DNA of 64,000 nt, from contig JAPXNA010000009.1 in assembly GCA_033808735.1 (NCBI GenBank), forward strand, positions 13,054 through 77,053. The letters run 5' to 3'. A model generated the notes under the pieces. That model saw nothing but the letters and a program-made list of their open reading frames with translations, was not told where the DNA came from and ran no database searches. This document shows, piece by piece, positions 1 to 64,000 of this stretch (position 1 is the stretch's first letter; each line of letters starts with the position of its first letter). The translations under genes were made by a program, and so were the position numbers. Origin of the DNA: Fermentimonas sp. GTDB taxonomy: Bacteria; Bacteroidota; Bacteroidia; Bacteroidales; Dysgonomonadaceae.

Positions 1-147
1 TTTGTTTCGGTGTATGGAACCTTTGATGTTCAAAATAATCATTCCCATGGATGTTTAACGATTATTTTAATCATGTCGGTTTCATACGATTATTTTACTC
101 TTTTACATTTTGGTGTATGGAACCTTTGATATTTAAAATAATCATTC
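1..147 (-). repeat. Mosaic of leader-repeat modules: partial A (1-24), palindromic spacer, hairpin module (53-85), full A element (78-124), spacer module (125-147)
   Basis: Direct reading. ggtgtatggaacc at 9-22 and again at 112-124, with ctttgatNttNaaaataatcattc after each. The A element ggtttcatacgattattttactcttttacattttggtgtatggaacc has 9/10 inverted ends. Confidence 0.85.
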
Positions 148-302
148 ACTAAAGTTAGACTATTTCTCGCCACGGCATAGTACAAGTGAACTTGTCCTCT
201 GCTCGTTTGGCTTAACGAAATAGTTCACTAAAGTTAGACTATTTCTCGCCACGGCATAGTACAAGTGAACTTGTCCTCTGCTCGTTTGGCTTAACGAAAT
301 AG
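145..302. repeat. Perfect tandem duplication of a 79-bp hairpin-forming unit
   Basis: 145-223 and 224-302 are identical base for base (ttcactaaagttagactatttctcgccacggcatagtacaagtgaacttgtcctctgctcgtttggcttaacgaaatag). Internal inverted repeats ACTATTTC/GAAATAGT, GCCA/TGGC and ACAAGT/ACTTGT. Confidence 0.95.
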
Positions 303-313
303 TTTTCAAGGGT

Positions 314-346
314 GTTTAATGATTATTTTAATCATGTCGGTTTCAT
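314..346 (-). repeat. Leader-repeat hairpin module (orphan copy)
   Basis: gtttaatgattattttaatcatgtcggtttcat is the same string as at 53-85 and 14369-14401. Confidence 0.8.
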
Positions 347-445
347 AATCATGTTGAATAATCTTTTTGCTTCCTTTATAGCGATTTGCCTTCTGAGTTC
401 CATCCCGTGATACCATTACATTATAATTAAACGGCAATGTTGTTT

Positions 446-1147
446 TTAAAACGAAAAATGATAATCTATCGCCAATACATTATTTATTAATGCTTTCGGT
501 ACGATATTCTCACAAAGATAATAAATATCAAATTGATGGTGATATGACACACCACAGGATACTCCTAAAGAATAACGAATTCTATTAAAAAAGTAATCAT
601 CATCCATACAGAGCTTGTGATAGGGTTCCACGGCCACGAATGGTTTCAGACAAACGCCTTTCCATTGAGCGCTTATTTTTAACTTGTGCCGCATTTCCCA
701 ATTGGGTTCCTTCCATTGAGTGAATGTATTCATCAGGCAGGAGCGAAAACTGCCGGCAAGGAAACCCTTTTGATAGGAGAGATAAGCAGCCGGATAATAA
801 CGGTATTCGGAACTGTAAGTGCCATCTGCCCCCTTATTCAAAAAATATTCACATCCGGCTCCCAATTTGAAATGTGAATTGAAATGGTAATAGACATTTG
901 TCATTCCGCTCCAAAGGGATGTTTCGCTAAAATTCTCCCGGCTTCTATGTTCTACCGAACAAGTCAGAGACCATCGGTCAGCAATTGTTTTGGGAGTAAC
1001 GCTGATATTGAGCCACGATCCCGCATCTTGCTTTTTTTCTTTACCGTTTACCCCGATAACCGTCAGCAAGCACAGCAACAAACAGGTCTGTTTGGCAATA
1101 TTCAAACTCATCATGCTCATTACGGATGAATGGATTAGAACAGGCAT
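446..1147 (-). CDS. Putative outer-membrane beta-barrel protein (DUF2490-like), function unknown
   Basis: 233-aa ORF. An internal Met gives a signal-like N-terminus MSLNIAKQTCLLLCLLTVIGVNG, so the real start may be near 1111-1120. Alternating aromatic/polar strand pattern and aromatic C-terminus ...IDYHFSF. The family name is from memory, not a search. Confidence 0.45.
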   Translation of the reverse strand: MPVLIHSSVMSMMSLNIAKQTCLLLCLLTVIGVNGKEKKQDAGSWLNISVTPKTIADRWSLTCSVEHRSRENFSETSLWSGMTNVYYHFNSHFKLGAGCEYFLNKGADGTYSSEYRYYPAAYLSYQKGFLAGSFRSCLMNTFTQWKEPNWEMRHKLKISAQWKGVCLKPFVAVEPYHKLCMDDDYFFNRIRYSLGVSCGVSYHHQFDIYYLCENIVPKALINNVLAIDYHFSF

Positions 1148-1210
1148 TCAAACATTTCAGATTGTCGAACACCTGTTCATTCAATTATTTTCGTTCAAGC
1201 TGTATGACGG

Positions 1211-3808
1211 TTATCTTCCTTCTATTTGTTCTTCCAATAGATTGACTTCCTTAACTACACCCGAATATAGATCAATTTTCAGGCTTTTTATTTCAAATGC
1301 GTTCAGGTGGCCACTCCATTGATGATTCACAGAGGGGAATCTCAAGGTGACAAACGCCTCTTTCCCCATTGTCTCCACCAAACGGATAATACCGGCATCG
1401 CCCTCCTCAGCCAACTTGACCGCGCTGACGATTACATTCTGAGAATCGACGGACATGAAGGAGCCAGACTTGGGCATCTGCCCACCATGTATACCCTGAT
1501 AAATCGTGATTGGTGGGGCGATGAATTCTTCGGCAATGCGCGGCGCATTGATATCCTGCCACCCACCTTCATGAGGTATTAACAACAGGCGAAACGTCTG
1601 TATCCCCTGATCTTGCCAAGCATAATTGCCATCAGGTGCTAACTCTGACAGTTTGCGTGGACCATGATGAGCATAAGGAGCCGAACGGGTAGCGGTAATC
1701 TGCATGTCGCTATCCAGAATACTATAACCGTATTTAGCATCATTGAATAGTGTCAACCCATAGATGCTGTCGCCCCGTTGACCCGTTACATCAATCCATC
1801 GTTGCCCGGGATCTTCTTGCCCATTGACTGGTCTGGTTATACACCCGTAAGGCACTTCATAGGTTGCACGTGAAGCAGCCACATCTACCGGAAAGGAGAG
1901 CTTAAGCATTTTCAACTTTTCATTCCAGTTCAGCGACACGTTGGCTTCAATTTTTCTTGATCCCGCCGTTAACTTCCAGTCGGTTGTCATTACAGAGTCA
2001 CCATACGAGGTCTCAATGCGAATAGCTCCGCGTAAGGGCCCATTTTCGAGGATTTTAAACGTCGCATCGCCAAACGCCCCGATAACTCCTTTCGTGGTAT
2101 AAGCATAACTACCGGTGGTATTTTTGGTGAAATCAACGACCTCATGGCTCCAGGTATCACTTGGATCATCAATGATTATACCCTTGCAACCTGTTGCTCC
2201 GCCCTTAAACACTTCCCTGCCAACTTCTTTGTCAAAAATACCGATTCGCCCGTCGGATGAGAATGTAATGCGATAAAATTCGTTTTCCAAGCTATTTTTC
2301 CCAACGATGACGCCCGGTTGAGAAACGAGATCTCCTTTCCGGATACGAATCTGGCGGTATCCCATTGCCGGAATCGCTGTATTGAAGAGAATGCGTTTAC
2401 GTCCCGTAACAGATTGCGCCTGAATATATTGTGAGGGAAGAACCCGCCCTTTATCATCTGTCACGGTCGGATTCTCTTTATGATTCAGGTCATATTCTAC
2501 ATTTGCATTTATTTCCCATGCATGGGGGTTAAACAGGAGAAGGTATTCCGACTCGGCATCCTCTGAAGCTACCTGCCATTCCAACTTTTGGATAGCCATC
2601 GTGGTCGCTGAACGTGCAACGTGGAGAGCGTAGTTGTAACCTTCCCGGGCATCTTGGGAGTGTGCCACTAACGAGCTTCCTGGCAAGCTATCATGGAACT
2701 GCATGAAAAGGAGCTCTTTCCATGCTTTTGTAAGTTCCTCTCGCGGATATTTTGCCCCCCACATCCTGGAGCCAACGGCTGATATTTTTTCTGCTGTTAC
2801 AAGCGCTGCTTCTGACAGCCGGTTGTTTTTCTTTATTTCCCCTGCGGCGCTGTAACAGCCCACCGCATGATGCTGAAGGTCATCTTTCACGGTAGGTAGA
2901 TTCAGATTTTTCGAGCGAATCACCTCAAAGTACCGGTTCAAAGAAGTATGCTGAATGGTGGGTGCATCCTTATCCGCCTTTATTTCATTAATCCCCTGGA
3001 TATTTTTTTTAGTTGGTCCACCACCGTGGTCACCAACGCCATAGAATGCCAAAATATCCGTCATTGGCTGCTCGGGGGCAAGTTTCAATATGTCGACAAG
3101 GCGACCTTGCACATCACCGTGTAAATTGTAACTTATGGGGAGGCGGTAGGCCAAAACGCGTGAACCATCAACTCCCTCCCACCAAAACAGATTCGCGGGA
3201 ATTGTTTTCTCATGGGGTCCCGGACGCATGAAAACATAATTTTCCATTCCTTGTTGACGGACAATTTGCGGTACTGTTCCCGCGTGGCCAAACGCATCGG
3301 GATTAAATGCCACCTTTGCCCGCGTACCAATAAGCTTTTGCAGTGTACGTTGTCCGTAAAGTCCTTGCCGAACCATTGCTTCACCCGACGGCAGGTTCAT
3401 GTCCGGCTCTACCCACCAGCCACCAACCACGTTCCATCGCCCCTCTTTAACACGTTGCCTGATCTCGTTCAGCATGGCAGGATCATTGTCAGCCACCCAC
3501 TGGTAAAACCGCGCCGAGCTGGCGGCAAAAACGACATCAGGTGTCTCCTTCATGCGATCGAGCGCTGAACGAAAGGTGCTATGTACGATTGATACACCTT
3601 CGCTCCATGGCCACAGCCATACAGGGTCAATATGACCGTGCCCGATCATGTGAATAGTATATTCCCCGGCACCTTTTGGCCAAGGAGAAACAGCAGGGTT
3701 AGACCAAAGGTTTATCGCCGGTGTAAAAGCGAGGGCTGTCGTTCCGACTGTTGCCCGGTGAATAAAATCCCTCCGGGAAATGTTTGATTTTTCTGATTGA
3801 TGTGCCAT
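1211..3808 (-). CDS. GH38 alpha-mannosidase, twin-arginine exported
   Basis: 865-aa ORF with ATG start. TAT-type signal SRRDFIHRATVGTTALA. GH38 N-terminal metal-site motif HMIGHGHIDPVWLWPW and FMQFHDSLPGSS. Confidence 0.9.
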   Translation of the reverse strand: MAHQSEKSNISRRDFIHRATVGTTALAFTPAINLWSNPAVSPWPKGAGEYTIHMIGHGHIDPVWLWPWSEGVSIVHSTFRSALDRMKETPDVVFAASSARFYQWVADNDPAMLNEIRQRVKEGRWNVVGGWWVEPDMNLPSGEAMVRQGLYGQRTLQKLIGTRAKVAFNPDAFGHAGTVPQIVRQQGMENYVFMRPGPHEKTIPANLFWWEGVDGSRVLAYRLPISYNLHGDVQGRLVDILKLAPEQPMTDILAFYGVGDHGGGPTKKNIQGINEIKADKDAPTIQHTSLNRYFEVIRSKNLNLPTVKDDLQHHAVGCYSAAGEIKKNNRLSEAALVTAEKISAVGSRMWGAKYPREELTKAWKELLFMQFHDSLPGSSLVAHSQDAREGYNYALHVARSATTMAIQKLEWQVASEDAESEYLLLFNPHAWEINANVEYDLNHKENPTVTDDKGRVLPSQYIQAQSVTGRKRILFNTAIPAMGYRQIRIRKGDLVSQPGVIVGKNSLENEFYRITFSSDGRIGIFDKEVGREVFKGGATGCKGIIIDDPSDTWSHEVVDFTKNTTGSYAYTTKGVIGAFGDATFKILENGPLRGAIRIETSYGDSVMTTDWKLTAGSRKIEANVSLNWNEKLKMLKLSFPVDVAASRATYEVPYGCITRPVNGQEDPGQRWIDVTGQRGDSIYGLTLFNDAKYGYSILDSDMQITATRSAPYAHHGPRKLSELAPDGNYAWQDQGIQTFRLLLIPHEGGWQDINAPRIAEEFIAPPITIYQGIHGGQMPKSGSFMSVDSQNVIVSAVKLAEEGDAGIIRLVETMGKEAFVTLRFPSVNHQWSGHLNAFEIKSLKIDLYSGVVKEVNLLEEQIEGR

Positions 3809-3915
3809 TTTGATTGATTTTAAATGTTATGTTTACTGCTTTTCATTGTATATGCATAATAAATAGAAAAAACTTGCCATACCCTTTGGGCAATATTTTA
3901 ATCAGCAACTATGTA

Positions 3916-6150
3916 TTAATCATAAAAAGCCGGAGATTTGCCAGAGACCATCTCAAATTCAAGCAATCCGCCTTTCATGATATCATCATAGGCAATCGAA
4001 AACGTGGTTAGCTTCTCACCATTAAGCGTTGCAGATCGGATATACTTGTTCTCAGAAGACAAGCCATTGGCTTTCATCTGAAAGATCTTTCCATTGGGCA
4101 AGTACAGCTTCATCTCCTTAACCTGCGGTGCCCCAACTACATACTCCCCGGAAACAGGATCAATGGGGTAGAAGCCCAACGCGGAGAATATGTACCAGGC
4201 AGACATCTGCCCACAGTCGTCATTGCCGCTCAGGCCATCCCTGCTGGGCAGGTAAAACCGATCAAATACCTGACGTATGAGTTCTTGTGTTTTATGTGGG
4301 CTATCGGTGTAATTATAGAGGTAGGCCACATGGTGACTAGGCTCATTGCCATGGGCATACTGACCGATCATCCCGGTTACATCACCATGAAAGCCTCCTC
4401 CATGTGACACGACATCCAGGAAGAAGAGCGAGTCGAGCTTCTTCTCGAAACACTCCTTACCCCCCATTAACGCTACCAGACTGGAAACATCGTGCTGGAC
4501 ATGCCAGGTGTATTGCCAGGCATTGCCCTCTGTATAATCCCCACCGCTGGTACCGGCATGCGACAACAAGAATGGATCAAATGGTGTTCGCCAATTCCCC
4601 TTCGAATCTTTACCCCTCATCAACTTCGTGGAAGGGTCGAACAGGTTTTTATAGTTATCGGCACGTTGCTCGAAAAAAAGTTGATTTTCCTGATCCCCGT
4701 TTCGTATCGCGACCAACGCCGCGCAATAATCATCGTAACAGTGTTCCAATGTGCGAGAAACAGATTCAACCTCTATCAGGTCAAATGGATAGTATCCGTA
4801 CTGATTATAGGTCTCCCAGTCTGATTTTGGATGAGATCGGGTAAGAGACGCGTAGATCGAGGCAACAGCTGCTTCCTTATCTTCTTCCGCGAGGTTGCCT
4901 TTCAAGTAGGCATCCGCGACAACGGGAACGGCGTGATTCCCGATCATTAACCAGGTTTCGTTCTGTCCATACTCATTGGTACATAGAATACCACGCTGTC
5001 TGTATAAGTCGATTAGGGAAGCGACAAACCCAGCGTTTTTATCGGGGTACATAAGGATGTAGAACGGATGGGTTGCCCGATAGGTATCCCATAACGAAAA
5101 ATTGGTATAACGATCTGCACCGCGGTCAATTTTCGTGCCGTCGGGTAAACCATACGTACCATCTATATCGGTAATCAGGTTTGGCATCAGTAACGTGTGA
5201 TACAAGGCGGTATAAAAAGAGATCCTCTGCCCTTCATCCAAAGGCGAGATCTCTATCTTACCCAGGTACTCATTCCAAATGGCGGTAGCATCATCTTTCA
5301 CCTGTTCAAAATCTCTCCCATTTATCTCTTCCATGTTCTTTTTGGCCCCTTCAACGCTGGTTGTGGATAGAGCCACTTTGACCGTCATCGATTCGTTCTC
5401 CTTCATTTCGAAGTTCAGGAGCAGCTTCGTGCTTTGTCCGGTCACATCACGGTTATCAGATATGATACCATCAGCAAAGGAGGTGAATTTTGCAAATGGT
5501 TTGGACAAAGTCGCGTAGAAATAGAAGGTATGATCTTCCGCGAAACCCTTAGAACGCCGTTTCCCCACAACGGTAGAATCATTTAGGATGGTAAGGCTGC
5601 TTTCAATCGGGCTATCACCAATCCCGTGGTGGAGATCGATTACAATACCTGCCTGCTTCGATTGGGGGAAAGTATATCGATGAAAGCCAACCCTCTCCGT
5701 TGCAGTAAGCTCTGCCGTTATATGGTAATCGTCTAATAGCACTTTGTAATACCCGGGACTTGCCTCTTCCGTATCATGCGAGAATCGAGAACGGTAACCG
5801 GTTGAACTATCCGCCTCATCACCCCTATCGAAGGGAACATCTCCAACAACGGGCATCAACATGATATCTCCCATCTCCGGGATCCCGGTACCGCTTAAGT
5901 GGGTATGGGAAAAACCGATGATAGAGGAGTCCGCATCATGGTAACCGGAACAGTGTTCCCATTTGTCGGTGCCGGTATCAGGTCCAACTTGAACCATCCC
6001 GAAAGGCAACTGGGCAGCCGGATGGGTATGTCCCACGTAAGCTGTCCCGATAAATGGATCAACGTACTGGGCTAAGTCACCTTGTTTAGAAGGGGAGCAG
6101 CCTAAGCAACAAGCTATTACAGCGAATAAAACAATTCGTATACAGTTCAT
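3916..6150 (-). CDS. GH92 alpha-mannosidase (lipoprotein)
   Basis: 744 aa. Signal ends ...ACCLGCS. GH92 hallmarks YVDPFIGT, GFSHTHLSGTG, GNEPSHHVAYLY, GNDDCGQMSAWY. Confidence 0.93.
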   Translation of the reverse strand: MNCIRIVLFAVIACCLGCSPSKQGDLAQYVDPFIGTAYVGHTHPAAQLPFGMVQVGPDTGTDKWEHCSGYHDADSSIIGFSHTHLSGTGIPEMGDIMLMPVVGDVPFDRGDEADSSTGYRSRFSHDTEEASPGYYKVLLDDYHITAELTATERVGFHRYTFPQSKQAGIVIDLHHGIGDSPIESSLTILNDSTVVGKRRSKGFAEDHTFYFYATLSKPFAKFTSFADGIISDNRDVTGQSTKLLLNFEMKENESMTVKVALSTTSVEGAKKNMEEINGRDFEQVKDDATAIWNEYLGKIEISPLDEGQRISFYTALYHTLLMPNLITDIDGTYGLPDGTKIDRGADRYTNFSLWDTYRATHPFYILMYPDKNAGFVASLIDLYRQRGILCTNEYGQNETWLMIGNHAVPVVADAYLKGNLAEEDKEAAVASIYASLTRSHPKSDWETYNQYGYYPFDLIEVESVSRTLEHCYDDYCAALVAIRNGDQENQLFFEQRADNYKNLFDPSTKLMRGKDSKGNWRTPFDPFLLSHAGTSGGDYTEGNAWQYTWHVQHDVSSLVALMGGKECFEKKLDSLFFLDVVSHGGGFHGDVTGMIGQYAHGNEPSHHVAYLYNYTDSPHKTQELIRQVFDRFYLPSRDGLSGNDDCGQMSAWYIFSALGFYPIDPVSGEYVVGAPQVKEMKLYLPNGKIFQMKANGLSSENKYIRSATLNGEKLTTFSIAYDDIMKGGLLEFEMVSGKSPAFYD

Positions 6151-8378
6151 TTTGGTCTATGTGTCATGTCAAATTCGAGCAATCCACCTTTCATGATCTC
6201 ATCATATGTGATGCTGTACGCCTCTACCTGTTTGCCATTCAAACGAATCGTTTTCACGTACTTATTCTCTTTAGACAACCTGTTTGCCTTCACCGTAAAC
6301 CGATTCCCGTTGGGTAGCGACAGCGTGATTTCGTGGGCTTGAGGTGCACCAAACACGTACTCCCCCGATACCGGGTCTACAGGATAGAAACCCATTGCCG
6401 AAAACATGTACCATGCTGACATCTGCCCACAATCATCATTGCCAACCAAACCGTCGCGGGCGGGCAAGTAGAATCGGTCGAATACTTCCCGGACAATCTC
6501 GGCCGTACGGTCAGGCCGGTCAGCAAGGGTGTATAAATAGGCAACATGGTGACTAGGTTCATTGCCGTGTGCATACAATCCAATCAAGCCGGTTACATCC
6601 GGAACGGCTTCATGACCGGGTAAATCATCTATACTCGTCTCAAACAGCGTGTCCAACTTTGTTACGAACTGCTCTTTTGAGCCAAACAGGTCGATCAATC
6701 CGTTTACATCATGCTGCACATGCCATGTCCACTGCCACGCGTTGCCTTCTGTAAAATCTCCCCCTTCCGATTCACTGGTCAACGAAAAGGGATTGAAGGG
6801 CGTTCGCCAGTTCCCCTTCGTATCACGTCCCCTAACCAGCATGATATCTTTATCGTAAATATTCTTGTAGTTGTTTGAACGGGCCAAAAAGAACCTGTAA
6901 TCATCCTCTTTATTCAAGGCTTTAGCCATTCGCGCCACGCTATAGTCATCATAGGCCGACTCCAATGTGCGGGACACCGATTCCACGGAACTTATGTCGA
7001 ATGGGAAATAGCCATATTTGTCGTAATTAGACCAATCGGATTTATTGTGATCAAAGGTTTGCGCATGTCTTATGGCTCCGTACGCGAATTCAGCGTCAAA
7101 AGATGTATCCCCTTTCAGGAAAGCTTCCACGATGACAGGTACGGCATGGTTCCCGATCATACACCATGTCTCACGCGTTCCATACTCGTTAGTGGGCAAC
7201 AGCCCGACTTGCCTATGCCTTTCCAGCATGGATTTCACCAGGTTACTGTTCACCTCGGGATACATGAGCGCCAAAAAGGGGTGTAACGCGCGATAGGTGT
7301 CCCAAAGGGAGAAGTTCGTGTACATGTCACCCGTTGTGCTCTTGTGCAATTTCTGGTCCCAGCCGGTATAAGAACCGTCAACATCGGTGACCAGGTTAGG
7401 CATCAGTAAAGCGTGATACAATGAGGTGTAAAACGAGATTTTCTGCCCTTCGTCGATTGCATTCACTTCGATCCTGCTCAGGTAATCGTTCCAATGCGAT
7501 TCGGTTTGTGCAAGCACTTTATCAAAATCCCACCCGGGAATCTCCGCATCGAGGTTTCTTACAGCTCCCTTCTCGCTGGCAGTTGAAAGAGCTACTTTTA
7601 CATGTACCACCTCTTGTTCACCGGTTGCAAACTGAAACAGTAATTTGGTCACTTTCCCCGACACGTGATGATCATGAGAGATATCCCCATCCTCATACGA
7701 GTAAATCTGTTTGAATGGTTTGGAAAAACGGGCACAAAAATAGTAGTGATGATCATTCGTGAAGCCACTCGAACGGCGTTTGCCCACTACGGTCTGCGCA
7801 TCAACCACCCTTATGTAACTCTCCGTTGTTTGATCTCCAATGCCATGTTCCAGATCAATCAGCACCCCCGATTGTTCACTTTCCGGGTAAGTATATCGAT
7901 GAAAACCCACTCTTGGAGTGGCCGTGAGTTCTACCACGACATTGTAATCATCGAGCTTCACCCTGTAGTACCCGGGCGTTGCTTTCTCCGATTCGTTCGA
8001 GAAAGAGGAGCGATAACCGGAAGAGGGATCACGCTCATCACCCGCTTGGAAAACAACGTCCCCAACGACAGGCATGAGCAGGATGTCCCCCATTTCCGCT
8101 GCACCCGTACCACTAAGGTGGGTATGGGAGAAGCCAATAATGGATTTCGAGTCTGTATGATACCCCGAACAAAACTTCCACCCATCGGTTCCGTTATCAG
8201 GACTTACTTGCACCATCCCAAACGGGGTGGTTGCCCCAGGGTAAGTATGTCCCGTAAACTCTGTCCCGATAAAAGGGTCAACGTAATCAGAAAGTTTCTT
8301 CTGGGCTATTAATGCACTATTCCCCCCGACAAGGGCGAAAAGGGACAGCCACGTTATAATTTTTATTTTCCCAAGCAT
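6147..8378 (-). CDS. GH92 alpha-mannosidase (tandem paralog)
   Basis: 743 aa with the same GH92 hallmarks (YVDPFIGT, GFSHTHLSGTG, GNEPSHHVAYLY, GNDDCGQMSAWY). Its stop overlaps the downstream GH92 start (ATGA). Roughly two-thirds identical to its neighbour by eye. Confidence 0.93.
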   Translation of the reverse strand: MLGKIKIITWLSLFALVGGNSALIAQKKLSDYVDPFIGTEFTGHTYPGATTPFGMVQVSPDNGTDGWKFCSGYHTDSKSIIGFSHTHLSGTGAAEMGDILLMPVVGDVVFQAGDERDPSSGYRSSFSNESEKATPGYYRVKLDDYNVVVELTATPRVGFHRYTYPESEQSGVLIDLEHGIGDQTTESYIRVVDAQTVVGKRRSSGFTNDHHYYFCARFSKPFKQIYSYEDGDISHDHHVSGKVTKLLFQFATGEQEVVHVKVALSTASEKGAVRNLDAEIPGWDFDKVLAQTESHWNDYLSRIEVNAIDEGQKISFYTSLYHALLMPNLVTDVDGSYTGWDQKLHKSTTGDMYTNFSLWDTYRALHPFLALMYPEVNSNLVKSMLERHRQVGLLPTNEYGTRETWCMIGNHAVPVIVEAFLKGDTSFDAEFAYGAIRHAQTFDHNKSDWSNYDKYGYFPFDISSVESVSRTLESAYDDYSVARMAKALNKEDDYRFFLARSNNYKNIYDKDIMLVRGRDTKGNWRTPFNPFSLTSESEGGDFTEGNAWQWTWHVQHDVNGLIDLFGSKEQFVTKLDTLFETSIDDLPGHEAVPDVTGLIGLYAHGNEPSHHVAYLYTLADRPDRTAEIVREVFDRFYLPARDGLVGNDDCGQMSAWYMFSAMGFYPVDPVSGEYVFGAPQAHEITLSLPNGNRFTVKANRLSKENKYVKTIRLNGKQVEAYSITYDEIMKGGLLEFDMTHRPK

Positions 8379-8438
8379 AATCCTAATTGTAAGTAAAAAC
8401 AGGGTTCACTATTTCTATGGACAGTTAGCCTAGTAAAC

Positions 8439-9290
8439 CTATTTTTTAAAAGAATTTGAAACAAACGGTAAAGCAATGGATAGTGCAGAACTCCAGTATT
8501 TCCAGTCGTGATCACCATCCCGTACACGAAGTTCACACGGCACTTCAGCCTTTTTCATCTCCCTGAAAAATCGGGTGTTCGTATCCAACAAAAAGTCGTC
8601 ATCCCCGCAATCCACGAACCAGTCAATTGTACGTAATGCTTTCACTGTTTCTTCGTCCGCGTAAGAGATTAAGGCCACGCAATCGTTTGCCAATATCGAC
8701 CTCCCAAACTCCACCTGTTCGATATCCATGGTAGGACGTCGCACCGGTTTGGGTAATGACATAAGCGCGCTCATTGCATACACGGCAGTAAACATCTCCG
8801 GATGCTTTATAGCATAGGCTACAGCTCCACCGCCCCCCATTGAAAAACCCGCTATCGCCCGAGAGCATTTATCCCTAGATATTCGATATTTTGTCTCCAC
8901 GTGGGGTACAAACTCTTCAAAGAAGAATGTTTCATAATCCCACCCTTTGGTATCAAAGTAACCGTTCCGTATACTGCCGGCATCTGGAGTGATGATGATC
9001 ATTTCAGTTGACTTCCCGCTCTCCATTTTTTGGTCTGCTATCTCCTGTAGTTGACCATCATTAACCCAACCATTATTCCGATGGCTGTGACCATGAAGCA
9101 GATACAATACCGGGTAGGTTTTATTCGCTGATCGCGCGTAACTCTCGGGGAGGTAAACGGTATATTTACGGGTTACACCAAGCACGCTACTCGCTACACT
9201 ATCTTCTTTTACCTGGCTATTGGTTTGAGCTATTGCCGGGAAGAGTGAAAGCAAAAAGCACGATACCACTGCAACGATATATCTTTTCAT
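8439..9290 (-). CDS. Secreted alpha/beta-hydrolase, 'putative esterase' family
   Basis: 283 aa with a signal peptide. VLYLLHGH oxyanion region and nucleophile elbow GFSMGGGGA. The start codon lies inside a leader-repeat copy. Confidence 0.75.
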   Translation of the reverse strand: MKRYIVAVVSCFLLSLFPAIAQTNSQVKEDSVASSVLGVTRKYTVYLPESYARSANKTYPVLYLLHGHSHRNNGWVNDGQLQEIADQKMESGKSTEMIIITPDAGSIRNGYFDTKGWDYETFFFEEFVPHVETKYRISRDKCSRAIAGFSMGGGGAVAYAIKHPEMFTAVYAMSALMSLPKPVRRPTMDIEQVEFGRSILANDCVALISYADEETVKALRTIDWFVDCGDDDFLLDTNTRFFREMKKAEVPCELRVRDGDHDWKYWSSALSIALPFVSNSFKK

Positions 9291-9329
9291 ACGATTAAAA
9301 CTATTATTTTCAAATGTATCGTATGGAAC
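9288..9329 (-). repeat. Leader-repeat A element, diverged copy containing the esterase start codon
   Basis: catacgattaaaactattattttcaaatgtatcgtatggaac. The central segment is inverted relative to the consensus, which creates TACATTTG on the gene strand. Confidence 0.7.
9311..9318 (-). promoter_or_regulatory. Candidate Bacteroidota -7 box TACATTTG upstream of the esterase gene
   Basis: The + strand caaatgta is TAnnTTTG on the gene strand, 20 nt before the ATG. Confidence 0.35.
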
Positions 9330-9370
9330 TCGCTTTAATCATTGTCATGGGTGTAAATGGTTTACATGCT

Positions 9371-9417
9371 CGTTTCATACGGTTATTTTACTCTTTTACA
9401 TTTCGGTGTATGGAACT
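9371..9417 (-). repeat. Leader-repeat A element, orphan copy
   Basis: cgtttcatacggttattttactcttttacatttcggtgtatggaac, near-consensus. Confidence 0.85.
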
Positions 9418-9493
9418 ATTCCGTTAAGCCAAATGAGCATTGGACAAGTTTACTTGGGCAAGGCCATGGCGAGGAATAGTCTAATTTTATAAA
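9416..9493. repeat. Inverted, ~80% similar copy of the 79-bp unit found at 145-302
   Basis: ctattccgttaagccaaatgagcattggacaagtttacttgggcaaggccatggcgaggaatagtctaatttta aligns to the reverse complement of the 145-223 unit. The outer stem shows a compensatory change: CTATTCC/GGAATAG here versus CTATTTC/GAAATAG there. Confidence 0.85.
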
Positions 9494-9549
9494 CCTTTAA
9501 TGTTTGTTCCTTTAAGCGGCTATCCAACAGGCCTATACAAAGACTCATC

Positions 9550-11202
9550 TCATCGCAATTCAATCATCACATTTCGTTCCTCCTGGTGTTTGACCCGTAA
9601 CACACCTCCATTGCCGAGTTTTTCCCATGACCACCCTTCTTCGTTTTTCAACTGGTCATCACGTTTCAAAACTTTACCGTCTACCATCACTTTTTTAGGC
9701 ATATCTGTTAACTTCAAGACTTCCGTAGAGGTAGGCATAAAGGTCCTATAGCCAATTTGATGATCGCTATAATTAATTTCCTGCACGATGGAAGTAGAGC
9801 TCAACAGGTGGTTTTCACCCGCGGGCACCCATTCCGGTACGGCGGCCAACCCATCCATGAAATGCTTGATATAGTCACCATATCCGTCAGAAAACCATGC
9901 CGATGGCCATTCAGGCCCCACGGAAACAAAACCTGATTTGGCGGTACAATAGGTCGCCCAGTTGAAGTTCTCAAACGCCTCGTTCTTATACCAATCTATT
10001 TTGCTATGCGCGTACCACATGGCGCAGACCGATGCGTAACGAGCCGTATGGCTTCCCATCGGTGTCATGCAAAAATATTGTTCGCACTGCGCGTTGTAAC
10101 CCCATGCATTTTGCGTGCCGAATGAAGCATTGCAAAAATGGATAAGCGATGTTACGTTCTCCACGTAATAAGGGTCGTTTTCAGGATATTGTATCAAGTA
10201 ACGTGCCATTTCCATAGGGGTAACCTGTACCCTGTTTCTATTTTCATGATCGTATTGCACATCTTCAAAATACCCTTTCCAGACATAAGACCTCATGGGG
10301 CCATCCCAGTGATACAACCATTTCCACACGTTATCCCTAACTTCTTGATATTTTCCCTGGATTTCACTTCCCAGCTGTATACGACTCTCTACGCGTGCCA
10401 GTTCATCAAACAATTTGATGGCAGGTAACACATTGCTGCAATATTCTTCTGAAATCGTCCCGGTTCGCGCATGGGTTCTGAAAGGCCAGGGAGATTGGTT
10501 GTAGTTACCTTGCCTCACGTTATTAGCCAGGGCATTCGCACAGTTAAGCGCCGCGTCAAGGTAAACCTTTTCTTCGGTTAACTGGTAAAACTGAAGGTAA
10601 GCGACCCCCATTTCACCCACTTTGTCGGGTTCCAAAAACAGGTGTCCGTCACCGCCCCCTTCACCGTAATGGCTGGTCCCTTCAAACTTGGGAACTCCCG
10701 GGTTGCCACTGGCATAGGGACACCCTCCCCATTTCCAATTCTCCAACGGGGTCGTCCCGTTTTCCAACATGAAATCCAAACAACCCCTTACCATGTCCAA
10801 GTATGACCTGTCACCAGTATATTGACTATATTTCATTAAACTTTCCGTCAGTCCCGCGAAAACACAGGCTGGATTATTGGCTGACCCTCTCCCGTGATAC
10901 GTCTTCTCACCGTTCTCTGGCCCGTTAAATGCTGAGTAAAGATAATATTGTTTTAAGCCTGTCTTTTCATCTTCAGGCAAAATATCCCGCAAGAACTCCG
11001 AGGCCAACTTGACCACATGCGCGTAGGCAGCACCTTCAACATCAGGCTTATACCATGGAACCACCTGATTTTTTGCATTTAAGATCAAGTCATGGGTACA
11101 CAACGTATCCGGTAACTCTTTTCCCGCGGCACTTGTCTGCAAGCTGCATAATACCATTAAAATCACCAAACAAGAAAAGTGAAAAAATTTCGTCGCCTTC
11201 AT
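9550..11202 (-). CDS. Secreted hypothetical protein, possibly an (alpha/alpha)6-type glycan-active enzyme
   Basis: 550-aa ORF with a clear signal peptide (MKATKFFHFSCLVILMVLCSLQTSAAG) and a helix-rich, Trp/Tyr-rich body. I recognise no family motif. The fold guess is inference only. Confidence 0.6.
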   Translation of the reverse strand: MKATKFFHFSCLVILMVLCSLQTSAAGKELPDTLCTHDLILNAKNQVVPWYKPDVEGAAYAHVVKLASEFLRDILPEDEKTGLKQYYLYSAFNGPENGEKTYHGRGSANNPACVFAGLTESLMKYSQYTGDRSYLDMVRGCLDFMLENGTTPLENWKWGGCPYASGNPGVPKFEGTSHYGEGGGDGHLFLEPDKVGEMGVAYLQFYQLTEEKVYLDAALNCANALANNVRQGNYNQSPWPFRTHARTGTISEEYCSNVLPAIKLFDELARVESRIQLGSEIQGKYQEVRDNVWKWLYHWDGPMRSYVWKGYFEDVQYDHENRNRVQVTPMEMARYLIQYPENDPYYVENVTSLIHFCNASFGTQNAWGYNAQCEQYFCMTPMGSHTARYASVCAMWYAHSKIDWYKNEAFENFNWATYCTAKSGFVSVGPEWPSAWFSDGYGDYIKHFMDGLAAVPEWVPAGENHLLSSTSIVQEINYSDHQIGYRTFMPTSTEVLKLTDMPKKVMVDGKVLKRDDQLKNEEGWSWEKLGNGGVLRVKHQEERNVMIELR

Positions 11203-11261
11203 ATTAGTTACTATCTATTGAATGTTATTTGTATTTCTGTTTAATCCCTATTTACTTCCCA

Positions 11262-12011
11262 TTAAAGACTTATCCCGAAGACAAAAAAGGCATCCTCTTT
11301 GGCCGGATTGATGATGATGTGTCCAAAAACGTCAAACGAGTAATTATCCGTAATTGAGATGGATCGGGTTGCCCTTAAAGAGATGTCAACCACCGCAAAG
11401 CCATCGGTCGCGTAGGGGTACCCGCCCGTATGTTGTGCCATACTCCTCCACGGGCTGCACCCGATAACTGCATCGAGCCCTATTTCAGCAATTTCAAATG
11501 AATAGGTTGCCTCAATGTAGGTTGAATACGCGTTCTTCATCTCTCCATTGACATCCATATATTTATCAGCGCCTGCAAACATTGTATTCCAGGATAACTT
11601 TAAAGGAACCCGGTTAAATCGATAATCGAGGTTGAGCTCCAGGTAATGTGTTTTTTCGAAGTCAAACAAATTGAATCTCTTCTCATTGGAAATCCAATAA
11701 TCGCTCAACCCTACCGTTAACCCGTCAAAAGTATACCGAAGCATCAAGTCAAGCTCTTTATCATCTCCACGGGCAATGTCGGAGTTACCCCAAGTATTAA
11801 TCTGAAAATCACCGAAGGTCAAGTTCACCATCGGTTGAATGCTGGCTCCGGTCACATATTGTCCCCTCCATACGTAAGCATTTACAATATCCGCGTTAAC
11901 CGTAACCTTACCCCTACCCTCCGCTTGTAAGGGAAAGAAAAACAGGAAACAGGCGAGCAACAGGCATGTGCATGTTCCTTCTGGACAGATGATATTTCGT
12001 TTATTATGCAT
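11262..12011 (-). CDS. TorF/Gcw_chp-like small outer-membrane beta-barrel
   Basis: 249 aa with a hydrophobic signal. VNAYVWRGQYVTGASIQP...TWGNSD resembles the SDYvfRG...P.vQ pattern of the TorF family. Alternating strand pattern throughout. Confidence 0.5.
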   Translation of the reverse strand: MHNKRNIICPEGTCTCLLLACFLFFFPLQAEGRGKVTVNADIVNAYVWRGQYVTGASIQPMVNLTFGDFQINTWGNSDIARGDDKELDLMLRYTFDGLTVGLSDYWISNEKRFNLFDFEKTHYLELNLDYRFNRVPLKLSWNTMFAGADKYMDVNGEMKNAYSTYIEATYSFEIAEIGLDAVIGCSPWRSMAQHTGGYPYATDGFAVVDISLRATRSISITDNYSFDVFGHIIINPAKEDAFFVFGISL

Positions 12012-12031
12012 ACTATCAACTGCTTAAGACC

Positions 12032-13717
12032 TTATCGTACCGAAAGCATATGTGCCGGGATAAACCCTTTCGACTCCCCATTTACCTCGTAATAGAGGTC
12101 GAAGTATCCACGATCAGTTGAGGAGAAGAACTCAACCTGGATAGGGTACTTCCCTTTAGCTAATTTAATGGATCCGACAATGTTCGCTCCATCATCCAAG
12201 CTGATACGCTCTAGAACTCTTTGGTTATTTATTAACACCCTGTATCCTCCATGCGCCCAAACACGAAATGTATACTCCGCGTCTTCATCAATTTCGATCC
12301 ATCCGTCAAGGCGAACCCCGTAATCGGTGGGGTATTGTTCACGAAGTTTATTAATACCTGGGAACGCGACCTCTTTGAACCCTATTTCGTAACATACCCC
12401 TTTGGCCACAGGTCTCCCGGATTGCAATGCAGGCAGGGTCTTTTCACCGGGGAGGTGATAAAACGCGTAGTTTAAACCATCTCCCTCCTTGCTGTACGCG
12501 ACCCTGTATGGAGCCGTTATGGTCGGGCTCTCACCTTCATCGCCATATATTTTTGCTTTTACTATGGCCGAGTGCTCCAGGACAAAAGGTGCGGAATAAA
12601 CGGGTGACTCCCTAACCGGCATCGTGCCGTCGGTCGTGTAGTGAATCTCTCCTTCTACCCCTAGCGGTTTCTTTATCACCACTTCAACCCCTTGATCGAC
12701 CGCAAGCTCACCATAATACGTGCTGATCTCCTTGCCGATGAAAACGGGTGGAGGCAACACCTCCGTACCTTTATACAGGTTCTTGGGCTCGTTAAAGCCC
12801 GTGTAAGCCGCTTTAACGGGGCGTCCAACCCAAACTTGAGGTGCTTCCAGGCCTAACGCGAAAATCACATCAGCAGCCACATCGTACCTGTATATTTGCT
12901 GTTGAATATGGTAGTTTTTCTTAATCCCTTTTCCCGAGTAAATGATTGGTGTGGTAAACTCTTCGTAAGTGTATCCACCGTGGGCATAAAAAATACCGCC
13001 ATGGTCAGAAACCACCATGATCATGGTTTTATCACTGATGCCGGCATCCTTAACCGCGTTTACAATGGTTCTCACGTCATTATCGGTTTCACCGATAAAG
13101 TCCACGTACTCAGGTGACATATGTCCCTTGGAGTGTCCAAAGCTATCTACTCTATCCAGATGAATGAAAAGGAAGTTGGGTTTTTTCTCAAGAATATATT
13201 CGGCTGCCTTCTCCGCGATTTCCCGTTGCGAAGAGTAGGCCTCGAACTTATCAATAAGTTCCGTTTCCAACATCCTTTCAAATCCTCCCCACTCGTAAAT
13301 GGCACCCGTTTCTGCTTCGGGCATCTGCTCACGAATAACGCTGAACACGTTGGGGAAAACCCGGTTTTCAGACATGGCTACCGGCGGATAATCGTCGAAG
13401 TGCCTATTCCAGCTGTTGCTGGTTACCCCGGTGATTTCAGGGCCTGCACCATTCACCATAGCGGCCCAGTTTGGTAAGCTCACCGTGGGAATGACTGAGC
13501 GAACCTTATAGTTAAAGGCACCGTTTTGCATCAAGCTGTCCATGCAGGGCGTGTTGGCTTCCAATAAACCCTGTACGCTCATGCCGTCTATTCCAATCAC
13601 GATCACATGTTTTATCCCTTTGGGATACTTTTGCTGACAACTTAGTGTCAAAACAGCTAGCGCACCTGTTACAAGGGTGTAAAGTAAAATTTTCAAACTA
13701 CATTTTTTCACGATCAC
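12032..13717 (-). CDS. Alkaline-phosphatase-superfamily nucleotide pyrophosphatase/phosphodiesterase with C-terminal PA14-like module
   Basis: 561 aa with GTG start and a lipoprotein-like signal (...LTLSCQQ). NPP motifs VIGIDGMS, HLDRVDSFGHSKGH, VVSDHGG. C-terminal YGVRLDGWIEIDEDAEYTFRVWAHGGYRVLINN looks PA14-like. Confidence 0.8.
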   Translation of the reverse strand: MIVKKCSLKILLYTLVTGALAVLTLSCQQKYPKGIKHVIVIGIDGMSVQGLLEANTPCMDSLMQNGAFNYKVRSVIPTVSLPNWAAMVNGAGPEITGVTSNSWNRHFDDYPPVAMSENRVFPNVFSVIREQMPEAETGAIYEWGGFERMLETELIDKFEAYSSQREIAEKAAEYILEKKPNFLFIHLDRVDSFGHSKGHMSPEYVDFIGETDNDVRTIVNAVKDAGISDKTMIMVVSDHGGIFYAHGGYTYEEFTTPIIYSGKGIKKNYHIQQQIYRYDVAADVIFALGLEAPQVWVGRPVKAAYTGFNEPKNLYKGTEVLPPPVFIGKEISTYYGELAVDQGVEVVIKKPLGVEGEIHYTTDGTMPVRESPVYSAPFVLEHSAIVKAKIYGDEGESPTITAPYRVAYSKEGDGLNYAFYHLPGEKTLPALQSGRPVAKGVCYEIGFKEVAFPGINKLREQYPTDYGVRLDGWIEIDEDAEYTFRVWAHGGYRVLINNQRVLERISLDDGANIVGSIKLAKGKYPIQVEFFSSTDRGYFDLYYEVNGESKGFIPAHMLSVR

Positions 13718-13752
13718 GTAACAATTATTTATTGAGTAATTAATCTGAATAG

Positions 13753-14331
13753 TTAATTCACGAACAGCTTATGTTCAATCAATTGAATCATAATATGAAT
13801 CACCTTTATATGAATTTCCTGTATCCTATCTGAATAGTTGGTCCTTGGAGCACAGATCGAGAGATCCGACTTGGTTCGCAGTAAATTTTCCGAATCACAA
13901 GTCAAGCCGATAACGATCATTCCCTTTTTCTTCGCCGACTCACATGCCTTTAAGATGTTTTCAGAGTTTCCACTGGTACTAATCGCCAGGAGGATGTCTC
14001 CCTCTTGTCCAATGGCATCAACAAAACGGCTATAAATCTCCAAAAAGGAGTAGTCATTCCCTACGCAGGTAATATGCGCGGCATCATTAATCGCGATGGC
14101 GGGTAGTGGGATCCTGTCACTTCTAAACCTCCCCGTTAACTCTTCGGCGAAATGAGAAGCATCGCACAATGAACCTCCATTTCCGCAACAAATAACTTTG
14201 TTGCCGTTTTGTAAAGCTTTGGAAATAAGCGTTGCTCCGGTATTAATGGCTTGCAAGTTGGTCTCTTTAGCCATAAATTCCCGAAGGGAGTCAAGGGCTT
14301 CTTGCAAACTTTCTTTCACGATTACATTCAT
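13753..14331 (-). CDS. gmhA: D-sedoheptulose-7-phosphate isomerase (SIS domain)
   Basis: 192 aa. Matches E. coli GmhA along its whole length from memory: CCGNGGSLCDASHFAEELTGRF, ISTSGNS, SDRIQEIHIKVIHIMIQLIE. No signal peptide. Confidence 0.9.
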   Translation of the reverse strand: MNVIVKESLQEALDSLREFMAKETNLQAINTGATLISKALQNGNKVICCGNGGSLCDASHFAEELTGRFRSDRIPLPAIAINDAAHITCVGNDYSFLEIYSRFVDAIGQEGDILLAISTSGNSENILKACESAKKKGMIVIGLTCDSENLLRTKSDLSICAPRTNYSDRIQEIHIKVIHIMIQLIEHKLFVN

Positions 14332-14404
14332 ACGATTATTTTATTCTTTTACATTTCAGTGTATGGAACCGACATGATTATTTTAATCATGTCGGTTTCA
14401 TAGT
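14329..14404 (-). repeat. Leader-repeat A element plus perfect 12-bp-stem hairpin, containing the gmhA start codon
   Basis: catacgattattttattcttttacatttcagtgtatggaac followed by CCGACATGATTA-ttt-TAATCATGTCGG (14369-14395), then tttcat. Confidence 0.9.
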
Positions 14405-14405
14405 A

Positions 14406-15389
14406 TCAATTGTTTATTAAATTACTTGCAATAGAGATCGCGGCATAATCTCCTATGCTTTCTCCCAGTTGAGCAGGTTTAATCTGGCAAACTGCCAGGG
14501 AGTTACTCAAGGCCTCCTCCTTTAATACTCTTTCAACGATTGGAAAAAACAGCGTGGTGTTTCGAGCGTAGATACTACCGATAACAATACACTCTGGATT
14601 CAGGATATCAATCAGCAACGAAAGTCCTCTGCCCAGATAGGTTGCCGAGGTCTCGATAATTTTCCTGGCCAGCGGGTCATTTTTATGAGCTTGTTCGGCA
14701 ACCATTTGTGCCGAAACCTGATGTATATCTTCATATGCACACCAAGCTACACCTTTCCCTTGTTGATGTTGTTCTGTCAACATGGCCTTTGCAATCTGAG
14801 CTATTCCCCCACCGCTGGCAAACCCCTCGAAAGAACCCTGTTTCCCGTAACCCACGGGACCAAACTCTGACAACCTCACGTGTCCCACTTCACCGGCATT
14901 ATCATTAGTCCCGGAGTAGAGTTTCCCGTTTAGGATGAGTCCGGCTCCCAGTCCGGTTCCAAAGGTTAAAAAAATCATGTTTTTGGTGCCAACCCCGGCT
15001 CCAAACTTCCATTCTGCCACGGCACAAGCATTGGCATCGTTCTGGATGGCGCAAGGGAGCGAGTATCTCTTTTTCACCATATCCACTATGGGAATGTTAT
15101 CCCAGCCCGGAAGGTTTGGAGGGGACATGACTATGCCGCGTTCGCTGTCAAGAGGTCCCCCACAGCTAATCCCTATAGCGGAAATCTCGTCTGTTTTTAA
15201 CTCGTTTCGATCAATCATTTCATCTAAATAAGAAAAGATCTCATTGATCGTTTGCTTTACCTGGGTGGTCTCAAACTGGGATTTATCGACGATTTCTATC
15301 CTGTTCTCCTCCTTCTCGCGCGCATATATTACTGCTGTCTTCGTCCCCCCAATATCAATTCCTAAAAATTTTCTCATCATTACACGCAT
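14406..15389 (-). CDS. ROK-family sugar kinase
   Basis: 327 aa. FLGIDIGGTKTA phosphate-1 motif and AGEVGHVRL ROK signature. The usual CxCGxxGC zinc motif is replaced by GPVGYGKQGSFE. Start is ambiguous among Met at 15389, 15380 and 15377. Confidence 0.85.
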   Translation of the reverse strand: MRVMMRKFLGIDIGGTKTAVIYAREKEENRIEIVDKSQFETTQVKQTINEIFSYLDEMIDRNELKTDEISAIGISCGGPLDSERGIVMSPPNLPGWDNIPIVDMVKKRYSLPCAIQNDANACAVAEWKFGAGVGTKNMIFLTFGTGLGAGLILNGKLYSGTNDNAGEVGHVRLSEFGPVGYGKQGSFEGFASGGGIAQIAKAMLTEQHQQGKGVAWCAYEDIHQVSAQMVAEQAHKNDPLARKIIETSATYLGRGLSLLIDILNPECIVIGSIYARNTTLFFPIVERVLKEEALSNSLAVCQIKPAQLGESIGDYAAISIASNLINN

Positions 15390-15418
15390 TTATATACTGT
15401 CAATTTCCAACCAACGTT

Positions 15419-16438
15419 TTAATCGTTAAAATAGAACGTACAAGGCAAAACCAAGTTCTGAAGCTCGCTTGGTTCATCTGCATTTTTCTTCGTTTCGATA
15501 TCTTTCAACACGATATTCACGGCATTCTCCCCGATTTCTTTTACCGGCATTTCTGCCACATGAATGTTTGGGGCCAGTATCTCAAAGGTTGAGACGCTAT
15601 GAATGCAGGCTAACCCAAATCTCTCGTTGAAGTTTATCCCTTTTTTATGAAAATACAAAAAAGCCTCCAAGGCTAAAATATGTGTTGTGAAGAAAAACCC
15701 ATCCACATCGGGCTCTTTTTCAAAAATAGCATCAAGGGTATTAACCACATTCTGCTCGTAGTTTTCGTAAGCAACACACCCGATAAGATTTGGATTAATG
15801 GCTACACCTGCCCTCTCTAAAGCCTGCTTATAGCCATCCACCCTGAAACACATGGTTGTGAGGTGAGGGTTGGTGGTTATAATGGCTATCTTTCGACATC
15901 CTGTTTCTATTAGATGGCTTACCAGCTTGAAGCTGCTCTCCTTATTATCAACAATGATCGAGCTCATTTCCAATTCCGGGAAAAAACGGTCGAAAGTGAC
16001 TATCGGGAATCGCTCATTGATTAATTTCATTATTTCGTTTGTCGATTGTTTGGTTGGAGCAATGATTATCCCGTCCACTCCTTTCGACCTGAATGTGCGA
16101 AGCAGGTTTTCTTCTTTATCCGGTTTAGATTCGGAACTTGCGATCATCAGGGAATAACCATTATTACTCGCGTTTCGCTCAATCTCCCGAGCAATCGATG
16201 AATAGAAAAAGTCGGAAATTGAAGGAATAATCAAACCCAACGTTTTTGTTTTCCCAAGGTTCAAGCTACGGGCTATAAGGTTGGGTTGATAATTCATCTC
16301 AACGGCACACTTCATCACTAAATCCTGCGTGGGTTTACTGATACCCCTTCTATCACCGTTACCTGTCAACACCCATGAAACGGTCGTTTGGGACAAATTC
16401 AGCTTCTCGGCAATATCTTTTAGCGAAGTTCTCTTCAT
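15419..16438 (-). CDS. LacI-family transcriptional regulator
   Basis: N-terminal HTH MKRTSLKDIAEKLNLSQTTVSWVLTG...NYQPNLIARSL followed by a periplasmic-binding-protein-like sugar-binding core. The track ORF begins at a GTG at 16444; the ATG at 16438 is more likely. Confidence 0.9.
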   Translation of the reverse strand: MKRTSLKDIAEKLNLSQTTVSWVLTGNGDRRGISKPTQDLVMKCAVEMNYQPNLIARSLNLGKTKTLGLIIPSISDFFYSSIAREIERNASNNGYSLMIASSESKPDKEENLLRTFRSKGVDGIIIAPTKQSTNEIMKLINERFPIVTFDRFFPELEMSSIIVDNKESSFKLVSHLIETGCRKIAIITTNPHLTTMCFRVDGYKQALERAGVAINPNLIGCVAYENYEQNVVNTLDAIFEKEPDVDGFFFTTHILALEAFLYFHKKGINFNERFGLACIHSVSTFEILAPNIHVAEMPVKEIGENAVNIVLKDIETKKNADEPSELQNLVLPCTFYFND

Positions 16439-16506
16439 GCTCACGGCTCATTTGGTGAATTGTGTGAAAAATCAGGTCATTACTTTAACGCTAAAGTTCA
16501 ATGAAA

Positions 16507-16514
16507 CAAATATA
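16507..16514 (-). promoter_or_regulatory. Candidate -7 box TATATTTG for the LacI-family gene
   Basis: The + strand caaatata is TAnnTTTG on the gene strand, about 65 nt upstream of the ATG at 16438. Confidence 0.45.
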
Positions 16515-16517
16515 GGG

Positions 16518-16544
16518 AAATGTTTCATGAAAAAAGAAACATTT
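16518..16544. promoter_or_regulatory. Inverted repeat AAATGTTTC-N9-GAAACATTT with nested palindrome TTTCATGAAA; candidate operator (or weak terminator)
   Basis: Read directly. It abuts the candidate -7 box of the LacI-family gene. Confidence 0.4.
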
Positions 16545-16608
16545 AGCTACTTTTCGCACCTTCTCATGTATACCTTGTCATTTCTCCATTATTCACAACC
16601 CTGAGCGT

Positions 16609-17727
16609 TTAAGGGTAAGGACGATACTTAGGGTCATCTGAAGTAAATGAATGAGGGATGGTGATCCTGTAAAGAAACCTACCCGTTTCCAATCGTACCC
16701 AGGTATCGAACACCTCTTCAGACTCGGTCAACTCAATAACGCGCGCACCTCTGCAAAGAGCATGATAAGCATTGAGCCCGCCGGAATAATGGCCATAAGC
16801 AAGTGCGATACCTTGATGAAGGACTACGTATGAATTATCATGGTCATGACCAACAAAGACACCCTTGACATCGCCACACTCCAGGAAGGCAGAAAAAAGG
16901 CCTGAATTGTATGCGCCCACGCCTTCACCGCTATCCATTCGCCAGCCCAATATTTTCGCGTTAGGAGCAGTGGCTGCTATTCTGTACTCATGCAGCGGAA
17001 TGTGAAAGAAAGCGATAGCCGGATACGGTACCCCGTTGTTTCCCTTGGTAAGCTCTGTGCTTTGCCTTACGTACCAGGCTATCTGGTTGCTTCGTATCCA
17101 GTCATCTTTGTTTGCCAAATTAGGCAAATTATGATAATCGTTTGAATCGAAAAGGTAAAGGATGTTGGCTTTCTCGTTTGGGTTGTCTGACTTATAGATA
17201 GGTATCACCTGGTTCGTGTACCCGTACACTTCCTCAACCGATTCCTTTTTGGGCTCATTAAGACACCCTTTTAATCCGGTCACGATCTCATAGATCTTAT
17301 CTCGTGTCACCTTGCCTTCAGCATCGTGGTTCCCTAGCGTGACGGCAAAAGGGATGTTTCGAGAAGAAGCGATACCGGTAACTTTTTCCCAGAGAGCCTT
17401 AGGGTTCTCATCGCTCGTAACGATGTCACCTGTATACATCACCAAGTCGGGCTTTTCGATATCCAGGATTCGGTTCATGATATCGTAAGCATGATCGGTT
17501 TCCCCCTTTTTCTCGATGGCATGTACATCCGTGAATTGAACGATTTTGAACTTTCCCTCCTTATTGAAAAAGAGTTTTTTTCTCGTCGAATCAACACGGC
17601 TTTGCTCTCCGGTCACATATGGAGACAGCGTCTGGGATGATACCACTGAGGATGAAAGCCCCAGGGCACCGGCCGCTAATGCCGTTTTCTTGATAAAGCC
17701 CCTTCTGTCTAACTCATTATTATTCAT
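16609..17727 (-). CDS. Twin-arginine exported calcineurin-like metallophosphoesterase
   Basis: 372 aa. TAT signal DRRGFIKKTALAAGALG. Motifs FTDVH, TGDIV, GNHD, GHDHDNSY. The start codon lies inside a leader-repeat copy. Confidence 0.85.
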   Translation of the reverse strand: MNNNELDRRGFIKKTALAAGALGLSSSVVSSQTLSPYVTGEQSRVDSTRKKLFFNKEGKFKIVQFTDVHAIEKKGETDHAYDIMNRILDIEKPDLVMYTGDIVTSDENPKALWEKVTGIASSRNIPFAVTLGNHDAEGKVTRDKIYEIVTGLKGCLNEPKKESVEEVYGYTNQVIPIYKSDNPNEKANILYLFDSNDYHNLPNLANKDDWIRSNQIAWYVRQSTELTKGNNGVPYPAIAFFHIPLHEYRIAATAPNAKILGWRMDSGEGVGAYNSGLFSAFLECGDVKGVFVGHDHDNSYVVLHQGIALAYGHYSGGLNAYHALCRGARVIELTESEEVFDTWVRLETGRFLYRITIPHSFTSDDPKYRPYP

Positions 17728-17763
17728 ACGATTATTTTATCTTTTTTGTATCGGTGTATCGTG
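17725..17763 (-). repeat. Leader-repeat A element containing the metallophosphoesterase start codon
   Basis: catacgattattttatcttttttgtatcggtgtatcgtgc. Confidence 0.8.
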
Positions 17764-17775
17764 CTAAATTTGCTT

Positions 17776-20700
17776 TTATTTTGAGCTGTCAAAACTATAA
17801 TAAAACGGATTGTTCACCTTTACCGATTTATCGGGATAGCCCAAAATATTTTGAATTTCTTTCGGCCAATTTCCGGCGGTAAGTGGGATAACGACGAACG
17901 TTCCTTTAATCTGCTCCACCTCGTTTGCCTTGTGAAGCACCGTTGGCATAATCTTTTTATTACCCACGCCGGAAACCATCGAGTTGTAACTTACCACCAT
18001 TTGCCCGTTCTTCACTTCTACTGCAATATTGGCGCTATCGCACAGTATGGCGATTCCGTTCCCGTCATCGTCGGTGAAGGCAGCCATTTCTACATTACGC
18101 CTATTCCCGTTAAAGTGTAAATCTCCTTTTTTCATCTGGTAAATCCCAAAGTCACTCAGGGCATGCTTGTCAGGGTGGGATGGGTATGGACCGTCTCCCA
18201 ACCAGCGAAAATTAGTTATTCCCGGATCAAGCATCAAAGATACGCCCGCGTTAAGAAAGAAACCGCTCACGTTTACAGGGTGCAAGTCAAAATTGACGAC
18301 CAGCTCGCCTTTTTGATTGATGGTGTACTCAATATCACCTTCAATCTGCTCCCCATCGTACAATTCTCCCACCCGCGGGAAAACAGCCTGAGTGATACAG
18401 CGATACCCGTCAATATCCCGTTGAATGGTTTTACTTTGCGTTTTCGACGCGTAGAGCAAGAAGGGATCCCAAAAGTAGTTTTTTTCATCGGCATAGTACC
18501 TGTCTCTCGAAACAACATCCGCCATGATCGGTTCACGTCCCACCCGCGCCAAAACACCTTGGGTGATAACGGGTATTTTATTCCCTTTAACCAGCAAAGA
18601 GAGGGTAATGGACTCATTTTTCATTTCATAGAGGCAGTTCTTCCCACTTATCGAGACCGATGAGTCGGTGTTGTTTTTGATTTTGAGCCTACTTTCATGT
18701 ATCCTTTGGCGCAAAGCGTACTTTATCCCTTGATATCTTTGTTCAGAAACAAGGTTTACGGTATGTTCGCAAATATCGAACTGATTTTTATCGGAAAAGG
18801 AAAACTTCAATAACCAAACATCATCCGCTACTTCCCGGGGCAGGGTCACGGGCAGTAGCAGGGTTGTCGTATCATGCGGTGCGCAATCGATCGTCAGGTC
18901 TCCTTGCTGATATAATTCCCGGTTCCTGAACAACTCCCATTTCCCCTGCAGGGCATTTAAATTGGTGAAGTCAAACTGATTATATACAACGAGTTTAAGC
19001 CTTTGTTCCCCTGGATAGAGCGGTAACTCCTTCGTGACTATTTGAACTGGGGAATACACCTTCCTTAATTGCCAATAATCTGTCTGAGGCGTACGATCTG
19101 AGTACACTATACCGTCTGTTCCCTCTAGCGTTGATTTATAATAGGTAACCGAGTCTATCCAAACATCGTATGTCAACTTCGTGGTATCAACTTCACTTTC
19201 AGACTTGTGTGTTATCCCCTGATCTTGAAAATGCCATACTGCACCGCCGGCTATATGCTTGTCTTTAAATATCTCTTTCCATATTTCTTCCTGATTGCCA
19301 AATGACAATCCAAGTGCGTGGGCATATTCCGTGAAAATTACCGGGCGTTTTGCCTCTCCTTTGTAATCCCTTACCCATTGCGCACTCGGGTAATGTGGCG
19401 AATAGATATCAGCGAAATCCGGAATGGTTGACAGATCACCTGTTCCCGCGTAACTGATCGGTCGGGTCGGGTCCAGTTCCTTTACAAACTTGCCCGCGTG
19501 GACGGTATGGCGAACGATATCGTTTTCATTTCCTATGGTCCACATGATAACGCACGGGTGGTTTTTGTCCCGTAAGACGGTTGCTTTTGCCCTTTTCAGC
19601 ATAACCTCCCTAAACGTTGGATCCCACATGTGCTCGCTACCAAAAGCGTACGGCATTTCGTCGCTCACGTAAAAGCCAAGGCTATCACAAAGCTCAAGCT
19701 TCCTCCTTTCCGGGGGATTGTGGCTAGTCCTGATGAAGTTGATATTCGCTTTTTTCATCAATAACAGGTCAGTTATCAACTGCTCCTCGGTCATGTACTT
19801 TCCCGTTTCGGGTGAGAGGTCGTGGTAATTAACACCCTTTAGCTTCAGGGGTTTATTATTGAGCATCAACACCTCATCCACAATGGCTATTTCCCTGATC
19901 CCCACTTTCTGGTTTACCTCCTGAGACAGGATACCATCCTTCAGCAATTGAAGCTTCAAATGATAAAGAACTGGTTCCTCAGCGTTCCAAAGTCGTGGAT
20001 TTTTTACCGTCAATTCCCGTGAGGAAGGGTTCGCCTGTATTTTCGTTAAATCCTCTCCCACCAATCCTCCATCGGGAGCATACAATAACATCCTCAACGC
20101 CAGGTCCTCCACCAAAACATTGCTGTTGTTTTTTATCTCCGTCACCACCCTCACCGTTGCCGACTCATCTCCATTCAGGCTGGTGGTTACCGTGTAATCA
20201 TCTATGTATGTGTTGGGTAAACTAAAAATGGAGACGTCGCGAAAGATACCCGCGAGCGCCCAGTTGTCGCACCTGTCAAACTCAAAACCCTTGCTGCGCG
20301 TGGTAACCCTCACCGCCATGCGGTTTTTCCCGTTTTTCACCAGGTCGGTAATATTGAAACTTGCCGCGTGGTACGAACTTTCCCAGTTACCGGCCCATCG
20401 GCCATTTACATACAGGTCATAGCCATACAACACCCCTTCGAGTTTTATAAAAACCTGCCTCCCCATGTATGAATCGGGTATCTCAAAGCAGGTAACATAG
20501 AGACCTAAAGCCTCTTCAGGGAGCCCGTAAATTGGTTCGGCAAAGCCCTGCAGATCCCAGTGACCCGGGACCTTGATATCACTCCAACTGGATGTATCAA
20601 AGTGATCTTGGAAGAATAACGAGTCGCTTCCCGCGTACAACCCGGGGATATACTTGAACTTCCACGATCCGTTGAGCAAGATCTCCTGATTATCGGCATA

Positions 20701-20784
20701 CAACGGGGTAATCGTCTGCATCTGCGCAAAGAGGTGGCAACTCGTGAAAAGCAACATCACGATCAGGCTTCTCTTAAGAGACAT
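17776..20784 (-). CDS. GH2 beta-galactosidase-like (LacZ-type, with C-terminal small-chain domain)
   Basis: NHPCVIMWTIGNEND (acid/base NE) and VIFTEYAHALG (nucleophile). C-terminal GDGPYPSHPDKHA small-chain-like motif. The track ORF starts at a GTG at 20844. The signal-peptide-compatible ATG (MSLKRSLIVMLLF...) is at 20784. Confidence 0.88.
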   Translation of the reverse strand: MSLKRSLIVMLLFTSCHLFAQMQTITPLYADNQEILLNGSWKFKYIPGLYAGSDSLFFQDHFDTSSWSDIKVPGHWDLQGFAEPIYGLPEEALGLYVTCFEIPDSYMGRQVFIKLEGVLYGYDLYVNGRWAGNWESSYHAASFNITDLVKNGKNRMAVRVTTRSKGFEFDRCDNWALAGIFRDVSIFSLPNTYIDDYTVTTSLNGDESATVRVVTEIKNNSNVLVEDLALRMLLYAPDGGLVGEDLTKIQANPSSRELTVKNPRLWNAEEPVLYHLKLQLLKDGILSQEVNQKVGIREIAIVDEVLMLNNKPLKLKGVNYHDLSPETGKYMTEEQLITDLLLMKKANINFIRTSHNPPERRKLELCDSLGFYVSDEMPYAFGSEHMWDPTFREVMLKRAKATVLRDKNHPCVIMWTIGNENDIVRHTVHAGKFVKELDPTRPISYAGTGDLSTIPDFADIYSPHYPSAQWVRDYKGEAKRPVIFTEYAHALGLSFGNQEEIWKEIFKDKHIAGGAVWHFQDQGITHKSESEVDTTKLTYDVWIDSVTYYKSTLEGTDGIVYSDRTPQTDYWQLRKVYSPVQIVTKELPLYPGEQRLKLVVYNQFDFTNLNALQGKWELFRNRELYQQGDLTIDCAPHDTTTLLLPVTLPREVADDVWLLKFSFSDKNQFDICEHTVNLVSEQRYQGIKYALRQRIHESRLKIKNNTDSSVSISGKNCLYEMKNESITLSLLVKGNKIPVITQGVLARVGREPIMADVVSRDRYYADEKNYFWDPFLLYASKTQSKTIQRDIDGYRCITQAVFPRVGELYDGEQIEGDIEYTINQKGELVVNFDLHPVNVSGFFLNAGVSLMLDPGITNFRWLGDGPYPSHPDKHALSDFGIYQMKKGDLHFNGNRRNVEMAAFTDDDGNGIAILCDSANIAVEVKNGQMVVSYNSMVSGVGNKKIMPTVLHKANEVEQIKGTFVVIPLTAGNWPKEIQNILGYPDKSVKVNNPFYYSFDSSK

Positions 20785-20856
20785 CAACTGCTGTATATGA
20801 TCCATTAAATGACGTTTCACATTCTTACACTCCATGGCGATCACCTAGTACCCCTG

Positions 20857-21624
20857 CTAATTCAACAACTCCTTCAAACAGGAGACACAGTTGGTTTCGA
20901 TTCCATCCAAACCGAGTCCCAACAATCTTTTCGCATCGCGAGGGTCATCCACCGTCCAGGCGTTTATGCTCATGGATAGGCTATGTACGTAGTCAACTAT
21001 TTCTTGATTGATCAGCGAGTGTCTCATATCGATGGCATCAATACCCTTCAGCGCGGCCTTTTTAATGTTTTCTTTCAAGCCCTCTTCATCGCCAATCAGG
21101 TAGTGACAGCTATGGTCTGGGAACATCTCTTTCGCGGTGACTATCACATCGTAATCAAAGCAGATTATTGCCAGGTTACCTTTCGTGGTACTTTCATTGA
21201 TGGCCTTTTGAAGGTAAGGGAGTCCCTCCAGACCACATTTCAGTTCTATGTATAATGTTTTCGCGGGGGGTACCATCTCGATGATCTCTTCAAGGAAAGG
21301 GATTCTCTCATTTTTGTATTGCTCACCCTTGAAGGATCCAACATCCAACATCCTCAATATATCAGACACGGTATCTTCAACACGGTAGTCTTCTCCCGAG
21401 GTTCGCTTTGTATTGGAGTCATGAATAACCATCAACCGGTTATCCTTTGACAGGTGTACATCGATTTCCACGGCATCAGCCCCCTGTTCCCAGGCAAGCT
21501 TTACCGACGCTTTAGTATTCTCGGGGGCGTGGAGCGAAGATCCCCTGTGTGAACTAAACTCCACCTGGGCGCATACTCCTTGGCTTAAGCCAATCACAAA
21601 CATCGCGAGTAAAACTTTTTTCAT
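20857..21624 (-). CDS. Glycerophosphodiester phosphodiesterase (GDPD family), secreted
   Basis: 255 aa with a signal peptide. HRGSSLHAPENT and EIDVHLSKDNRLMVIHD catalytic motifs. The start codon lies inside a leader-repeat copy. Confidence 0.9.
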   Translation of the reverse strand: MKKVLLAMFVIGLSQGVCAQVEFSSHRGSSLHAPENTKASVKLAWEQGADAVEIDVHLSKDNRLMVIHDSNTKRTSGEDYRVEDTVSDILRMLDVGSFKGEQYKNERIPFLEEIIEMVPPAKTLYIELKCGLEGLPYLQKAINESTTKGNLAIICFDYDVIVTAKEMFPDHSCHYLIGDEEGLKENIKKAALKGIDAIDMRHSLINQEIVDYVHSLSMSINAWTVDDPRDAKRLLGLGLDGIETNCVSCLKELLN

Positions 21625-21674
21625 ACGATTATTTTATCTTTTTTGATTCGGTGTATGAAACCTGTCGGTTTCAT
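21622..21674 (-). repeat. Leader-repeat A element plus remnant of the hairpin module, containing the GDPD start codon
   Basis: catacgattattttatcttttttgattcggtgtatgaaacctgtcggtttcat. Confidence 0.85.
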
Positions 21675-21779
21675 CTATCCGTTTTTATTATAGTTAGCAA
21701 AAAAATCAACACTTTCCCTATATGGTTTATCACCCACACGGCAACTACATGGTAAAAGGCTGCGGGGGCTTTACTAGCC

Positions 21780-22661
21780 TCAGGGCTTGATGAACTTGCT
21801 GAAAAACTTCCACAACTCCTCATCGGTATCCATATCATCCCAGCCCCAGGTATGACCACCTCCTACAATCTCGTACAACCACACCTCACTGTCGTCTATA
21901 CCCCCGGTAAAGCGATGTCTATATATCTTCCGGTAGTTAGGGGCTTTCCCGGTCAACGTATCTGTTTGCATAACGGTGGCACGGTTCTTTGCCGCGCAAA
22001 AGTGTACGGCGAGAGGTACGGGAAGATGCTCTCCCCAGCCACCTTTATTTTCAGGATCACCCAGCCATACTGAAGTCTTGTCCTCCGTACCGTGAATTTC
22101 AATAAGGGAGACGGGGACGGTCGAGTTGTCTGACTTGTAAAGCCAGTTTAACATCAAACCAGCTACAGGAGCCACCGCGGCAAAAAGATCGGGACGCTGG
22201 GCTGCCAGCTGATAGCACATCTCACCGCCATTCGACATACCCACGCAAAACACGTTATGGCGGCTAAAACCATGCTTGTCCTGCAAGTGACGCACCAGCC
22301 GCGTCAGGAACTCCACGTCATCAATCGTCATATCATGTTGGAAAGGATAGCCTACATTCCAGCACCTTTTACCCCGCCCATCTTTTTCACCCACCGGATA
22401 ACAGGCGGCAAACCGATGACGATCCGCGGTTTTATTCAAGATCCCGGGATCAGGACCACCGTAGCCGTGTAACACCACCACTAACGGCGCGTTCTCCGGT
22501 AACCCTTCCGGGATGTGTAACCTGTAAACACGTGTTAGCCCCTCACACTCCATGGTGTATTCGGGCGTATTATCGGCACGGGAACTACCAACACCAATGG
22601 CAAATGCCATTAAAATTACAAGCAAACTTCTTGTCACCGCGAATTTCGAGAAAGAATTCAT
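21780..22661 (-). CDS. Secreted esterase, PHB-depolymerase/LpqC-like alpha/beta hydrolase
   Basis: 293 aa with a signal peptide. VVLHGYGG and nucleophile elbow GMSNGGEM. Confidence 0.7.
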   Translation of the reverse strand: MNSFSKFAVTRSLLVILMAFAIGVGSSRADNTPEYTMECEGLTRVYRLHIPEGLPENAPLVVVLHGYGGPDPGILNKTADRHRFAACYPVGEKDGRGKRCWNVGYPFQHDMTIDDVEFLTRLVRHLQDKHGFSRHNVFCVGMSNGGEMCYQLAAQRPDLFAAVAPVAGLMLNWLYKSDNSTVPVSLIEIHGTEDKTSVWLGDPENKGGWGEHLPVPLAVHFCAAKNRATVMQTDTLTGKAPNYRKIYRHRFTGGIDDSEVWLYEIVGGGHTWGWDDMDTDEELWKFFSKFIKP

Positions 22662-22679
22662 GATAGATGGATTAAAATA

Positions 22680-23804
22680 TTACACCCTTAAAAATATCTT
22701 TTTCTTGTACATGTAGTAGAGCAACAGCCACACCAACAACACCCGCAGCGTGGTGTGAATTACCGGCTCAATGCTACCTAAGAGAACGGTCCACCCGAAA
22801 AAATTGGAGCAGGTTTTGCCCACGTCAACAAAACCGTACAAAAGGTAGATAAAGATGGAGTTCAACCCGATAACCCGGAAAAAGAAAGCCCACTTCTTCC
22901 ACCCCTTCACATCTATCAGCCAATAGAAAAGGGCCATCAACAGGAAGCTAATCCCACCTGCCAGCAAGTTAAACGTCGTGGTCCAGCACTTTTTAATAAC
23001 AGGATAAAACATGCTCAACAATAAAGCCAGCACCAGGGAGGCTGCCCCAATGGCTAGAAGCTTGACTACCTTCTTCGTTTCCGTCGTTTTACGATTCCGT
23101 AAAATATTTCCCGCCACCGTTCCCATCAACGTGATACCTGTCGCTGAGACAACGCACAGCAACCCTTCCGGGTCATAAAGCCCACCGTGCAGTTTCCCGG
23201 GTAAGAACAAGCGGTCAATATATCCATTGATACAACCTTCGGGGGTTAGTACCCCGGCACCAAACCCCGGCACAGGCACCAATAGCTGAATAAGGCTGTA
23301 TCCTATCAATATCCCTGCCAGCCAATACAACCGTTGCCTGAACGACTTGGTGTAAAGCACAATCAGCGAAGCGAACAGGTATGCCAAACCTATCTGTCCA
23401 AGGACAGAGGCAAACCGGGGATCCTCGAATCCATTTCGAAACACCCCGTTATAAAACATTCCCAGTACAACCAGGATAATCGCCCGCTTGAATACTTTTT
23501 TTGTCAGCGAAGACCTAGGAACTCCCTGCTCCCGTTTAGCAATCAGGGCAAAAGGGATAGCTACACCACTGATAAACATGAAGAGGGGAAAAATCAAGTC
23601 TTCGAAACGAAAACCTACCCATTCGGCATGGTAGAACTGCCCATTTAGGGCATGTAGCCAGGCGGCACCTGACCAGGTTGCCAACGCGCTGACGATAGTT
23701 CCCCCACCCGTGATCCAAAACATATCGAATCCGCGCAACGCATCCAGAGATAGCAACCGTTCCGTTTTAACCCCGGATTTTTTAGTTTCTTTTTGTGACC
23801 TCAT
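22680..23804 (-). CDS. Polytopic membrane protein, DUF5009 / heparan-alpha-glucosaminide N-acetyltransferase-like acyltransferase
   Basis: N-terminal RLLSLDALRGFDMFWI motif and about 10 hydrophobic segments. The track ORF starts at a TTG at 23930; the first ATG (MRSQKETKK...) is at 23804. Confidence 0.7.
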   Translation of the reverse strand: MRSQKETKKSGVKTERLLSLDALRGFDMFWITGGGTIVSALATWSGAAWLHALNGQFYHAEWVGFRFEDLIFPLFMFISGVAIPFALIAKREQGVPRSSLTKKVFKRAIILVVLGMFYNGVFRNGFEDPRFASVLGQIGLAYLFASLIVLYTKSFRQRLYWLAGILIGYSLIQLLVPVPGFGAGVLTPEGCINGYIDRLFLPGKLHGGLYDPEGLLCVVSATGITLMGTVAGNILRNRKTTETKKVVKLLAIGAASLVLALLLSMFYPVIKKCWTTTFNLLAGGISFLLMALFYWLIDVKGWKKWAFFFRVIGLNSIFIYLLYGFVDVGKTCSNFFGWTVLLGSIEPVIHTTLRVLLVWLLLYYMYKKKIFLRV

Positions 23805-24095
23805 AAAATCCAATTTCTGTTGTTTTATTACTAACCGGATTTCCATAAAAATCAGTGATTTTTGCTCCCACTTTAACGACAACCGCTCTGTCGATACAAG
23901 GTGAACCTCCCTCAGTTTATATCCATCCAAAGAGTTTTATCCATATCACCCGCTTCCGGGTGAAACAAAGTCATAATAATAGGTGACATCTATGGTCACG
24001 CGCAATCACAACCACCCATCAAATGATAAACAGGGGTGCGATCTTTTCATGTATCGCCCCCTGTCTATCCTATCTATCGCCAATCCTATTTGTTG

Positions 24096-25700
24096 CTATA
24101 GGTTGGCATTGTTGTCTTTCAAATTCGGATTCAACATCACTTCTTTACTGGGAATGGAAAGGAAGTAGTCTTGTTTGGTATAGGGTCTGCGAAGTTGGTA
24201 TTTTTCTTCGGGTTCTTCCCTCCATACGGTCGTGGCCTTCTCTACAAGTTCCAAACGCTGTAGATCGAACCACCTGGCCGAGTATTCGAAACCGGCAAAT
24301 TCCCAGGCTCTTTCCCATACAACGGCATCAATAAAAGCTTCCCTGCTTAAGCCGCTTACAGATGCTTCCGTGGTGCCCAACCCTTTGTATGCACGGTTTC
24401 GCACATCGTTCAGGCATTTGTACGCCAACGCGTCCGGGCCGTCTGTACGTGCTTTGGCTTCGGCATATATGAGCAACACATCGGCGTAACGCATGATAAT
24501 AATAGGACGTCCACTAAACCAGGCCGCGCTCCAATTCATTCGGTTCAACCAGTTGCTATCCGGGTCGTCCCTGTTTTCCCATTCCCAACCCGGGGTAAAG
24601 TTATCGGCCCATAACTTCCTGTACGCGGGATGTTTGGCTTTCAAGTCGGTATAGTGATAATAGGTGCCGTTGGAGTGGTAAAAATCGGTGACAAACGTGA
24701 AATCTTTCCGTTCGCCTTCGGGGAAACGGTTAAAGAATCCCAACTCGGCGATCATCGATTCCCAGCCGCCAAACTCGATAGGCCTACATGGATTAGGTGC
24801 CCTAACCGTGTAATCATCAGGTGTATGATCAATCCAGAAGATCGGCTCATCCAACGTCCTCTCCCCGGCTTCCCAATAGGGATCAAAAACTTCCCAGAAA
24901 TGATCACGCAAAGCGTAACCGAACTCCGCTGAACGGTCGATCACCTCTTTGGCTTTATCCCTGGCCAAGCCGTAATACTCTGTTCCGCCATTTATAGGGT
25001 AACCGGCCATTTGCAGGTACACCAGGGACAACATTGATTTTGCTGCCCCCTTGGTGGGAGCCCCGTTACTCATAAATCCGTCCCATTTATTCGGCAACCA
25101 CTGTTCCGCGAATTTAAGATCGGAAACGATCAGTTCATATACCTGCTTACTTGAAGATAGCGTGACTTCCCTCTTTGAATCGGGATCATAAGCGGTTGTA
25201 ATCAAAGGGATATTGTTAAAGAACCTAACCATCCAAAAATACATGAAGCCGCGGATGAAATGTGCCTGAGCGGCCAAGGCATTCAGCCTAGCCTCCGGTA
25301 CCACACCCTCGGCGTTCTTATAGTTGTTGATAATCGTATTGGCCTGATTGATCGTGTTGTACGCACGTTCATATCCCCGCTGCACATCGGTATCCCCACC
25401 GGCAGTGATAGGCATATTCACCTCCATTTCATGGTAGTAAATACGTTGATTGCCTGTTCCGATAATATCGTCAGAGGAGGCAAACTTGATCTCCATACTT
25501 TCATACGGGCGATTGATCGCCCTATCGAAAATACCAAACAACCCGTTAATCAGCAGTTGTATTTCAGGCTCGTTATTGCACAAGTTGTCAGCGAACAACT
25601 GCCCTTTGGGATCTTCTGCCAGGAATTTGTCATTCGATTCACACGATAAAAATGAAACAATGACAGACAGTATCAAAATTAAATGGATATATTTTCTCAT
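24096..25700 (-). CDS. susD: SusD/RagB-family outer-membrane nutrient-binding lipoprotein (module i)
   Basis: 534 aa. Lipobox ...VSFLSCESN. SusD-typical FIRGFMYFWMVRFFNNIPL and C-terminal WFDLQRL...YFLSIPSKEV. Confidence 0.9.
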   Translation of the reverse strand: MRKYIHLILILSVIVSFLSCESNDKFLAEDPKGQLFADNLCNNEPEIQLLINGLFGIFDRAINRPYESMEIKFASSDDIIGTGNQRIYYHEMEVNMPITAGGDTDVQRGYERAYNTINQANTIINNYKNAEGVVPEARLNALAAQAHFIRGFMYFWMVRFFNNIPLITTAYDPDSKREVTLSSSKQVYELIVSDLKFAEQWLPNKWDGFMSNGAPTKGAAKSMLSLVYLQMAGYPINGGTEYYGLARDKAKEVIDRSAEFGYALRDHFWEVFDPYWEAGERTLDEPIFWIDHTPDDYTVRAPNPCRPIEFGGWESMIAELGFFNRFPEGERKDFTFVTDFYHSNGTYYHYTDLKAKHPAYRKLWADNFTPGWEWENRDDPDSNWLNRMNWSAAWFSGRPIIIMRYADVLLIYAEAKARTDGPDALAYKCLNDVRNRAYKGLGTTEASVSGLSREAFIDAVVWERAWEFAGFEYSARWFDLQRLELVEKATTVWREEPEEKYQLRRPYTKQDYFLSIPSKEVMLNPNLKDNNANL

Positions 25701-25727
25701 AATGACATACTTTTTTAAAATGAACGG

Positions 25728-28700
25728 TTAATATTCAATGGCTAACCCAAAGGATATGCTCCTGCAGTTCGGGTAAGCAAACCAGTCCATTCCCGAGTGC
25801 ATATCATCATTGGTAGAACTCATTTCCGGATCATAGCCTTTGTACTTGGTAAATACCAGCAAGTTTTGGGCACTGAGCGAAAGCCGCAAAGAGGCGAAAG
25901 AGACAACGCTCTTCGGAATACGATAGCTTACGCTAAGGTTGCGCAGCTTCACGTAACTACCATCCTCCACGTACTGCGAAGACAAGGGGATCAGGTGGCT
26001 ATTCCCGATTCTGGCAAACTTCGCGTTCGGGTTGCTGGGTGTCCACCTATCTTTTGAATCTTTGTGGGTATACAGTTGTGTGAAGTCAATACGCTCGGTG
26101 GCCACCAAGTAGGCCCAGTTCATGATATCACGTCCCTGCACTCCTTCAAACAAAATGTTAAAGTCGAAGTTCTTGTAGGAGAGGTGGTTATTAAAGCCCC
26201 AGGTGAAAGGCGCATTCGTGTTACCTATAACCTGCTGATCATCCGCATCATAAGCGTTGTTCCCATTCAAGTCTTCATAACGGTAATCCCCCGGTTGCGC
26301 GCCAAACTTAGCCGCTTCAGTTGCTTGATTCTCCTGCCAGATACCCAGGTACTTCATACCGTAAATGGTTCCAATAGGATGTCCCGGCATTAACACGAAC
26401 GGGCTGGTCGAGGCAAGACCGGGAGCATAAGTCGATCCGTGAAGCCTTGCTTCTGCCCCCAGATCGAGTACCTTGTTCCTGTTAAACGCACCGTTCAGGT
26501 TGATGTCGTATGACCAATCTTTGGTATTTACAATGTAGTAGTTCACGTTAAATTCAAATCCCTCGTTTCTAACCGATCCGACGTTTGAAGTCACGCTGGT
26601 CCTACCATATTCCGGGTCACCCCCGGCGTAAGCAGGCACCGCTAAGGGAGCCAGCAGGTCAACCGTTTTCTTGTTGTAGTAATCCAACGATATCGAGAGG
26701 CGGTTGTCAATCAGGGTAAAGTCGGCACCCACGTTCGATTGCTGGGTCGACTCCCATTTCAAGTTGGGGTTACCGCCAATTCGGGATATGTAGCCCGATT
26801 GAACCGATGATCCTCCCCAGTAGAATCCCATACCTCTCAGGGAAGAGTAGGTAGCATACTGACTAACAGCCTGGCTACCGGTAACACCGTATCCACCGCG
26901 AATCCGGATATTCTGGAACAGATCCTGCTCTTTCATAAATGGCTCTTCAGAGAGTCTCCATGCCAGGGAGAACGAGGGGAAATAGCCCCAACGGTTGTCT
27001 CCCCTGAATTTGGATGAGCCGTCTGCACGATAGTTTACCGTTACGTAATAACGGGAAGCGTAGTTGTAATTCAGACGACCGAAATAGGAGCGCAGGGCAT
27101 TGTCACCCCAGCCAGACCCTACACTTATGTAAGGCGCGGCCAATCCAAGGTTATGCCATCCTACGGATTCAATAGGCAGTCGTTCAGCTGACGCGGAAAA
27201 ATTCTGCCCCTCATATTTGCTTTGCTCGAAACCCACCATCGCTGAAAAATCATGCACGGTCGCGAAAGTTTTATTATAGGTCAGGAACGCGTTCGTCAGC
27301 CAGTTTTTGTTGTCGAACGATGATTGACTGGCCTGTGGGTGAACCCTGTTGTACTCGAGCGATTCAAATCGACGGGTTCCCCCGTTTGATAACCCGATCA
27401 TCGCTTTGGCATTCAACGTGAGCCCTTCCATAATCTTGTATTGAAGATTCCCAACCCCAGATGCCGCGTTGGTATAGTTTCTCCGGATCCTTTCGGTCAT
27501 TAGCACCGGGTTCATCAAGGTACCCGATCCCACGCCCAAAGCTTTATACTGTCCATTTTCATCGTAAACCGACTCGGTGGGCGACCAAAGAACGGCTGCC
27601 ATTAACGGTATGGCAGTTTTGCCCCCCCCTGCGAGAGGTCTGGGTTAAGGTTATCGCCATGGCTTGCACTCGCCTCGATCTGAACGGTAATTCGGTCGCT
27701 CAAATCCATATCGACTTTCGCTTTCAGGCCATAACCGCTTGCTTCGGTATTTTTTATGGTACCGGTGTTTTTATTATAACTGGGGGTTATGTGATAGCGC
27801 ACATCCTTGCTGCCCCCGGATAAGATCACGCGGTAACTTTGCGAAAGACCAGTCTGTAAGACCTCATTCTGCCAATCGGTACCGCCCCCATCTTTAAAGC
27901 TTGCCACCTCTGCATCCGTAAACGGGTATGCTCCCACGCTTTGGTTGAATTGGGCAAACTCATACGCTCCCATCAAATCATACCGTTGCGTTACCTCGTT
28001 AATGGAGAGGTCGGAATAGAACTCGAGCGTTGGCTTCTTTTGAGTCCCCCGCTTGGTTGTTACCAGGATAACCCCGTTCGCACCGCGAGAACCGTAAATC
28101 GCGGTGGCGGAGGCATCCTTCAATATATCAATGGTCTCAATCTCGTACATGTTAGGGAGACCCCCGTAGTTACCGTCCACCACGATCAAGGGATCGTTGG
28201 AGCCCATTAGCGAGTTGGCACCCCTCACGCGAATGATGGGTGCTGCACCCGGTGCCGCGTTACTTTTCCGGATGGTTACACCGGGAGCCTTCCCGGCAAG
28301 GATGGAGTTGGACGAGCTGGCGGCCATATCAATGAAATCCCTCGACGACACGGACGCCACAGCCCCGGTTAAATCGCTCCGCTTCATAGTACCGTAACCA
28401 ACGGCTACCACCTCTTGCAAAGCGATGGAACTTTCAGACATCACCACGTCTACAACCGTTTTACCGGCAACCGAAATTTCCTGTGTCTCCAGTCCCACGA
28501 ACGAGAAGACAAGAACCGCATTCTCCTGGATGTTCGTCAACTGGTACTCACCGTCAATGTCAGTTGTTGTCCCTAACGTGGTACCTTTCACCACAATCGT
28601 CACGCCGGGAATCGTCTCCCCGGTTGCATCGGTCACCCTACCCGAGACCGATTTGGTTTGTTGAATTTCGGTAATCGCGTAGTTCTCATCAACAGCGCGT

Positions 28701-28903
28701 TTACCATCATCTGCCCTTGCAGCCAACGCTTGACCCATGGTCAATAACGTCATCACAAACAGCAAAGTAAGGCTTTTTGTGATTGCTGAATTACACGGTT
28801 TTTTTAACCGGCAATTCTCTTTTAATTGTTCATTTTTCATTCGTTTTTTCATTTTAAAATATAAAACAAACCGAAAAGGATGTTGAAAACAACATCGAAA
28901 CAT
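25728..28903 (-). pseudogene. susC: SusC-type TonB-dependent transporter split by a frameshift at a G8 run (ORFs 27602..28903 and 25728..27602)
   Basis: The N-terminal ORF carries the carboxypeptidase-regulatory-like domain and plug (VVAVGYGTMKRSDLTGAVASV, ILKDASATAIYGSRGANGVILVTTKRG). The C-terminal ORF carries the barrel and ends ...SISFGLAIEY. The two frames meet at C8 (27622-27629). Reading with 9 G gives a continuous ...DLSQGGGKTAIPLMAAVLWSPTE..., which matches the paralog ...KGPLFSALQWSP.... Confidence 0.85.
27622..27629 (-). repeat. Homopolymeric G8 (C8 on the + strand) tract at the SusC frameshift site
   Basis: Counted directly: g-cccccccc-t at 27621-27630. Confidence 0.95.
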
Positions 28904-28937
28904 TGTTTTCTCGCGATTAACTTAATCGTTAAAGTTG

Positions 28938-28945
28938 CAAACATA
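28938..28945 (-). promoter_or_regulatory. Candidate -7 box TATGTTTG, with TTTG 19 nt upstream, for SusC(i)
   Basis: The gene strand reads tttttttttgctttgatgaataaaaggagTATGTTTGcaac, about 35 nt upstream of the first ATG at 28903. Confidence 0.5.
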
Positions 28946-28974
28946 CTCCTTTTATTCATCAAAGCAAAAAAAAA

Positions 28975-31266
28975 TCAAAATTTAACACTTTCTGAACCTT
29001 CCTTTGAAAGTTCAATGATTTCTTGTCCAAACGGTGGCAGGGATAACACAACGGCCCCGCGTTGGAGTTCCTTTCCCGTGAATGCACCAAGGTCCCTGTC
29101 AGTAAACAGCGCTTTTAGCCGATAGCGCTTATCGGGAAGTACCCAGGGGATATGAATGTTTTCGCTTTCGTTACCTTGCTTTCCTCTTAGTACCACAACC
29201 GCTCCATAACCTTGTTCATTCAACTTCCCCCACCAGTGCCATCCTTCATCCGTTGGTTCAGGGACACCACTATACTGAAAATTGGAATAGATGTCGTACG
29301 TTTCCTGTAATCTTTTTACCTCCTCAAAACGGGCCGCGTAACGTTCAACATGTTCAACGGTCAACGCGGTTAAATCACCGGAAAAAGATAACGGCGCACC
29401 CATCAACCAACTGCATATCTGCCTATCCTGTATTTGGGGTGTCAGGCTCCCTTGATAATTGGTTATCGATGCCCCGAAAACCTCGATGCGTTCCAGTGGC
29501 AACCCCCTATGTGCATACCATAATTTACGAGCCCTGTAGCAGCCTTCTATCAGCTTTTGACTTAAACTATCCCTGTCCATATTCCACGAGTCGCTCACCA
29601 ACTGGCTTCTATTGCCTGCCCCCCAATACTCATTGGGTGCCGAGTGATACGAGTCAGCATGTTTCAAAACAGCAATATCCCCTGTTGGGCCGGGTGTATC
29701 CCAATATATTTCATGGGAAAGTTGTAAGAACGCTTCGGGTACCGCTTGATGGATCCTGTCTTGTGTGGCGAACAGTCCACGCAATCCCCTTAAATAGGAC
29801 TCTTTCAGCGTGCGACTCTCATGCCCCCTTGCTATATCTCCATAGCAAATATTGCTCAAATCCTGCTTGAAGTAGGTGGCACCGTAAGTCTTACTCAAAT
29901 AGATGATATCATCGGCATATTTATCCCTTCCTTTCTCGTAACAAAAACTAACTCCTAACCCTCCCGCTCGTTGTACCCTCGGCACGCTGAACAACGGAAT
30001 GGTCTCAGATTCCGCGGCATCCTGATTCATAAAGACGGAATACCATAGTCCCGGTCTCATATCCCTGGAGCGGATGTATGTATTCAAGCCTTTCAGGTCT
30101 GGGAATTTCTCAGGATCGGGGGTGGTAGTGGATACGCCCCACTGGTTCGGGTGACCTGTTTTTGACCAGCCTGCATCCATTTGGAAGCAGGCAAACCCGA
30201 TGCGGGAGGCGATATCCGCGGCCTCCCTCATGTTGCTGTCATTAATGTTAGCGCTGTAATTTGTCCAGGTACAGAACAGGGGGGCTACCGATTTTTCAGC
30301 ATCGGCGGGGAGCAGTATTTTTTCTTTCATAAAGTTTCGAAAATCCTTTTCCACGCACCGATCCAACACGGATGAAAGCATCCCGTTTTCACGAAAGCTA
30401 TCCCCTGAAAACGCGTACAGAAAAACTGCCTCGGATTCAAATGTTTCGTCTGGCCCCACAACCCACTCGAAATAATCGGGATGGTATCCAGCGACTCCCT
30501 GGTCATTCAACAAACGCACCCTTGAAGGAACCTCGCTCCCAATAATCACACCCCTGGCATAATCAGCATCGCTCAAAGCTATAATACTCGGATCGATACC
30601 CCTTTCTGCCGGGGTTAAATGGGTGGTTTTAAATGGACCTTCATACCCTATTTCAGAAACATTCAGGTCTGTTATTTTGATCCACTCTTTGCTTAGGTTT
30701 TTAAAATTCATCCTGCGACGAATCACGGGATGACCATCGTAAATCTCGTGGATTACTTCAACCACCACCCCCTTGCATCTCGTTTCGGTCAACTCGTATG
30801 ACAAAACAAGCCGTGTGGATCCCTCCACACTATTGCTTATATCATGAGACTTCAACCGAAACAACGGATCCTTGGAACAAATCATTGAAGAGTCTGTCCA
30901 TTGAACCGATTGCAAAGATGAGATATCCAAAACATCCGTTTGATTATTCACCATTGCAGCCGGTTCGACAGCCTCCACTGCTTCCTCTATCCCTTGCGGC
31001 TCCTCATTAGGGTACGCTTTCCACAAGACGAAAGAAAAATCATTGGTGCCGGTAATGAACATATCGCCACGTACCTGGACAAACGCGCTGGCCGACAATG
31101 TATCCAAAAAAATCTCACTGCCCAATACTCCCGCTTGGATCACGATGTTCCTACCGTCTAGCATCATGCTCCACTCCTGATCCGTTCTGCTGCATGCAAC
31201 AGTTGTTAATATCAAGATGAAAGAAAAGAGTTTATATCTCATAATTGAACGGTCTAGGTAGATCAT
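28975..31266 (-). CDS. Clan GH-D (GH36-like) alpha-galactosidase-family lipoprotein
   Basis: 763 aa. The lipoprotein start is probably MRYKLFSFILILTTVACS at 31242. The catalytic-domain pattern GFACFQMDAGW ... KFPDLKGL ... RPGLWYSVF ... YFKQDLSNI parallels the DDGW / KFP.G / G.W / KxD motifs of GH27/36. Confidence 0.65.
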   Translation of the reverse strand: MIYLDRSIMRYKLFSFILILTTVACSRTDQEWSMMLDGRNIVIQAGVLGSEIFLDTLSASAFVQVRGDMFITGTNDFSFVLWKAYPNEEPQGIEEAVEAVEPAAMVNNQTDVLDISSLQSVQWTDSSMICSKDPLFRLKSHDISNSVEGSTRLVLSYELTETRCKGVVVEVIHEIYDGHPVIRRRMNFKNLSKEWIKITDLNVSEIGYEGPFKTTHLTPAERGIDPSIIALSDADYARGVIIGSEVPSRVRLLNDQGVAGYHPDYFEWVVGPDETFESEAVFLYAFSGDSFRENGMLSSVLDRCVEKDFRNFMKEKILLPADAEKSVAPLFCTWTNYSANINDSNMREAADIASRIGFACFQMDAGWSKTGHPNQWGVSTTTPDPEKFPDLKGLNTYIRSRDMRPGLWYSVFMNQDAAESETIPLFSVPRVQRAGGLGVSFCYEKGRDKYADDIIYLSKTYGATYFKQDLSNICYGDIARGHESRTLKESYLRGLRGLFATQDRIHQAVPEAFLQLSHEIYWDTPGPTGDIAVLKHADSYHSAPNEYWGAGNRSQLVSDSWNMDRDSLSQKLIEGCYRARKLWYAHRGLPLERIEVFGASITNYQGSLTPQIQDRQICSWLMGAPLSFSGDLTALTVEHVERYAARFEEVKRLQETYDIYSNFQYSGVPEPTDEGWHWWGKLNEQGYGAVVVLRGKQGNESENIHIPWVLPDKRYRLKALFTDRDLGAFTGKELQRGAVVLSLPPFGQEIIELSKEGSESVKF

Positions 31267-31334
31267 TTAACGCGTAGAATCAAAGGCATCGCCAAATTCA
31301 AATGAAAAGTTCATCCACTACCTGTTACCCATTA

Positions 31335-32660
31335 TTATGGATTCACGATGGGTAATGGTTTCCTTTCTTGCCATTTGGAACGCGTGAAATCCGGGAAATC
31401 AACGGGTCTGCTTTTGTTCAACGCCGACTCTTCCGTAAGCTTCGTGATAATACTCCAGGTTGCCGCGTCATAGACATCAATGGGGACTGGAGTCCGGTGA
31501 CGTATAGCTTCCACGAAATCCCTCATACAAAAATAATCGCTACCCCCGTGACCGGTTTTAATCGCGATATCCCCGTATTTTTTCCACAACGGGTGATCGT
31601 ATTTTTCCCTGTACCTGTCAAGCTCCTCCCATTGCTCGCGAACTGGGCTTACATCCTCAAGGTAAATTTTATCCAGCGTTCCGGAAAAGATACCCTTTGT
31701 ACCTTGAATACGGTAAATCATATCAGCAGGGCGTGGGCTCAAGGAGTCGTAATAGAGCGTAACCGTGATACCATTGGCTGTCTGAATCAGCGTGCAGTTA
31801 ACATCCCCCGCTTTATATTGCCGTTTCGCGTTCGGGTGATCTGCTCCATAATTCTTGGCGATATAATGATTCAACCCCAGTGATCGGCTACTCATGGACA
31901 CGAGGTATTCAAACTTATTTCCCCTATTGATATCGATCCATTGGGCAACGGGGCCAATGGCGTGGGTTGGGTAACGGTTTCCGGTATGATTTAAATAACG
32001 CTCATGGACTCTCCAAAGCAGCTCTCCATTTTCCCCGACGCTAGCGTAACGCACATCGTGCTGGTACCCGGTTTCACAGTGAGTCAACTCCCCAAACAGT
32101 CCATGTCGTACCATATTGAGGACCATCATCATGTTTCGAATGTAGGCGTAGTTTTCCAACAACATGCAATGCATGCCTGTTTGCTCCGCGGTTTCAACCA
32201 ACTCCCATGCCTCATCGTACCCGTCACACGCCGGCATTTCCGTTCCCCCATATTTCCCACCTTTCATAGCGGCTACCATTACCGGAGTATGCAAGCTCCA
32301 CGGAGTCGCGGTAAAAATACCGTCAACGTTAGGCAAATCGGCTATCTTTTTATAATCCTCGGCACCCGTATATCCCTTGGGTTTGGCCTGACCAGCATCC
32401 ATGACCAACTTTTGGGCTCTTTCCACTCTCTCGGGCACAGTATCAGAGACGGCGATAATCTCAACCCCCTCAAGCATAAGTGCCGCCTGAAGCATTGCTA
32501 TACCCCTACTTCCTACTCCCACGAAGCCCAACCTCACGGGGCGTTCGGAATTGCCTATTGCAAACATATTCGAGTATTTTGCCGAAGCCAAATAGATACC
32601 CGCGCCGGCAGTAGCTTTAATAAAGCCGCGACGATTTAAACTAACACTTGTTGTTTTCAT
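31335..32660 (-). CDS. Twin-arginine exported Gfo/Idh/MocA NAD-dependent oxidoreductase, GH109-like
   Basis: 441 aa. TAT signal NRRGFIKATAGAG and Rossmann motif RLGFVGVGSRG. Size, signal and PUL context are typical of GH109-annotated proteins. Glycosidase activity is not provable from sequence. Confidence 0.7.
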   Translation of the reverse strand: MKTTSVSLNRRGFIKATAGAGIYLASAKYSNMFAIGNSERPVRLGFVGVGSRGIAMLQAALMLEGVEIIAVSDTVPERVERAQKLVMDAGQAKPKGYTGAEDYKKIADLPNVDGIFTATPWSLHTPVMVAAMKGGKYGGTEMPACDGYDEAWELVETAEQTGMHCMLLENYAYIRNMMMVLNMVRHGLFGELTHCETGYQHDVRYASVGENGELLWRVHERYLNHTGNRYPTHAIGPVAQWIDINRGNKFEYLVSMSSRSLGLNHYIAKNYGADHPNAKRQYKAGDVNCTLIQTANGITVTLYYDSLSPRPADMIYRIQGTKGIFSGTLDKIYLEDVSPVREQWEELDRYREKYDHPLWKKYGDIAIKTGHGGSDYFCMRDFVEAIRHRTPVPIDVYDAATWSIITKLTEESALNKSRPVDFPDFTRSKWQERKPLPIVNP

Positions 32661-32709
32661 ATTGTTGTTATTGATGCAGCATCATATATATTAATAAAAC
32701 CGCTTGATC

Positions 32710-33780
32710 TTATCTCCTAACGAAATCATCGGGGTAATTCAGGTCCTGAATAATATCGCCCCCGTAAAGACGAATCCAAGAGCGGAATCCCTCCTCCCCT
32801 TCCGTCAGTTCGATCACACGGGCACCGTTTGGTTTCAAGTCGTTGTAAACGTTGTCACACCCGCTGAATCGCCCGTATATGAAGAACATTTTTTTCCAAT
32901 AGGTCGCGAAATCGCTGTTGTGATCGTGACCTACAAACACAGCTTGCACATCTTTCATCTCTTTCATAGATACGAACATGCCGGAGTTGATTTTCGGGGA
33001 AGCAACATTTTCACCCCTCGTCCCGATTGTCACGACGCCACTTTCCTCATCTTTAAAGGCTTCCTTGTGTTCGGGAAGGGGGATGTGGAAGAATGCCAAG
33101 GAGGGGATAGGTGTTCCCCCGTTCATTTTGGTGAACGCTTCACTTTGCTCCCTATACCAGGCGATCTGGTCGAAATGGATATGCCCGTAGGTCTTTGGAA
33201 TATCCTCGATGGTTGCTCCGCAGTTGGTATCTAAGATGTAAAACACCCGGCTTATTTTATCGCTACCTGGTGACGAGAGTGTCAGCACGCAATTGGTTAC
33301 CCCATAAATGCCTTCGGTTTTCGTGTTTATATTGTAGGGAATGGACATAACGATATCGAGCATCTCTTGGCGTGTTTTGTCGTACTCCTCATCATGATTC
33401 CCAAAAGCGACTGCAAAAGGAATCTTTCTGCTTGAAATGGGTTCCAATATCTCCCTAACGGAGGCTTCAGCCGGTTCTCCAAAAACGATGTCGCCTGTAT
33501 GAATCACCAGGTCCGGTTTTTCCAGCTCCAGCATCTGGATCACGTTTTTCAAGGCCCGCTCCGATTTAGGATTTCCGGCAATGTAGTGCGTGTCGGTCAA
33601 CTGCAAAATTTTAAACTTGCCATCGCTATTATAAAACAACTTGGTTTTATCAGAAGCGTTTACTCTCGCTGACGCCTCTGAAGAGCCAACTCCCGCGAAC
33701 GAGTTTATGGCTATCATACCCACCATACCGGCAAGGGCAGATTTTTTAATAAACGTTCTCCTTTTTATCTTTTTTCCCAT
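32710..33780 (-). CDS. Twin-arginine exported calcineurin-like metallophosphoesterase (paralog of 16609..17727)
   Basis: 356 aa. TAT signal KRRTFIKKSALAG. Motifs LTDTH, TGDIV, GNHD, GHDHNSD. Roughly half identical to the other copy by eye. Confidence 0.85.
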   Translation of the reverse strand: MGKKIKRRTFIKKSALAGMVGMIAINSFAGVGSSEASARVNASDKTKLFYNSDGKFKILQLTDTHYIAGNPKSERALKNVIQMLELEKPDLVIHTGDIVFGEPAEASVREILEPISSRKIPFAVAFGNHDEEYDKTRQEMLDIVMSIPYNINTKTEGIYGVTNCVLTLSSPGSDKISRVFYILDTNCGATIEDIPKTYGHIHFDQIAWYREQSEAFTKMNGGTPIPSLAFFHIPLPEHKEAFKDEESGVVTIGTRGENVASPKINSGMFVSMKEMKDVQAVFVGHDHNSDFATYWKKMFFIYGRFSGCDNVYNDLKPNGARVIELTEGEEGFRSWIRLYGGDIIQDLNYPDDFVRR

Positions 33781-33832
33781 AGAAAATATTATTTAATCGT
33801 TTGTTTATACCGTTTTCTTTTCTCCACTTATT

Positions 33833-36112
33833 TCACCAACCCAGGGTTACGTTCACCCCCTCCGGGTTATTCTCAAAACCAAGCAGGCAGGTCTGGCTTT
33901 GTGAATCCCAGCTCCACGTGGCTTCCTCCATTTTCTCCCCGGCAGCATCGGTAATCAAGACCGTTGTTGGCTCGGCCGGTAAAAGTACGCGCATGGCGTT
34001 TGTCGTGTTTAGCGGGCTTTTGGCGGTAAACGAGTAGCTTTTCCTTGTTCGTTTTTCGTTCTCCGCACGTGAAGCCGCCGCCAGCACCTGAGGGGTTTTC
34101 TTGTTTTCTACCCGATTAAGGTCTAACAGGTAGGCTTGCTCCCCTGGTGTGACTGTTTTCTGGGTTAATACAGGCAACTGGGGATCGAAGAGGTCAATGA
34201 ACAGCCCTTGAGCATGAAAGGGATCATCATTTACGCTCTCATCCATTACCGCGATCAGGGTAAAAGGTCCTCTTTCAAGGTAAAAGTTGTTTTTAAACGT
34301 CAACTCCCCGGCGTTGGCCTTTTCTTCATACATTTTCTTAACGATGTTCACGTAATCACTATCCCCGTTCTCTTTCAACACAAATTCCTTGGGATCTTTC
34401 CGTATCACCTGTACCGTTCCTTTTCCGCAAGCGTATTCGCCCTCTTCAGGGTGTATCCCTATCCCAAGCAACTGAAAAAGGTGATCGGCGGGTCTCTCGA
34501 ATTGATTTTCTCCCTGGTTCCACCATTCATGAACATTCTGAAATGGGTCGGTATCCCTTGAACTGTAGACGAGTACTCCGCCCTCCTTCACCCAATTGGC
34601 AATATAAGTATGGGACTCTTCAGATAAAGGTTTAAGGTTTGAATATGACATGAGCAATACCCGGGTATCCTCCCACGTTTCCGGGTACGATACATTTTCA
34701 ATATGCAGGGTTTTCACGGGAACACCCCGCTTCAAGAAGGGCAGCGCCTCCCCGTAAAAATTGGAAAGCTGGGGATCATCGTACCCCTCTATCGGATCAA
34801 TGGTGCGCTGAAACATCAGAGAATTGGCCATTAACACGGAAATACCGTGTGAACCGGAGGGGTGGTTGTCGGAAAGCGGCATCTGGTTCAACGAGTTGAT
34901 CATCACCTGCATCTGTGTCGAGAAGGTACGGGGGATGAGCTCTTTCACGTTTTTATCGGCGTTATCCGGGTCTATCAATTCCATATTGCGCGACCCGAGG
35001 ATACCTTGCCCTCGTTTAAAGTGCGGGGTGGTGTAATAACGTCTTCCGTAAATCCGGTCTGGCCATGGCATCACTTCATAGTTATCAATCTTGGGAAACA
35101 GGAGTTGCGCCGTGAATGTAGCCTCGTAATTCTGCTTGTAGTAAGGCCAATCAAACTCCCTGTCCTCGATGGGATCGGTGAGAAAGAACATTTTCCGGCC
35201 GGTTGGTGCCGTCATAGCCTCCATGCAGCCGTATTCCAGGTACGCCGTTTCAAACACCCGTTCCCTTAACTCCCCGTTGAAGTAGTTGGGTTCAGAGGAG
35301 GTGCCTGTCCATACTTGGGCGATATACCCATCGACACTGGACAGGGATGCCAAGCTTGCCTCCGGGCTAACGATCATCCATTGCGCGTAGTTAACCAGCG
35401 AGTGCGTAGGCACGTAACACCGAACATCCATCCCCCTGCTTTTCCCATACTCTTTAGCGAAAGTAAAACACTCATCCAAAGCGCGATAATACATGTGATA
35501 CTTGAGCTTATTGGAGAGGTAGGTGTTTTCGGCAGAAGTATGCTGAGGTCGCCACCCGAAGCCGTAATAATCCTCCCACGCCTTTTTGAAAGCCTCGCTA
35601 TAGCCCGCGGCGGCCCAGAACTCCGGCTCTTCCAGGTGGATGGCATCTATCCCCGCGTCAATAACCCGTTTAATGTGAACCTCTTTCAGGTACTTTAAAA
35701 AATTATCGGTCGGAACGATATAAGGGGTCGACCCCGGGGCCCCATGCCAGAGAATATCTCCTTGACGGTTTACCTGCCCCTCATCCCAATGTGTTTCCCC
35801 GTCCCATTCCCCGTGGAAATAGGGGCGATAATTGCCTCCCCAGGCGATACCAGTCATGAAGTGCGTGGTATAGCCTCGATCCCGCCAACTTTGCACACGC
35901 TGCTCAAAGGTCATCTCTTCACTATCACTAACGCCATACACGATGGTCACGTCTGCCCGTATATCGATCGTTGGTCTCCAGGGACCACTCGTCTGAAAAG
36001 CCGTTTTCTCTCTCGGCTGTATAGCCGTTTCATTCTGTTGATGGCGAGAGCAACCCGTGATACCGAGGAGTAGCAACGCGCAAATTATCGTTAGCCCTAT
36101 TTTGTTCTTCAT
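33833..36112 (-). CDS. Hypothetical lipoprotein (~760 aa), candidate uncharacterised glycan-active enzyme
   Basis: The track ORF extends to 36151. Lipobox MKNKIGLTIICALLLLGITGCS from the ATG at 36112. Internal AGIDAIHLEEPEFW suggests a TIM-barrel-like hydrolase core. I recognise no family. Confidence 0.6.
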   Translation of the reverse strand: MKNKIGLTIICALLLLGITGCSRHQQNETAIQPREKTAFQTSGPWRPTIDIRADVTIVYGVSDSEEMTFEQRVQSWRDRGYTTHFMTGIAWGGNYRPYFHGEWDGETHWDEGQVNRQGDILWHGAPGSTPYIVPTDNFLKYLKEVHIKRVIDAGIDAIHLEEPEFWAAAGYSEAFKKAWEDYYGFGWRPQHTSAENTYLSNKLKYHMYYRALDECFTFAKEYGKSRGMDVRCYVPTHSLVNYAQWMIVSPEASLASLSSVDGYIAQVWTGTSSEPNYFNGELRERVFETAYLEYGCMEAMTAPTGRKMFFLTDPIEDREFDWPYYKQNYEATFTAQLLFPKIDNYEVMPWPDRIYGRRYYTTPHFKRGQGILGSRNMELIDPDNADKNVKELIPRTFSTQMQVMINSLNQMPLSDNHPSGSHGISVLMANSLMFQRTIDPIEGYDDPQLSNFYGEALPFLKRGVPVKTLHIENVSYPETWEDTRVLLMSYSNLKPLSEESHTYIANWVKEGGVLVYSSRDTDPFQNVHEWWNQGENQFERPADHLFQLLGIGIHPEEGEYACGKGTVQVIRKDPKEFVLKENGDSDYVNIVKKMYEEKANAGELTFKNNFYLERGPFTLIAVMDESVNDDPFHAQGLFIDLFDPQLPVLTQKTVTPGEQAYLLDLNRVENKKTPQVLAAASRAENEKRTRKSYSFTAKSPLNTTNAMRVLLPAEPTTVLITDAAGEKMEEATWSWDSQSQTCLLGFENNPEGVNVTLGW

Positions 36113-36140
36113 ATTGTTTTCGCAATGCGTTTTAACTAAT

Positions 36141-37820
36141 TTATTTTCCATGTATCACAACGTCAACCTCCTTACCATCAGGTGATATGGTCATGACTAC
36201 CTTTCTGTTCCCCTTGAAGCGGAATACAATTTCATTATCATTCCCGATCCATGGTGTTACCATCTCTTTCACCGCGTCACCAGCCATATCGTCGGTGATA
36301 ATCCATTTACCTTTTCCACTATTGAAGGCCTGGGTACCCCCCTCGTATTGGTCAACCAACTCCCGGGGTGCGAAACGGCTGGAGGTGACAACGACAAGTC
36401 CGTTCTCACGAACGAGAAGCCCAACATCTTCCAAGGTCCCCTCACTCATAAACAATCCACACAGGAAGGCAAGCTTCACCGTACCCAGATGCTCCTTCCT
36501 CACGGAATCATCATAGACTACCACCGAGTTAGCCGGGGCAAAACAGCGGTAAGGCATCCCTTCGTACACATTGCCCGCGTTCCAGGAAAGGCTCTCCTTT
36601 TTCACCATCCCATGCGTGATGGTATGCCAAGCCTTAATCCACTCTTCCGACTCGGGGCTCGTGCGAAGGTCGTAAGCACCGAAAAGCCAATCTTTCCAGT
36701 ACAGGTTCACTTTTTCATCGCCATCATCAACCGTGCAATAGGTCTCAGGACCCTGCCCCCATTGCGTATCATCAAAACGAATAATCGCGATCTCCGGTTC
36801 CAGGTCCCTAAACGTGTAGGGACGCGGATGGTTAGGCACGTACTCTTTAGCAAAACGGCTCAACGCCTTGCCCCTTTCTTGCAAGGTCAATCGACCATGG
36901 TCATCAATGTCATACGTATGTTTTCCAACGCTCTCCACGTAAGCCTTATCTACCCCGGCCCAGTAAGCGAACAGAAGGTTCGACCACAACGATTCTGCAG
37001 AGTGTCCCGGGTAGTTATTGTAATGCCAGAAGTCGATACACGACCATAACTCTTGATCATACTGCAAAGAGGCTCCCATGGCACAAGAGGCCCAAACATT
37101 CGACCAATTCTCCTTCATTTGCTTGTATACGGGTGTAATCCCCGCTCGGGCGAAATTATGGAAAAGCACGGGCCATACATGCTCACCCAATACCTGTTGA
37201 TAACCTTCACTGCTGCATTCATCGACCAATGATTTCGCACCCTGGTAAACCGCGTTGTCGGCCGATTTAAAATCCATGCCGGTTGTTTCTGCCAGGCTCA
37301 CCAACTCAACCCCCGGGTGCCTGAGGGTGATGGATAAGTTGCGGGTAATTTGTGAATGTTCCAGTTCATCGTACTGTATCCCCCAAACGGCATCCGATTG
37401 GGCCAAGCTTTTCAGCACCAAAGGAGGGAATTTAAACAGGTGCATGCTGTCGGGTTGGCTCACCCACTCGTACCCATCCTCGCCCTTCATCTCCAACCTC
37501 CAGTTCCCACATTCCACGTTAACCACGACCTTCAGCCCGGCAGCGGCAAAATCGGCGCCCAGCTTCTCCATCTTCTTGGCTTCATCCTCAACCGTCCCTG
37601 TCGGTCCACCGTAATGGTAAACCACAAATTCAACGCCCAAAGAGTCCATCGCCACAGGATTAAAGAACTCACCGGGATTGGTTTTATCGCCGGAGTTGTC
37701 AATCCCAATGTAGAAATTCTTGTCGTTGGACACTCCCTCTCTATCGTGGCAGCCCGTTAAAATAGAGAGCAACAAAATAGCAAAGGGAAATATCCTCTTG
37801 TAGTTAACACTGATTTTCAT
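36141..37820 (-). CDS. Hypothetical lipoprotein (~560 aa), candidate uncharacterised glycan-active enzyme
   Basis: The track ORF extends to 37841. The ATG at 37820 is preceded by the leader-repeat core (catacgatta) and gives MKISVNYKRIFPFAILLLSILTGCHD. I recognise no family. Confidence 0.6.
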   Translation of the reverse strand: MKISVNYKRIFPFAILLLSILTGCHDREGVSNDKNFYIGIDNSGDKTNPGEFFNPVAMDSLGVEFVVYHYGGPTGTVEDEAKKMEKLGADFAAAGLKVVVNVECGNWRLEMKGEDGYEWVSQPDSMHLFKFPPLVLKSLAQSDAVWGIQYDELEHSQITRNLSITLRHPGVELVSLAETTGMDFKSADNAVYQGAKSLVDECSSEGYQQVLGEHVWPVLFHNFARAGITPVYKQMKENWSNVWASCAMGASLQYDQELWSCIDFWHYNNYPGHSAESLWSNLLFAYWAGVDKAYVESVGKHTYDIDDHGRLTLQERGKALSRFAKEYVPNHPRPYTFRDLEPEIAIIRFDDTQWGQGPETYCTVDDGDEKVNLYWKDWLFGAYDLRTSPESEEWIKAWHTITHGMVKKESLSWNAGNVYEGMPYRCFAPANSVVVYDDSVRKEHLGTVKLAFLCGLFMSEGTLEDVGLLVRENGLVVVTSSRFAPRELVDQYEGGTQAFNSGKGKWIITDDMAGDAVKEMVTPWIGNDNEIVFRFKGNRKVVMTISPDGKEVDVVIHGK

Positions 37821-37921
37821 ACGATTAAACATTATACACACTCAGTCATTTTTTTTACTCCAAAGAGTTTTCTCAAGGTACTAACGTTACCCTGATACCC
37901 GGCGTAATCTCTTGTAATAAG

Positions 37922-37962
37922 GAAAATACTTTCCCGTCCGGTTCAGACGGGAAAGTATTTTC
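37922..37962 (-). terminator. Strong hairpin (perfect 17-bp stem, 7-nt loop), probable terminator between SusC/D module ii and the downstream hypothetical genes
   Basis: gaaaatactttcccgtc-cggttca-gacgggaaagtattttc. On the gene strand it is followed by ttattac. The right arm is part of the GDPD remnant. Confidence 0.6.
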
Positions 37963-38062
37963 AGGAGCATGAATGGATGAGCCCCTGTGTGAAACTAAAC
38001 TCCACTTGGGCTTTAGCTGAAAAGCTAAAGGCAATAAGTGCAGCTGAGATGTTTTTTCTCAC
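37946..38062 (-). pseudogene. Truncated, frameshifted remnant of a GDPD gene (signal peptide plus HRGSS.HAPENT region only)
   Basis: The minus strand reads GTG-RKNISAALIAFSFSAKAQVEFS.... After removing one extra T it continues SHRGSSIHAPENTFP, parallel to MKKVLLAMFVIGLSQGVCAQVEFSSHRGSSLHAPENT of the intact GDPD at 20857..21624. Nucleotide similarity is visible (cccctgtgtgaa(a)ctaaactccac). It ends in the hairpin at 37922-37962. Confidence 0.7.
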
Positions 38063-38070
38063 GATAATCT

Positions 38071-39117
38071 TTATTCCTCAAAGACAGGTGTTTGTCTGAC
38101 AGATCCGAGGCTCCTGGCCTCATCCTCTGTCAATTGTCTATCCCAAATGGCAATATTACAAACATCAATGGTGCTGTCGTCACCATCATCGTCAGCGAAG
38201 AAAAGTACACCTTCCGGAAGTAGAGAAAAACGTCCGTCAATCGGGGCAGAAGCTGCATTAGCGTCTTTTACCTTTGCACCATCACACACGTAAACAACAG
38301 AAATACCGGAATTCATAGTGATAACAACCCGATGCCATTTCCCTCTGGTTAGGGTACCCGCGTCGCAATAGCCCAGGGCACCAATACCAAACGAACCTGC
38401 TTTCCTAATGCAGATATCTTGGTCCATGCTGTTGTCTAATGTTCTGGCTGACATCAATGAATAGTAATTGGATTCAGGTCCTTCCTCAGGAAGACGAATA
38501 TCCCACATAATGGAGTATTCGTTTACATTCTTACCTCCTTTGGCTGCAAATCCATGCAGGCATTTGATAAATGTGCCCGTGGTGTTTCCAGCTCTTTTTT
38601 TAGGATCCATAGGTACACGTACCGCACCGTCTTCTGGACGAGGACCATCTATCGAGGAGATTTTTGCTTGATCTTCCACAAAGACTAGATCTTGACCAAT
38701 AGTCGCTTTCGTGAGTGAAGTTTTATCATCAAATTCCCAAAAACCTTTAGCGTTCAATCCTCTGACTTTTTCCTGTATGGTTACAATAGGTTTTACAGTT
38801 ACTGGAATGGTCGTGCTGAAACCCATGCACTCGCAGGTAATATTGGTCGTTCCCGGATTTACCCCTAATACTTGTCCTTTATTGTTTACTTTCACTATAT
38901 CTCTGTTTTCAGACTTCCAGGTAAAACTTCCGGTCAACGGCGCATCCCATGGAACAGGATAGAAGCGTACCTGTTCAATAGCATCAGCTTCAAGCGTAAG
39001 CTTTGACATGTTTAAAGCGATGCCCCTCATTGTTTTATCCTCTTCCTTACAACCGGAGAAAACAGAGGCTACAAGAGTGAAAATAGCGAAGTGAAAGATG
39101 AATTGTTTTATTTTCAT
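38071..39117 (-). CDS. Surface lipoprotein with Big_2 (Ig-like) plus LamG/concanavalin-like domains, a SusE/F-position glycan-binding candidate (module ii)
   Basis: 348 aa. Lipobox ...ASVFSGCKEE and Big_2-like ...VKVNNKGQVLGVNPGTTNITCE.... C-terminal LamG-type ending IAIWDRQLTEDEARSLG. Located directly downstream of susD. Confidence 0.7.
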   Translation of the reverse strand: MKIKQFIFHFAIFTLVASVFSGCKEEDKTMRGIALNMSKLTLEADAIEQVRFYPVPWDAPLTGSFTWKSENRDIVKVNNKGQVLGVNPGTTNITCECMGFSTTIPVTVKPIVTIQEKVRGLNAKGFWEFDDKTSLTKATIGQDLVFVEDQAKISSIDGPRPEDGAVRVPMDPKKRAGNTTGTFIKCLHGFAAKGGKNVNEYSIMWDIRLPEEGPESNYYSLMSARTLDNSMDQDICIRKAGSFGIGALGYCDAGTLTRGKWHRVVITMNSGISVVYVCDGAKVKDANAASAPIDGRFSLLPEGVLFFADDDGDDSTIDVCNIAIWDRQLTEDEARSLGSVRQTPVFEE

Positions 39118-39197
39118 TTTACTTTTCTTTTTAGATGAATATTCTTTCTTATAAGAAAATTAAATTTATTATTCCGACTCAAACGAAAGAGACCATG

Positions 39198-40661
39198 TTA
39201 TTCCAGGTTAGGATTCAGTACTTTCTCTGAGGCAGGAATAGGCAGATAGTAGTTTGATTTGCTTGGAGTACCGCAATCGGCGCTACTAATTACCTCGTCG
39301 CTGGCACGTTTGGCAAATACCTCTTCCACCATTTCCAAGCGACAAAGGTCAAACCAACGGGTAAATTCACCGGCCAATTCCCAAGCGCGCTCTTGTACAA
39401 CCTGCTTGGCAAAATCAGAACCGCTCAAACCACGATCATAGAGAGGCAGCTCAGCACGTGTCCGGATCTTATCCATCAATTCGTATGCCAAGTTATCAGG
39501 TCCAGAACTACGTGCAATGGCTTCCGCGTAAGTCAATGCCGTTTGTGTAAACCGTAAGGCGAAAATAATGCCTTCATAACGCCAAGCACTATTGGTCCAA
39601 GGTTGAGTGAAGTCCATTTCAGAGTTCAACATCATCTTACGATAATGAGGGGCAGGGAACTTTCTTGTAGGGTCGTCCCAAGAAATGGATGTGGTTGCAT
39701 TCTTTTGAATAGTGGTCAGGAAAGTCAAGTCCTTACGAGGACCTTCCGGGAACTCACGAAAGAAAGTGCGTTCTGCCGAGAACCAGTTCCAGCCGCTATA
39801 TTCGGCAGGCATAAAGCATTGAAACAAAGCATTACGTTCAGTGCTTGCATTGTAATACACGAAAGTAAGCAGACGCTCTTTGTTCAAGTTCGTGCGAGGA
39901 TCGTTAGTATTGAAGATGTTTTCGTAAGTGTCAAAATCTACTCCATAAGGACCGTTAATCACCTCTTTGGCTTTGGCAGCAGCCTTAGCATAGTATTCGG
40001 TACCTTTTTTCACCGGATAGCCGGCCATCGATAAAAAGACTTCAGCCAATGCAGCTTTCGCCGTGGCTACACTGGGAGCCGTCAAAGCCTTGTAATTATT
40101 CCCCCAAGAGTTGGGAAGCAACGCTTCTGCAGCTTCAAGGTCCTTCACGATTTGCTCATATATTGTCGCTTGATCTACAGCCTTCACGTCTAAGTTAGGC
40201 TCATTGTCCAAAATCAACGGTAATTTATCAAACCAACGAACCAAGTTATAATAGGCCCATCCTCTGTAAAAATAGGCAATACCTAAAATATTATTCAACT
40301 GTGTCTCATCACCGGTTACTTTTTCCGATTGTATGATGACGTTGTTACATTGTTTGATACATTTATAGCAGCAGTTCCAAGGTGAAGCCACATACTGCTC
40401 GTCATCCTGTTGCTGGAAACGTTCAAGCACCGTATAGTTCGAAGCGGTTAAATCATCGCCCCGACAAGCCATGTTCAAACATTTACCTTCGTAGTAATAG
40501 TTGGATGTCTCATAGGTTACTTCGTTAAGAGCAGTTTCGAGATCGGCTACCGTTTTAAAATAACTGTCAACCATAAACTGCCCCTTGGGATCCTCTTCAA
40601 GGAATGATTCACAAGAAGCAGTTACCAAGGCGATAGCGATTAAAAATATTGTTTTTTTCAT
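39198..40661 (-). CDS. susD: SusD/RagB-family lipoprotein (module ii)
   Basis: 487 aa. Lipobox ...LVTASCESF. FYRGWAYYNLVRWFDKLPL and C-terminal RWFDLCRL...YYLPIPASE. Confidence 0.9.
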   Translation of the reverse strand: MKKTIFLIAIALVTASCESFLEEDPKGQFMVDSYFKTVADLETALNEVTYETSNYYYEGKCLNMACRGDDLTASNYTVLERFQQQDDEQYVASPWNCCYKCIKQCNNVIIQSEKVTGDETQLNNILGIAYFYRGWAYYNLVRWFDKLPLILDNEPNLDVKAVDQATIYEQIVKDLEAAEALLPNSWGNNYKALTAPSVATAKAALAEVFLSMAGYPVKKGTEYYAKAAAKAKEVINGPYGVDFDTYENIFNTNDPRTNLNKERLLTFVYYNASTERNALFQCFMPAEYSGWNWFSAERTFFREFPEGPRKDLTFLTTIQKNATTSISWDDPTRKFPAPHYRKMMLNSEMDFTQPWTNSAWRYEGIIFALRFTQTALTYAEAIARSSGPDNLAYELMDKIRTRAELPLYDRGLSGSDFAKQVVQERAWELAGEFTRWFDLCRLEMVEEVFAKRASDEVISSADCGTPSKSNYYLPIPASEKVLNPNLE

Positions 40662-40673
40662 TTGTTCGTTTAA

Positions 40674-43600
40674 TTAAAATTTATAAGTCAAGCCTACAGT
40701 GTAAATTCTCGGTTGTGGATAAGTACCATATTCAACGCCTCCGTAGAAGTCTTGCGAGTATGCAGCGTTCACCTGAGCTTCGGGGTCAAGACCTTTATAA
40801 CCGGTAATGGTAAACAGGTTTTGGGCTGAAGCGTGTATTCTGATCTCGTGTCCGTCCAATAAATGTTTGGGAATGGTGTATCCTAAACTCAAGTTACGAA
40901 TTTTCACCCAGCCGGCTTTTTGTACCCATTTTGAAGAGTTTGGTTTTTCCAAAGCGGACGAACTGCGGGGTGCCCACATCGTTTCTTGATTGCTGGCATT
41001 CCACATATTATCGGCAGCTTCTCTCAATGTGACAGAGAACGAGGTGCCAATAATGGTACCGGCAACCATGCGGTTAAAGTTGTACATGTCACGACAGTGA
41101 GCGCCTTCAATCAACAAGTTGAAGTCGAAGTCTCTCCAATTGATACTGCTGTTATATGACCAAATGAATTTTGGCATAAAGTTGCCTATCACCTCTTTGT
41201 CATCATTAGAGTAATTGTAGTCGTTGTTTTTATCCAAATAACGGTTGTCACCCGGTTTTTGGTTGTATTTTGCCGCTTCCTCTGCTTCCTCCTCTTTCCA
41301 CAAACCAATCCATTTGAATCCGTAGAGTTGTCCGAGGGGTTGTCCCTGTTGAACTATCAACGGAGAACCTTCCAATTGTACGCCGGTAAAGTTAGCGTCA
41401 CTATCCGGGATAAAGTATTCGCCTAAATCACCTAACGATGCCACTTTATTTTGCAACCAACTGCCGTTTAAGGTCATTCTCCAATAGAAGTCCCTTTGAC
41501 TGAATGGAGTATATGTAACCGAAGCATCTATACCTTTGTTTTTCATCTGGCCAAGGTTAATTTTCGTAGAACCTCCACCGGTATAATTAGGTAATTTGCG
41601 GTCTGTCAACAAACCGTCGGTGGTTTTATCAAAATAGTCCAAACCAACTGACCATTTTTCAAAAACATGAGCGTCCACGCCTATATTCCATTGTGTTGTC
41701 TCTTCCCACTTCAAATTAGGGTTGGCCGGGTCTCTCAGGTAAACACCGGGCACCTTGCTATCGCCCGCTCCCCATCCCCAGTTTGAATTACCAAGAGAAG
41801 ATACAGTGGCATAGGCACCTATGGCCTGACTACCGGTTACTCCATAGCTAACACGAAGTTTCAGGTGATCGATCCAAGAGTGGTTTTTTAAGAATTCTTC
41901 GTTAGACATTACCCAGGATAAAGCACCGGAAGGGAAGTAAGAGAACTGATTGTCTCCGCGGAATTTGGAAGAACCGTCCGAACGAAGAGAAGCAGTTACG
42001 TAATACCTTGAGTCGTAATTATAGTTGGCGCGGGTGAAGAAAGACACTAATGCTTCACTAGAATAACTTGAGCCAATTGTTTGTGTTGAGGCGCTTCCCA
42101 AGTTGTTCCACAATACTTTTTCGTCGAAGAACTTTTGACCTCTTGCAGAGAATCCGTAATATTCGCTCTTGTAAAGTTCATTACCCAACATCACGTTGAC
42201 ATTGTGTTTTACATCAAATATTTTATCATATGTTGCCAAACTGGTTAATTGCCAAGAGGTGGAGTTACCCATAGAGCGATTAGCAGTAACATCACCACCC
42301 GAAGAGATCATAGCATTTGAAAAGCGACGACCTTCAGAGATAGATCTGTTAAGTGCTGGTTGAACGGAAATCGACAGACCATCAATCACTTGATAAGCGA
42401 AATGCCCGTTGACAGACATGTTGGTTCCATAACTATTAGAATTTGCCTCCATGATCTCCATGTAGGGATTCAAATAGTTAGTTGAATAAGGATCACTAGG
42501 CGTATATTCGCCATTTTCACCTATTACAGGAAGACAGGGTGACCATTGCAATGCTGAGAACAACGGCCCTTTTGATGTAAACTCACCGCTGTTGTGTGAA
42601 TAACCTTGGCTTAACGAAAGGTCAATTTTCCCTGAGAATTTGGATCCAAATTTAAAGTCGATGTTGGTACGAAAACGATAGCTTTCCGAGTTATTATTCT
42701 TAATCGTTCCCTGATTGTTGATATAATTACCACCCACGTAGAAATTCATTTTTTCGGTACCTCCCGATATATTGGCTTGGTAATTTTGACGTATGCCGGT
42801 TTGGGTCAATACACTTTGCCAGTCTGTACTATATTCGGGAAAAGTAAGATTGGTTCCGAAGTATTGGTTATAAAAAATACCGAACTCCTTACCGTTTAAT
42901 AAATCATAAAATTTAGGGTATTGTGCAAATGAGGTATTGGCTATAACTTCCGCGACGGGATCACCTACCTTACCCCGTTTGGTAGTGATCAATACAACTC
43001 CGTTAGCTCCTCGTGAACCGTAGATGGCTGTAGCCGACGCGTCTTTTAAAACCTCGATAGACTCTACATCGTTTGGGCTGTATGAACCCATGGGTACACC
43101 GTCCACGATGTACAGAGGATTGTTGCTCCCGAGCAATGAGTTACTACCACGAATACGAATCTTCGTTGATGCGCTGGCATCACCGTTGGTTTGAGTAACC
43201 ATAACTCCCGGGACACGACCGGCCAACATTTCGGAAATCCCTTGAACGGGCTGAGCTCTGAAGTCCCTGGAAGAAACTGAGGATACAGAACCGGTCAAAT
43301 CTTTCTTCTTAACCGTACCGTAACCCACTACAACTATTTCTTCCAACGCCTGGGTATCTTCTGCCAGGGTGATGTTAAACGCGGCTCTTCCGGCCGTTCT
43401 GACATCTTGCTCCAGATACCCAATGTAAGAGATTCGGATTGTGGCGTTGTCAGCCACGCTTAACGAAAAATTCCCATCCACGTCGGTAACGGTACCGTTG
43501 GTGGTCCCAACTTCAATAATGTTTGCCCCTATAACGGGCAAGCCGGATGCATCGACAACGGTTCCGGTAATGGTTTTTTTCTGTTGCTGATGTGATTCCG

Positions 43601-43763
43601 TTGCAGCAGCAACTTGACCATGCGTTTCGCTGGTTTCATTCGCTACACCCATTTGAGAAGTGAGCAACAGGAGCGACAGGAACACCAACTTCACAGCGAA
43701 AGATTTTTTTTGAAACGATGAGTAAAAAAAATGTTCTTTTAAATGTCTTGTAATATTATCCAT
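40674..43763 (-). CDS. susC: SusC-type TonB-dependent transporter (module ii)
   Basis: The track ORF begins at a TTG at 43784; the first ATG is at 43763. Carboxypeptidase-regulatory-like domain (TGTVVDASGLPVIGANIIEVGTTNGTVTDVDGNFSL), plug (VLKDASATAIYGSRGANGVVLITTKRG), barrel ending ...VGLTYKF. Confidence 0.92.
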   Translation of the reverse strand: MDNITRHLKEHFFYSSFQKKSFAVKLVFLSLLLLTSQMGVANETSETHGQVAAATESHQQQKKTITGTVVDASGLPVIGANIIEVGTTNGTVTDVDGNFSLSVADNATIRISYIGYLEQDVRTAGRAAFNITLAEDTQALEEIVVVGYGTVKKKDLTGSVSSVSSRDFRAQPVQGISEMLAGRVPGVMVTQTNGDASASTKIRIRGSNSLLGSNNPLYIVDGVPMGSYSPNDVESIEVLKDASATAIYGSRGANGVVLITTKRGKVGDPVAEVIANTSFAQYPKFYDLLNGKEFGIFYNQYFGTNLTFPEYSTDWQSVLTQTGIRQNYQANISGGTEKMNFYVGGNYINNQGTIKNNNSESYRFRTNIDFKFGSKFSGKIDLSLSQGYSHNSGEFTSKGPLFSALQWSPCLPVIGENGEYTPSDPYSTNYLNPYMEIMEANSNSYGTNMSVNGHFAYQVIDGLSISVQPALNRSISEGRRFSNAMISSGGDVTANRSMGNSTSWQLTSLATYDKIFDVKHNVNVMLGNELYKSEYYGFSARGQKFFDEKVLWNNLGSASTQTIGSSYSSEALVSFFTRANYNYDSRYYVTASLRSDGSSKFRGDNQFSYFPSGALSWVMSNEEFLKNHSWIDHLKLRVSYGVTGSQAIGAYATVSSLGNSNWGWGAGDSKVPGVYLRDPANPNLKWEETTQWNIGVDAHVFEKWSVGLDYFDKTTDGLLTDRKLPNYTGGGSTKINLGQMKNKGIDASVTYTPFSQRDFYWRMTLNGSWLQNKVASLGDLGEYFIPDSDANFTGVQLEGSPLIVQQGQPLGQLYGFKWIGLWKEEEAEEAAKYNQKPGDNRYLDKNNDYNYSNDDKEVIGNFMPKFIWSYNSSINWRDFDFNLLIEGAHCRDMYNFNRMVAGTIIGTSFSVTLREAADNMWNASNQETMWAPRSSSALEKPNSSKWVQKAGWVKIRNLSLGYTIPKHLLDGHEIRIHASAQNLFTITGYKGLDPEAQVNAAYSQDFYGGVEYGTYPQPRIYTVGLTYKF

Positions 43764-43916
43764 AAGTTTGGCTATTTTAAACAATAGTGAATTTTTAGAA
43801 TTAAATCGTTGCCGTTACCCAACACACAACAAGGTCAAAACGGCAGAAAACCTTAACAATCAATCTCTTTTATTATCCCATAAGCATTTCTCCAATTTCA
43901 TTATTTAAGACGGGGG

Positions 43917-43924
43917 CAAATGTA
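43917..43924 (-). promoter_or_regulatory. Candidate -7 box TACATTTG for SusC(ii)
   Basis: Exact TAnnTTTG, conserved in the paralogous cassette. Confidence 0.55.
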
Positions 43925-44085
43925 CAACAATTTTTTATCTGTTTTTGTTAAAAGAAAGAAATAACACACTAAAATCCTGTTTTTTCAAGACGACCAAGGC
44001 ATCATCCTGCCGTATTTGCAAGTTACATCTTGTGGCTTACCGTGACATATGAGGTTCACCAATAGTACTAACCAATCAACCTAAA

Positions 44086-44119
44086 GGGGCTATCTCAAAA
44101 GTAAAGACAGCCCCTTTTT
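44086..44119. terminator. Hairpin after the module iii lipoprotein gene
   Basis: ggggctatct-caaaagtaa-agacagcccc followed by ttttt on the + strand. On the gene (-) strand it is followed only by tttagg. Confidence 0.5.
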
Positions 44120-44162
44120 CGGTTATTTACTCATCGTTATCTTTCCACAGGTGTTCTTTTGA

Positions 44163-45158
44163 TCATAGACCCCCTAAGACAGCGATTTCCGTTTCGGTCA
44201 ACGCCCGGTCAAAAATAGCTACTGTTGACCAATGTAATGATCGATCATCACCGTCATTATCGGCGTTCAATAAGATAGCGGTAGCATCAAACACGGCTGC
44301 CGACGGATTACCGCCATCCTTCCACAACACGCTATTAACATAAGACCTTAAATAGGAAGAACCATTTTTCACAATTACGGTACGGTACCATTTATCATTC
44401 TGAATGGCCTGACTTGATCGGTTAGCGCTACCATCCACCTGAAGGTATCCCTCCCTGCGCCAATAAACAACCTGATCACCGGTATTGGTCACATCGGTAT
44501 TGATAAGCGTGGTGTATTTACCTCCTGAAGACTCCGGGCGTAGGGCATCAATCAAGATGGTATAGGTAGAGCCTGATGAAAGGCCATGCTTGCAATAGAA
44601 TGCGGGGTTGAAATCAACCGTTTTGATAGCCCCGTCATTTTTGTTGAAGCCCGGATGCGGTGCGTAATCGTTTTCAGCACCTTCAGTTGTACCCAACTCG
44701 TTTCTCCCATGGTGGTAAGCGATGAGGTCAGCACCTACAGTGGCTTTCAAGGGATTGGGTTGGTTGAATTCCCAAAGACCCACCAAGCCTGGGATCTCCT
44801 GACATTTTTGACCAATGGTGATTTCATACACGTTCACATTTACGCTCTTGGAGAAACCAGCACAAGTAATCGTGATGGTAGCATCACCCGTGCCAACCGC
44901 CATGATTTTCCCATAAGCATCTACAGTGGCAACTTCCGGGTCAGAGCTGCTAAAGGCAAACTCGTAATCAGTGTTGTCCCAAGGAATTGGATACGCGGGA
45001 GTCATGGCTGTCGTACCTAAGTTCAAGCTCAAGTCGGGGCCAACTTCAATGCCTTCCAGTTTCACCCCTTCCCCGAATTTCTTATCACAGGCGATAAGAC
45101 CCAGGCAAATGCACACGAGCGCTAAACTTTTAAATATATTTTTCTTCATAAACATCAT
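44163..45158 (-). CDS. Surface lipoprotein with Big_2 plus LamG-like domains (module iii paralog of 38071..39117)
   Basis: 331 aa. Lipobox ...LGLIACDKK and Big_2-like ...ATVDAYGKIMAVGTGDATITITC.... LamG-type ending VAIFDRALTETEIAVLGGL. Confidence 0.7.
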   Translation of the reverse strand: MMFMKKNIFKSLALVCICLGLIACDKKFGEGVKLEGIEVGPDLSLNLGTTAMTPAYPIPWDNTDYEFAFSSSDPEVATVDAYGKIMAVGTGDATITITCAGFSKSVNVNVYEITIGQKCQEIPGLVGLWEFNQPNPLKATVGADLIAYHHGRNELGTTEGAENDYAPHPGFNKNDGAIKTVDFNPAFYCKHGLSSGSTYTILIDALRPESSGGKYTTLINTDVTNTGDQVVYWRREGYLQVDGSANRSSQAIQNDKWYRTVIVKNGSSYLRSYVNSVLWKDGGNPSAAVFDATAILLNADNDGDDRSLHWSTVAIFDRALTETEIAVLGGL

Positions 45159-45162
45159 TGTA

Positions 45163-46833
45163 TTATTTGATAAAGTTCATCTTTTCTTCAAGTGGAACGT
45201 CAATGTTCTTGTTCAGGATAATATCGCTTTCAGGTGTAGGAACAAACATTCTCCATTCCGCCCAAGAGACGGAAGGAGCGTTAGGCTCTTTCACAGCGTG
45301 ACCGTCAATATTATAGGTGGGATTCTGCACACGCAGTTCAAAGTGATCCTTAACACGGTTCATGCGTTGCATGTCATGATAGCGTGTCACTGAGACGGTC
45401 CACTCCATGGCAACCTCCCACCCATGCTCTTTATAAGCGGCTTCTGCCAATTCGTTTGCACTCATCGTGGCAGGATAAACGTTGGGACTTCCGTCAGCAC
45501 GGGTTGCGCTCGCTCCCTGACCATCGGCACGGTTACGAATAATGTTCAAGTATTCGATAGCCTCCGGGCTCGTCTTACCTGAACGTCCCAGGGCTTCGGC
45601 GTACCACAAGTAAACCTCGCTGATACGAATCATTTGATGGGTCTTCTGACCCCAGCCCCTGAACTGCGAACTCATGGATTGATAAATATTGTACTCCGTC
45701 ACCATATCATTGGTTTCCAGATATTTCCCGCCATAAGGGAAACGATTCCCTTCGGGAACGTTCGGGCTGTACCAAGGATAAGCCGCGTTGTTGGCCTTCA
45801 CGTAGGTAACTACCGGGTAGGTCGTTGTCTTTCGCGGCCCATCGGGCATGTTATACCAAAAAGCGATCTCTCCACGGATATTGTTGTAGCCATCGGCGCA
45901 GTCGGGTATATCGACAATGGCACCACGAGTCGCCTCGCTGCTGTCACCGTCACCATACAAAGCCAAGTTATAGAAAGCACCAAGGATAAGTTCTTTGTTG
46001 TTTCTATCACTCGTGTTCAGTTTTACAGAGTGCAGTTCTGCAAAGTCATCGTAGATAATATAGTTGTACCTTGACCCCAAGCCATCAATTACCTCTTTAG
46101 CCTTGTTTGCCGCCAAAGTGTAATACTCGGCACCCCGGTTCAGGGGCCAACCGGCCATCGTCATGTAAGCGTTTGCCAACAAGGCCTTCGCTGCAGCCGA
46201 GTTAGCGACAACGTTGATACCATTCATGGCCTGAGGAACTGTTGAGTAGTTGTCCGGCAAGTTTTCCGCGGCCGTCAGGTCGGGAATAATCACCTCATCG
46301 TAAATCTGAGCGACCGTAGACAACCCGATGTTGTTGTCAATATTGTTACTAAGGACCATGGGTAAAGGTCCAAACAGCCGAACGAGCTTGAAATAGCTCC
46401 ACCCTCTCCAGAAATGCGCTTGATTCAGGGCGTAATTCAATGTGGCTTCGGATACATCCGGTGCGTTAGCAGCGCCGTCAAGAATGTAGTTGGCCGCTTT
46501 GATAACCAACCACACTTTTTCCCATTCATCAAGCGTGCAACCGTTTCCGGAAGAAACATTATACAAGTCCAATTCCCTGTTCAGGGCTTTGTTGGAAGCG
46601 GGATGGGTAGAGATGTCATCACCCATCTGCCCTTCACAGTTCCGTGTATCATACATTACAGCACGGCCAACCATTCGATACAATACATGTACCGCATCGT
46701 CAACATCACTGGCCTGCTTGAACGCGTCACTTGTCAGCAACTGCCCATTGGGGGTTTCCTTTAAAAAGTCATCGCATGAATAGATGCCCAGCACTAGGAT
46801 TCCAATGACAAATATCTTAAATAAATTCTTCAT
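45163..46833 (-). CDS. susD: SusD/RagB-family lipoprotein (module iii)
   Basis: The track ORF extends to 46866. The likely start is MKNLFKIFVIGILVLGIYSCDD at 46833. HFWRGWSYFKLVRLFGPLPM matches the SusD pattern. Confidence 0.9.
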   Translation of the reverse strand: MKNLFKIFVIGILVLGIYSCDDFLKETPNGQLLTSDAFKQASDVDDAVHVLYRMVGRAVMYDTRNCEGQMGDDISTHPASNKALNRELDLYNVSSGNGCTLDEWEKVWLVIKAANYILDGAANAPDVSEATLNYALNQAHFWRGWSYFKLVRLFGPLPMVLSNNIDNNIGLSTVAQIYDEVIIPDLTAAENLPDNYSTVPQAMNGINVVANSAAAKALLANAYMTMAGWPLNRGAEYYTLAANKAKEVIDGLGSRYNYIIYDDFAELHSVKLNTSDRNNKELILGAFYNLALYGDGDSSEATRGAIVDIPDCADGYNNIRGEIAFWYNMPDGPRKTTTYPVVTYVKANNAAYPWYSPNVPEGNRFPYGGKYLETNDMVTEYNIYQSMSSQFRGWGQKTHQMIRISEVYLWYAEALGRSGKTSPEAIEYLNIIRNRADGQGASATRADGSPNVYPATMSANELAEAAYKEHGWEVAMEWTVSVTRYHDMQRMNRVKDHFELRVQNPTYNIDGHAVKEPNAPSVSWAEWRMFVPTPESDIILNKNIDVPLEEKMNFIK

Positions 46834-46862
46834 ATTATACTCTAATATTTTACGGGTTACCA

Positions 46863-49800
46863 TCAAAAGACAAAACGTACAGAGAAAGTATAGGCTCTCG
46901 GCATGGGCATTGAGCCTCGATCTAGTCCGAAAACAGAGTCCTGAGAGCCTTCATGATTAGTTTCTGAAACCGTTTCAGGATCGAGACCCGTGTAGCCGGT
47001 AATCACGAACAGGTTTTCAATACTGAGCCCCAGGCGTATATCAGCAACTCGCGCCTTTCCCTTCACGAAAGTATAACCCAGTGAAAGGTTCTGTAGTCGC
47101 AAGAATGTTCCATCCTCAAGAAATTGCGTGGAGTTGGGCGTGTTCTGGTTGATAGCGTTTGTTAAACTGGCATAAAGCGCGTTTTTCTTATCAGCCACAT
47201 GTTCCCAGCTACGGTAGTAACCTTCGCGCATGGTGAAAAAACGAGAAGGACCTGACATGGCCGTTCCCACGTAACGACCCACGTTCAAACGATCGAAACG
47301 ACTAGTGAAACGGAACAAAGCGTTGAGATCCCAATCCTTGTACCTTAAGGAGTTGTTCCAACCGAACACCCAGTCAGGAATAGTTTTCCCAATAGCTTTT
47401 CGATTCTCCGTGTTCAACATATTGGTTGTGCCACCATCTTTCGTGTAGAACATGTTAACTCCCTCATCACTGAAACCTGCCCAGTCATACAAATAAAACA
47501 TACCCACGGGAGCATCTTTCTTTAAGATGAAAACACCCCCCGAATACAACGAACCGCGTCCTTCATCAGGAATAATAAAGTCCTCACCGGCCAAGTCTAC
47601 AACCGTGTTTTTATTGTATGCCGCCGTCAAAGTAGATTCCCAAGCGAATTGCTTGTTATCAACGGGGATTACATTCAAAGTGAACTCAGCACCCTCGTTG
47701 CGAATTTCGCCTTGGTTTACCCACACGCTACCACCCCCGTAGTATGTAGGCAGCGATTTCTGGAACAACAGGTCGGTCGTCTTCTTGATATAGAAGTCGG
47801 CTGTCAGGGTCATTCGGCTCTGAAGGAGGGCCAGGTCAACTCCAACGTTATACTGTGCGGTTTTTTCCCACCTCAAATCTGGGTTACTAGCGCCAGCAGG
47901 CCAATAGCCTGTATAACCAGTCTGCGTACCGTAAGATGCACCCCGGTTGTTAAACTCTAAACGAGCGTACGTCTCATACGGGCTAACAGCATGGTTACCA
48001 ATGGTACCATAGCTGGCACGTATCTTCAACTGGTTCACCAAATCTTTATTAAAGAATCTCTCTTCATGGAGGTTCCAGCCCAAACCTATTGAAGGGAAGA
48101 GTGCCCAGCGGTTCTCCTTGCTCAGCTCAGAAGCACCATCAGCCCTCAACGTGGCCGTCAGTAAATACTTTCCCCTGAAGCTATAGTTTACCCGACCTAG
48201 GAACGAACTCAACGCGCTGTTGGAGAAGCTTGAAGAACCATTGATGTTTGTGCCTGCAGCCACGTTCCAATAGGTAGTAGTTTCATTGCTGATACCTTGT
48301 GTGGTAAAGGAGGTGCCGTAACCCTTGCTCTTCGAAAATTCCGCGACGGCGGTAGCGGTCAAATGATGATCCTGGCCACCAAAAAACGTGTCGTACGTTA
48401 AATTATTGATGTTACGCAAGGTAGAAGAATGAGAGTCATAGTTGTTCGCAAAAGCTATGGAGCCGGGAGAAATTGTCGAGGATTCAAATCTTTTATCCCA
48501 GTATGCCCCCTGCGTGTATAAACCTTGGGAAGAGAATGTCAAGCCATCGGCAATCGTGAAAATCACGTCTCCAAACAAGCTGTTTGAATGAGAACGGCGA
48601 TCTGTATAATTTGCCATAACCTCGGCATACGGGTTGTTGTGAATAGAGTTATATGGGTCTAAGCTATACACACCGTTTTCATCCATCAAGTCGAGGGTGG
48701 GTGAATACATGTAGATGTCATTAAATGCATCTGTCGGAACCCTGTTGTGTCCCTTGTTGAAAGATGAGTATAAAAAGCCGTTAAATTTTAGCCAAGGGGC
48801 TATTTGGGTGGTCAAGCCGCCTTTCACGGTGTAATCACGACTTTCTACCGTTACGTACTGGGCCTTATTATCAGACATAGTCCCTGTAACGTAGTACTGC
48901 GTCTTTGGGTTACCACCACTGACATTGATGTTGTATTTTTGCACAAAGCCAGTACGAATCATTTGGTCGAGCCAGTCAACGCCCTTCGTCCCTGCTTTGT
49001 AAGCAGACATATCCGCATCTGAAATGGAGCCGGCACCGTTCACCTCATTGTACGCACGGGCGTACTCGTAGGGGCTCATCAAGTCGGGCTCTTTTGCCAA
49101 AGTATTCCAAACCATACGGGTATCCACGACAACATGTGTGCCTTCCTGTGCCCTTTTGGTCGTTACCAATATAACACCGTTAGCACCCTGAGAGCCATAA
49201 ATAGAGGTTGCGGATGCATCTTTTAAAACCTGGATGCTTTCAATATCATTGGGGTTGCTTGGGGCGGGGGCGCCTATCACGCCGTCAACTACCCAAAGCG
49301 GTTCGTTACTCTTATTGAGGGATGTGGTCCCGCGTACACGAATCTGCATATCTCCAGCCCCGCTTATTGACGTGATGTTCACGCCGGCAACCTTACCTTG
49401 CAACAGACTGGTGACACCTGTTTGCGGAACATTAGCGATTTTACTAGCGGATACGGAACCGATGGCCCCCGTCAAATCAGACTTACGAACCGTACCGTAA
49501 CCCACTACAACAACTTCATCAAGCGCCTTAGTATCTTCCACTAACGTGATGTCAAACGAGGTTCTTCCCGTAGTGCTGACATCTTGCTCCAAATAGCCGA
49601 TGTAGGTGATTCGAATGGTCGCGTTGTTTGCCACACTTAGCGAGAATTTCCCATCCACATCAGTAACGGTACCGTTAGTGGTCCCGATCTCGATGACATT
49701 AGCCCCTATTACAGGCAGGCCGGTGGCATCAACAACGGTTCCCGTAACGGTTTTTCTCTGCTGCATCGCTTCGGCAACGCTGGCAGCCTGAGAATAAGGC

Positions 49801-49934
49801 GTTTCAGCCTGCACGACCTGCACGTGAAAAACGTGCAGAAACAAAAGCAGGAGCGACATCCTCATAGCGATGAGTGTCTTATTACAAAAAATAGTAAAGA
49901 GACGTGCTTTTTGGTCGACTGTTTTACTTTGCAT
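46863..49934 (-). CDS. susC: SusC-type TonB-dependent transporter (module iii)
   Basis: 1023 aa. The first ~130 mature residues are ~80% identical by eye to module ii SusC (TGTVVDATGLPVIGANVIEIGTTNGTVTDVDGKFSL...), and the barrel is much more diverged. Ends ...FSVRFVF. Confidence 0.92.
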   Translation of the reverse strand: MQSKTVDQKARLFTIFCNKTLIAMRMSLLLLFLHVFHVQVVQAETPYSQAASVAEAMQQRKTVTGTVVDATGLPVIGANVIEIGTTNGTVTDVDGKFSLSVANNATIRITYIGYLEQDVSTTGRTSFDITLVEDTKALDEVVVVGYGTVRKSDLTGAIGSVSASKIANVPQTGVTSLLQGKVAGVNITSISGAGDMQIRVRGTTSLNKSNEPLWVVDGVIGAPAPSNPNDIESIQVLKDASATSIYGSQGANGVILVTTKRAQEGTHVVVDTRMVWNTLAKEPDLMSPYEYARAYNEVNGAGSISDADMSAYKAGTKGVDWLDQMIRTGFVQKYNINVSGGNPKTQYYVTGTMSDNKAQYVTVESRDYTVKGGLTTQIAPWLKFNGFLYSSFNKGHNRVPTDAFNDIYMYSPTLDLMDENGVYSLDPYNSIHNNPYAEVMANYTDRRSHSNSLFGDVIFTIADGLTFSSQGLYTQGAYWDKRFESSTISPGSIAFANNYDSHSSTLRNINNLTYDTFFGGQDHHLTATAVAEFSKSKGYGTSFTTQGISNETTTYWNVAAGTNINGSSSFSNSALSSFLGRVNYSFRGKYLLTATLRADGASELSKENRWALFPSIGLGWNLHEERFFNKDLVNQLKIRASYGTIGNHAVSPYETYARLEFNNRGASYGTQTGYTGYWPAGASNPDLRWEKTAQYNVGVDLALLQSRMTLTADFYIKKTTDLLFQKSLPTYYGGGSVWVNQGEIRNEGAEFTLNVIPVDNKQFAWESTLTAAYNKNTVVDLAGEDFIIPDEGRGSLYSGGVFILKKDAPVGMFYLYDWAGFSDEGVNMFYTKDGGTTNMLNTENRKAIGKTIPDWVFGWNNSLRYKDWDLNALFRFTSRFDRLNVGRYVGTAMSGPSRFFTMREGYYRSWEHVADKKNALYASLTNAINQNTPNSTQFLEDGTFLRLQNLSLGYTFVKGKARVADIRLGLSIENLFVITGYTGLDPETVSETNHEGSQDSVFGLDRGSMPMPRAYTFSVRFVF

Positions 49935-50038
49935 ACAATTATTTTATATTAATATTAGAAAGTACATGGAACCTCTGATGTTTACAACAATCATCCTTAA
50001 GGGTATTTAATGATCGCTTCAACCGTGTCAGCTCCATA
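49932..50038 (-). repeat. Diverged composite leader-repeat (A plus spacer plus hairpin-module remnants) containing the SusC(iii) start codon
   Basis: catacaattattttatattaatattagaaagtacatggaac has the same 41-nt length and the same ends as the consensus. It is followed by ctctgatgtttacaacaatcatcc and ...gtatttaatgatcgc...ccatac. Confidence 0.6.
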
Positions 50039-50381
50039 CTTATAGATTGACTTTACTTTTAAATTCAACTAGTGTTCAACTATTTGCGTTCATGCCCACT
50101 GATACTCACCAGATCATCAATCTCTCGTATAATGTGATTGACAGCTAGCCATCTTAACCCAAGACAGGCTTCGCCTTGAAAGCAGAAATAGTGATAAACA
50201 GCATGTGAAAAATGAATACGCTATTAATTTTACCGCGAAACTACCATATAAATATTACGTTCCAATTACATATTTGTTAAGTATTGGTTGCGATTGCCAT
50301 AGCCTGGCTATAAGTGCGCATCGTCGCATTATGTTACATTTCCACAGGGACTCCTCCCTGTTTTTATCACCAACCGGGTGA

Positions 50382-50389
50382 CAAATGTA
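50382..50389 (-). promoter_or_regulatory. Candidate -7 box TACATTTG for SusC(iii), implying a ~450-nt leader
   Basis: Exact TAnnTTTG, conserved in the paralogous cassette. Confidence 0.5.
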
Positions 50390-50552
50390 CAACAACTTTT
50401 TATCTGTTTTTATCAAAAGAAAGAAATTAACACACTATAATCCTGTTTTTTTACGTGTGACCAAGACTTCACTCCCTGCGTATTTACAAGTTAAATCTTG
50501 TGGCTTACAGAGACATAGAGGTTCACCAATAGTGCTAGCCAATCAACCTAAA

Positions 50553-50581
50553 GGGGCTGTCTCAAAAGAAGAGACAGCCCC
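50553..50581. terminator. Hairpin after the 483-aa hypothetical gene
   Basis: ggggctgtctc-aaaagaa-gagacagcccc, an 11-bp perfect stem with short T runs on both sides. Confidence 0.5.
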
Positions 50582-50637
50582 TTTGGCCTTTATCCACGTT
50601 AATACATACTGATCACCTGTATGGTAACGAAAACAGG

Positions 50638-52089
50638 TTAGTCAAGTCCGGCAACGGCAAAGAACTCCCCTCGCTTCATGAGTTTATAGATATCTTCTCC
50701 CGGGTAAGATTTAAAAAGAATTTGCAGTGTTGCCTCCTTAGGTGAAAGCACGTAAAAACTCCCGTTCATGAAAACGCGCCCCTTATCATCCGCGGCCAAC
50801 GAGTTAATGAACCTGCATGCACGACCTTCATGATCAACGATTTTCCCGTGATCCACCACTTTTTGGTCGAGACCCTCGGTTATTGAAACGCTTCTCAAAT
50901 GGAGGCTTTCGTCGTACCCAACGACGTCAGGATCTCTTTCCCGTTCAAATTCCGCGCCTTTCGTTCGCTCATCCATAAGATCCGCGTATTGAACAAAGTA
51001 AACCCTATCGCCCCCCAATGCCGTATGCAAGAAGGTAGATCCAATGTAGGCTATCGGCTCGAACGCTTCGCCGGATTCAATGTTTTTCGACGGGTCAAAA
51101 ACCCATAACCTCTCATCACCGCCACCCCAGGTCCCCATGGTAAACAGACACTTTTTGTTTCCACTCCCGGGTAATACGTCAGACCACGTCCAAGCACGCT
51201 CCTTCCTGTAGGATTCCTCGGTTACCGGTGTCCCATCAATATACTCCCCGTAGGGCAATACGTCATGGTAGACTTCAATCTTATCCAGGGAGGGGCGGTA
51301 ACAATACAAGTTACCGTTATCATTTTCATAAAAAGGTTGATAAGGACCAGATTTGCTATCATCGTCCAGATGCTGATTCCTTTTCCATAACGTGAACCAA
51401 CAGTTGCCCTCGTGATCGATGAAAAAGGTCTTCGATGCCGCGCTACGTTTTTCTGCCACCAAGCCTAGGTCCCTCATCTCACCCGTCTCTATATCTACGC
51501 TATAAAGATGACTCCCATCAGCCTCTACCAGCTCATCCAAAAAGGGCACCACGAAAACATACAACTTTTTTCTAACCGGGTCGATATTAATCGCGGAGTA
51601 GGTTGAATACCTCGGGCGAATAATCCCGAAGTCCTTAAACTTCCCGGTTTTCATCTCGTATCCCACGGCATGAGCACCCGTGTAGTCTGCAATACCTTTT
51701 GGCCAATAATTAGAGAGATGGGTCGTAAAATAGAGCCACCCATCGAGTTCAACGATCGGGCTATGAATTTTTCCCTGCTGTGAAGGGGTATTCTCTTCGC
51801 CAAGAACCACGGTCATATCTTCCGCCAGTAGGGTGTGGACTTTTGTTTCGGGATCGAACTTGTGAAACCCTGCACCATGGGCAGAGGAGTGGGTAGAGGT
51901 GCCAAAATAACAGTTCCCATCGGAAGCAACGGTCATGCCCTGCCACTGTCCATCCCATTCTTTACAAATCTTGTTCATAGAGACCGAATAAACTTCACAT
52001 ATTTTCTCTCTCTTTTGTTGGGCGTTACATGATGAAACGACGCCATTCAAAACTAAAAAAATCAGCAAGGGTCTAATTACAGGTTTCAT
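50638..52089 (-). CDS. Secreted hypothetical protein, probable beta-propeller
   Basis: 483 aa with a signal peptide. Recurrent blade-like strings (DGNCYFGT, DGWLYFTT, KLYVFVV, EGNCWFTL, GNLYCYRP, DRVYFVQ, GRVFMNG). No family recognised. Confidence 0.6.
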   Translation of the reverse strand: MKPVIRPLLIFLVLNGVVSSCNAQQKREKICEVYSVSMNKICKEWDGQWQGMTVASDGNCYFGTSTHSSAHGAGFHKFDPETKVHTLLAEDMTVVLGEENTPSQQGKIHSPIVELDGWLYFTTHLSNYWPKGIADYTGAHAVGYEMKTGKFKDFGIIRPRYSTYSAINIDPVRKKLYVFVVPFLDELVEADGSHLYSVDIETGEMRDLGLVAEKRSAASKTFFIDHEGNCWFTLWKRNQHLDDDSKSGPYQPFYENDNGNLYCYRPSLDKIEVYHDVLPYGEYIDGTPVTEESYRKERAWTWSDVLPGSGNKKCLFTMGTWGGGDERLWVFDPSKNIESGEAFEPIAYIGSTFLHTALGGDRVYFVQYADLMDERTKGAEFERERDPDVVGYDESLHLRSVSITEGLDQKVVDHGKIVDHEGRACRFINSLAADDKGRVFMNGSFYVLSPKEATLQILFKSYPGEDIYKLMKRGEFFAVAGLD

Positions 52090-52122
52090 ACGATTTTTTA
52101 TTTTTACATTTATACTTCAGCG
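52087..52122 (-). repeat. Partial leader-repeat A element containing the start codon of the 483-aa hypothetical gene
   Basis: catacgattttttatttttacatttatacttcagcg. Only the left half matches. Confidence 0.5.
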
Positions 52123-52165
52123 TTTACTTTTCCCACGGTCTCGTCTATTTTTTAATAGAGGGGTT

Positions 52166-54841
52166 TTACATCTCTTTTTCCTTTCGAACGGTAACAAGGT
52201 TTCTTTTCCTTAATGCTTCCAGGCTATCCTTCCAGTCTCCACCCTGAGCCCACAGGTAGTAAGAAAAATACATCGTGCTCTGCTGTATGATGGGGGTCCA
52301 CGGTTGAAATTCGACGTAGGTATGCGGGGCATCCGGATTGTGGGGGAGGTTCATCCACATGTGCAAGAAGATGGGTTGTTCCACGGGGAAAGCCCCTATA
52401 AAAGAGATGTCCTCTTTCGTGTCGTATCCCGCGTTCCACCCCTCTTGCACCTCCAATGCTTGTCCATAGTAATCATCCGTTCTCATCCGGTACTCTCTCA
52501 GTCCCTTTGTCGTTAAAACCGTGAACAGGTCCTCTTCCCCGTGTACTTCCCCTAACTCAAGGATGGGTTGAGGTCCCAGGACATTGGCATCTTTATCCTT
52601 GAACACCAACGCGAACCGCACCTCTACCAATGGCGTGTTCCCGTATAACGTGAAAATCTTCTTGATGGTATTCCCGTAGTAGTCCGCTTCCATCTCCACC
52701 TGCACGTGATCCCCTTCCCGTTTGGTAATTCTCGCGTCGTAAACACGATGTGTCTCCATGCTTCCCTGTCCCAAGAAATCTTCGAATCCCCCATACGGGT
52801 AATAGAGCCTCATACGATACGGCCGTCTATGGTCGGCCGTCTTTTCCGGCCACCCCTTGAAAAACACGTTATCGTTTTTACTTTTAACGATGTACTCGAT
52901 CACGCGGGCCCCTGTTGCCAAAAGGGTGATTTGCACGGAATCATTCTCCATGCGATACTCGTTAATTCCATCCCCGTCAAGGTCTATTTCATACACGCGC
53001 GGCTTGCCTTCCGCCTTGCCTACACCAAGCTGGGTCTCGGCAGTGAGGCCTAAAGCGTTTATCCGAACAACGTATTCCCCGGGGGTTACCTTTAGCGTAA
53101 ACACCTGCTCTTCCCAAGAAGCCTTTTCCGCGTGAAACATTTTCGTTTGCTTGTGGACAGCTTTTCGAGGATTTCCCTTTTTAAAAACTGAGACCTCCAC
53201 TGGGATGTCGCTCGTCCCGGAATAATTATGGATAGTAACCGGGTAGGTCACCTCCGGGGCGTGTGAGTAAAGCAGTTGATGGGTTGAGATAGCGGGGGGT
53301 AAATCGAGCAAAGTGAGCGTTCTCTTTGTCTTTCCTCCCGACAGGAAGTTCACTGAGACCGGGTTACTCCTTCCCATGGCTTCTTTCCCCGGTTGTAAAG
53401 CAATTTTGAACTGTTTCTGTTCGCCACCCTGTAACATGATCATACCGGGCAAGCCCGCGACCTCTACAGCGGACGACGTAATCACTTCCAGTTTGCCCTG
53501 CAAGGGTGAAGCGTGGTAGTTTTTCACCGTTACCAGTAAATTATATTTGTCCACCTCCGCTTTCAAGTCCACTTTATCAAAGTAGTAATCTTCAAGGTAA
53601 CACTTGTCTAAGTAAAGCAACCCTACCGCGTGGCGGTACTTCTCAGGTCCCATGAAGAGCGCGTTACTTAGTACCGCCACCTCTTTCCGGGTTAAAATGG
53701 CATCCCACAACGTTTCACTCGTGAGCGGTTTCTCTTTATCAATAAACAGGATCATAGAAGATGTGAGGCCACCGCTCAGATAGCCCGTTTTATTAATAAA
53801 GGGCACATTTTCATGATCGATCTGCTCTTTATTTCCCGGATGCACGATCACCCCGTCGTACTGATACTCCTCGGAACCGGGGTCGTATACAGGTCGAAAC
53901 ACGTACCCCCCTTTTTTCTTGGCAAAATCAATCCAAGGTTCGCGTCCCGGCATATCTTGTATCTGCAAATCCTCGTAATCCTCACATCCGTAGATTCGTG
54001 AATAACCCACTTCGGCCACGATAGGCAAATCAAGTTCTCTAACCCATCCCTCGATCTCTTTTTGGGAAAGAAAGTCCATGTACCCATCAAATATAAACCA
54101 GGAGTTGCCCTCGTTCATCCCAATCCCCATTACTTCTAACGGGTGTCCCTGTTCGATCGTCACGCTATTTAAAAGAGAAGAAACACCAAATAAGCCTTTA
54201 TGCATCCGGTATTTTTCCATTACCTCTTTAGTATTTCTCACTATTTTCAGGAACTTATCCACTTGCCCTGGCGAGGAGGATGAAACAACGAATAATTTCT
54301 TAGCGTCGTTCACCAAGTAGAACGCTTTTATCGGTTGCAGGTCCACCGCGCTGAATTGGTAGCTTCCTATTTTCTTCGTCCAATCAAACAAGGAAGCAGC
54401 CATACTTTCCAAGTTGCCTCCCACCTCCGTTGAAGGATTCGTCACAACCAGCACGTCACCTTTCTTTATCGCGTTATCCAGTTCGCTAGCCGTCGGGTTC
54501 TTGACCACTTCATATTGACTGGCAAACAGGTTGAATATGAAGCCTTCCTGCATCAACAACCCCGGCAGCCCTAAATCATCCGCGACATCGATTTTACTTT
54601 GCAGGATATTCGACGTCACGTCGGGCATGGTTATTTTAAACAGGTTGCCATACCTGAACCAGTTGGTATAGGTGTTGTGCCAATGGTTAGTGTACCCGTT
54701 AAAATCTATCCTGTTTGTTATCAACGAATTGAGTTCGCCCTTAGGTGTTACCTGAAAGCCTGATAGGTTTTGCCCATACACGATAACAGGTGCCAAAATA
54801 AACAAAGGCATGAAAATAATTTGACGAAGTAGTTTGCTCAT
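52166..54841 (-). CDS. Large secreted hypothetical protein (891 aa)
   Basis: Signal peptide MSKLLRQIIFMPLFILAPVIVYGQ. The C-terminal third (...YRMENDSVQITLLATGARVIEYIVK...) loosely resembles the beta-sandwich C-domains of GH38/GH57-type enzymes. This is a weak impression only. Confidence 0.6.
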   Translation of the reverse strand: MSKLLRQIIFMPLFILAPVIVYGQNLSGFQVTPKGELNSLITNRIDFNGYTNHWHNTYTNWFRYGNLFKITMPDVTSNILQSKIDVADDLGLPGLLMQEGFIFNLFASQYEVVKNPTASELDNAIKKGDVLVVTNPSTEVGGNLESMAASLFDWTKKIGSYQFSAVDLQPIKAFYLVNDAKKLFVVSSSSPGQVDKFLKIVRNTKEVMEKYRMHKGLFGVSSLLNSVTIEQGHPLEVMGIGMNEGNSWFIFDGYMDFLSQKEIEGWVRELDLPIVAEVGYSRIYGCEDYEDLQIQDMPGREPWIDFAKKKGGYVFRPVYDPGSEEYQYDGVIVHPGNKEQIDHENVPFINKTGYLSGGLTSSMILFIDKEKPLTSETLWDAILTRKEVAVLSNALFMGPEKYRHAVGLLYLDKCYLEDYYFDKVDLKAEVDKYNLLVTVKNYHASPLQGKLEVITSSAVEVAGLPGMIMLQGGEQKQFKIALQPGKEAMGRSNPVSVNFLSGGKTKRTLTLLDLPPAISTHQLLYSHAPEVTYPVTIHNYSGTSDIPVEVSVFKKGNPRKAVHKQTKMFHAEKASWEEQVFTLKVTPGEYVVRINALGLTAETQLGVGKAEGKPRVYEIDLDGDGINEYRMENDSVQITLLATGARVIEYIVKSKNDNVFFKGWPEKTADHRRPYRMRLYYPYGGFEDFLGQGSMETHRVYDARITKREGDHVQVEMEADYYGNTIKKIFTLYGNTPLVEVRFALVFKDKDANVLGPQPILELGEVHGEEDLFTVLTTKGLREYRMRTDDYYGQALEVQEGWNAGYDTKEDISFIGAFPVEQPIFLHMWMNLPHNPDAPHTYVEFQPWTPIIQQSTMYFSYYLWAQGGDWKDSLEALRKRNLVTVRKEKEM

Positions 54842-54898
54842 GATACTTTTTTATTGATACTTTCCCAAAAAGCGTGTAATGATACCTGGAATTTGAAG

Positions 54899-54906
54899 CA
54901 AAGTTA
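54899..54906 (-). promoter_or_regulatory. Candidate -7 box TAACTTTG for the 891-aa hypothetical gene
   Basis: The + strand caaagtta, about 58 nt upstream of the ATG at 54841. Confidence 0.4.
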
Positions 54907-55035
54907 CGTATAATTTTTAATTTTTGTTGAATGTATAGCCAACTGTTCCTCCCACTTCATTGACAAAGGCTAAACATTCATCTAATACAACACGCGGAGA
55001 TTAAGTTACTCGTCATCTGTTTTTGTTACTTCACG

Positions 55036-56376
55036 TCATGTCGTCAACTCTTTTTGGATTTGCTCCAAGGACTTGTTCTTCATTTCCGGAAGTTTCAAGG
55101 CGAAAACAAAGCTTAAAGCCATCATAACCGCGAAAAAGCCGAATATAACGGCACCACCTGTTCCTATGAAAACGGGGAACATCCAAGTCAATATAGCTGT
55201 CCAGGACCAATGTGTCATGCTACCAAGCACTTGCCCTTTTGAGCGAACTTTAGTTGGGAACACTTCGGAAATAACAACCCATATGGTGGCCCCCAGGGAA
55301 ATAGCGAAAAACGCGATGAAGCCCATCAAGCATACGAGCATATAGTACCCGGAAACAGCGTTCGTGGTAAATCCGTAAGCCACTAACGACAGGGCAATCG
55401 TCATACCCACCGAACCGATGTAAAGCAACTTTTTTCTCCCCACTTTGTCGATTAACACCATCCCAATCATCGTGAACACTAAGTTTGTGAGTCCAATGAT
55501 TATTGATTGTAGCATGGCCGAATCACGGAACAGCCCAGACATTTCAAAGATACGGGGAGCGTAGTACAGCACGACGTTAATCCCAGATAGTTGATTAAAG
55601 GTCGCAATTAAGAACGCGTAGAGAATAGGTTTTCTATATTTTTTCTGGAACAGTTTCCCGGCATCGTCGGTACTTGAAACCAAAGACAATTTAATCTCCT
55701 CGAGTTCCTTACCGGCGTTGATTTCATCCACTTTTTTCAACACGGTTTCCGCTTCACTTTCCCTCCCTTCTTTGACCAACCACCTGGGACTTTCAGGGAT
55801 AGTGAACAGGAGGATTCCGAATAATAGTGCCGGTAAAGCTAAAATCCCCAACATCCAGCGCCAATCATCAGGAATACCATGTAAAGAGTAATTGGAAAGG
55901 TAGGCTAAGACGATTCCCAGTACAATATTAAATTGAAAGAAAGCGACGAAACGTCCACGCCAATGAGAAGGGGATATCTCTGCTATATACATGGGACCCA
56001 CGACTGATGAAGCACCGACCGCTATCCCACCTAAAAACCTGAAAAAAACGAAAGAGTACCAATTGATGATAAGCGCGGTTCCAAGCGCGGAGAAGAAATA
56101 TAGGAACGCGATTACTTTCAACGCTTTAAGACGGCCAAACCGCTCAACCGGTTTGCTGCAAAAAAAGGCTCCTACAATCGTACCGATAAGAGCAATGGCA
56201 ATGGTAAAGCCATGTGCGAAATTCGACAGTTCGTAAATTTGTTGAACGGCTTTTTCAGCTCCCGAAATGACGGCGGTATCGAAACCGAAGAGCAACCCTC
56301 CTAGGGATGCGACGAAAGCGATGTAGAACACGTAAGGCTTAACTGAGTCACCTTGAGTGGTTTGTTTTGTTTTCAT
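55036..56376 (-). CDS. MFS sugar-porter family transporter (sugar:H+ symporter type)
   Basis: 446 aa with 12 hydrophobic segments. Sugar-porter signatures VERFGRLK, IPESPRWLVKEGR and PEMKNKSLEQIQ. Confidence 0.88.
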   Translation of the reverse strand: MKTKQTTQGDSVKPYVFYIAFVASLGGLLFGFDTAVISGAEKAVQQIYELSNFAHGFTIAIALIGTIVGAFFCSKPVERFGRLKALKVIAFLYFFSALGTALIINWYSFVFFRFLGGIAVGASSVVGPMYIAEISPSHWRGRFVAFFQFNIVLGIVLAYLSNYSLHGIPDDWRWMLGILALPALLFGILLFTIPESPRWLVKEGRESEAETVLKKVDEINAGKELEEIKLSLVSSTDDAGKLFQKKYRKPILYAFLIATFNQLSGINVVLYYAPRIFEMSGLFRDSAMLQSIIIGLTNLVFTMIGMVLIDKVGRKKLLYIGSVGMTIALSLVAYGFTTNAVSGYYMLVCLMGFIAFFAISLGATIWVVISEVFPTKVRSKGQVLGSMTHWSWTAILTWMFPVFIGTGGAVIFGFFAVMMALSFVFALKLPEMKNKSLEQIQKELTT

Positions 56377-56446
56377 ACGATTATTTTATTTTTCACATTT
56401 CGGTGTATGGAACCTTTGATGATTAAAATAATCATGTAGGTTTCAT
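56369..56446 (-). repeat. Leader-repeat A element plus palindromic spacer, containing the MFS transporter start codon and filling the GRE-MFS gap
   Basis: gttttcatacgattattttatttttcacatttcggtgtatggaacctttgatgattaaaataatcatgtaggtttcat. Confidence 0.9.
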
Positions 56447-56458
56447 AAAACTAATTAG

Positions 56459-58528
56459 TTAGAGTCCGAATTCAATTCTATTAATAATGTGATCTTGGTA
56501 ACATTCGTCAAGTTCTACGAAATAGCCGCTCCATCCCCAAACGCGCACGATTAGTTGCTTGTATCTATCCGGGTGTTTTTTCGCGTCGAGTAATTTTTCC
56601 AGGCTTACCGTGTTTAACTGCAATTGATGTCCTCCCAGTGTTATAAAGGTTTTCACCAACGCCCCCAGTTTCTCAATACTTTCGTCATCGCGGAAGACAT
56701 TTTGATCAAACTCCAACGTTAACGGTCCCCCGTTTATAACATTCAACAGGTCAGGTTTAGTAAATGATTTTATCACCGAGATAGGGCCTTTTTGTTTCAT
56801 GAAAAGCGATGGGGAATAGTTTGCCGGGATCATCTCCTCTTTTTTACGGCCATCGGGGGTAGCACCCAGGCTTGAAGCGTGCCACACGTAATACATGGCC
56901 GTACCTGTGCCCGCACGATATATCCCGCCCCGTTCGTTTCGTTTTGAGCGCAGTGTCTTATCAAAGGAGTTTAAAAGATCAATGGCTATGGCATCAACGT
57001 AATCGTTATCTTGACCCATTTTCGGGCTCTCTTCCCTAAGAAGTTGGAGTAGTTCCGGGTTGTTCTCAAAGTTATTTTCGAGGGCCTCTTTCAGGGTTTG
57101 TTGATCGATGCTCTTCTCTTCAAAATAATACTTCTTGAGGGCTGCTAACGAGTCTGCCGCCGTGGCGATTCCCGTACCGTGAATGCCGTAATTATTGTAC
57201 GTGGCGCCTAATGAAATATCTCTTGCACGTTCTATAGAACCATCCATCAATAGTGACATCATGGGTGATGGGATGATATACAGGTTCTTATGTTTTTCAC
57301 AAATTTCGTCCGCCTTTTCCTGCATTTTTTGTTCCACGATATCGTAAAAAGCCTCGTAGCTTACGCATTCACCTAGTTTGGGTAAGCTATCGTTTACGCA
57401 CTGGGGCAACGATAGACCATCTATATTTGGAATGTCTAAAGCATACTTGGGAATGATGAATTCCCAACACGCGGCAACGACGTAGTCGTACGCGTGATCT
57501 TTTTTGTACCCTTTTTTCATCAGCCCGGGGATAACAATATCATCGTTGCTGTACTGAGGGAATCCAAGACCTTTTCGAGTTAGCCTTGAACCTAAAATAT
57601 ATACTTCATCGGGGGTTTCTTTGTCAACACGGATGTTAATCTTGGGATCAATCAATGCCAGTTCGTAGCTAGCTAGCAGGCACATTTTTGAAAGATCGTT
57701 GAACATGTATTGCCCGTCTAAGCCGCGTCCCCCTAACACGATGCTTTGCCCGTTATCTCCCTGCTGCATTCCGGGATATAGGTCACTATCCTTGTTACAT
57801 GAAAGGAAGAACTCTTCTACCAAGTCAAACGCTTCGCTTTCTGTAATAACCCCCGTTTCTATATCTTTGGTGAAGTAGGGATACATGTATTGATCAAAAC
57901 GACCCAACGTGTTATGGTAGTTTCCCGCTGCCCACAAGGAGAAGTGCAAAACGCGTAATAATTGCAGCGCTTCCCTAAAGCTCTTTGCACCATTACATTG
58001 GATTGCTTTAAGAACATCTGCCGTGTCGGTATATCCTTTAGAGCGTGCATACTCTTCATACCTCCCGATTAACGCTTGGATCGCTTCAATACAGAGAAGG
58101 GTAGCTTTTAAAAAGGTCACTCCCTCTTGGTCAACGCTTTGATCGTTTAGTTTCTTTTCAATCTCTTTTTTCCTCGCGTTCAACCCTACTTTAATGGTTG
58201 TTTCGTAATCGGGTGAAAGGTTGCTGATCGTCCCTCGCTCATGAATGTAGTGTGTCCCTTTTATTTGTTCCCACTCGCTCGCCGTGAAAATATCGGGAAT
58301 TTCGCTTACGGTTCTCGTGAAAACAATGCTCTCGTTAGGAAGGATAACCGGTACTTCCTCGTTAAGAACGGCGGCAAGGCATAAAGCAGAGCGTTTCACG
58401 GGGTCCACATTGTTTTTCGCGAACGATTCATTGATGGTACTAATGCCAACCTCTTGACTACTCCTCCTGAACTGGTGATGTTTTTTATCCAGAAGGTATT
58501 CCTTAAGTTCTTTTATTGACGGTTTCAT
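56459..58528 (-). CDS. Glycyl-radical enzyme (PFL-like fold), short form, substrate unknown
   Basis: 689 aa. C-terminal glycyl-radical motif VRVWGWSGYFVEL (Gly665). Cys loop YDYVVAACWEF (Cys354-x-Glu356) preceded by GFPQYSNDD. The Cys-to-Gly spacing of ~311 aa is typical of GREs. There is a single Cys, not the CC of pyruvate formate-lyase. Confidence 0.88.
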   Translation of the reverse strand: MKPSIKELKEYLLDKKHHQFRRSSQEVGISTINESFAKNNVDPVKRSALCLAAVLNEEVPVILPNESIVFTRTVSEIPDIFTASEWEQIKGTHYIHERGTISNLSPDYETTIKVGLNARKKEIEKKLNDQSVDQEGVTFLKATLLCIEAIQALIGRYEEYARSKGYTDTADVLKAIQCNGAKSFREALQLLRVLHFSLWAAGNYHNTLGRFDQYMYPYFTKDIETGVITESEAFDLVEEFFLSCNKDSDLYPGMQQGDNGQSIVLGGRGLDGQYMFNDLSKMCLLASYELALIDPKINIRVDKETPDEVYILGSRLTRKGLGFPQYSNDDIVIPGLMKKGYKKDHAYDYVVAACWEFIIPKYALDIPNIDGLSLPQCVNDSLPKLGECVSYEAFYDIVEQKMQEKADEICEKHKNLYIIPSPMMSLLMDGSIERARDISLGATYNNYGIHGTGIATAADSLAALKKYYFEEKSIDQQTLKEALENNFENNPELLQLLREESPKMGQDNDYVDAIAIDLLNSFDKTLRSKRNERGGIYRAGTGTAMYYVWHASSLGATPDGRKKEEMIPANYSPSLFMKQKGPISVIKSFTKPDLLNVINGGPLTLEFDQNVFRDDESIEKLGALVKTFITLGGHQLQLNTVSLEKLLDAKKHPDRYKQLIVRVWGWSGYFVELDECYQDHIINRIEFGL

Positions 58529-59298
58529 AAGACTACTGTTTTTATGTTTAATTTTTCGAAGACGGTGTGATGTATTTCGGGTTTTCGTGTTGGATCAAAT
58601 AGTGGCGTGAATGTTTGTCCAATCATCGGGTACTTTGCTCCAGCCACTTGATTGTACGGCAACAATTCAACGCGTATCATTGATTTCGCGTTTTGAATTA
58701 GTTCGGCAATATTAAGCATATTTTCTTCACTATCGTTAACGCCGGGAATTAACGGTATCCTAATGATAAATTTCGTGGTTGAGGAGCACAAATAATCGAG
58801 GTTCTCTAAAATCAAATCATTTTCTACCCCCGTGTATTTTTTATGTACAACAGGGTCGGTATGCTTTACATCCATCATAACCAAATCGACTTTTTGGGTA
58901 ACCCTTTTGAAAATATCAGTCGAAGCATACCCGCTTGTTTCGATGGCTGTATGAACAGTGGGGGCGATTAAATCCAACACGGCGATTAAAAAATCTGATT
59001 GGAGCAATGGTTCGCCGCCCGTGAAGGTAACACCCCCCTGATTCATAGCGTATATATCCTTGTTCCTCAATATTTGGCTAGCCAGTTCTTCGGGTGAAAT
59101 TTCATAACCCGATGTAACTATCTGCCCGTTTTTCTTCTTCATCTTTTGAGGTTTCGGGGATATGCCCTCGGGATTATGGCACCATGTGCAACGCAACGGA
59201 CAGCCTTTCAAAAAAATAGTTGTTCGTATTCCAGGACCATCGTGGATTGCAAATTCCTCGATGCTGAATATCATTCCGTTTTTCATTACCTGTGGCAT
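58525..59298 (-). CDS. Glycyl-radical-enzyme activating enzyme (radical SAM, PflA-like minimal form)
   Basis: DGPGIRTTIFLKGCPLRCTWCHNPEG (CX3CX2C) and GGVTFTGGEPLL SAM motif. Only 4 Cys in total, so there is no auxiliary ferredoxin-like insert. Its stop overlaps the GRE start (ATGA). The track ORF starts at a GTG at 59313, with ATG candidates at 59298 and 59286. Confidence 0.88.
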   Translation of the reverse strand: MPQVMKNGMIFSIEEFAIHDGPGIRTTIFLKGCPLRCTWCHNPEGISPKPQKMKKKNGQIVTSGYEISPEELASQILRNKDIYAMNQGGVTFTGGEPLLQSDFLIAVLDLIAPTVHTAIETSGYASTDIFKRVTQKVDLVMMDVKHTDPVVHKKYTGVENDLILENLDYLCSSTTKFIIRIPLIPGVNDSEENMLNIAELIQNAKSMIRVELLPYNQVAGAKYPMIGQTFTPLFDPTRKPEIHHTVFEKLNIKTVVL

Positions 59299-59302
59299 TC
59301 TT

Positions 59303-61570
59303 CTACCTTTCACTGAATATTATGTCAAAATCCGCGAGGATAGTTTTTTTGGATTGAAAAGTAACCTTAAGAAGATCACCCTGTTCCGTTACTTCGTATT
59401 TGGCGTCTTTACACGTTAATTGATTGAACGCGTAGTCATTTGGCACGTGTATCCATATGGATAGGGGAAACGAATTGATTAACTCGATGGTACCCGATAA
59501 CGTTTTTTTATGGTCATTCCATTCGAGTTTTGACAACTCCATCCCGGTTTGAGCGATATGGCGGTCACTTCCAACCCATTGGGGGCAATCCTTAACGGGA
59601 TGGAGGGTCACCAAACGCACCCCGTGGGCAGGAACATCTACTGACAATTTGCCGTCTGAAGGGGTGTAATTGTACGGTTTGCTTTCCCAAAACTCCAATC
59701 CCATGTATTCGTTGTCGGGTATCCCCAGTTCTCCCGTGGTGGTAGAGACCGTCTGGGGTTGGTCTTCCCAGTTAAAGAATGACACCACGTTATATGCACC
59801 GAGCTGTTCATTTTGTACGGAGAGATTCCACACCTGCAGCATATCGAAATGCGGGTAGAGGTTTGCCGGTCGCACCTGTGCCACCGGAAGGGTTTGTTGC
59901 AGGATTTTCATCTTCTCCTCTGCCAGCCCCGCGAGTTTATCCCCGAAAAAGGTCAGCTGCCCTGGCAAAGCGACTATGGTCGCGGAAGTTCTCGCCTCTT
60001 CCAATGGTAGATCCCGTACCAGCAGCGTGTCCGGGTCGGCATACATAACGATATTGTGCGTGAATGCCTGGTTTAACAAGCAGCTTGCCTGATTCAACAC
60101 CCCGCTCCATTTAACGGGTTGATTCGCGTTCACGATATCCGCACCAAGCCGTGAGGCATCCGCGTAGCGAGCTTCCGGTCCCGATGAATGTCCCTGGCAA
60201 GCCAGGAGCACCCTGTCTTCGCCTATTCCTTCCCGAAACGCTTGAACGCAGAGTTCAAACGGGTTAGGGCAAGAGGGGTCGCTGAACAGCTCCTTTATTT
60301 CAGGTCGTTCGTACAGGTGCGCGCAATAACCATGACCTCTGCCCGACATGCCATCGATCTTGAAGAACTCGTATCCCCACTCTCGTGATGCAACCCGATG
60401 GATCTCTTTCAGGTGTTCTCTTGCCTCTTTAACGGTGGGGTCAAGGGTATACTTGCCATTCCACGATGAAACCGGTGTCCCGTCTTTCTTGTGCAAAAAC
60501 CAATGTTTATGTTTTTCATAAAACGAGTGGTTTCCCGTACCGAAGGGTGCCATCCATAACCCTGGGCGAAAGCCGAGCTTCCGGATCTCATCGGCTAAAT
60601 TTTTCATTCCTTTAGGGAATTGCTTTTCGTTCACCTCGAGGTTCATGTTGTGAAAACCACTCACCGGGAGCTTGTCCGAGTTCCCTTGCCAGGACTCGAT
60701 AGACCAGAATTCGCAGCCAAAGGGTTGTAGGTACTTCTTCCCGATTCTCGCTTCGTTTAGGTTGTCTTCAGCCGTTGCCGTATCAAAATAGGTATTCCAA
60801 GACATCCATCCGGTAGGTGCGACCGGGCAACGGTCGCGGTTAATGGGGCTGTAGTAAGGCACGTAGCGGTTTTGGAAGTAGTGCTCTTCCAGGATGAAAG
60901 TAAAGGTTGCCTCGGGAGCCTGTTCGATATTCCCGCTCAATTGAAAAGCGAATGTTCCGTTTTCATCGTGTTTGAGCGTTGTATCGCTGGCGGTCAGCCG
61001 GAGTAGAGCGTCATTACCCGGGGAAAACAGCGAGTCGTTTAGCAACGAGTCGGCTCGTCCACAAGCTAATTGAAGTACGTTTTCTCCGGCTATCGGATTG
61101 ATACGACAAGGGAAAGCGTCCGCGTGAAAAGCGATAGTACCCTCGAAAGAGAATCGCCCTTTAAACCTTTGGGCTGTTCTGTGGTAAAACAGCAGTTCGA
61201 GCCCGGTTCCGGATTGATTTAGCGTCCAGTAACCCTGGACATTACCATAGGGATCAATCAAGGTGTTGCGATCAGCAGCCCCATCTCTTGCCCTCCCTAC
61301 AGACCATTCCGCTTCGTCGGAGATGAAACTTAGCTTACCGCTAACAACCGTGTGTTGATTTCGCAAGGTAAGCCGCGTGGATTCCGGGTTGAAATCTATT
61401 TCCCATGGACCGTGTTGAAAAACTTTACCCTCCTCTTTACCTTTTTGCCCGTCATCGTTTTTGGGTACTTCGTTTGAAAAGGCTTGTTCAATATTTGCCA
61501 ATCCGCCCAATGATGTAAGCGAGACGGTTCCGATCGTCGCTTTTTTAATGAATTTTCTTCGTTCTATCAT
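59303..61570 (-). CDS. Twin-arginine exported clan GH-D (GH27/GH36-like) alpha-galactosidase-family enzyme
   Basis: 755 aa. TAT signal ERRKFIKKATIGTV. PTGWMSWNTY (compare GWNSWN of GH27), KQFPKGMKNL, RPGLWMAPFG and EWGYEFFKIDGM (KxD nucleophile region). Confidence 0.7.
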   Translation of the reverse strand: MIERRKFIKKATIGTVSLTSLGGLANIEQAFSNEVPKNDDGQKGKEEGKVFQHGPWEIDFNPESTRLTLRNQHTVVSGKLSFISDEAEWSVGRARDGAADRNTLIDPYGNVQGYWTLNQSGTGLELLFYHRTAQRFKGRFSFEGTIAFHADAFPCRINPIAGENVLQLACGRADSLLNDSLFSPGNDALLRLTASDTTLKHDENGTFAFQLSGNIEQAPEATFTFILEEHYFQNRYVPYYSPINRDRCPVAPTGWMSWNTYFDTATAEDNLNEARIGKKYLQPFGCEFWSIESWQGNSDKLPVSGFHNMNLEVNEKQFPKGMKNLADEIRKLGFRPGLWMAPFGTGNHSFYEKHKHWFLHKKDGTPVSSWNGKYTLDPTVKEAREHLKEIHRVASREWGYEFFKIDGMSGRGHGYCAHLYERPEIKELFSDPSCPNPFELCVQAFREGIGEDRVLLACQGHSSGPEARYADASRLGADIVNANQPVKWSGVLNQASCLLNQAFTHNIVMYADPDTLLVRDLPLEEARTSATIVALPGQLTFFGDKLAGLAEEKMKILQQTLPVAQVRPANLYPHFDMLQVWNLSVQNEQLGAYNVVSFFNWEDQPQTVSTTTGELGIPDNEYMGLEFWESKPYNYTPSDGKLSVDVPAHGVRLVTLHPVKDCPQWVGSDRHIAQTGMELSKLEWNDHKKTLSGTIELINSFPLSIWIHVPNDYAFNQLTCKDAKYEVTEQGDLLKVTFQSKKTILADFDIIFSER

Positions 61571-61613
61571 ACTTGCTGATGTGTTGTAGCTGAAATGCGA
61601 TTTGTTTTATCGA

Positions 61614-64000
61614 TTACTTAGCGTCGAAAATCTCGTAGACAATCGCGTAAGTTCCATTTTTAACCTTGTTGAAGCGAAACCCTTCCACCTGCTTGATATC
61701 ATGTCCACCCTTGAGCTCGATGTTTTCAATTATCTTTTCATCAAGCACGTCACCATTCAGGTTTTTCAGGGTCACGTGCAAGTTTACTTTTCGTTCTTCT
61801 CCCAAGTGATTTATTACAGGAGTGATGGTATCATCGGGGCCGTAAACCACGTCAACGTTATGGCTACCGGCCCATGTCCTTTGTGTAATCATTTTCTTGA
61901 TATAAAAAGCCAGTTTGGGATGGCGTAGGTTATCGATCAGGGGTTTTTGATAGGTTCCCATGTTTGCACCTCCATGCAGGCAGCACCATGAGAATCCATC
62001 GTATCCAAGCAGTATCTGTTTCTTCATTGATTCCCAGGCGGCAAATGCCTGCCATGCTTGGCTGGCCCGCCACTCGTCGGTTGTTAACCGTCGCCCGATG
62101 CTCCCCTCATCGTACTCCCACTCGTATGATTGCAATAAATACCATGGTTTGCCTTTTGATAATTCCCAGTTAGGTTGTGCCGCGGACTCTTCATGTTCAA
62201 AGTTGAAATAAGCTTTTTCCTTTGCCGCGAGGCATGTAGCAGCCCATGCATTGGGTGCTTCCCTGATATTTGTCCAGGGTGCACCGTATCCCGAGTAAGC
62301 ATCTTGGTTCCCGCGTGTGACCTGAGGGGCCATGTACTCTGGGACAGGGGTTATGGGGTTGCCCTTGTAATCTATCGTGCCGTCGTAGTTCCCGTAATGG
62401 GTATGCATCCAGTGTGTGGTGGGTGTGATTAGCCTGCTCTGATCGTGGGATGCTATGGTCTGGTATATTTTTCTCACGTAGTCATGCGTATATGAAATGT
62501 CATACTCCTTGAATATGGTTGGATGATTACCCGCTTCCCACATCACGATGCTGGGGTGGTTAAACACCTGCTTCATGTATTTGGGGTATCCCACGAAGTC
62601 AACAGTCCAAGGTTCTGCTGTTCTTATCCAGGCCGCGGTTGACCAGATTAGGTATATGCCCATCTGGTCGGCCAGCTCGGCGTAACGCGGGTCGTTAATA
62701 CCATCGGGCACCCATGCTTCCGAATGCACGTGCATCCGCAATAAATTGCCACCCATTTTCTTGATCATGAGCATTTCTTCGGCAACGGTTTCATCGGGAG
62801 CGCAGCGGTTATGCTTCGCGATCGTTTCTATCGGTACTCTATATCCCATGATTTGTGCGCCGTTAAGTATTTCGGGCTTCCCGTTGATCAACAACTGCCC
62901 ATTTTCCTGTTCAATTTTGCGGATTCCCGTTGTTGTGACGAAATCGTCAATCGGTTTGCCATCCTTATCCCTTAAGATAAACTCCACCTTGTATAAGTTT
63001 GGCCTGTTTGAGCTCCACAGTTTTGGCGAGGGGATGGGGCATTCTAGGGTGTACTCGTTATTCACGCTAGGGCGGACGTCTACTTCCTTTTTAAAAGAAG
63101 CCACTTGCTCCCCCTCTTCGGGGAACCAGGGATAGTAATTTATCTCAATGCTTCCCTGACATAGATTCAGCCCTGAGGATTGCACGTTGACCTTATGCAT
63201 TTGCGTAGCGGTTTCACCTATCTCTTTGGTAACAATTTCAGCATCTTTTATCATGCATTGTGAGGAGAGGATTAGCTTTGTTCTTCCCAAGAACCACCCG
63301 ATGTTTCTATCGGTAGGGGTATGGGACATTGGAGATTTAGCATAAAAAGGTTTCACCCTTATGGCAATAAGGTTTTCCTGATTTTTTTCGAGGTAATCCG
63401 AAACATCAAACTCGCGTGGGTAGCGGTCGCGGATAACTGCTACAACTTCGTTATTTATCCACACCTCGCCACCTGGGTCAAGGGTTTCCAATGTCAACGT
63501 GGCCCGTTCATACTCTCCCACGAAAATTTTCTTGCGCAAGTAAAGGTCTTCATCTTTTTCTCTAACTCCACCATGGACCGCGGGTAGGTTTGTCTCTATC
63601 CAGTGCTGGTCGTTAAAATCGATTGTTTGCCAATTGGATACATTCGGCTTTTCTTCAAAATCTTCATCTATAACCACTTGTGAGACGTATGGCGATCCGA
63701 CGTCTCCTGTCAACAAATGGTTAAAAATGAAGATGTCGTCAACCTGGGTTTTCCCTTCCGAGTCAATGCTGAAATTAGTGATGGTAGAGGATTTACCTTT
63801 CACCATTGGAATGTAATATTGCAGTAGTGTCCCGTTAGCGTAAAGGTTAAACCGTTTTCGCGTTAAGTCTCCTTCGATTACTATAGTGATCCATTCGGTT
63901 TTATCAATCCGGTTTTTCACCCGTTCCGTTCCCGACGTGCTACTTATTTCTCCTTCCTTTATCTCGACGGAAATCATGGGAGTCTCCCCATCGCTGAACG
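61614..64000 (-). CDS. GH2-like glycosidase, 5' end outside the window; acid/base position reads Asn-His instead of Asn-Glu
   Basis: The reading frame stays open to position 64000, so the gene is partial. GH2-type domain order: DFNDQHWIETNLP sugar-binding, SPKLWSSNRPNLY Ig-like, GGNLLRMHVHSE and FNHPSIVMWEAGNHP TIM barrel. N-terminal extra LamG-like segment. Confidence 0.75.
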   Translation of the reverse strand, partial: FSDGETPMISVEIKEGEISSTSGTERVKNRIDKTEWITIVIEGDLTRKRFNLYANGTLLQYYIPMVKGKSSTITNFSIDSEGKTQVDDIFIFNHLLTGDVGSPYVSQVVIDEDFEEKPNVSNWQTIDFNDQHWIETNLPAVHGGVREKDEDLYLRKKIFVGEYERATLTLETLDPGGEVWINNEVVAVIRDRYPREFDVSDYLEKNQENLIAIRVKPFYAKSPMSHTPTDRNIGWFLGRTKLILSSQCMIKDAEIVTKEIGETATQMHKVNVQSSGLNLCQGSIEINYYPWFPEEGEQVASFKKEVDVRPSVNNEYTLECPIPSPKLWSSNRPNLYKVEFILRDKDGKPIDDFVTTTGIRKIEQENGQLLINGKPEILNGAQIMGYRVPIETIAKHNRCAPDETVAEEMLMIKKMGGNLLRMHVHSEAWVPDGINDPRYAELADQMGIYLIWSTAAWIRTAEPWTVDFVGYPKYMKQVFNHPSIVMWEAGNHPTIFKEYDISYTHDYVRKIYQTIASHDQSRLITPTTHWMHTHYGNYDGTIDYKGNPITPVPEYMAPQVTRGNQDAYSGYGAPWTNIREAPNAWAATCLAAKEKAYFNFEHEESAAQPNWELSKGKPWYLLQSYEWEYDEGSIGRRLTTDEWRASQAWQAFAAWESMKKQILLGYDGFSWCCLHGGANMGTYQKPLIDNLRHPKLAFYIKKMITQRTWAGSHNVDVVYGPDDTITPVINHLGEERKVNLHVTLKNLNGDVLDEKIIENIELKGGHDIKQVEGFRFNKVKNGTYAIVYEIFDAK

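Follow-up and report, generated by a model that had tools for sequence, protein, structure and literature searches.

A short repeat that holds the start codons of unrelated genes in Fermentimonas sp. is best explained as a small, non-autonomous mobile element that homes on start codons in a sequence-directed manner and supplies a leader independent of Shine-Dalgarno (SD) pairing. We assign this reading a probability of about 0.7. The analysis concerns a 64,000-nucleotide stretch of one contig (the window) together with loci fetched for comparison, which carry L numbers where they have to be told apart.

The element is described on the minus strand, where every large open reading frame (ORF) of the window lies. 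A direct read of positions 14329-14404 gave CATACGATTATTTTATTCTTTTACATTTCAGTGTATGGAACC and then a perfect 12-bp stem, CCGACATGATTA-TTT-TAATCATGTCGG, at 14369-14395, just as the earlier note had reported. On the gene strand, the module that we term Y consists of GGTTCCATAC, a 27-nt A-rich spacer and CGT-ATG-AAA(CC). The window contains three nearly exact copies, along with some eight that are diverged or partial. When the 41-nt consensus was searched for with up to three mismatches, it recovered 83-123, 9376-9416 and 14329-14369 and found nothing in 100 shuffles, confirming the repeat. Repeat, Hamming and profile searches added the copies at 56374-56414, 21622-21662, 17725-17766 and 9284-9329, and the remaining diverged or partial ones at 52087-52113, 37818-37830, 49932-49975 and 1-21. 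All run in the direction of the genes, on the minus strand. The gene strand has ten occurrences of the 8-mer CGTATGAA and the opposite strand has one, and seven of the ten gene-strand copies open ORFs of 192-559 codons. The inverted-repeat ends claimed for the element, GGTTYCATAC/GTATGRAACC, are real as well, with GGTTCCATAC and GTATGAAACC matching at nine of ten positions. CGT does not precede the ATG of window genes that lack the repeat, indicating that CGT-ATG is not a general start-site consensus; a general Kozak-like signal was rejected on these grounds. Across the whole window, Rfam 15 at gathering thresholds returned zero matches and a tRNA/tmRNA scan found nothing.

Eight genes had been proposed to start inside the repeat. 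The ATG of Y is securely the start codon of seven of them. Read from the embedded ATG, the gmhA, esterase and MFS transporter proteins align residue by residue with repeat-free orthologues; the GmhA N-terminus MNVIVKESLQ, for example, aligns with MHDIVKDSLQ and MNEIIRDSLA. For the other four, the start is placed at the embedded ATG because targeting signals begin there: a Tat-type signal (RRGFIK) follows the embedded Met of the metallophosphoesterase, the GDPD signal peptide starts at it, and the 559-aa and 483-aa lipoprotein-like proteins both show a lipoprotein signal from it (lipobox-like in the 483-aa protein). The '566-aa' ORF probably starts at the ATG at 37820, giving a product of 559 aa. 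Pfam domains, where present, begin 20-60 residues into the element-started proteins; the 559-aa protein has no Pfam match. The eighth case, SusC (49934, ATGCAA), is doubtful: the copy is decayed, and an internal Met opens a signal-peptide-like stretch, which leaves the start uncertain. Orthologue N-termini and signal peptides thus place initiation at the embedded ATG and not downstream of the element, the outcome that the earlier note had named as contrary to its proposal. The copies are listed in Table 1.

Table 1. Copies of the repeat in the window and one site without it.
Feature	Coordinates	Strand	Start codon	Details
Module Y at gmhA	14329..14370	-	14331..14329 (gmhA)	GGTTCCATAC-ACTGAAATGTAAAAGAATAAAATAATC-GT-ATG
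gmhA insertion, 70 nt (X hairpin + Y leader)	14332..14401	-		From orthologue comparison
Direct repeat ATGAA around gmhA insertion	left 14401..14397, right 14331..14327	-		Left ATG opens only a mini-ORF, MKPT*
X hairpin at gmhA	14362..14402	-		GTATGAAACC-GACATGATTAAAATAATCATGTC-GGTTCCATAC; perfect 12-bp core 14369-14395
X+Y insertion, 70 nt, ahead of MFS sugar transporter	56377..56446	-	56376..56374	Flanks ATGAAA
Minimal 50-nt unit at GDPD	21625..21674	-	21624..21622	ATGAAACC-GACA-GGTTTCATAC + A-rich spacer + CGT
Decayed Y at metallophosphoesterase	17725..17766	-	17727..17725	5' arm degraded (AGCACGATAC); 3' part AAGATAAAATAATCGT-ATG intact
Mosaic at esterase	9284..9549	-	9290..9288	Spacer 9291-9549 = 259 nt; diverged Y 9284-9329, Z module 9322-9380, internal Y 9372-9417, S element 9418-9489, decayed X' remnant
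Array truncated by window edge	1..347	-		Partial Y 1-21, X' 14-86, internal Y 79-124, X' with two tandem S elements (146-221, 225-300); left boundary ATGAAACC at 339-346
Partial Y at 483-aa lipoprotein-like gene	52087..52113	-		AAATGTAAAAATAAAAAATCGT-ATG-AAACC
Y remnant at '566-aa' ORF	37818..37831	-	ATG 37820	TTTAATCGT-ATG-AAAA
Old decayed X'+Y element 5' of SusC	49932..50040	-		GTATGGAGC...GAGGTTCCATGT...AAAATAATTGT-ATG
Empty target site	58520..58531	-		cttATGAAACCG; activase stop codon overlaps PFL-like gene start

Five comparisons of filled and empty orthologous sites (gmhA, esterase, MFS, PFL-like gene and the S element described below) show insertion. The spacer ahead of gmhA measures 74 nt in the window and in L041, and 4 nt (stop-CACC-ATG) in L042 and L043; in L045 the stop and start codons overlap (ATGA). 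The filled site reads tgaTACT[ATGAA]ACC...CGT[ATGAA]TGTAATC, a gain of 70 nt. For the esterase, the spacer is a 259-nt mosaic in the window as opposed to 10 nt in the L044 orthologue (71% aa identity), and the start common to L044 and the window reads ATGAAAAGGTAT / ATGAAAAG. The MFS spacer is 82 nt in the window and 12-13 nt in L088 and L082-L087. The native leader in these empty sites is CTAATTAGTTTT, as in the window; in L088 it lies directly 5' of the ATG, and in the filled site it is followed by [ATGAAA]CC...70 nt...CGT[ATGAAA]ACAAAACAA. L088 comes from a Fermentimonas sp. MAG in which the genes flanking MFS are 96% identical in nucleotide sequence to those of the window; its empty MFS site has a variant of ATGAAACC, which may be an excision footprint. 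At the PFL-like gene the situation is reversed: the window site is empty, the activase stop overlapping the PFL-like start (cttATGAaaccg), and in L088 a 264-nt X'+S+Y+Z+Y array occupies the site, with the 9-nt direct repeat ATGAAACCG on either side. Such reciprocal presence and absence between near-identical genomes means recent gain or loss. The S element (79 nt) is present in L031 and absent from L021, at the junction of ...CCAAG and GTTCCATAC, with GTTC repeated.

At gmhA, the esterase, MFS and the PFL-like gene, the junctions sit exactly on the native ATG and the frame is kept, the break points being ambiguous within the repeated ATGAA. In the first three, the downstream ATG copy preserves the native N-terminus. 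Both simple insertions, at gmhA and MFS, are exactly 70 nt long. The flanking direct repeats are ATGAA, ATGAAA and of the ATGAACCG type (5, 6 and 9 nt). Their constant sequence and varying length argue for integration directed by the sequence ATGAA(ACC) and against a staggered cut with a fixed target-site duplication (TSD). This bears on an earlier suggestion that the repeat is a MITE donating an AT-rich leader plus start codon. The empty and filled sites at start codons agree with it; a strict DDE MITE does not fit, since the Y family has the terminal inverted repeats of such elements but a flanking repeat (ATGAA..., 5, 6 or 9 nt) that is not a TSD of fixed length set by the target.

The basic unit consists of ATGAAACC, a palindromic module, GGTTCCATAC, the 27-nt A-rich spacer and CGT. 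At the left edge of an array there is always unique flank followed by ATGAAACC, with a variable base preceding the ATG; the right end is always CGT-ATGAA. Between ATGAAAC and GTTCCATAC the modules fall into classes of 6 nt (CGACAG), 25-26 nt (X), 42-43 nt (Z), 58 nt (X') and 137 nt (X'+S), which give unit sizes of about 50, 70, 87, 103 and 182 nt. The 26-nt module corresponds to X' after loss of the stretch between two ATGATTA repeats. The arms of the hairpin, GTATGAAACC and GGTTCCATAC, contain an A.C mismatch on the sense strand (G.T on the antisense strand) that is kept in about 39 of 40 modules; within the window, only the GDPD unit has a module arm that is perfectly complementary (GGTTTCATAC). 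S is found in 37 copies in the fetched sequence, in both orientations and also in tandem, nearly always with GAAC in front of it and usually with GTGA at its end, A(C) coming next. The units nest into REP/BIME-like mosaics, and S, a separate 79-nt element, inserts into them. A REP/BIME-like mosaic had been one of the possibilities raised at the outset, and it is borne out by the way in which GTATGAAAC/GTTCCATAC units alternate, spaced by a few kinds of linker module and by the 27-nt Y spacer. The evidence supports the view that the mosaic and the leader-donating mobile element are one thing.

To look beyond the window, we used the 5' 24 nt of Y, which exclude the ATG, as a probe against one representative genome per species. 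The probe matched 40 loci, all within four Dysgonomonadaceae MAGs (Fermentimonas sp., Petrimonas sp., a Bacteroidales MAG and a 'Bacteroidetes' bin). CGT-ATG-AA is present at the same offset (+38) in 44 of 44 copies, 41 in the probe loci and three in the window; ATGAAA follows in 42 of the 44, and 33 open an ORF of at least 100 codons. A profile search parsed 64 Y copies, of which 12 were flagged as leading into another module and 52 classed as terminal, although four of the short-ORF copies in the terminal class actually have a Z module next. An ORF of at least 100 codons, or one running off the end of the locus, follows 41 of these 52 array-terminal copies. A background rate for 'ATGAA then at least 100 codons' (27%) counts internal in-frame Met codons and was therefore rejected as a null. 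Together with the seven of ten 8-mers in the window, these counts show that the repeat is strongly linked to gene starts and not spread at random with respect to them. The filled and empty sites and the census together demonstrate insertion and loss, precise junctions, orientation with the gene, start-codon association and nesting. The association with start codons could come in part from purifying selection against insertions at ATGAA inside genes, and not from recognition of starts as such.

In sequence not chosen for the repeat, Y-derived leaders precede 8-9 of 37 window genes and two of 14 genes in L088. Overall, a repeat-derived leader opens roughly 15-25% of the genes sampled in these regions, about one in five. 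As far as sampled, the family is restricted to Fermentimonas, Petrimonas and related Dysgonomonadaceae: the repeat was not found in about 450 kb of other Bacteroidales loci, apart from remnants in L042, whose gmhA orthologue is 86% identical at the amino acid level. Y is kept at orthologous positions across genera in two sets of loci (L007/L035/L016 and L005/L017). In L015 and L028, different genes, each behind a Y array, lie between the same conserved neighbours. The 24-nt probe had no matches in viral contigs, and a phage vector is unsupported. Open-access papers searched by organism, concept and literal sequence do not describe the repeat.

The leader is A-rich and has no SD sequence. It carries A at -6, at -8 to -11, and at -13 and -14, and C at -3 in place of the favoured A, matching in part the determinants of Bacteroidia initiation measured in Flavobacterium johnsoniae (PMC6847099). 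The X hairpin is predicted to fold with -24.6 kcal/mol (z = -4.15). In the predicted structure only the 5' part of the unit folds, and the A-rich 27-nt spacer and the AUG are largely unpaired. The predicted probability that the AUG region is unpaired is 0.54 across 33 gene-linked copies, 0.52-0.54 for element-bearing genes and 0.47 for ordinary window genes. When the mismatch is repaired in silico to give a perfect stem, the predicted accessibility of the AUG falls from 0.54 to 0.27; the A.C mismatch therefore plausibly guards the start codon from occlusion. With accessibility judged no better than that of ordinary window genes, and with C at -3, the model gives no support for enhancement: the leader would be adequate but not exceptional, permitting translation. 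The Bacteroidia -7 box (TAnnTTTG) is absent from the sense strand of all modules, with only weak TAnnTTTH matches present, mostly on the antisense strand. A promoter role is unsupported, given this sense strand and the position of copies within operons. A chain of mini-ORFs across the X hairpin was considered as a conserved coupling device and dropped, because its frames are not the same in the gmhA and MFS copies.

We read the insertion as follows. A unit integrates in one orientation at ATGAA(ACC) on the sense strand, in practice at gene starts of the form ATG-AAN (Met-Lys/Asn). The native ATG stays upstream beside the hairpin, opening only a mini-ORF, and the 3' ATGAA of the element joins in frame to codon 2 or 3, leaving the protein unchanged. 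Translation would then proceed from the largely unstructured, A-rich leader of about 40 nt supplied by the element, the type of leader on which Bacteroidia ribosomes rely in place of an SD site. Insertion would be tolerated even between tightly coupled or overlapping cistrons, because the unit comes with an SD-independent initiation region of its own and preserves the upstream stop and a start codon. Each inserted unit also brings new target-like sequences, so that more units and S insert into earlier ones, building REP/BIME-like arrays. As the mobilising enzyme we favour an HUH/Y1 protein that recognises single-stranded hairpins (RAYT or IS200-like) or a site-specific recombinase, and the internal TTCCATAC may act as the complement of the cleavage or target sequence at both junctions (GTATGAA). 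The strand-asymmetric imperfect palindrome, the single orientation, the constant junction motif and the internal TTCCATAC are also those of systems that recognise hairpins in single-stranded DNA, among them IS200/IS605 TnpA, RAYTs and attC/IntI. A search for ORFs with HUH/Y1 motifs in the window and all fetched loci, of which about 400 kb come from element-bearing genomes, gave no credible candidate, and no long element bounded by the repeat ends, a possible parent IS, was present in the fetched loci.

A variant of this mechanism adds a regulatory function. The internal guide TTCCATAC would direct homing to ATGAA(ACC) starts in single-stranded DNA, the leader would be swapped, and the new leaders would then have been co-opted genome-wide for post-transcriptional control, through processing of the hairpin, coupling mediated by upstream ORFs or a trans-acting factor. 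We consider this extension possible but rather doubtful.

Another reading reverses the emphasis: Y would be a selected cis-regulatory leader that defines a regulon, either as a site of translational control or RNA processing or as the target of one sRNA or protein, with mobility serving only to recruit genes. It might, for example, be an RNase III substrate and 5' stabiliser, a role that could be compatible with the mobile element as an exaptation of it. The retention of Y at orthologous positions across genera is in keeping with selection, as are its strict orientation and distance to the ATG and the pattern of decay, in which the last 12-15 nt 5' of the ATG are the best preserved. The stable upstream hairpin and the conserved mismatch, which is predicted to leave the AUG accessible, point the same way, and there is a precedent in Neisseria, where REP2 marks a co-regulated gene set (PMC3184786). 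However, the genes served are unrelated (gmhA, esterase, phosphoesterase, GDPD, MFS, PFL, ackA-like and lipoproteins), presence and absence flip between genomes that are 96% identical, and orphan and internal copies are common. In addition, there is no Rfam match, the arms are too invariant for covariation to be assessed, and the sense strand lacks the -7 box. A regulon is thus an unlikely primary explanation, and the two regulatory suggestions of the earlier note would at most be secondary roles.

The start-codon-homing element has also to be set against a generic intergenic REP or MITE with no target preference, whose harmless copies survive 5' of genes. Orphans do occupy about 15-20% of terminal positions, and arrays occur downstream of genes too, as at 1-347. 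These facts do not account for junctions that lie exactly at the native ATG with the frame preserved (gmhA, esterase, MFS and PFL-like), for a direct repeat of constant sequence, for an orientation that always follows the gene, or for the CGT-ATGAA end of all 44 probe-selected copies, and this very improbable reading is largely refuted. It is just as hard to see the ATGAAAC...GTTCCAT modules as integron-like, ssDNA-folded tyrosine recombinase sites that shuffle genes as cassettes: the arms end in ...AAC and begin with GTT... as do the attC inverse-core and core sites, the central regions are palindromic and vary in length, the conserved mismatch could give strand selectivity and L015 and L028 place different genes behind Y arrays between the same neighbours, but the insertions are discrete (50-264 nt) and carry no ORF, the arms misfit RYYYAAC/GTTRRRY (ATGAAAC and GTTCCAT share only the AAC/GTT ends), and no array of promoterless cassettes is seen.

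Several described repeats resemble the start-codon-homing element in part. Closest in position are Neisseria REP2 and the Borrelia plasmid IR, repeats whose promoter, ribosome-binding site and ATG are fused to ORFs (reviewed in Delihas, 2011; PMC3184786). Like Y, they are dispersed directly 5' of unrelated ORFs and provide 5'-UTR sequence, stem-loops and a fused ATG. They differ in carrying a promoter and an SD sequence and in numbering tens of copies, whereas Y has no recognisable Bacteroidia promoter or SD and is far denser (about 15-25% of sampled genes). Empty sites document the insertion of Y on ATGAA starts; neither REP2 nor the Borrelia IR has a demonstrated insertion mechanism or target. 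Mycobacterial MIRUs are intercistronic repeats with ORFs that overlap neighbouring genes (PMC3184786). They share with Y a size of 40-100 bp, a location between the cistrons of operons, co-orientation with genes and empty and filled sites with short direct repeats, and their small ORFs, which overlap the stop and start codons of flanking genes, are a further likeness to the Y family. MIRUs are unrelated in sequence, G+C-rich and present in about 40-50 copies, and no homing on start codons or replacement of leaders has been reported for them.

The E. coli REP/BIME and REPIN-RAYT systems have in common with Y short imperfect palindromes in transcribed extragenic DNA that alternate, use few linker types and are nested or clustered. 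It is plausible that Y is mobilised by an HUH enzyme that is present in single copy and acts on hairpins; among the recorded TnpA_REP subclasses, 2.6 is specific to Bacteroidetes and has 'atypical' flanking structures (PMC6006769). On the other hand, the GTAG/CGTC tag that is the hallmark of REPs and defines their classes (PMC3733652) is absent from the Y family, in which the foot of the palindrome is GTATG/CATAC. Stems of the Y family are A/T-rich and those of REPs G+C-rich, and REPs typically follow stop codons and do not supply the initiation codon, unlike Y, which sits on start codons. None of the fetched loci yielded a RAYT gene. The IS200/IS605-derived PATEs and the Correia elements are, like Y, small and hairpin-forming. 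PATEs insert strand-specifically beside a short specific motif, and Y has a single orientation and always abuts ATGAA, with break points ambiguous within the repeat; PATEs have a hairpin at each end, as IS200/IS605 elements do, and their 4-5-nt targets have no relation to starts, whereas the Y unit has one obvious hairpin, in its 5' part. Correia elements of Neisseria lie within transcription units and alter mRNA processing and expression, but have 26-bp terminal inverted repeats, duplicate TA and supply promoters, not start codons. Overall, the Y family shares start-codon fusion with REP2 and the Borrelia IR, intra-operon position with MIRUs and mosaic palindromes with BIMEs.

Repeats that carry a start codon have been rare curiosities, exemplified by Neisseria REP2 and the Borrelia IR. 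Y lands on an ATG and regenerates an ATG, in a lineage that initiates translation without SD pairing. The family thereby offers a tractable case of target-specific, probably hairpin-guided mobile DNA, and its leader is a candidate portable leader for engineering Bacteroidia. For the biogas-reactor Dysgonomonadaceae, the repeat bears on annotation, affecting start-codon calls, spurious small ORFs and assembly breaks. Its many copies amount to a natural, repeated experiment on what makes a sufficient initiation region in Bacteroidia.

Most copies of Y, the repeat module with an A-rich leader that supplies a start codon, contain an AUG-UAA ('start-stop' mini-ORF) at positions -23 to -18 from that codon, for example at window 14349-14354. 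This is notable because AUG is reportedly depleted close to Bacteroidia start codons (PMC6847099). ACAAAA or TCAAAA replaces it at the same positions in some copies, indicating that the AUG-UAA is not essential in the Y leader. The minimal unit of approximately 49 nt, ATGAAACCGGTAGGTTCCATACACCGAAACATAAAAATAAAATAATCGT, is found in two and a half tandem copies upstream of a 452-aa gene in L088, a locus from a Fermentimonas MAG (20085-20198), which shows that this unit is itself capable of iteration. For the window ORF at 36141-37841, the mechanical start is GTG 37841, giving 566 aa; a Y remnant and a lipoprotein signal point to ATG 37820 as the probable real start (559 aa).

The insertion site at the start of the MFS sugar transporter gene is empty in L088, where positions 10001-10016 read ATGAAACCAAAACAA (Met-Lys-Pro). 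The right-hand copy in the window, 56376-56361, is ATGAAAACAAAACAA (Met-Lys-Thr), and L082, the locus of an 87% aa orthologue, is identical there. Since the C of the L088 empty site matches the element's left end, the site may once have been occupied and may now show the footprint of an excision or of a deletion from one flanking repeat to the other.

A 79-nt hairpin element, S (TATTYCGTTAAGCC...CTAACTTTAGTGAA), is distinct from the Y family modules and has no Rfam match. The window and the 40 Dysgonomonadaceae loci retrieved with a Y probe (L001-L040) hold 37 copies, flanked 5' by GAAC in nearly all cases and usually ending 3' in GTGA, then A(C). Insertions of S into the other modules occur in either orientation, and S is also found as tandem arrays with a 79-nt period; its apex, GTTCAC, is complementary to its own 3' end, GTGAAC.

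A PUL segment is also duplicated in the window, with SusC paralogues approximately 79% identical over 297 nt. The duplication includes a conserved upstream region (...TTGTTGTACATTTG...) and a 76-nt repeat, 88% identical between copies, that is unrelated to the Y family and contains a G+C-rich hairpin, AAAGGGGCTGTCTC...GAGACAGCCCCTTT, resembling a terminator.

Positions of S copies and duplicated PUL features in the window
Feature	First copy	Second copy	Third copy
S	146-221	225-300	9418-9489
PUL segment (SusC)	43291-43587	49468-49764	
76-nt repeat	44051-44126	50518-50593	

Within window 15419-21779, genes 16444, 17727, 20844 and 21624, two of which have Y leaders, are missing in the related loci L042 and L043, where the orthologue of gene 22661 lies directly upstream of that of gene 15389; L044 keeps one or more of these genes, the first among them. 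Conserved neighbours are common to L015 4797-6012 (Fermentimonas) and L028 1843-855 (Petrimonas); the secreted-protein genes between these neighbours are different or very diverged (319 versus 223 aa), each with its own Y array upstream. This comparison of L015 with L028 may hint that Y arrays mark recombination-prone or cassette-like sites.

Follow-up and report, generated by a model that had tools for sequence, protein, structure and literature searches.

A short glycyl radical enzyme and its activase beside a sugar importer and exported glycosidases in Bacteroidales

What would an oxygen-sensitive radical enzyme do among exported glycosidases and a sugar transporter? The question is raised by a locus in a 64,000-nt stretch of Fermentimonas sp. 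DNA (the window), in which a glycyl radical enzyme (GRE) and a radical-SAM activase lie within a polysaccharide utilisation region. We propose, with a probability of roughly 0.68, that the GRE and its single-cluster activase form a minimal glycyl radical system wired to a sugar importer within that region. The GRE is most likely a radical C-O lyase or dehydratase of the Cys-x-Glu type that takes an imported monosaccharide in unphosphorylated form; its activity, substrate and product are not established.

Layout of the locus

The first-pass annotation described five consecutive genes on the minus strand, and all five open reading frames were recovered as it had placed them. The features of the locus are:

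61614..64000, minus strand: GH2-like glycosidase (Glyco_hydro_2, _2_C and _2_N domains), frame open at the window end
59303..61570, minus strand: GH36-like (clan GH-D) 755-aa protein with twin-arginine signal, weak Melibiase and Melibiase_C matches
58525..59298, minus strand: radical-SAM activase, 257 aa (262 aa from an alternative GTG at 59313), TIGR02494
59179-59202, minus strand: activase cluster motif CPLRCTWC, from the translation
56459..58528, minus strand: GRE, 689 aa, PF02901 and PF01228
57458..57475, minus strand: Cys loop AACWEF (Cys354, Glu356; CxE motif), from the translation
56525..56545, minus strand: glycyl radical loop RVWGWSG (Gly665), from the translation
55036..56376, minus strand: sugar-porter MFS, putative monosaccharide:H+ symporter (Sugar_tr, TIGR00879)
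52166..54841, minus strand: 891-aa exported protein without a Pfam domain, in a neighbouring polysaccharide utilisation locus (PUL) module
45163..49934, minus strand: SusC/SusD pair (TonB receptor, Plug, CarboxypepD_reg; SusD-like_3, SusD_RagB)

The junctions are as tight as had been described. The activase stop codon overlaps the GRE start as ATGA, and only 4 nt separate the TAG of the GH-D gene from the activase ATG (59298), or, if the alternative GTG is the start, that TAG overlaps it; the GH2-like frame has no in-frame stop before the window ends. The remaining gaps are 43 nt (GH2-like to GH-D), 82 nt (GRE to MFS) and 194 nt (MFS to the next gene). The GRE has a dedicated activase to which it is translationally coupled, and co-transcription of the locus is inferred from spacing, a scan for promoters and terminators having been uninformative. 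Among the annotated neighbours in the window, no kinase, aldolase or dehydrogenase gene adjoins the GRE, again in keeping with the earlier description.

The activase scores 242 bits against TIGR02494 (cut-off 174) and carries a single CX3CX2C cluster motif without an auxiliary ferredoxin-like insert. By alignment, this Cys-rich insert is absent from the Bacteroidales activases, kept in those of Kiritimatiellia and kept fully or partly in the Clostridia activases examined. The MFS scores 361 bits for Sugar_tr and 344 bits for TIGR00879 (cut-off 238).

The 755-aa protein is probably a periplasmic exo-glycosidase. It has an N-terminal twin-arginine motif (ERRKFIKK) and weak matches to Melibiase (31.5 bits) and Melibiase_C (24 bits), and its best PDB match is the Thermotoga GH36 alpha-galactosidase 1zy9 (7e-15), with weaker matches to GH27 beta-L-arabinopyranosidases. 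The closest non-identical relative examined (79% identity) retains this Melibiase-like gene upstream; in L097 there is a 752-aa counterpart 5' of the GRE with the identical Pfam Melibiase assignment, its orthology being inferred. The GH2-like protein has three GH2 domains and a LacZ-type structure match at 1e-17; distantly related GH2 genes lie close to the GRE in L015, L018, L027 and L098.

Here and in relatives, the cassette is flanked by SusC/SusD, surface glycan-binding proteins, exported glycosidases and HTCS, GntR or LacI regulators. The 891-aa gene 3' of the MFS, with a TAACTTTG box 65 nt 5' of its start codon, is part of a separate neighbouring PUL module and not a conserved GRE partner: its product has no match in Pfam, NCBIfam or the PDB, and its homologues elsewhere sit in units of SusC, SusD, a 890-aa and an about 600-aa protein without a GRE.

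A Cys-x-Glu enzyme apart from the characterised families

The protein is recognised as a GRE by PF02901 (317 bits) and PF01228 (69 bits). Both motifs reported for it, RVWGWSG and AACWEF, are present in the translation, and the sequence 3' of the glycyl loop fits the GRE fingerprint RVxG[FWY]x6-8[IL]x4Qx2[IV]x2R. Across 77 family sequences neither R662 to G668 nor A352 to E356 varies, and Cys354 and Glu356 align with C433 and E435 of glycerol dehydratase (GD) and with C431 and E433 of PflD. The CxE motif is common to all GRE 1,2-eliminases and isomerases, its Glu being hydrogen-bonded to a substrate hydroxyl (2026 GRE review). Residues that we place in the active site were assigned by alignment only; coordinates of the model were not inspected.

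The enzyme was rightly called short. At 689 aa it compares with 759-1150 aa for nearly all full-length GRE chains matched, the exceptions being two 'formate acetyltransferase' entries of 687 and 739 aa that match weakly (E about 1e-8); the shortness is mainly that of a stretch of about 55 aa absent near the N-terminus and of several loop deletions. The AF2 model is confident (pLDDT 92, pTM 0.92), and Foldseek brings it no nearer to one solved eliminase or isomerase GRE than to another, with TMq of 0.86-0.88 to GD, propanediol dehydratase (PD), CutC, HypD, PflD and YbiW at 21-26% identity.

Source databases annotate the family as 'pyruvate formate lyase family protein' or 'formate C-acetyltransferase', and in principle the GRE could be just that, a formate-lyase for pyruvate (or a 2-ketoacid) that serves central fermentation and is found in a glycan locus only incidentally. 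This reading we regard as nearly untenable, as it is contradicted by the single Cys of AACWEF in place of the vicinal Cys-Cys of pyruvate formate-lyase (PFL), by a TIGR01255 score of 80 bits against a cut-off of 994, by matches to PFL structures of only 1e-19 to 1e-20 compared with 1e-75 for eliminases, and by a conserved linkage to sugar transporters rather than to fermentation genes. The earlier assignment to the Cys-x-Glu rather than the Cys-Cys type is thereby supported.

A better case can be made for a small-diol dehydratase acting on glycerol, 1,2-propanediol or a similar polyol, with the glycosidases only supplying fucose- or rhamnose-derived diols. In sequence and structure searches, glycerol dehydratase (1r8w, 2e-75) and propanediol dehydratases rank first. 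Three related loci (L021, L063 and L047) contain GH78 rhamnosidase genes, and one Clostridial cluster is followed by an aldo-keto reductase. We nevertheless consider it improbable. Identity is only about 26%, and TIGR01774 gives 320 bits against a cut-off of 678. The acid catalyst of GD (His164; His166 in PD; 2026 GRE review) is replaced by Asn103, which is invariant in the 77 family sequences, whereas GD, PD, PflD and YbiW all have histidine at the aligned position; the leaving-group chemistry may therefore differ from the GD/PD and PflD/YbiW models, which counts against our own proposal as well. The neighbourhoods described below also speak against it, in that the conserved partner is a monosaccharide importer, aldose epimerases are frequent, microcompartment genes are missing and no aldehyde dehydrogenase was found among annotated neighbours.

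No NCBIfam GRE equivalog model reaches its cut-off with this protein (about two- to fourfold below), the second-best match being HypD (288 bits, cut-off 1100). The GRE is distinct from every characterised GRE, so the clustering with a known family that would have refuted the first-pass annotation was not seen.

A short family that travels with sugar transporters

Judged by its sequence, the GRE belongs to a large, sharply defined and unstudied family of about 640-700 aa, for which a literature search found no published characterisation. The family has an invariant signature (N103, H205, QQGDNGQ, AACWE, NGGPLTE, RVWGW), and its members, bar a few degenerate or truncated ones, score 45-57 of 57 signature positions, compared with 17-35 in other GREs. 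Its members come from Bacteroidales, where one B. fragilis cluster holds 1,914 sequences, and from Clostridia, Kiritimatiellia, Lentisphaeria, Thermoguttaceae and Treponema.

We compared 36 family loci with 20 control loci of PFL2-type GREs and also counted genes in 14 non-redundant Bacteroidota loci. An orthologue of the MFS (60-82% identity) adjoins the GRE in 13 of the 14 Bacteroidota loci, and GH127, GH51-like, GH36/27-like (GH-D) or GH2 genes are present in 12. The linkage is thus not unique to this genome, an outcome of the proposed check that favours the first-pass annotation, and it extends beyond the phylum: an orthologous MFS (43-45% identity) adjoins the GRE in Kiritimatiellia, and Clostridia loci have CUT2 monosaccharide ABC importers and LacI in its stead, the binding protein of one such system resembling ribose and monosaccharide binders. 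MFS and GRE diverge in parallel (82, 76 and 44% identity where the GRE has 79, 66 and 49%). The core of activase, GRE and monosaccharide transporter is conserved.

Genes of the four glycosidase families occur within 10 kb in 19/36 family loci compared with 1/20 controls (p = 3e-4). Microcompartment shell genes occur in none of the 36 and in 12/20 controls (p = 2e-7). The other 17 family loci have none of the four glycosidase families scored. The specific linkage of GH-D, GH2-like and MFS genes that had been suggested holds for the transporter and for glycosidases in general, but the glycosidase set is interchangeable, with GH-D/GH2 as just one of several versions, the commonest being GH127 with an aldose 1-epimerase. 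A GalM-type aldose 1-epimerase gene follows the MFS in 6 of the 14 Bacteroidota loci, which points to a reducing sugar used as one anomer. Across the family loci, no conserved downstream enzyme that would identify the product was found.

The variation in glycosidases from locus to locus counts against our proposal, as do the 17 loci without any of the four families and the loci that lack a transporter or activase in the vicinity: L092 (Lentisphaerae), L026 and L030 (Thermoguttaceae), and L099, in which no activase adjoins the GRE. The variation could mean that the genes are neighbours by accident and that the role of the GRE is unrelated to them. Some loci fit such a view, L092, L026, L030 and L042 having neither transporter nor glycosidase nearby. 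Chance would, however, hardly keep the MFS-GRE pair across phyla with parallel divergence, leave start and stop codons overlapping or 3-13 nt apart in several loci, or produce a significant enrichment over control loci, and we give this explanation very little weight.

Proposed chemistry and comparison with known systems

We return to our proposal that the system acts on an imported monosaccharide. Exported exo-glycosidases (here the TAT-exported GH36-like and GH2-like proteins; in relatives GH127, GH51-like or GH36/27-like enzymes) would free a neutral monosaccharide in the periplasm, and the unphosphorylated sugar would enter through the sugar-porter MFS. The activase would place a radical on Gly665 that is relayed to Cys354, whose thiyl radical would take a hydrogen from a sugar carbinol carbon; the hydroxyl of that carbon would lose its proton to Glu356 of the Cys-x-Glu motif. 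The resulting ketyl radical may then eject the oxygen substituent of the neighbouring carbon: a leaving hydroxyl would give dehydration to a deoxy-keto sugar or deoxy-lactone, whereas a leaving ring oxygen would open the ring, an isomerisation of the YbiW and PflD kind. Finally, Cys354 would give the hydrogen back. Like the chemistry as a whole, its regiochemistry and what becomes of the product are inferred; the scheme of glycosidase release, MFS import and GRE processing put forward earlier is supported by the conserved linkage.

As there is no adjoining kinase or PTS gene, the GRE probably acts on an unphosphorylated sugar. Our best guess, which remains tentative, is a substrate of L-arabino/D-galacto configuration, such as L-arabinose. 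Ordinary routes for L-arabinose and D-galactose exist, which leaves the need for radical chemistry unexplained and counts against the proposal, as does the point that B. fragilis is not known, from standard identification tables, to ferment free arabinose. The family has been kept near sugar transporters and glycosidases in anaerobic glycan degraders, Bacteroides fragilis among them, and its chemistry is probably an unknown, O2-sensitive radical reaction on a free sugar.

Among known systems, PflB (1H16) is of the same superfamily and has the same glycyl loop and an activase of the same kind, and the Bacteroidales activase is PflA-like in its single cluster. Instead of a CxE motif, however, PFL has vicinal Cys-Cys. 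The B12-independent glycerol dehydratase of Clostridium butyricum (1R8W) and the GRE propanediol dehydratase (5I2G) share CxE and the eliminase-type architecture (TMq 0.86-0.88); our GRE is 8 residues shorter after the Cys loop, its activase lacks the auxiliary-cluster insert, and its annotated neighbours include no microcompartment or aldehyde-processing gene. The trans-4-hydroxy-L-proline dehydratase HypD (6VXC), abundant in gut Bacteroidales, is likewise a CxE eliminase, with a five-membered ring alcohol as substrate, but identity is 23%, and here a sugar transporter and glycosidases stand in place of a P5C reductase partner.

Bacteroidetes PULs resemble the surroundings of the cassette in their SusC/SusD, glycan-binding proteins, exported glycosidases and regulators. 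Their last steps are normally an importer and conventional sugar enzymes of the cytoplasm. No described PUL is known to us in which the cytoplasmic step falls to a radical enzyme cassette, and a literature search found none. GH127, part of the commonest glycosidase set beside the GRE, includes 3,6-anhydro-D-galactosidases.

Close parallels are YbiW and PflD (PDB 8ID7, 8ID0, 8YJO), GRE 'isomerases' that act as C-O lyases on 1,5-anhydroglucitol-6-phosphate and 1,5-anhydromannitol-6-phosphate and are the only known sugar-acting GREs, with the same CxE logic (2026 GRE review). A GRE acting on a sugar is therefore no longer without precedent. The GRE might be an 'anhydroglycolysis' counterpart that cleaves an ether or anhydro sugar (1,5-anhydro-alditols, 3,6-anhydro-galactose or O-methyl sugars) without phosphorylation, thereby breaking a C-O-C linkage that is out of reach of hydrolases. 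This would explain the need for a radical enzyme; PflD and YbiW are among the top Foldseek matches, the anhydro-galactosidases of GH127 fit, and L099, which has no adjacent activase, has a corrinoid methyltransferase set beside the GRE that hints at methylated sugars. We find it doubtful, though it is the strongest of the alternatives. The PflD equivalog model gives 265 bits against a cut-off of 1109, the conserved histidine is Asn here, the epimerase genes argue for a free anomeric centre, and many hosts are gut or rumen bacteria unlikely to encounter red-algal anhydro-galactose.

Overall, this GRE shares with YbiW and PflD the PFL-like barrel, the glycyl loop, the Cys-x-Glu loop (TMq 0.87-0.88) and, as we propose, action on a carbohydrate. 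It differs in being about 75-120 aa shorter at 24-26% identity, in its unique QQGDNGQ loop and in its partners, an MFS or ABC importer and glycosidases instead of the PTS, FSA-type aldolase and sugar phosphatase of the E. coli loci, which again suggests that its substrate is probably an unphosphorylated sugar.

The gene cluster and its surroundings

The five genes that the first-pass annotation had read as a single cluster were recovered on the minus strand, and their families were supported by both Pfam and NCBIfam models:

61614 to the window end, minus strand, GH2-like gene whose reading frame remains open as far as base 63998
59303-61570, minus strand, 755-aa Melibiase-like protein (the GH-D gene) with a twin-arginine leader, ERRKFIKK
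58525-59298 (alternative GTG at 59313), minus strand, radical-SAM activase, TIGR02494, CPLRCTWC
56459-58528, minus strand, 689-aa glycyl radical enzyme (GRE), PF02901 and PF01228, RVWGWSG and AACWEF
55036-56376, minus strand, sugar-porter MFS, assigned by Pfam and NCBIfam

Translation placed the motifs RVWGWSG, AACWEF and CPLRCTWC at their exact coordinates, and the tight junctions also held, with the activase and GRE genes joined by ATGA and the GH-D stop codon 4 nt ahead of the activase ATG; the remaining gaps in this gene run are 43, 82 and 194 nt. Co-transcription is inferred from this spacing only. Sigma-70 promoter and terminator counts were the same as in shuffled sequences, that promoter type being wrong for Bacteroidota, and a search for the TAnnTTTG box of Bacteroidetes gave one plausible site, solely upstream of an 891-aa gene. 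The closest solved relative of the 755-aa protein is a Thermotoga GH36 alpha-galactosidase (7e-15), with weaker matches to GH27 beta-L-arabinopyranosidase.

The window is a Bacteroidales polysaccharide utilisation locus (PUL) region, one long minus-strand gene run with three SusC/SusD pairs and numerous genes for glycosidases and phosphodiesterases. Two of the pairs, with GH2-like and GH36-like genes upstream, satisfy the criterion for a PUL:

45163-49934, minus strand, SusC/SusD pair
39198-43784, minus strand, SusC/SusD pair

All 35 of 35 non-overlapping ORFs of at least 150 aa across the 64 kb lie on the minus strand; the nine plus-strand ORFs of at least that length all fall inside longer minus-strand ORFs, and GC skew is uniformly negative. 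Several other genes deserve mention in their own right:

25728-28903, minus strand, SusC-like TonB-dependent receptor broken into two ORFs with a one-base overlap
52166-54841, minus strand, exported 891-aa protein
50638-52089, minus strand, exported 483-aa protein
12032-13717, 16609-17727, 20857-21624 and 32710-33780, minus strand, phosphodiesterase-type genes
3916-8378, two GH92 alpha-mannosidase genes
1211-3808, GH38 alpha-mannosidase gene

The broken receptor consists of a 433-aa ORF with CarboxypepD_reg and Plug domains followed by a 624-aa ORF with the barrel; the break is a frameshift and marks either a pseudogene or an error in sequencing. The 891-aa and 483-aa proteins lack any sequence match in Pfam, NCBIfam or PDB. 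The family of the larger one, possibly an undescribed glycosidase family, is widespread in Bacteroidota, in the order SusC, SusD, 890 aa, ~600 aa unknown in the two loci examined. Its AlphaFold2 model (pLDDT 78) has an N-terminal alpha/beta region, Ig-like sandwiches and, at its C-terminus, a mutarotase-like domain; the only Foldseek matches, all with TM <0.25, were to Ig-like and mutarotase-like domains. We rejected this protein as part of the GRE system; its homologues occur without a GRE. The phosphodiesterase-type genes, an unusual concentration, encode two metallophosphoesterases, one GDPD and one type I phosphodiesterase carrying a PA14 domain. Around them lie the alpha-mannosidases, a GH2 of LacZ type and a GH109-like oxidoreductase, which suggests that this PUL targets a phosphodiester-containing glycan; phosphomannan, teichoic-acid-like polymers and the head groups of glycosyl-inositol-phosphoryl lipids are examples of such glycans.

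A compact GRE family and its activase

The 689-aa protein is assigned to the pyruvate formate-lyase (PFL)-like superfamily, and its glycyl radical formation and catalysis are inferred from sequence. Its C-terminal stretch, RVWGWSGYFVELDECYQDHIINR, meets RVxG[FWY] and the downstream fingerprint, the PF01228 score is 69 bits (cut-off 22), and the glycyl motif is invariant in 77 family sequences. PF02901 (317 bits) satisfies the criterion of a PFL-like ten-stranded barrel, and the AlphaFold2 model built from the 77 sequences (pLDDT 92, pTM 0.92) gave Foldseek TMq values of 0.77-0.88 to the best 50 GRE chains listed. Cys354 aligns with C433 of glycerol dehydratase (GD) and C431 of PflD, and C354-W355-E356 is invariant in the family, meeting the Cys-x-Glu criterion. 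The adjoining gene encodes an activase that scores 242 bits with TIGR02494 (cut-off 174) and carries CX3CX2C as CPLRCTWC. None of the curated NCBIfam cut-offs for characterised classes was reached.

Scores of the window GRE against NCBIfam models
TIGR01774, PFL2/glycerol dehydratase subfamily: 320 bits, cut-off 678, not met
NF043068, HypD: 288 bits, cut-off 1100, not met
NF007437, PflD-type: 265 bits, cut-off 1109, not met
Sulfopropanediol dehydratases: 240-254 bits, cut-off 1000, not met
CutC: 225 bits, cut-off 1050, not met
TIGR01255, PFL: 80 bits, cut-off 994, not met

Among solved structures, GD 1r8w is the best match (2e-75), followed by PflD, propanediol dehydratase (PD) and HypD, with PFL reaching just 1e-19 to 1e-20. 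By Foldseek, GD, PD, CutC, HypD, PflD, YbiW, HplG and N-methyl-hydroxyproline dehydratases all lie at TMq 0.86-0.88 and 21-26% identity, so that, as modelled, the GRE is equidistant from all of these characterised eliminases and isomerases. The earlier description of a Cys-x-Glu enzyme rather than a CC-type PFL agrees with the single Cys in AACWEF, and PFL identity is ruled out by the absent vicinal Cys-Cys and the TIGR01255 score. The label 'pyruvate formate-lyase', which databases give the family everywhere, is almost certainly wrong.

When we searched 1.8 billion cluster representatives with the window GRE, relatives of ~640-700 aa that scored above ~450 bits and aligned from residue 1 formed one block, and below ~450 bits scores graded down into ordinary 750-850-aa GREs. 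Active-site residues were assigned from alignments only, and the window protein served as reference for a 57-position signature built around N103, H205, QQGDNGQ (255-261), AACWE, N368, NxGxH (446-450), RxGxGxAMxY (538-547), NGGPLTxE (599-606) and RVWGW. In the 77 sequences, whose identity goes down to 42%, the invariant positions are N103, H195, W199, Y204, H205, R210, D212, Q255-Q261 (QQGDNGQ), N277, N298, R300, FPQY-ND (323-329), AACWE (352-356), P360, N368, N446, H450, R538, M545, Y547, N570, NGGPLT-E (599-606), HQ-Q-N (634-639) and RVWGWSG. Nearly all intact members, from several phyla, hold 45-57 of the 57 positions, with a few degenerate or truncated ones lower; other GREs hold 17-35, and a sister group of 680-745 aa has only a partial signature (GD(T/N)GQ, CWE, RVWGF). 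Because the signature is so sharp, the family should be easy to track in metagenomes. In five relatives (P0144, P0154, P0155, P0157 and P0167) the catalytic Cys, the glycyl radical motif or both are gone; P0144 reads AAGSC and VCVRDWRA at these two motifs. These five appear to be degenerate, presumably non-catalytic paralogues.

The family spans at least six lineages of glycan-degrading anaerobes at phylum or class level. It occurs in Bacteroidales (Fermentimonas, Bacteroides fragilis, B. hominis, Parabacteroides, Alistipes, Cryptobacteroides), in Lachnospiraceae (Acetatifactor, [Clostridium] symbiosum, C. transplantifaecale) and in Oscillospiraceae, Ructibacterium, Thermoguttaceae, Treponema, Victivallales/Lentisphaeria and Kiritimatiellia. 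The closest organism-named GRE is labelled Fermentimonas sp. (98% identity). The family is abundant: the B. fragilis cluster alone comprises 1,914 sequences, which carry the annotation 'pyruvate formate lyase family protein'; a B. fragilis member is WP_195595275.1.

The window activase is short, with CX3CX2C as its sole cluster motif. Same-family activases of Kiritimatiellia and some Clostridia keep two ferredoxin-like CX2CX2CX3C motifs and other Clostridia keep the insert in part; the Bacteroidales activases (window, B. fragilis, the 79% relative L097, Alistipes) have lost the auxiliary Fe-S insert wholly. Among the activases compared were:

58525-59298, minus strand, window activase
9219-10004 of related locus L001, activase
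14196-15047 of related locus L094, activase

Conserved neighbourhoods

Gene orders at family loci vary around a common core of GRE, activase and transporter.

Gene orders at loci of the family
B. fragilis: SusD< SusC< HTCS> activase> GRE> MFS> aldose 1-epimerase> GH127>
P0021 lineage: GntR< activase> GRE> MFS> GH127> epimerase> GH127> SusC>
P0016 lineage (Bacteroides sp.): SusC SusD ... activase GRE MFS GH127 epimerase
L097 (79% relative): SusD, WbsX-like, 752-aa Melibiase-like (matching the window 755-aa gene), BNR, activase, GRE, MFS
L098 and L099 (Bacteroidales variants): GH2, sulfatase, epimerase; GH51-like fused to a 3-keto-disaccharide-hydrolase-like domain
L015: bona fide GH36 and GH2
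Kiritimatiellia: MFS-GRE-(x)-activase
Clostridia: CUT2 ABC importer, LacI, GH51, raffinose-synthase-like GH36, GH2, GH28-like, GH78 or GH127

We called ORFs in all loci, classed them by BLAST against seed families and counted features within 10 kb. In 14 non-redundant Bacteroidota loci, the MFS and the activase are each present in 13, at least one of GH127, GH51-like, GH-D or GH2 is present in 12, and 7 have a SusC no more than 10 kb from the GRE. The same scan of 20 ordinary PFL2-type GRE loci served as control for 36 family loci.

Features within 10 kb at family and control loci (Fisher test)
Sugar-porter MFS: family 14/36, control 0/20, p = 9e-4
GH127, GH51-like, GH-D or GH2: family 19/36, control 1/20, p = 3e-4
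Microcompartment shell genes: family 0/36, control 12/20, p = 2e-7

Divergence of the MFS tracks that of the GRE (82, 76 and 44% identity versus 79, 66 and 49%), and this parallel, together with the locus counts, argues that the transporter and glycosidase linkage is conserved. The first-pass proposal of such a linkage therefore stands for a GRE that recurs with a transporter and glycosidases, but the specific GH-D/GH2 pair is just one variant among several. Loci L092, L026 and L030 are without transporters or glycosidases, and L099 is without an adjoining activase.

No conserved downstream partner enzyme emerged from the neighbours of family loci. Beside L098, a xylose isomerase and a xylulokinase seem to form a xylose operon of their own. 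Upstream of the C. symbiosum cluster lie only unrelated genes (MBOAT, alanine racemase, MazF toxin), and there is a single instance each of an aldo-keto reductase (L021) and of a cupin-like protein (L050). The clostridial ABC binding protein has only a generic likeness to ribose/monosaccharide binders. The sole model matched by the GH127 genes is 'aceric acid hydrolase', and because its scores (342-444 bits) fall far under the cut-off of 950, their specificity cannot be read. Between the GH31/GH141 genes and the GRE-MFS pair of L099, a related Bacteroidales PUL, lies a further gene set:

3408-8683 of L099, B12-binding protein, Met_synt_B12 domain protein and URO-D/MtaA-like methyltransferase

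This set looks like a corrinoid-dependent demethylase in a glycan locus, with O-methylated sugars as possible targets.

Proposed chemistry and comparison with characterised enzymes

Because its Cys-x-Glu loop is invariant, we group the GRE mechanistically with the eliminases and isomerases, for all of which the CxE motif has been defined (June 2026 review, Drennan and colleagues). In these enzymes a thiyl radical takes H from the carbinol carbon, Glu deals with the hydroxyl on that carbon, and cleavage occurs at the vicinal C-O (or C-N, C-S) bond (same review). The conserved partnership with a monosaccharide importer, the frequent GalM-type mutarotases at family loci and the absence of an adjoining kinase, PTS or microcompartment suggest that the substrate, for which there are no experimental data, is a neutral and reducing monosaccharide that carries no phosphate.

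GH127 enzymes release beta-L-Araf and GH51 enzymes alpha-L-Araf, GH27/36 enzymes act on beta-L-Arap or alpha-D-Gal, and GH2 enzymes on beta-D-Gal or alpha-L-Arap. An L-arabino/D-galacto configuration, the series of L-arabinose forms and isosteric D-galactose that these co-located families release, is our leading guess only, and a tentative one. Several outcomes, all inferred, are chemically plausible: dehydration across C1/C2 would give a 2-deoxy-lactone, in-ring dehydration a deoxy-keto sugar, and a YbiW-like reaction would cut the ring C-O bond; the C5H2-O5 unit of a pentopyranose is chemically equivalent to C1H2-O5 of a 1,5-anhydro-alditol. Standard pathways exist for the candidate sugars, and B. 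fragilis is classically arabinose-negative.

We give about even odds (0.5) to the reading that this is the first GRE family whose direct substrate is a free, unphosphorylated monosaccharide set loose by the machinery of glycan degradation; one possible reaction within it is that a sugar of L-arabino/D-galacto configuration undergoes radical dehydration or has its ring opened. The June 2026 review covers every characterised PFL-like GRE class and includes no GRE from Bacteroides, none in a PUL and none on a free sugar, while noting entire clades still without validation. In the full-text literature within reach, which excluded subscription-only papers, we found neither a characterisation of the family nor a PUL-linked GRE. 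Since neither source gives a match, we rate as new a distinct compact GRE subfamily of unknown substrate in a new genomic setting. As far as sequence analysis reaches, the first-pass interpretation is upheld, and the finding is real, non-trivial and conserved.

GREs lie behind formerly invisible gut chemistry, including the conversion of choline to TMA and of isethionate to H2S and the metabolism of hydroxyproline and anhydroglucitol. If the free-sugar reading is true, PULs of B. fragilis and of many anaerobes from gut, rumen and digesters contain a new, oxygen-sensitive way of catabolising sugar. The textbook PUL scheme would then gain a radical step, there would be an explanation for the ability of certain anaerobes to use a sugar without its standard pathway, and a compact GRE with a single-cluster activase would be on offer that may be easier to reconstitute than usual.

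Compared with GD and PD, the family lacks microcompartment shell genes and, among the annotated neighbours, aldehyde-processing genes, although the shell-gene difference (0/36 against 12/20 PFL2-type loci) is indicative only because GD itself is not invariably encapsulated. The E. coli YbiW and PflD loci carry frwCBD/ptsA and fsaA/ybiV, and no such PTS importer, FSA-type aldolase or sugar phosphatase was present in the window or among annotated neighbours at related loci. YbiW and PflD share 21-23 of the 57 signature positions; relative to these E. coli enzymes, the family is missing ~55 residues close to the N-terminus, and its loops preceding Q261 and following the Cys loop are shorter. In GD, His164 is the acid that protonates the leaving hydroxyl (June 2026 review). 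Where GD has this His164 and PD His166, a histidine also present in PflD and YbiW, the short family has the invariant Asn103. This replacement, together with the unique polar QQGDNGQ loop, suggests that the short GRE may activate its leaving group in a manner unlike both GD and YbiW.
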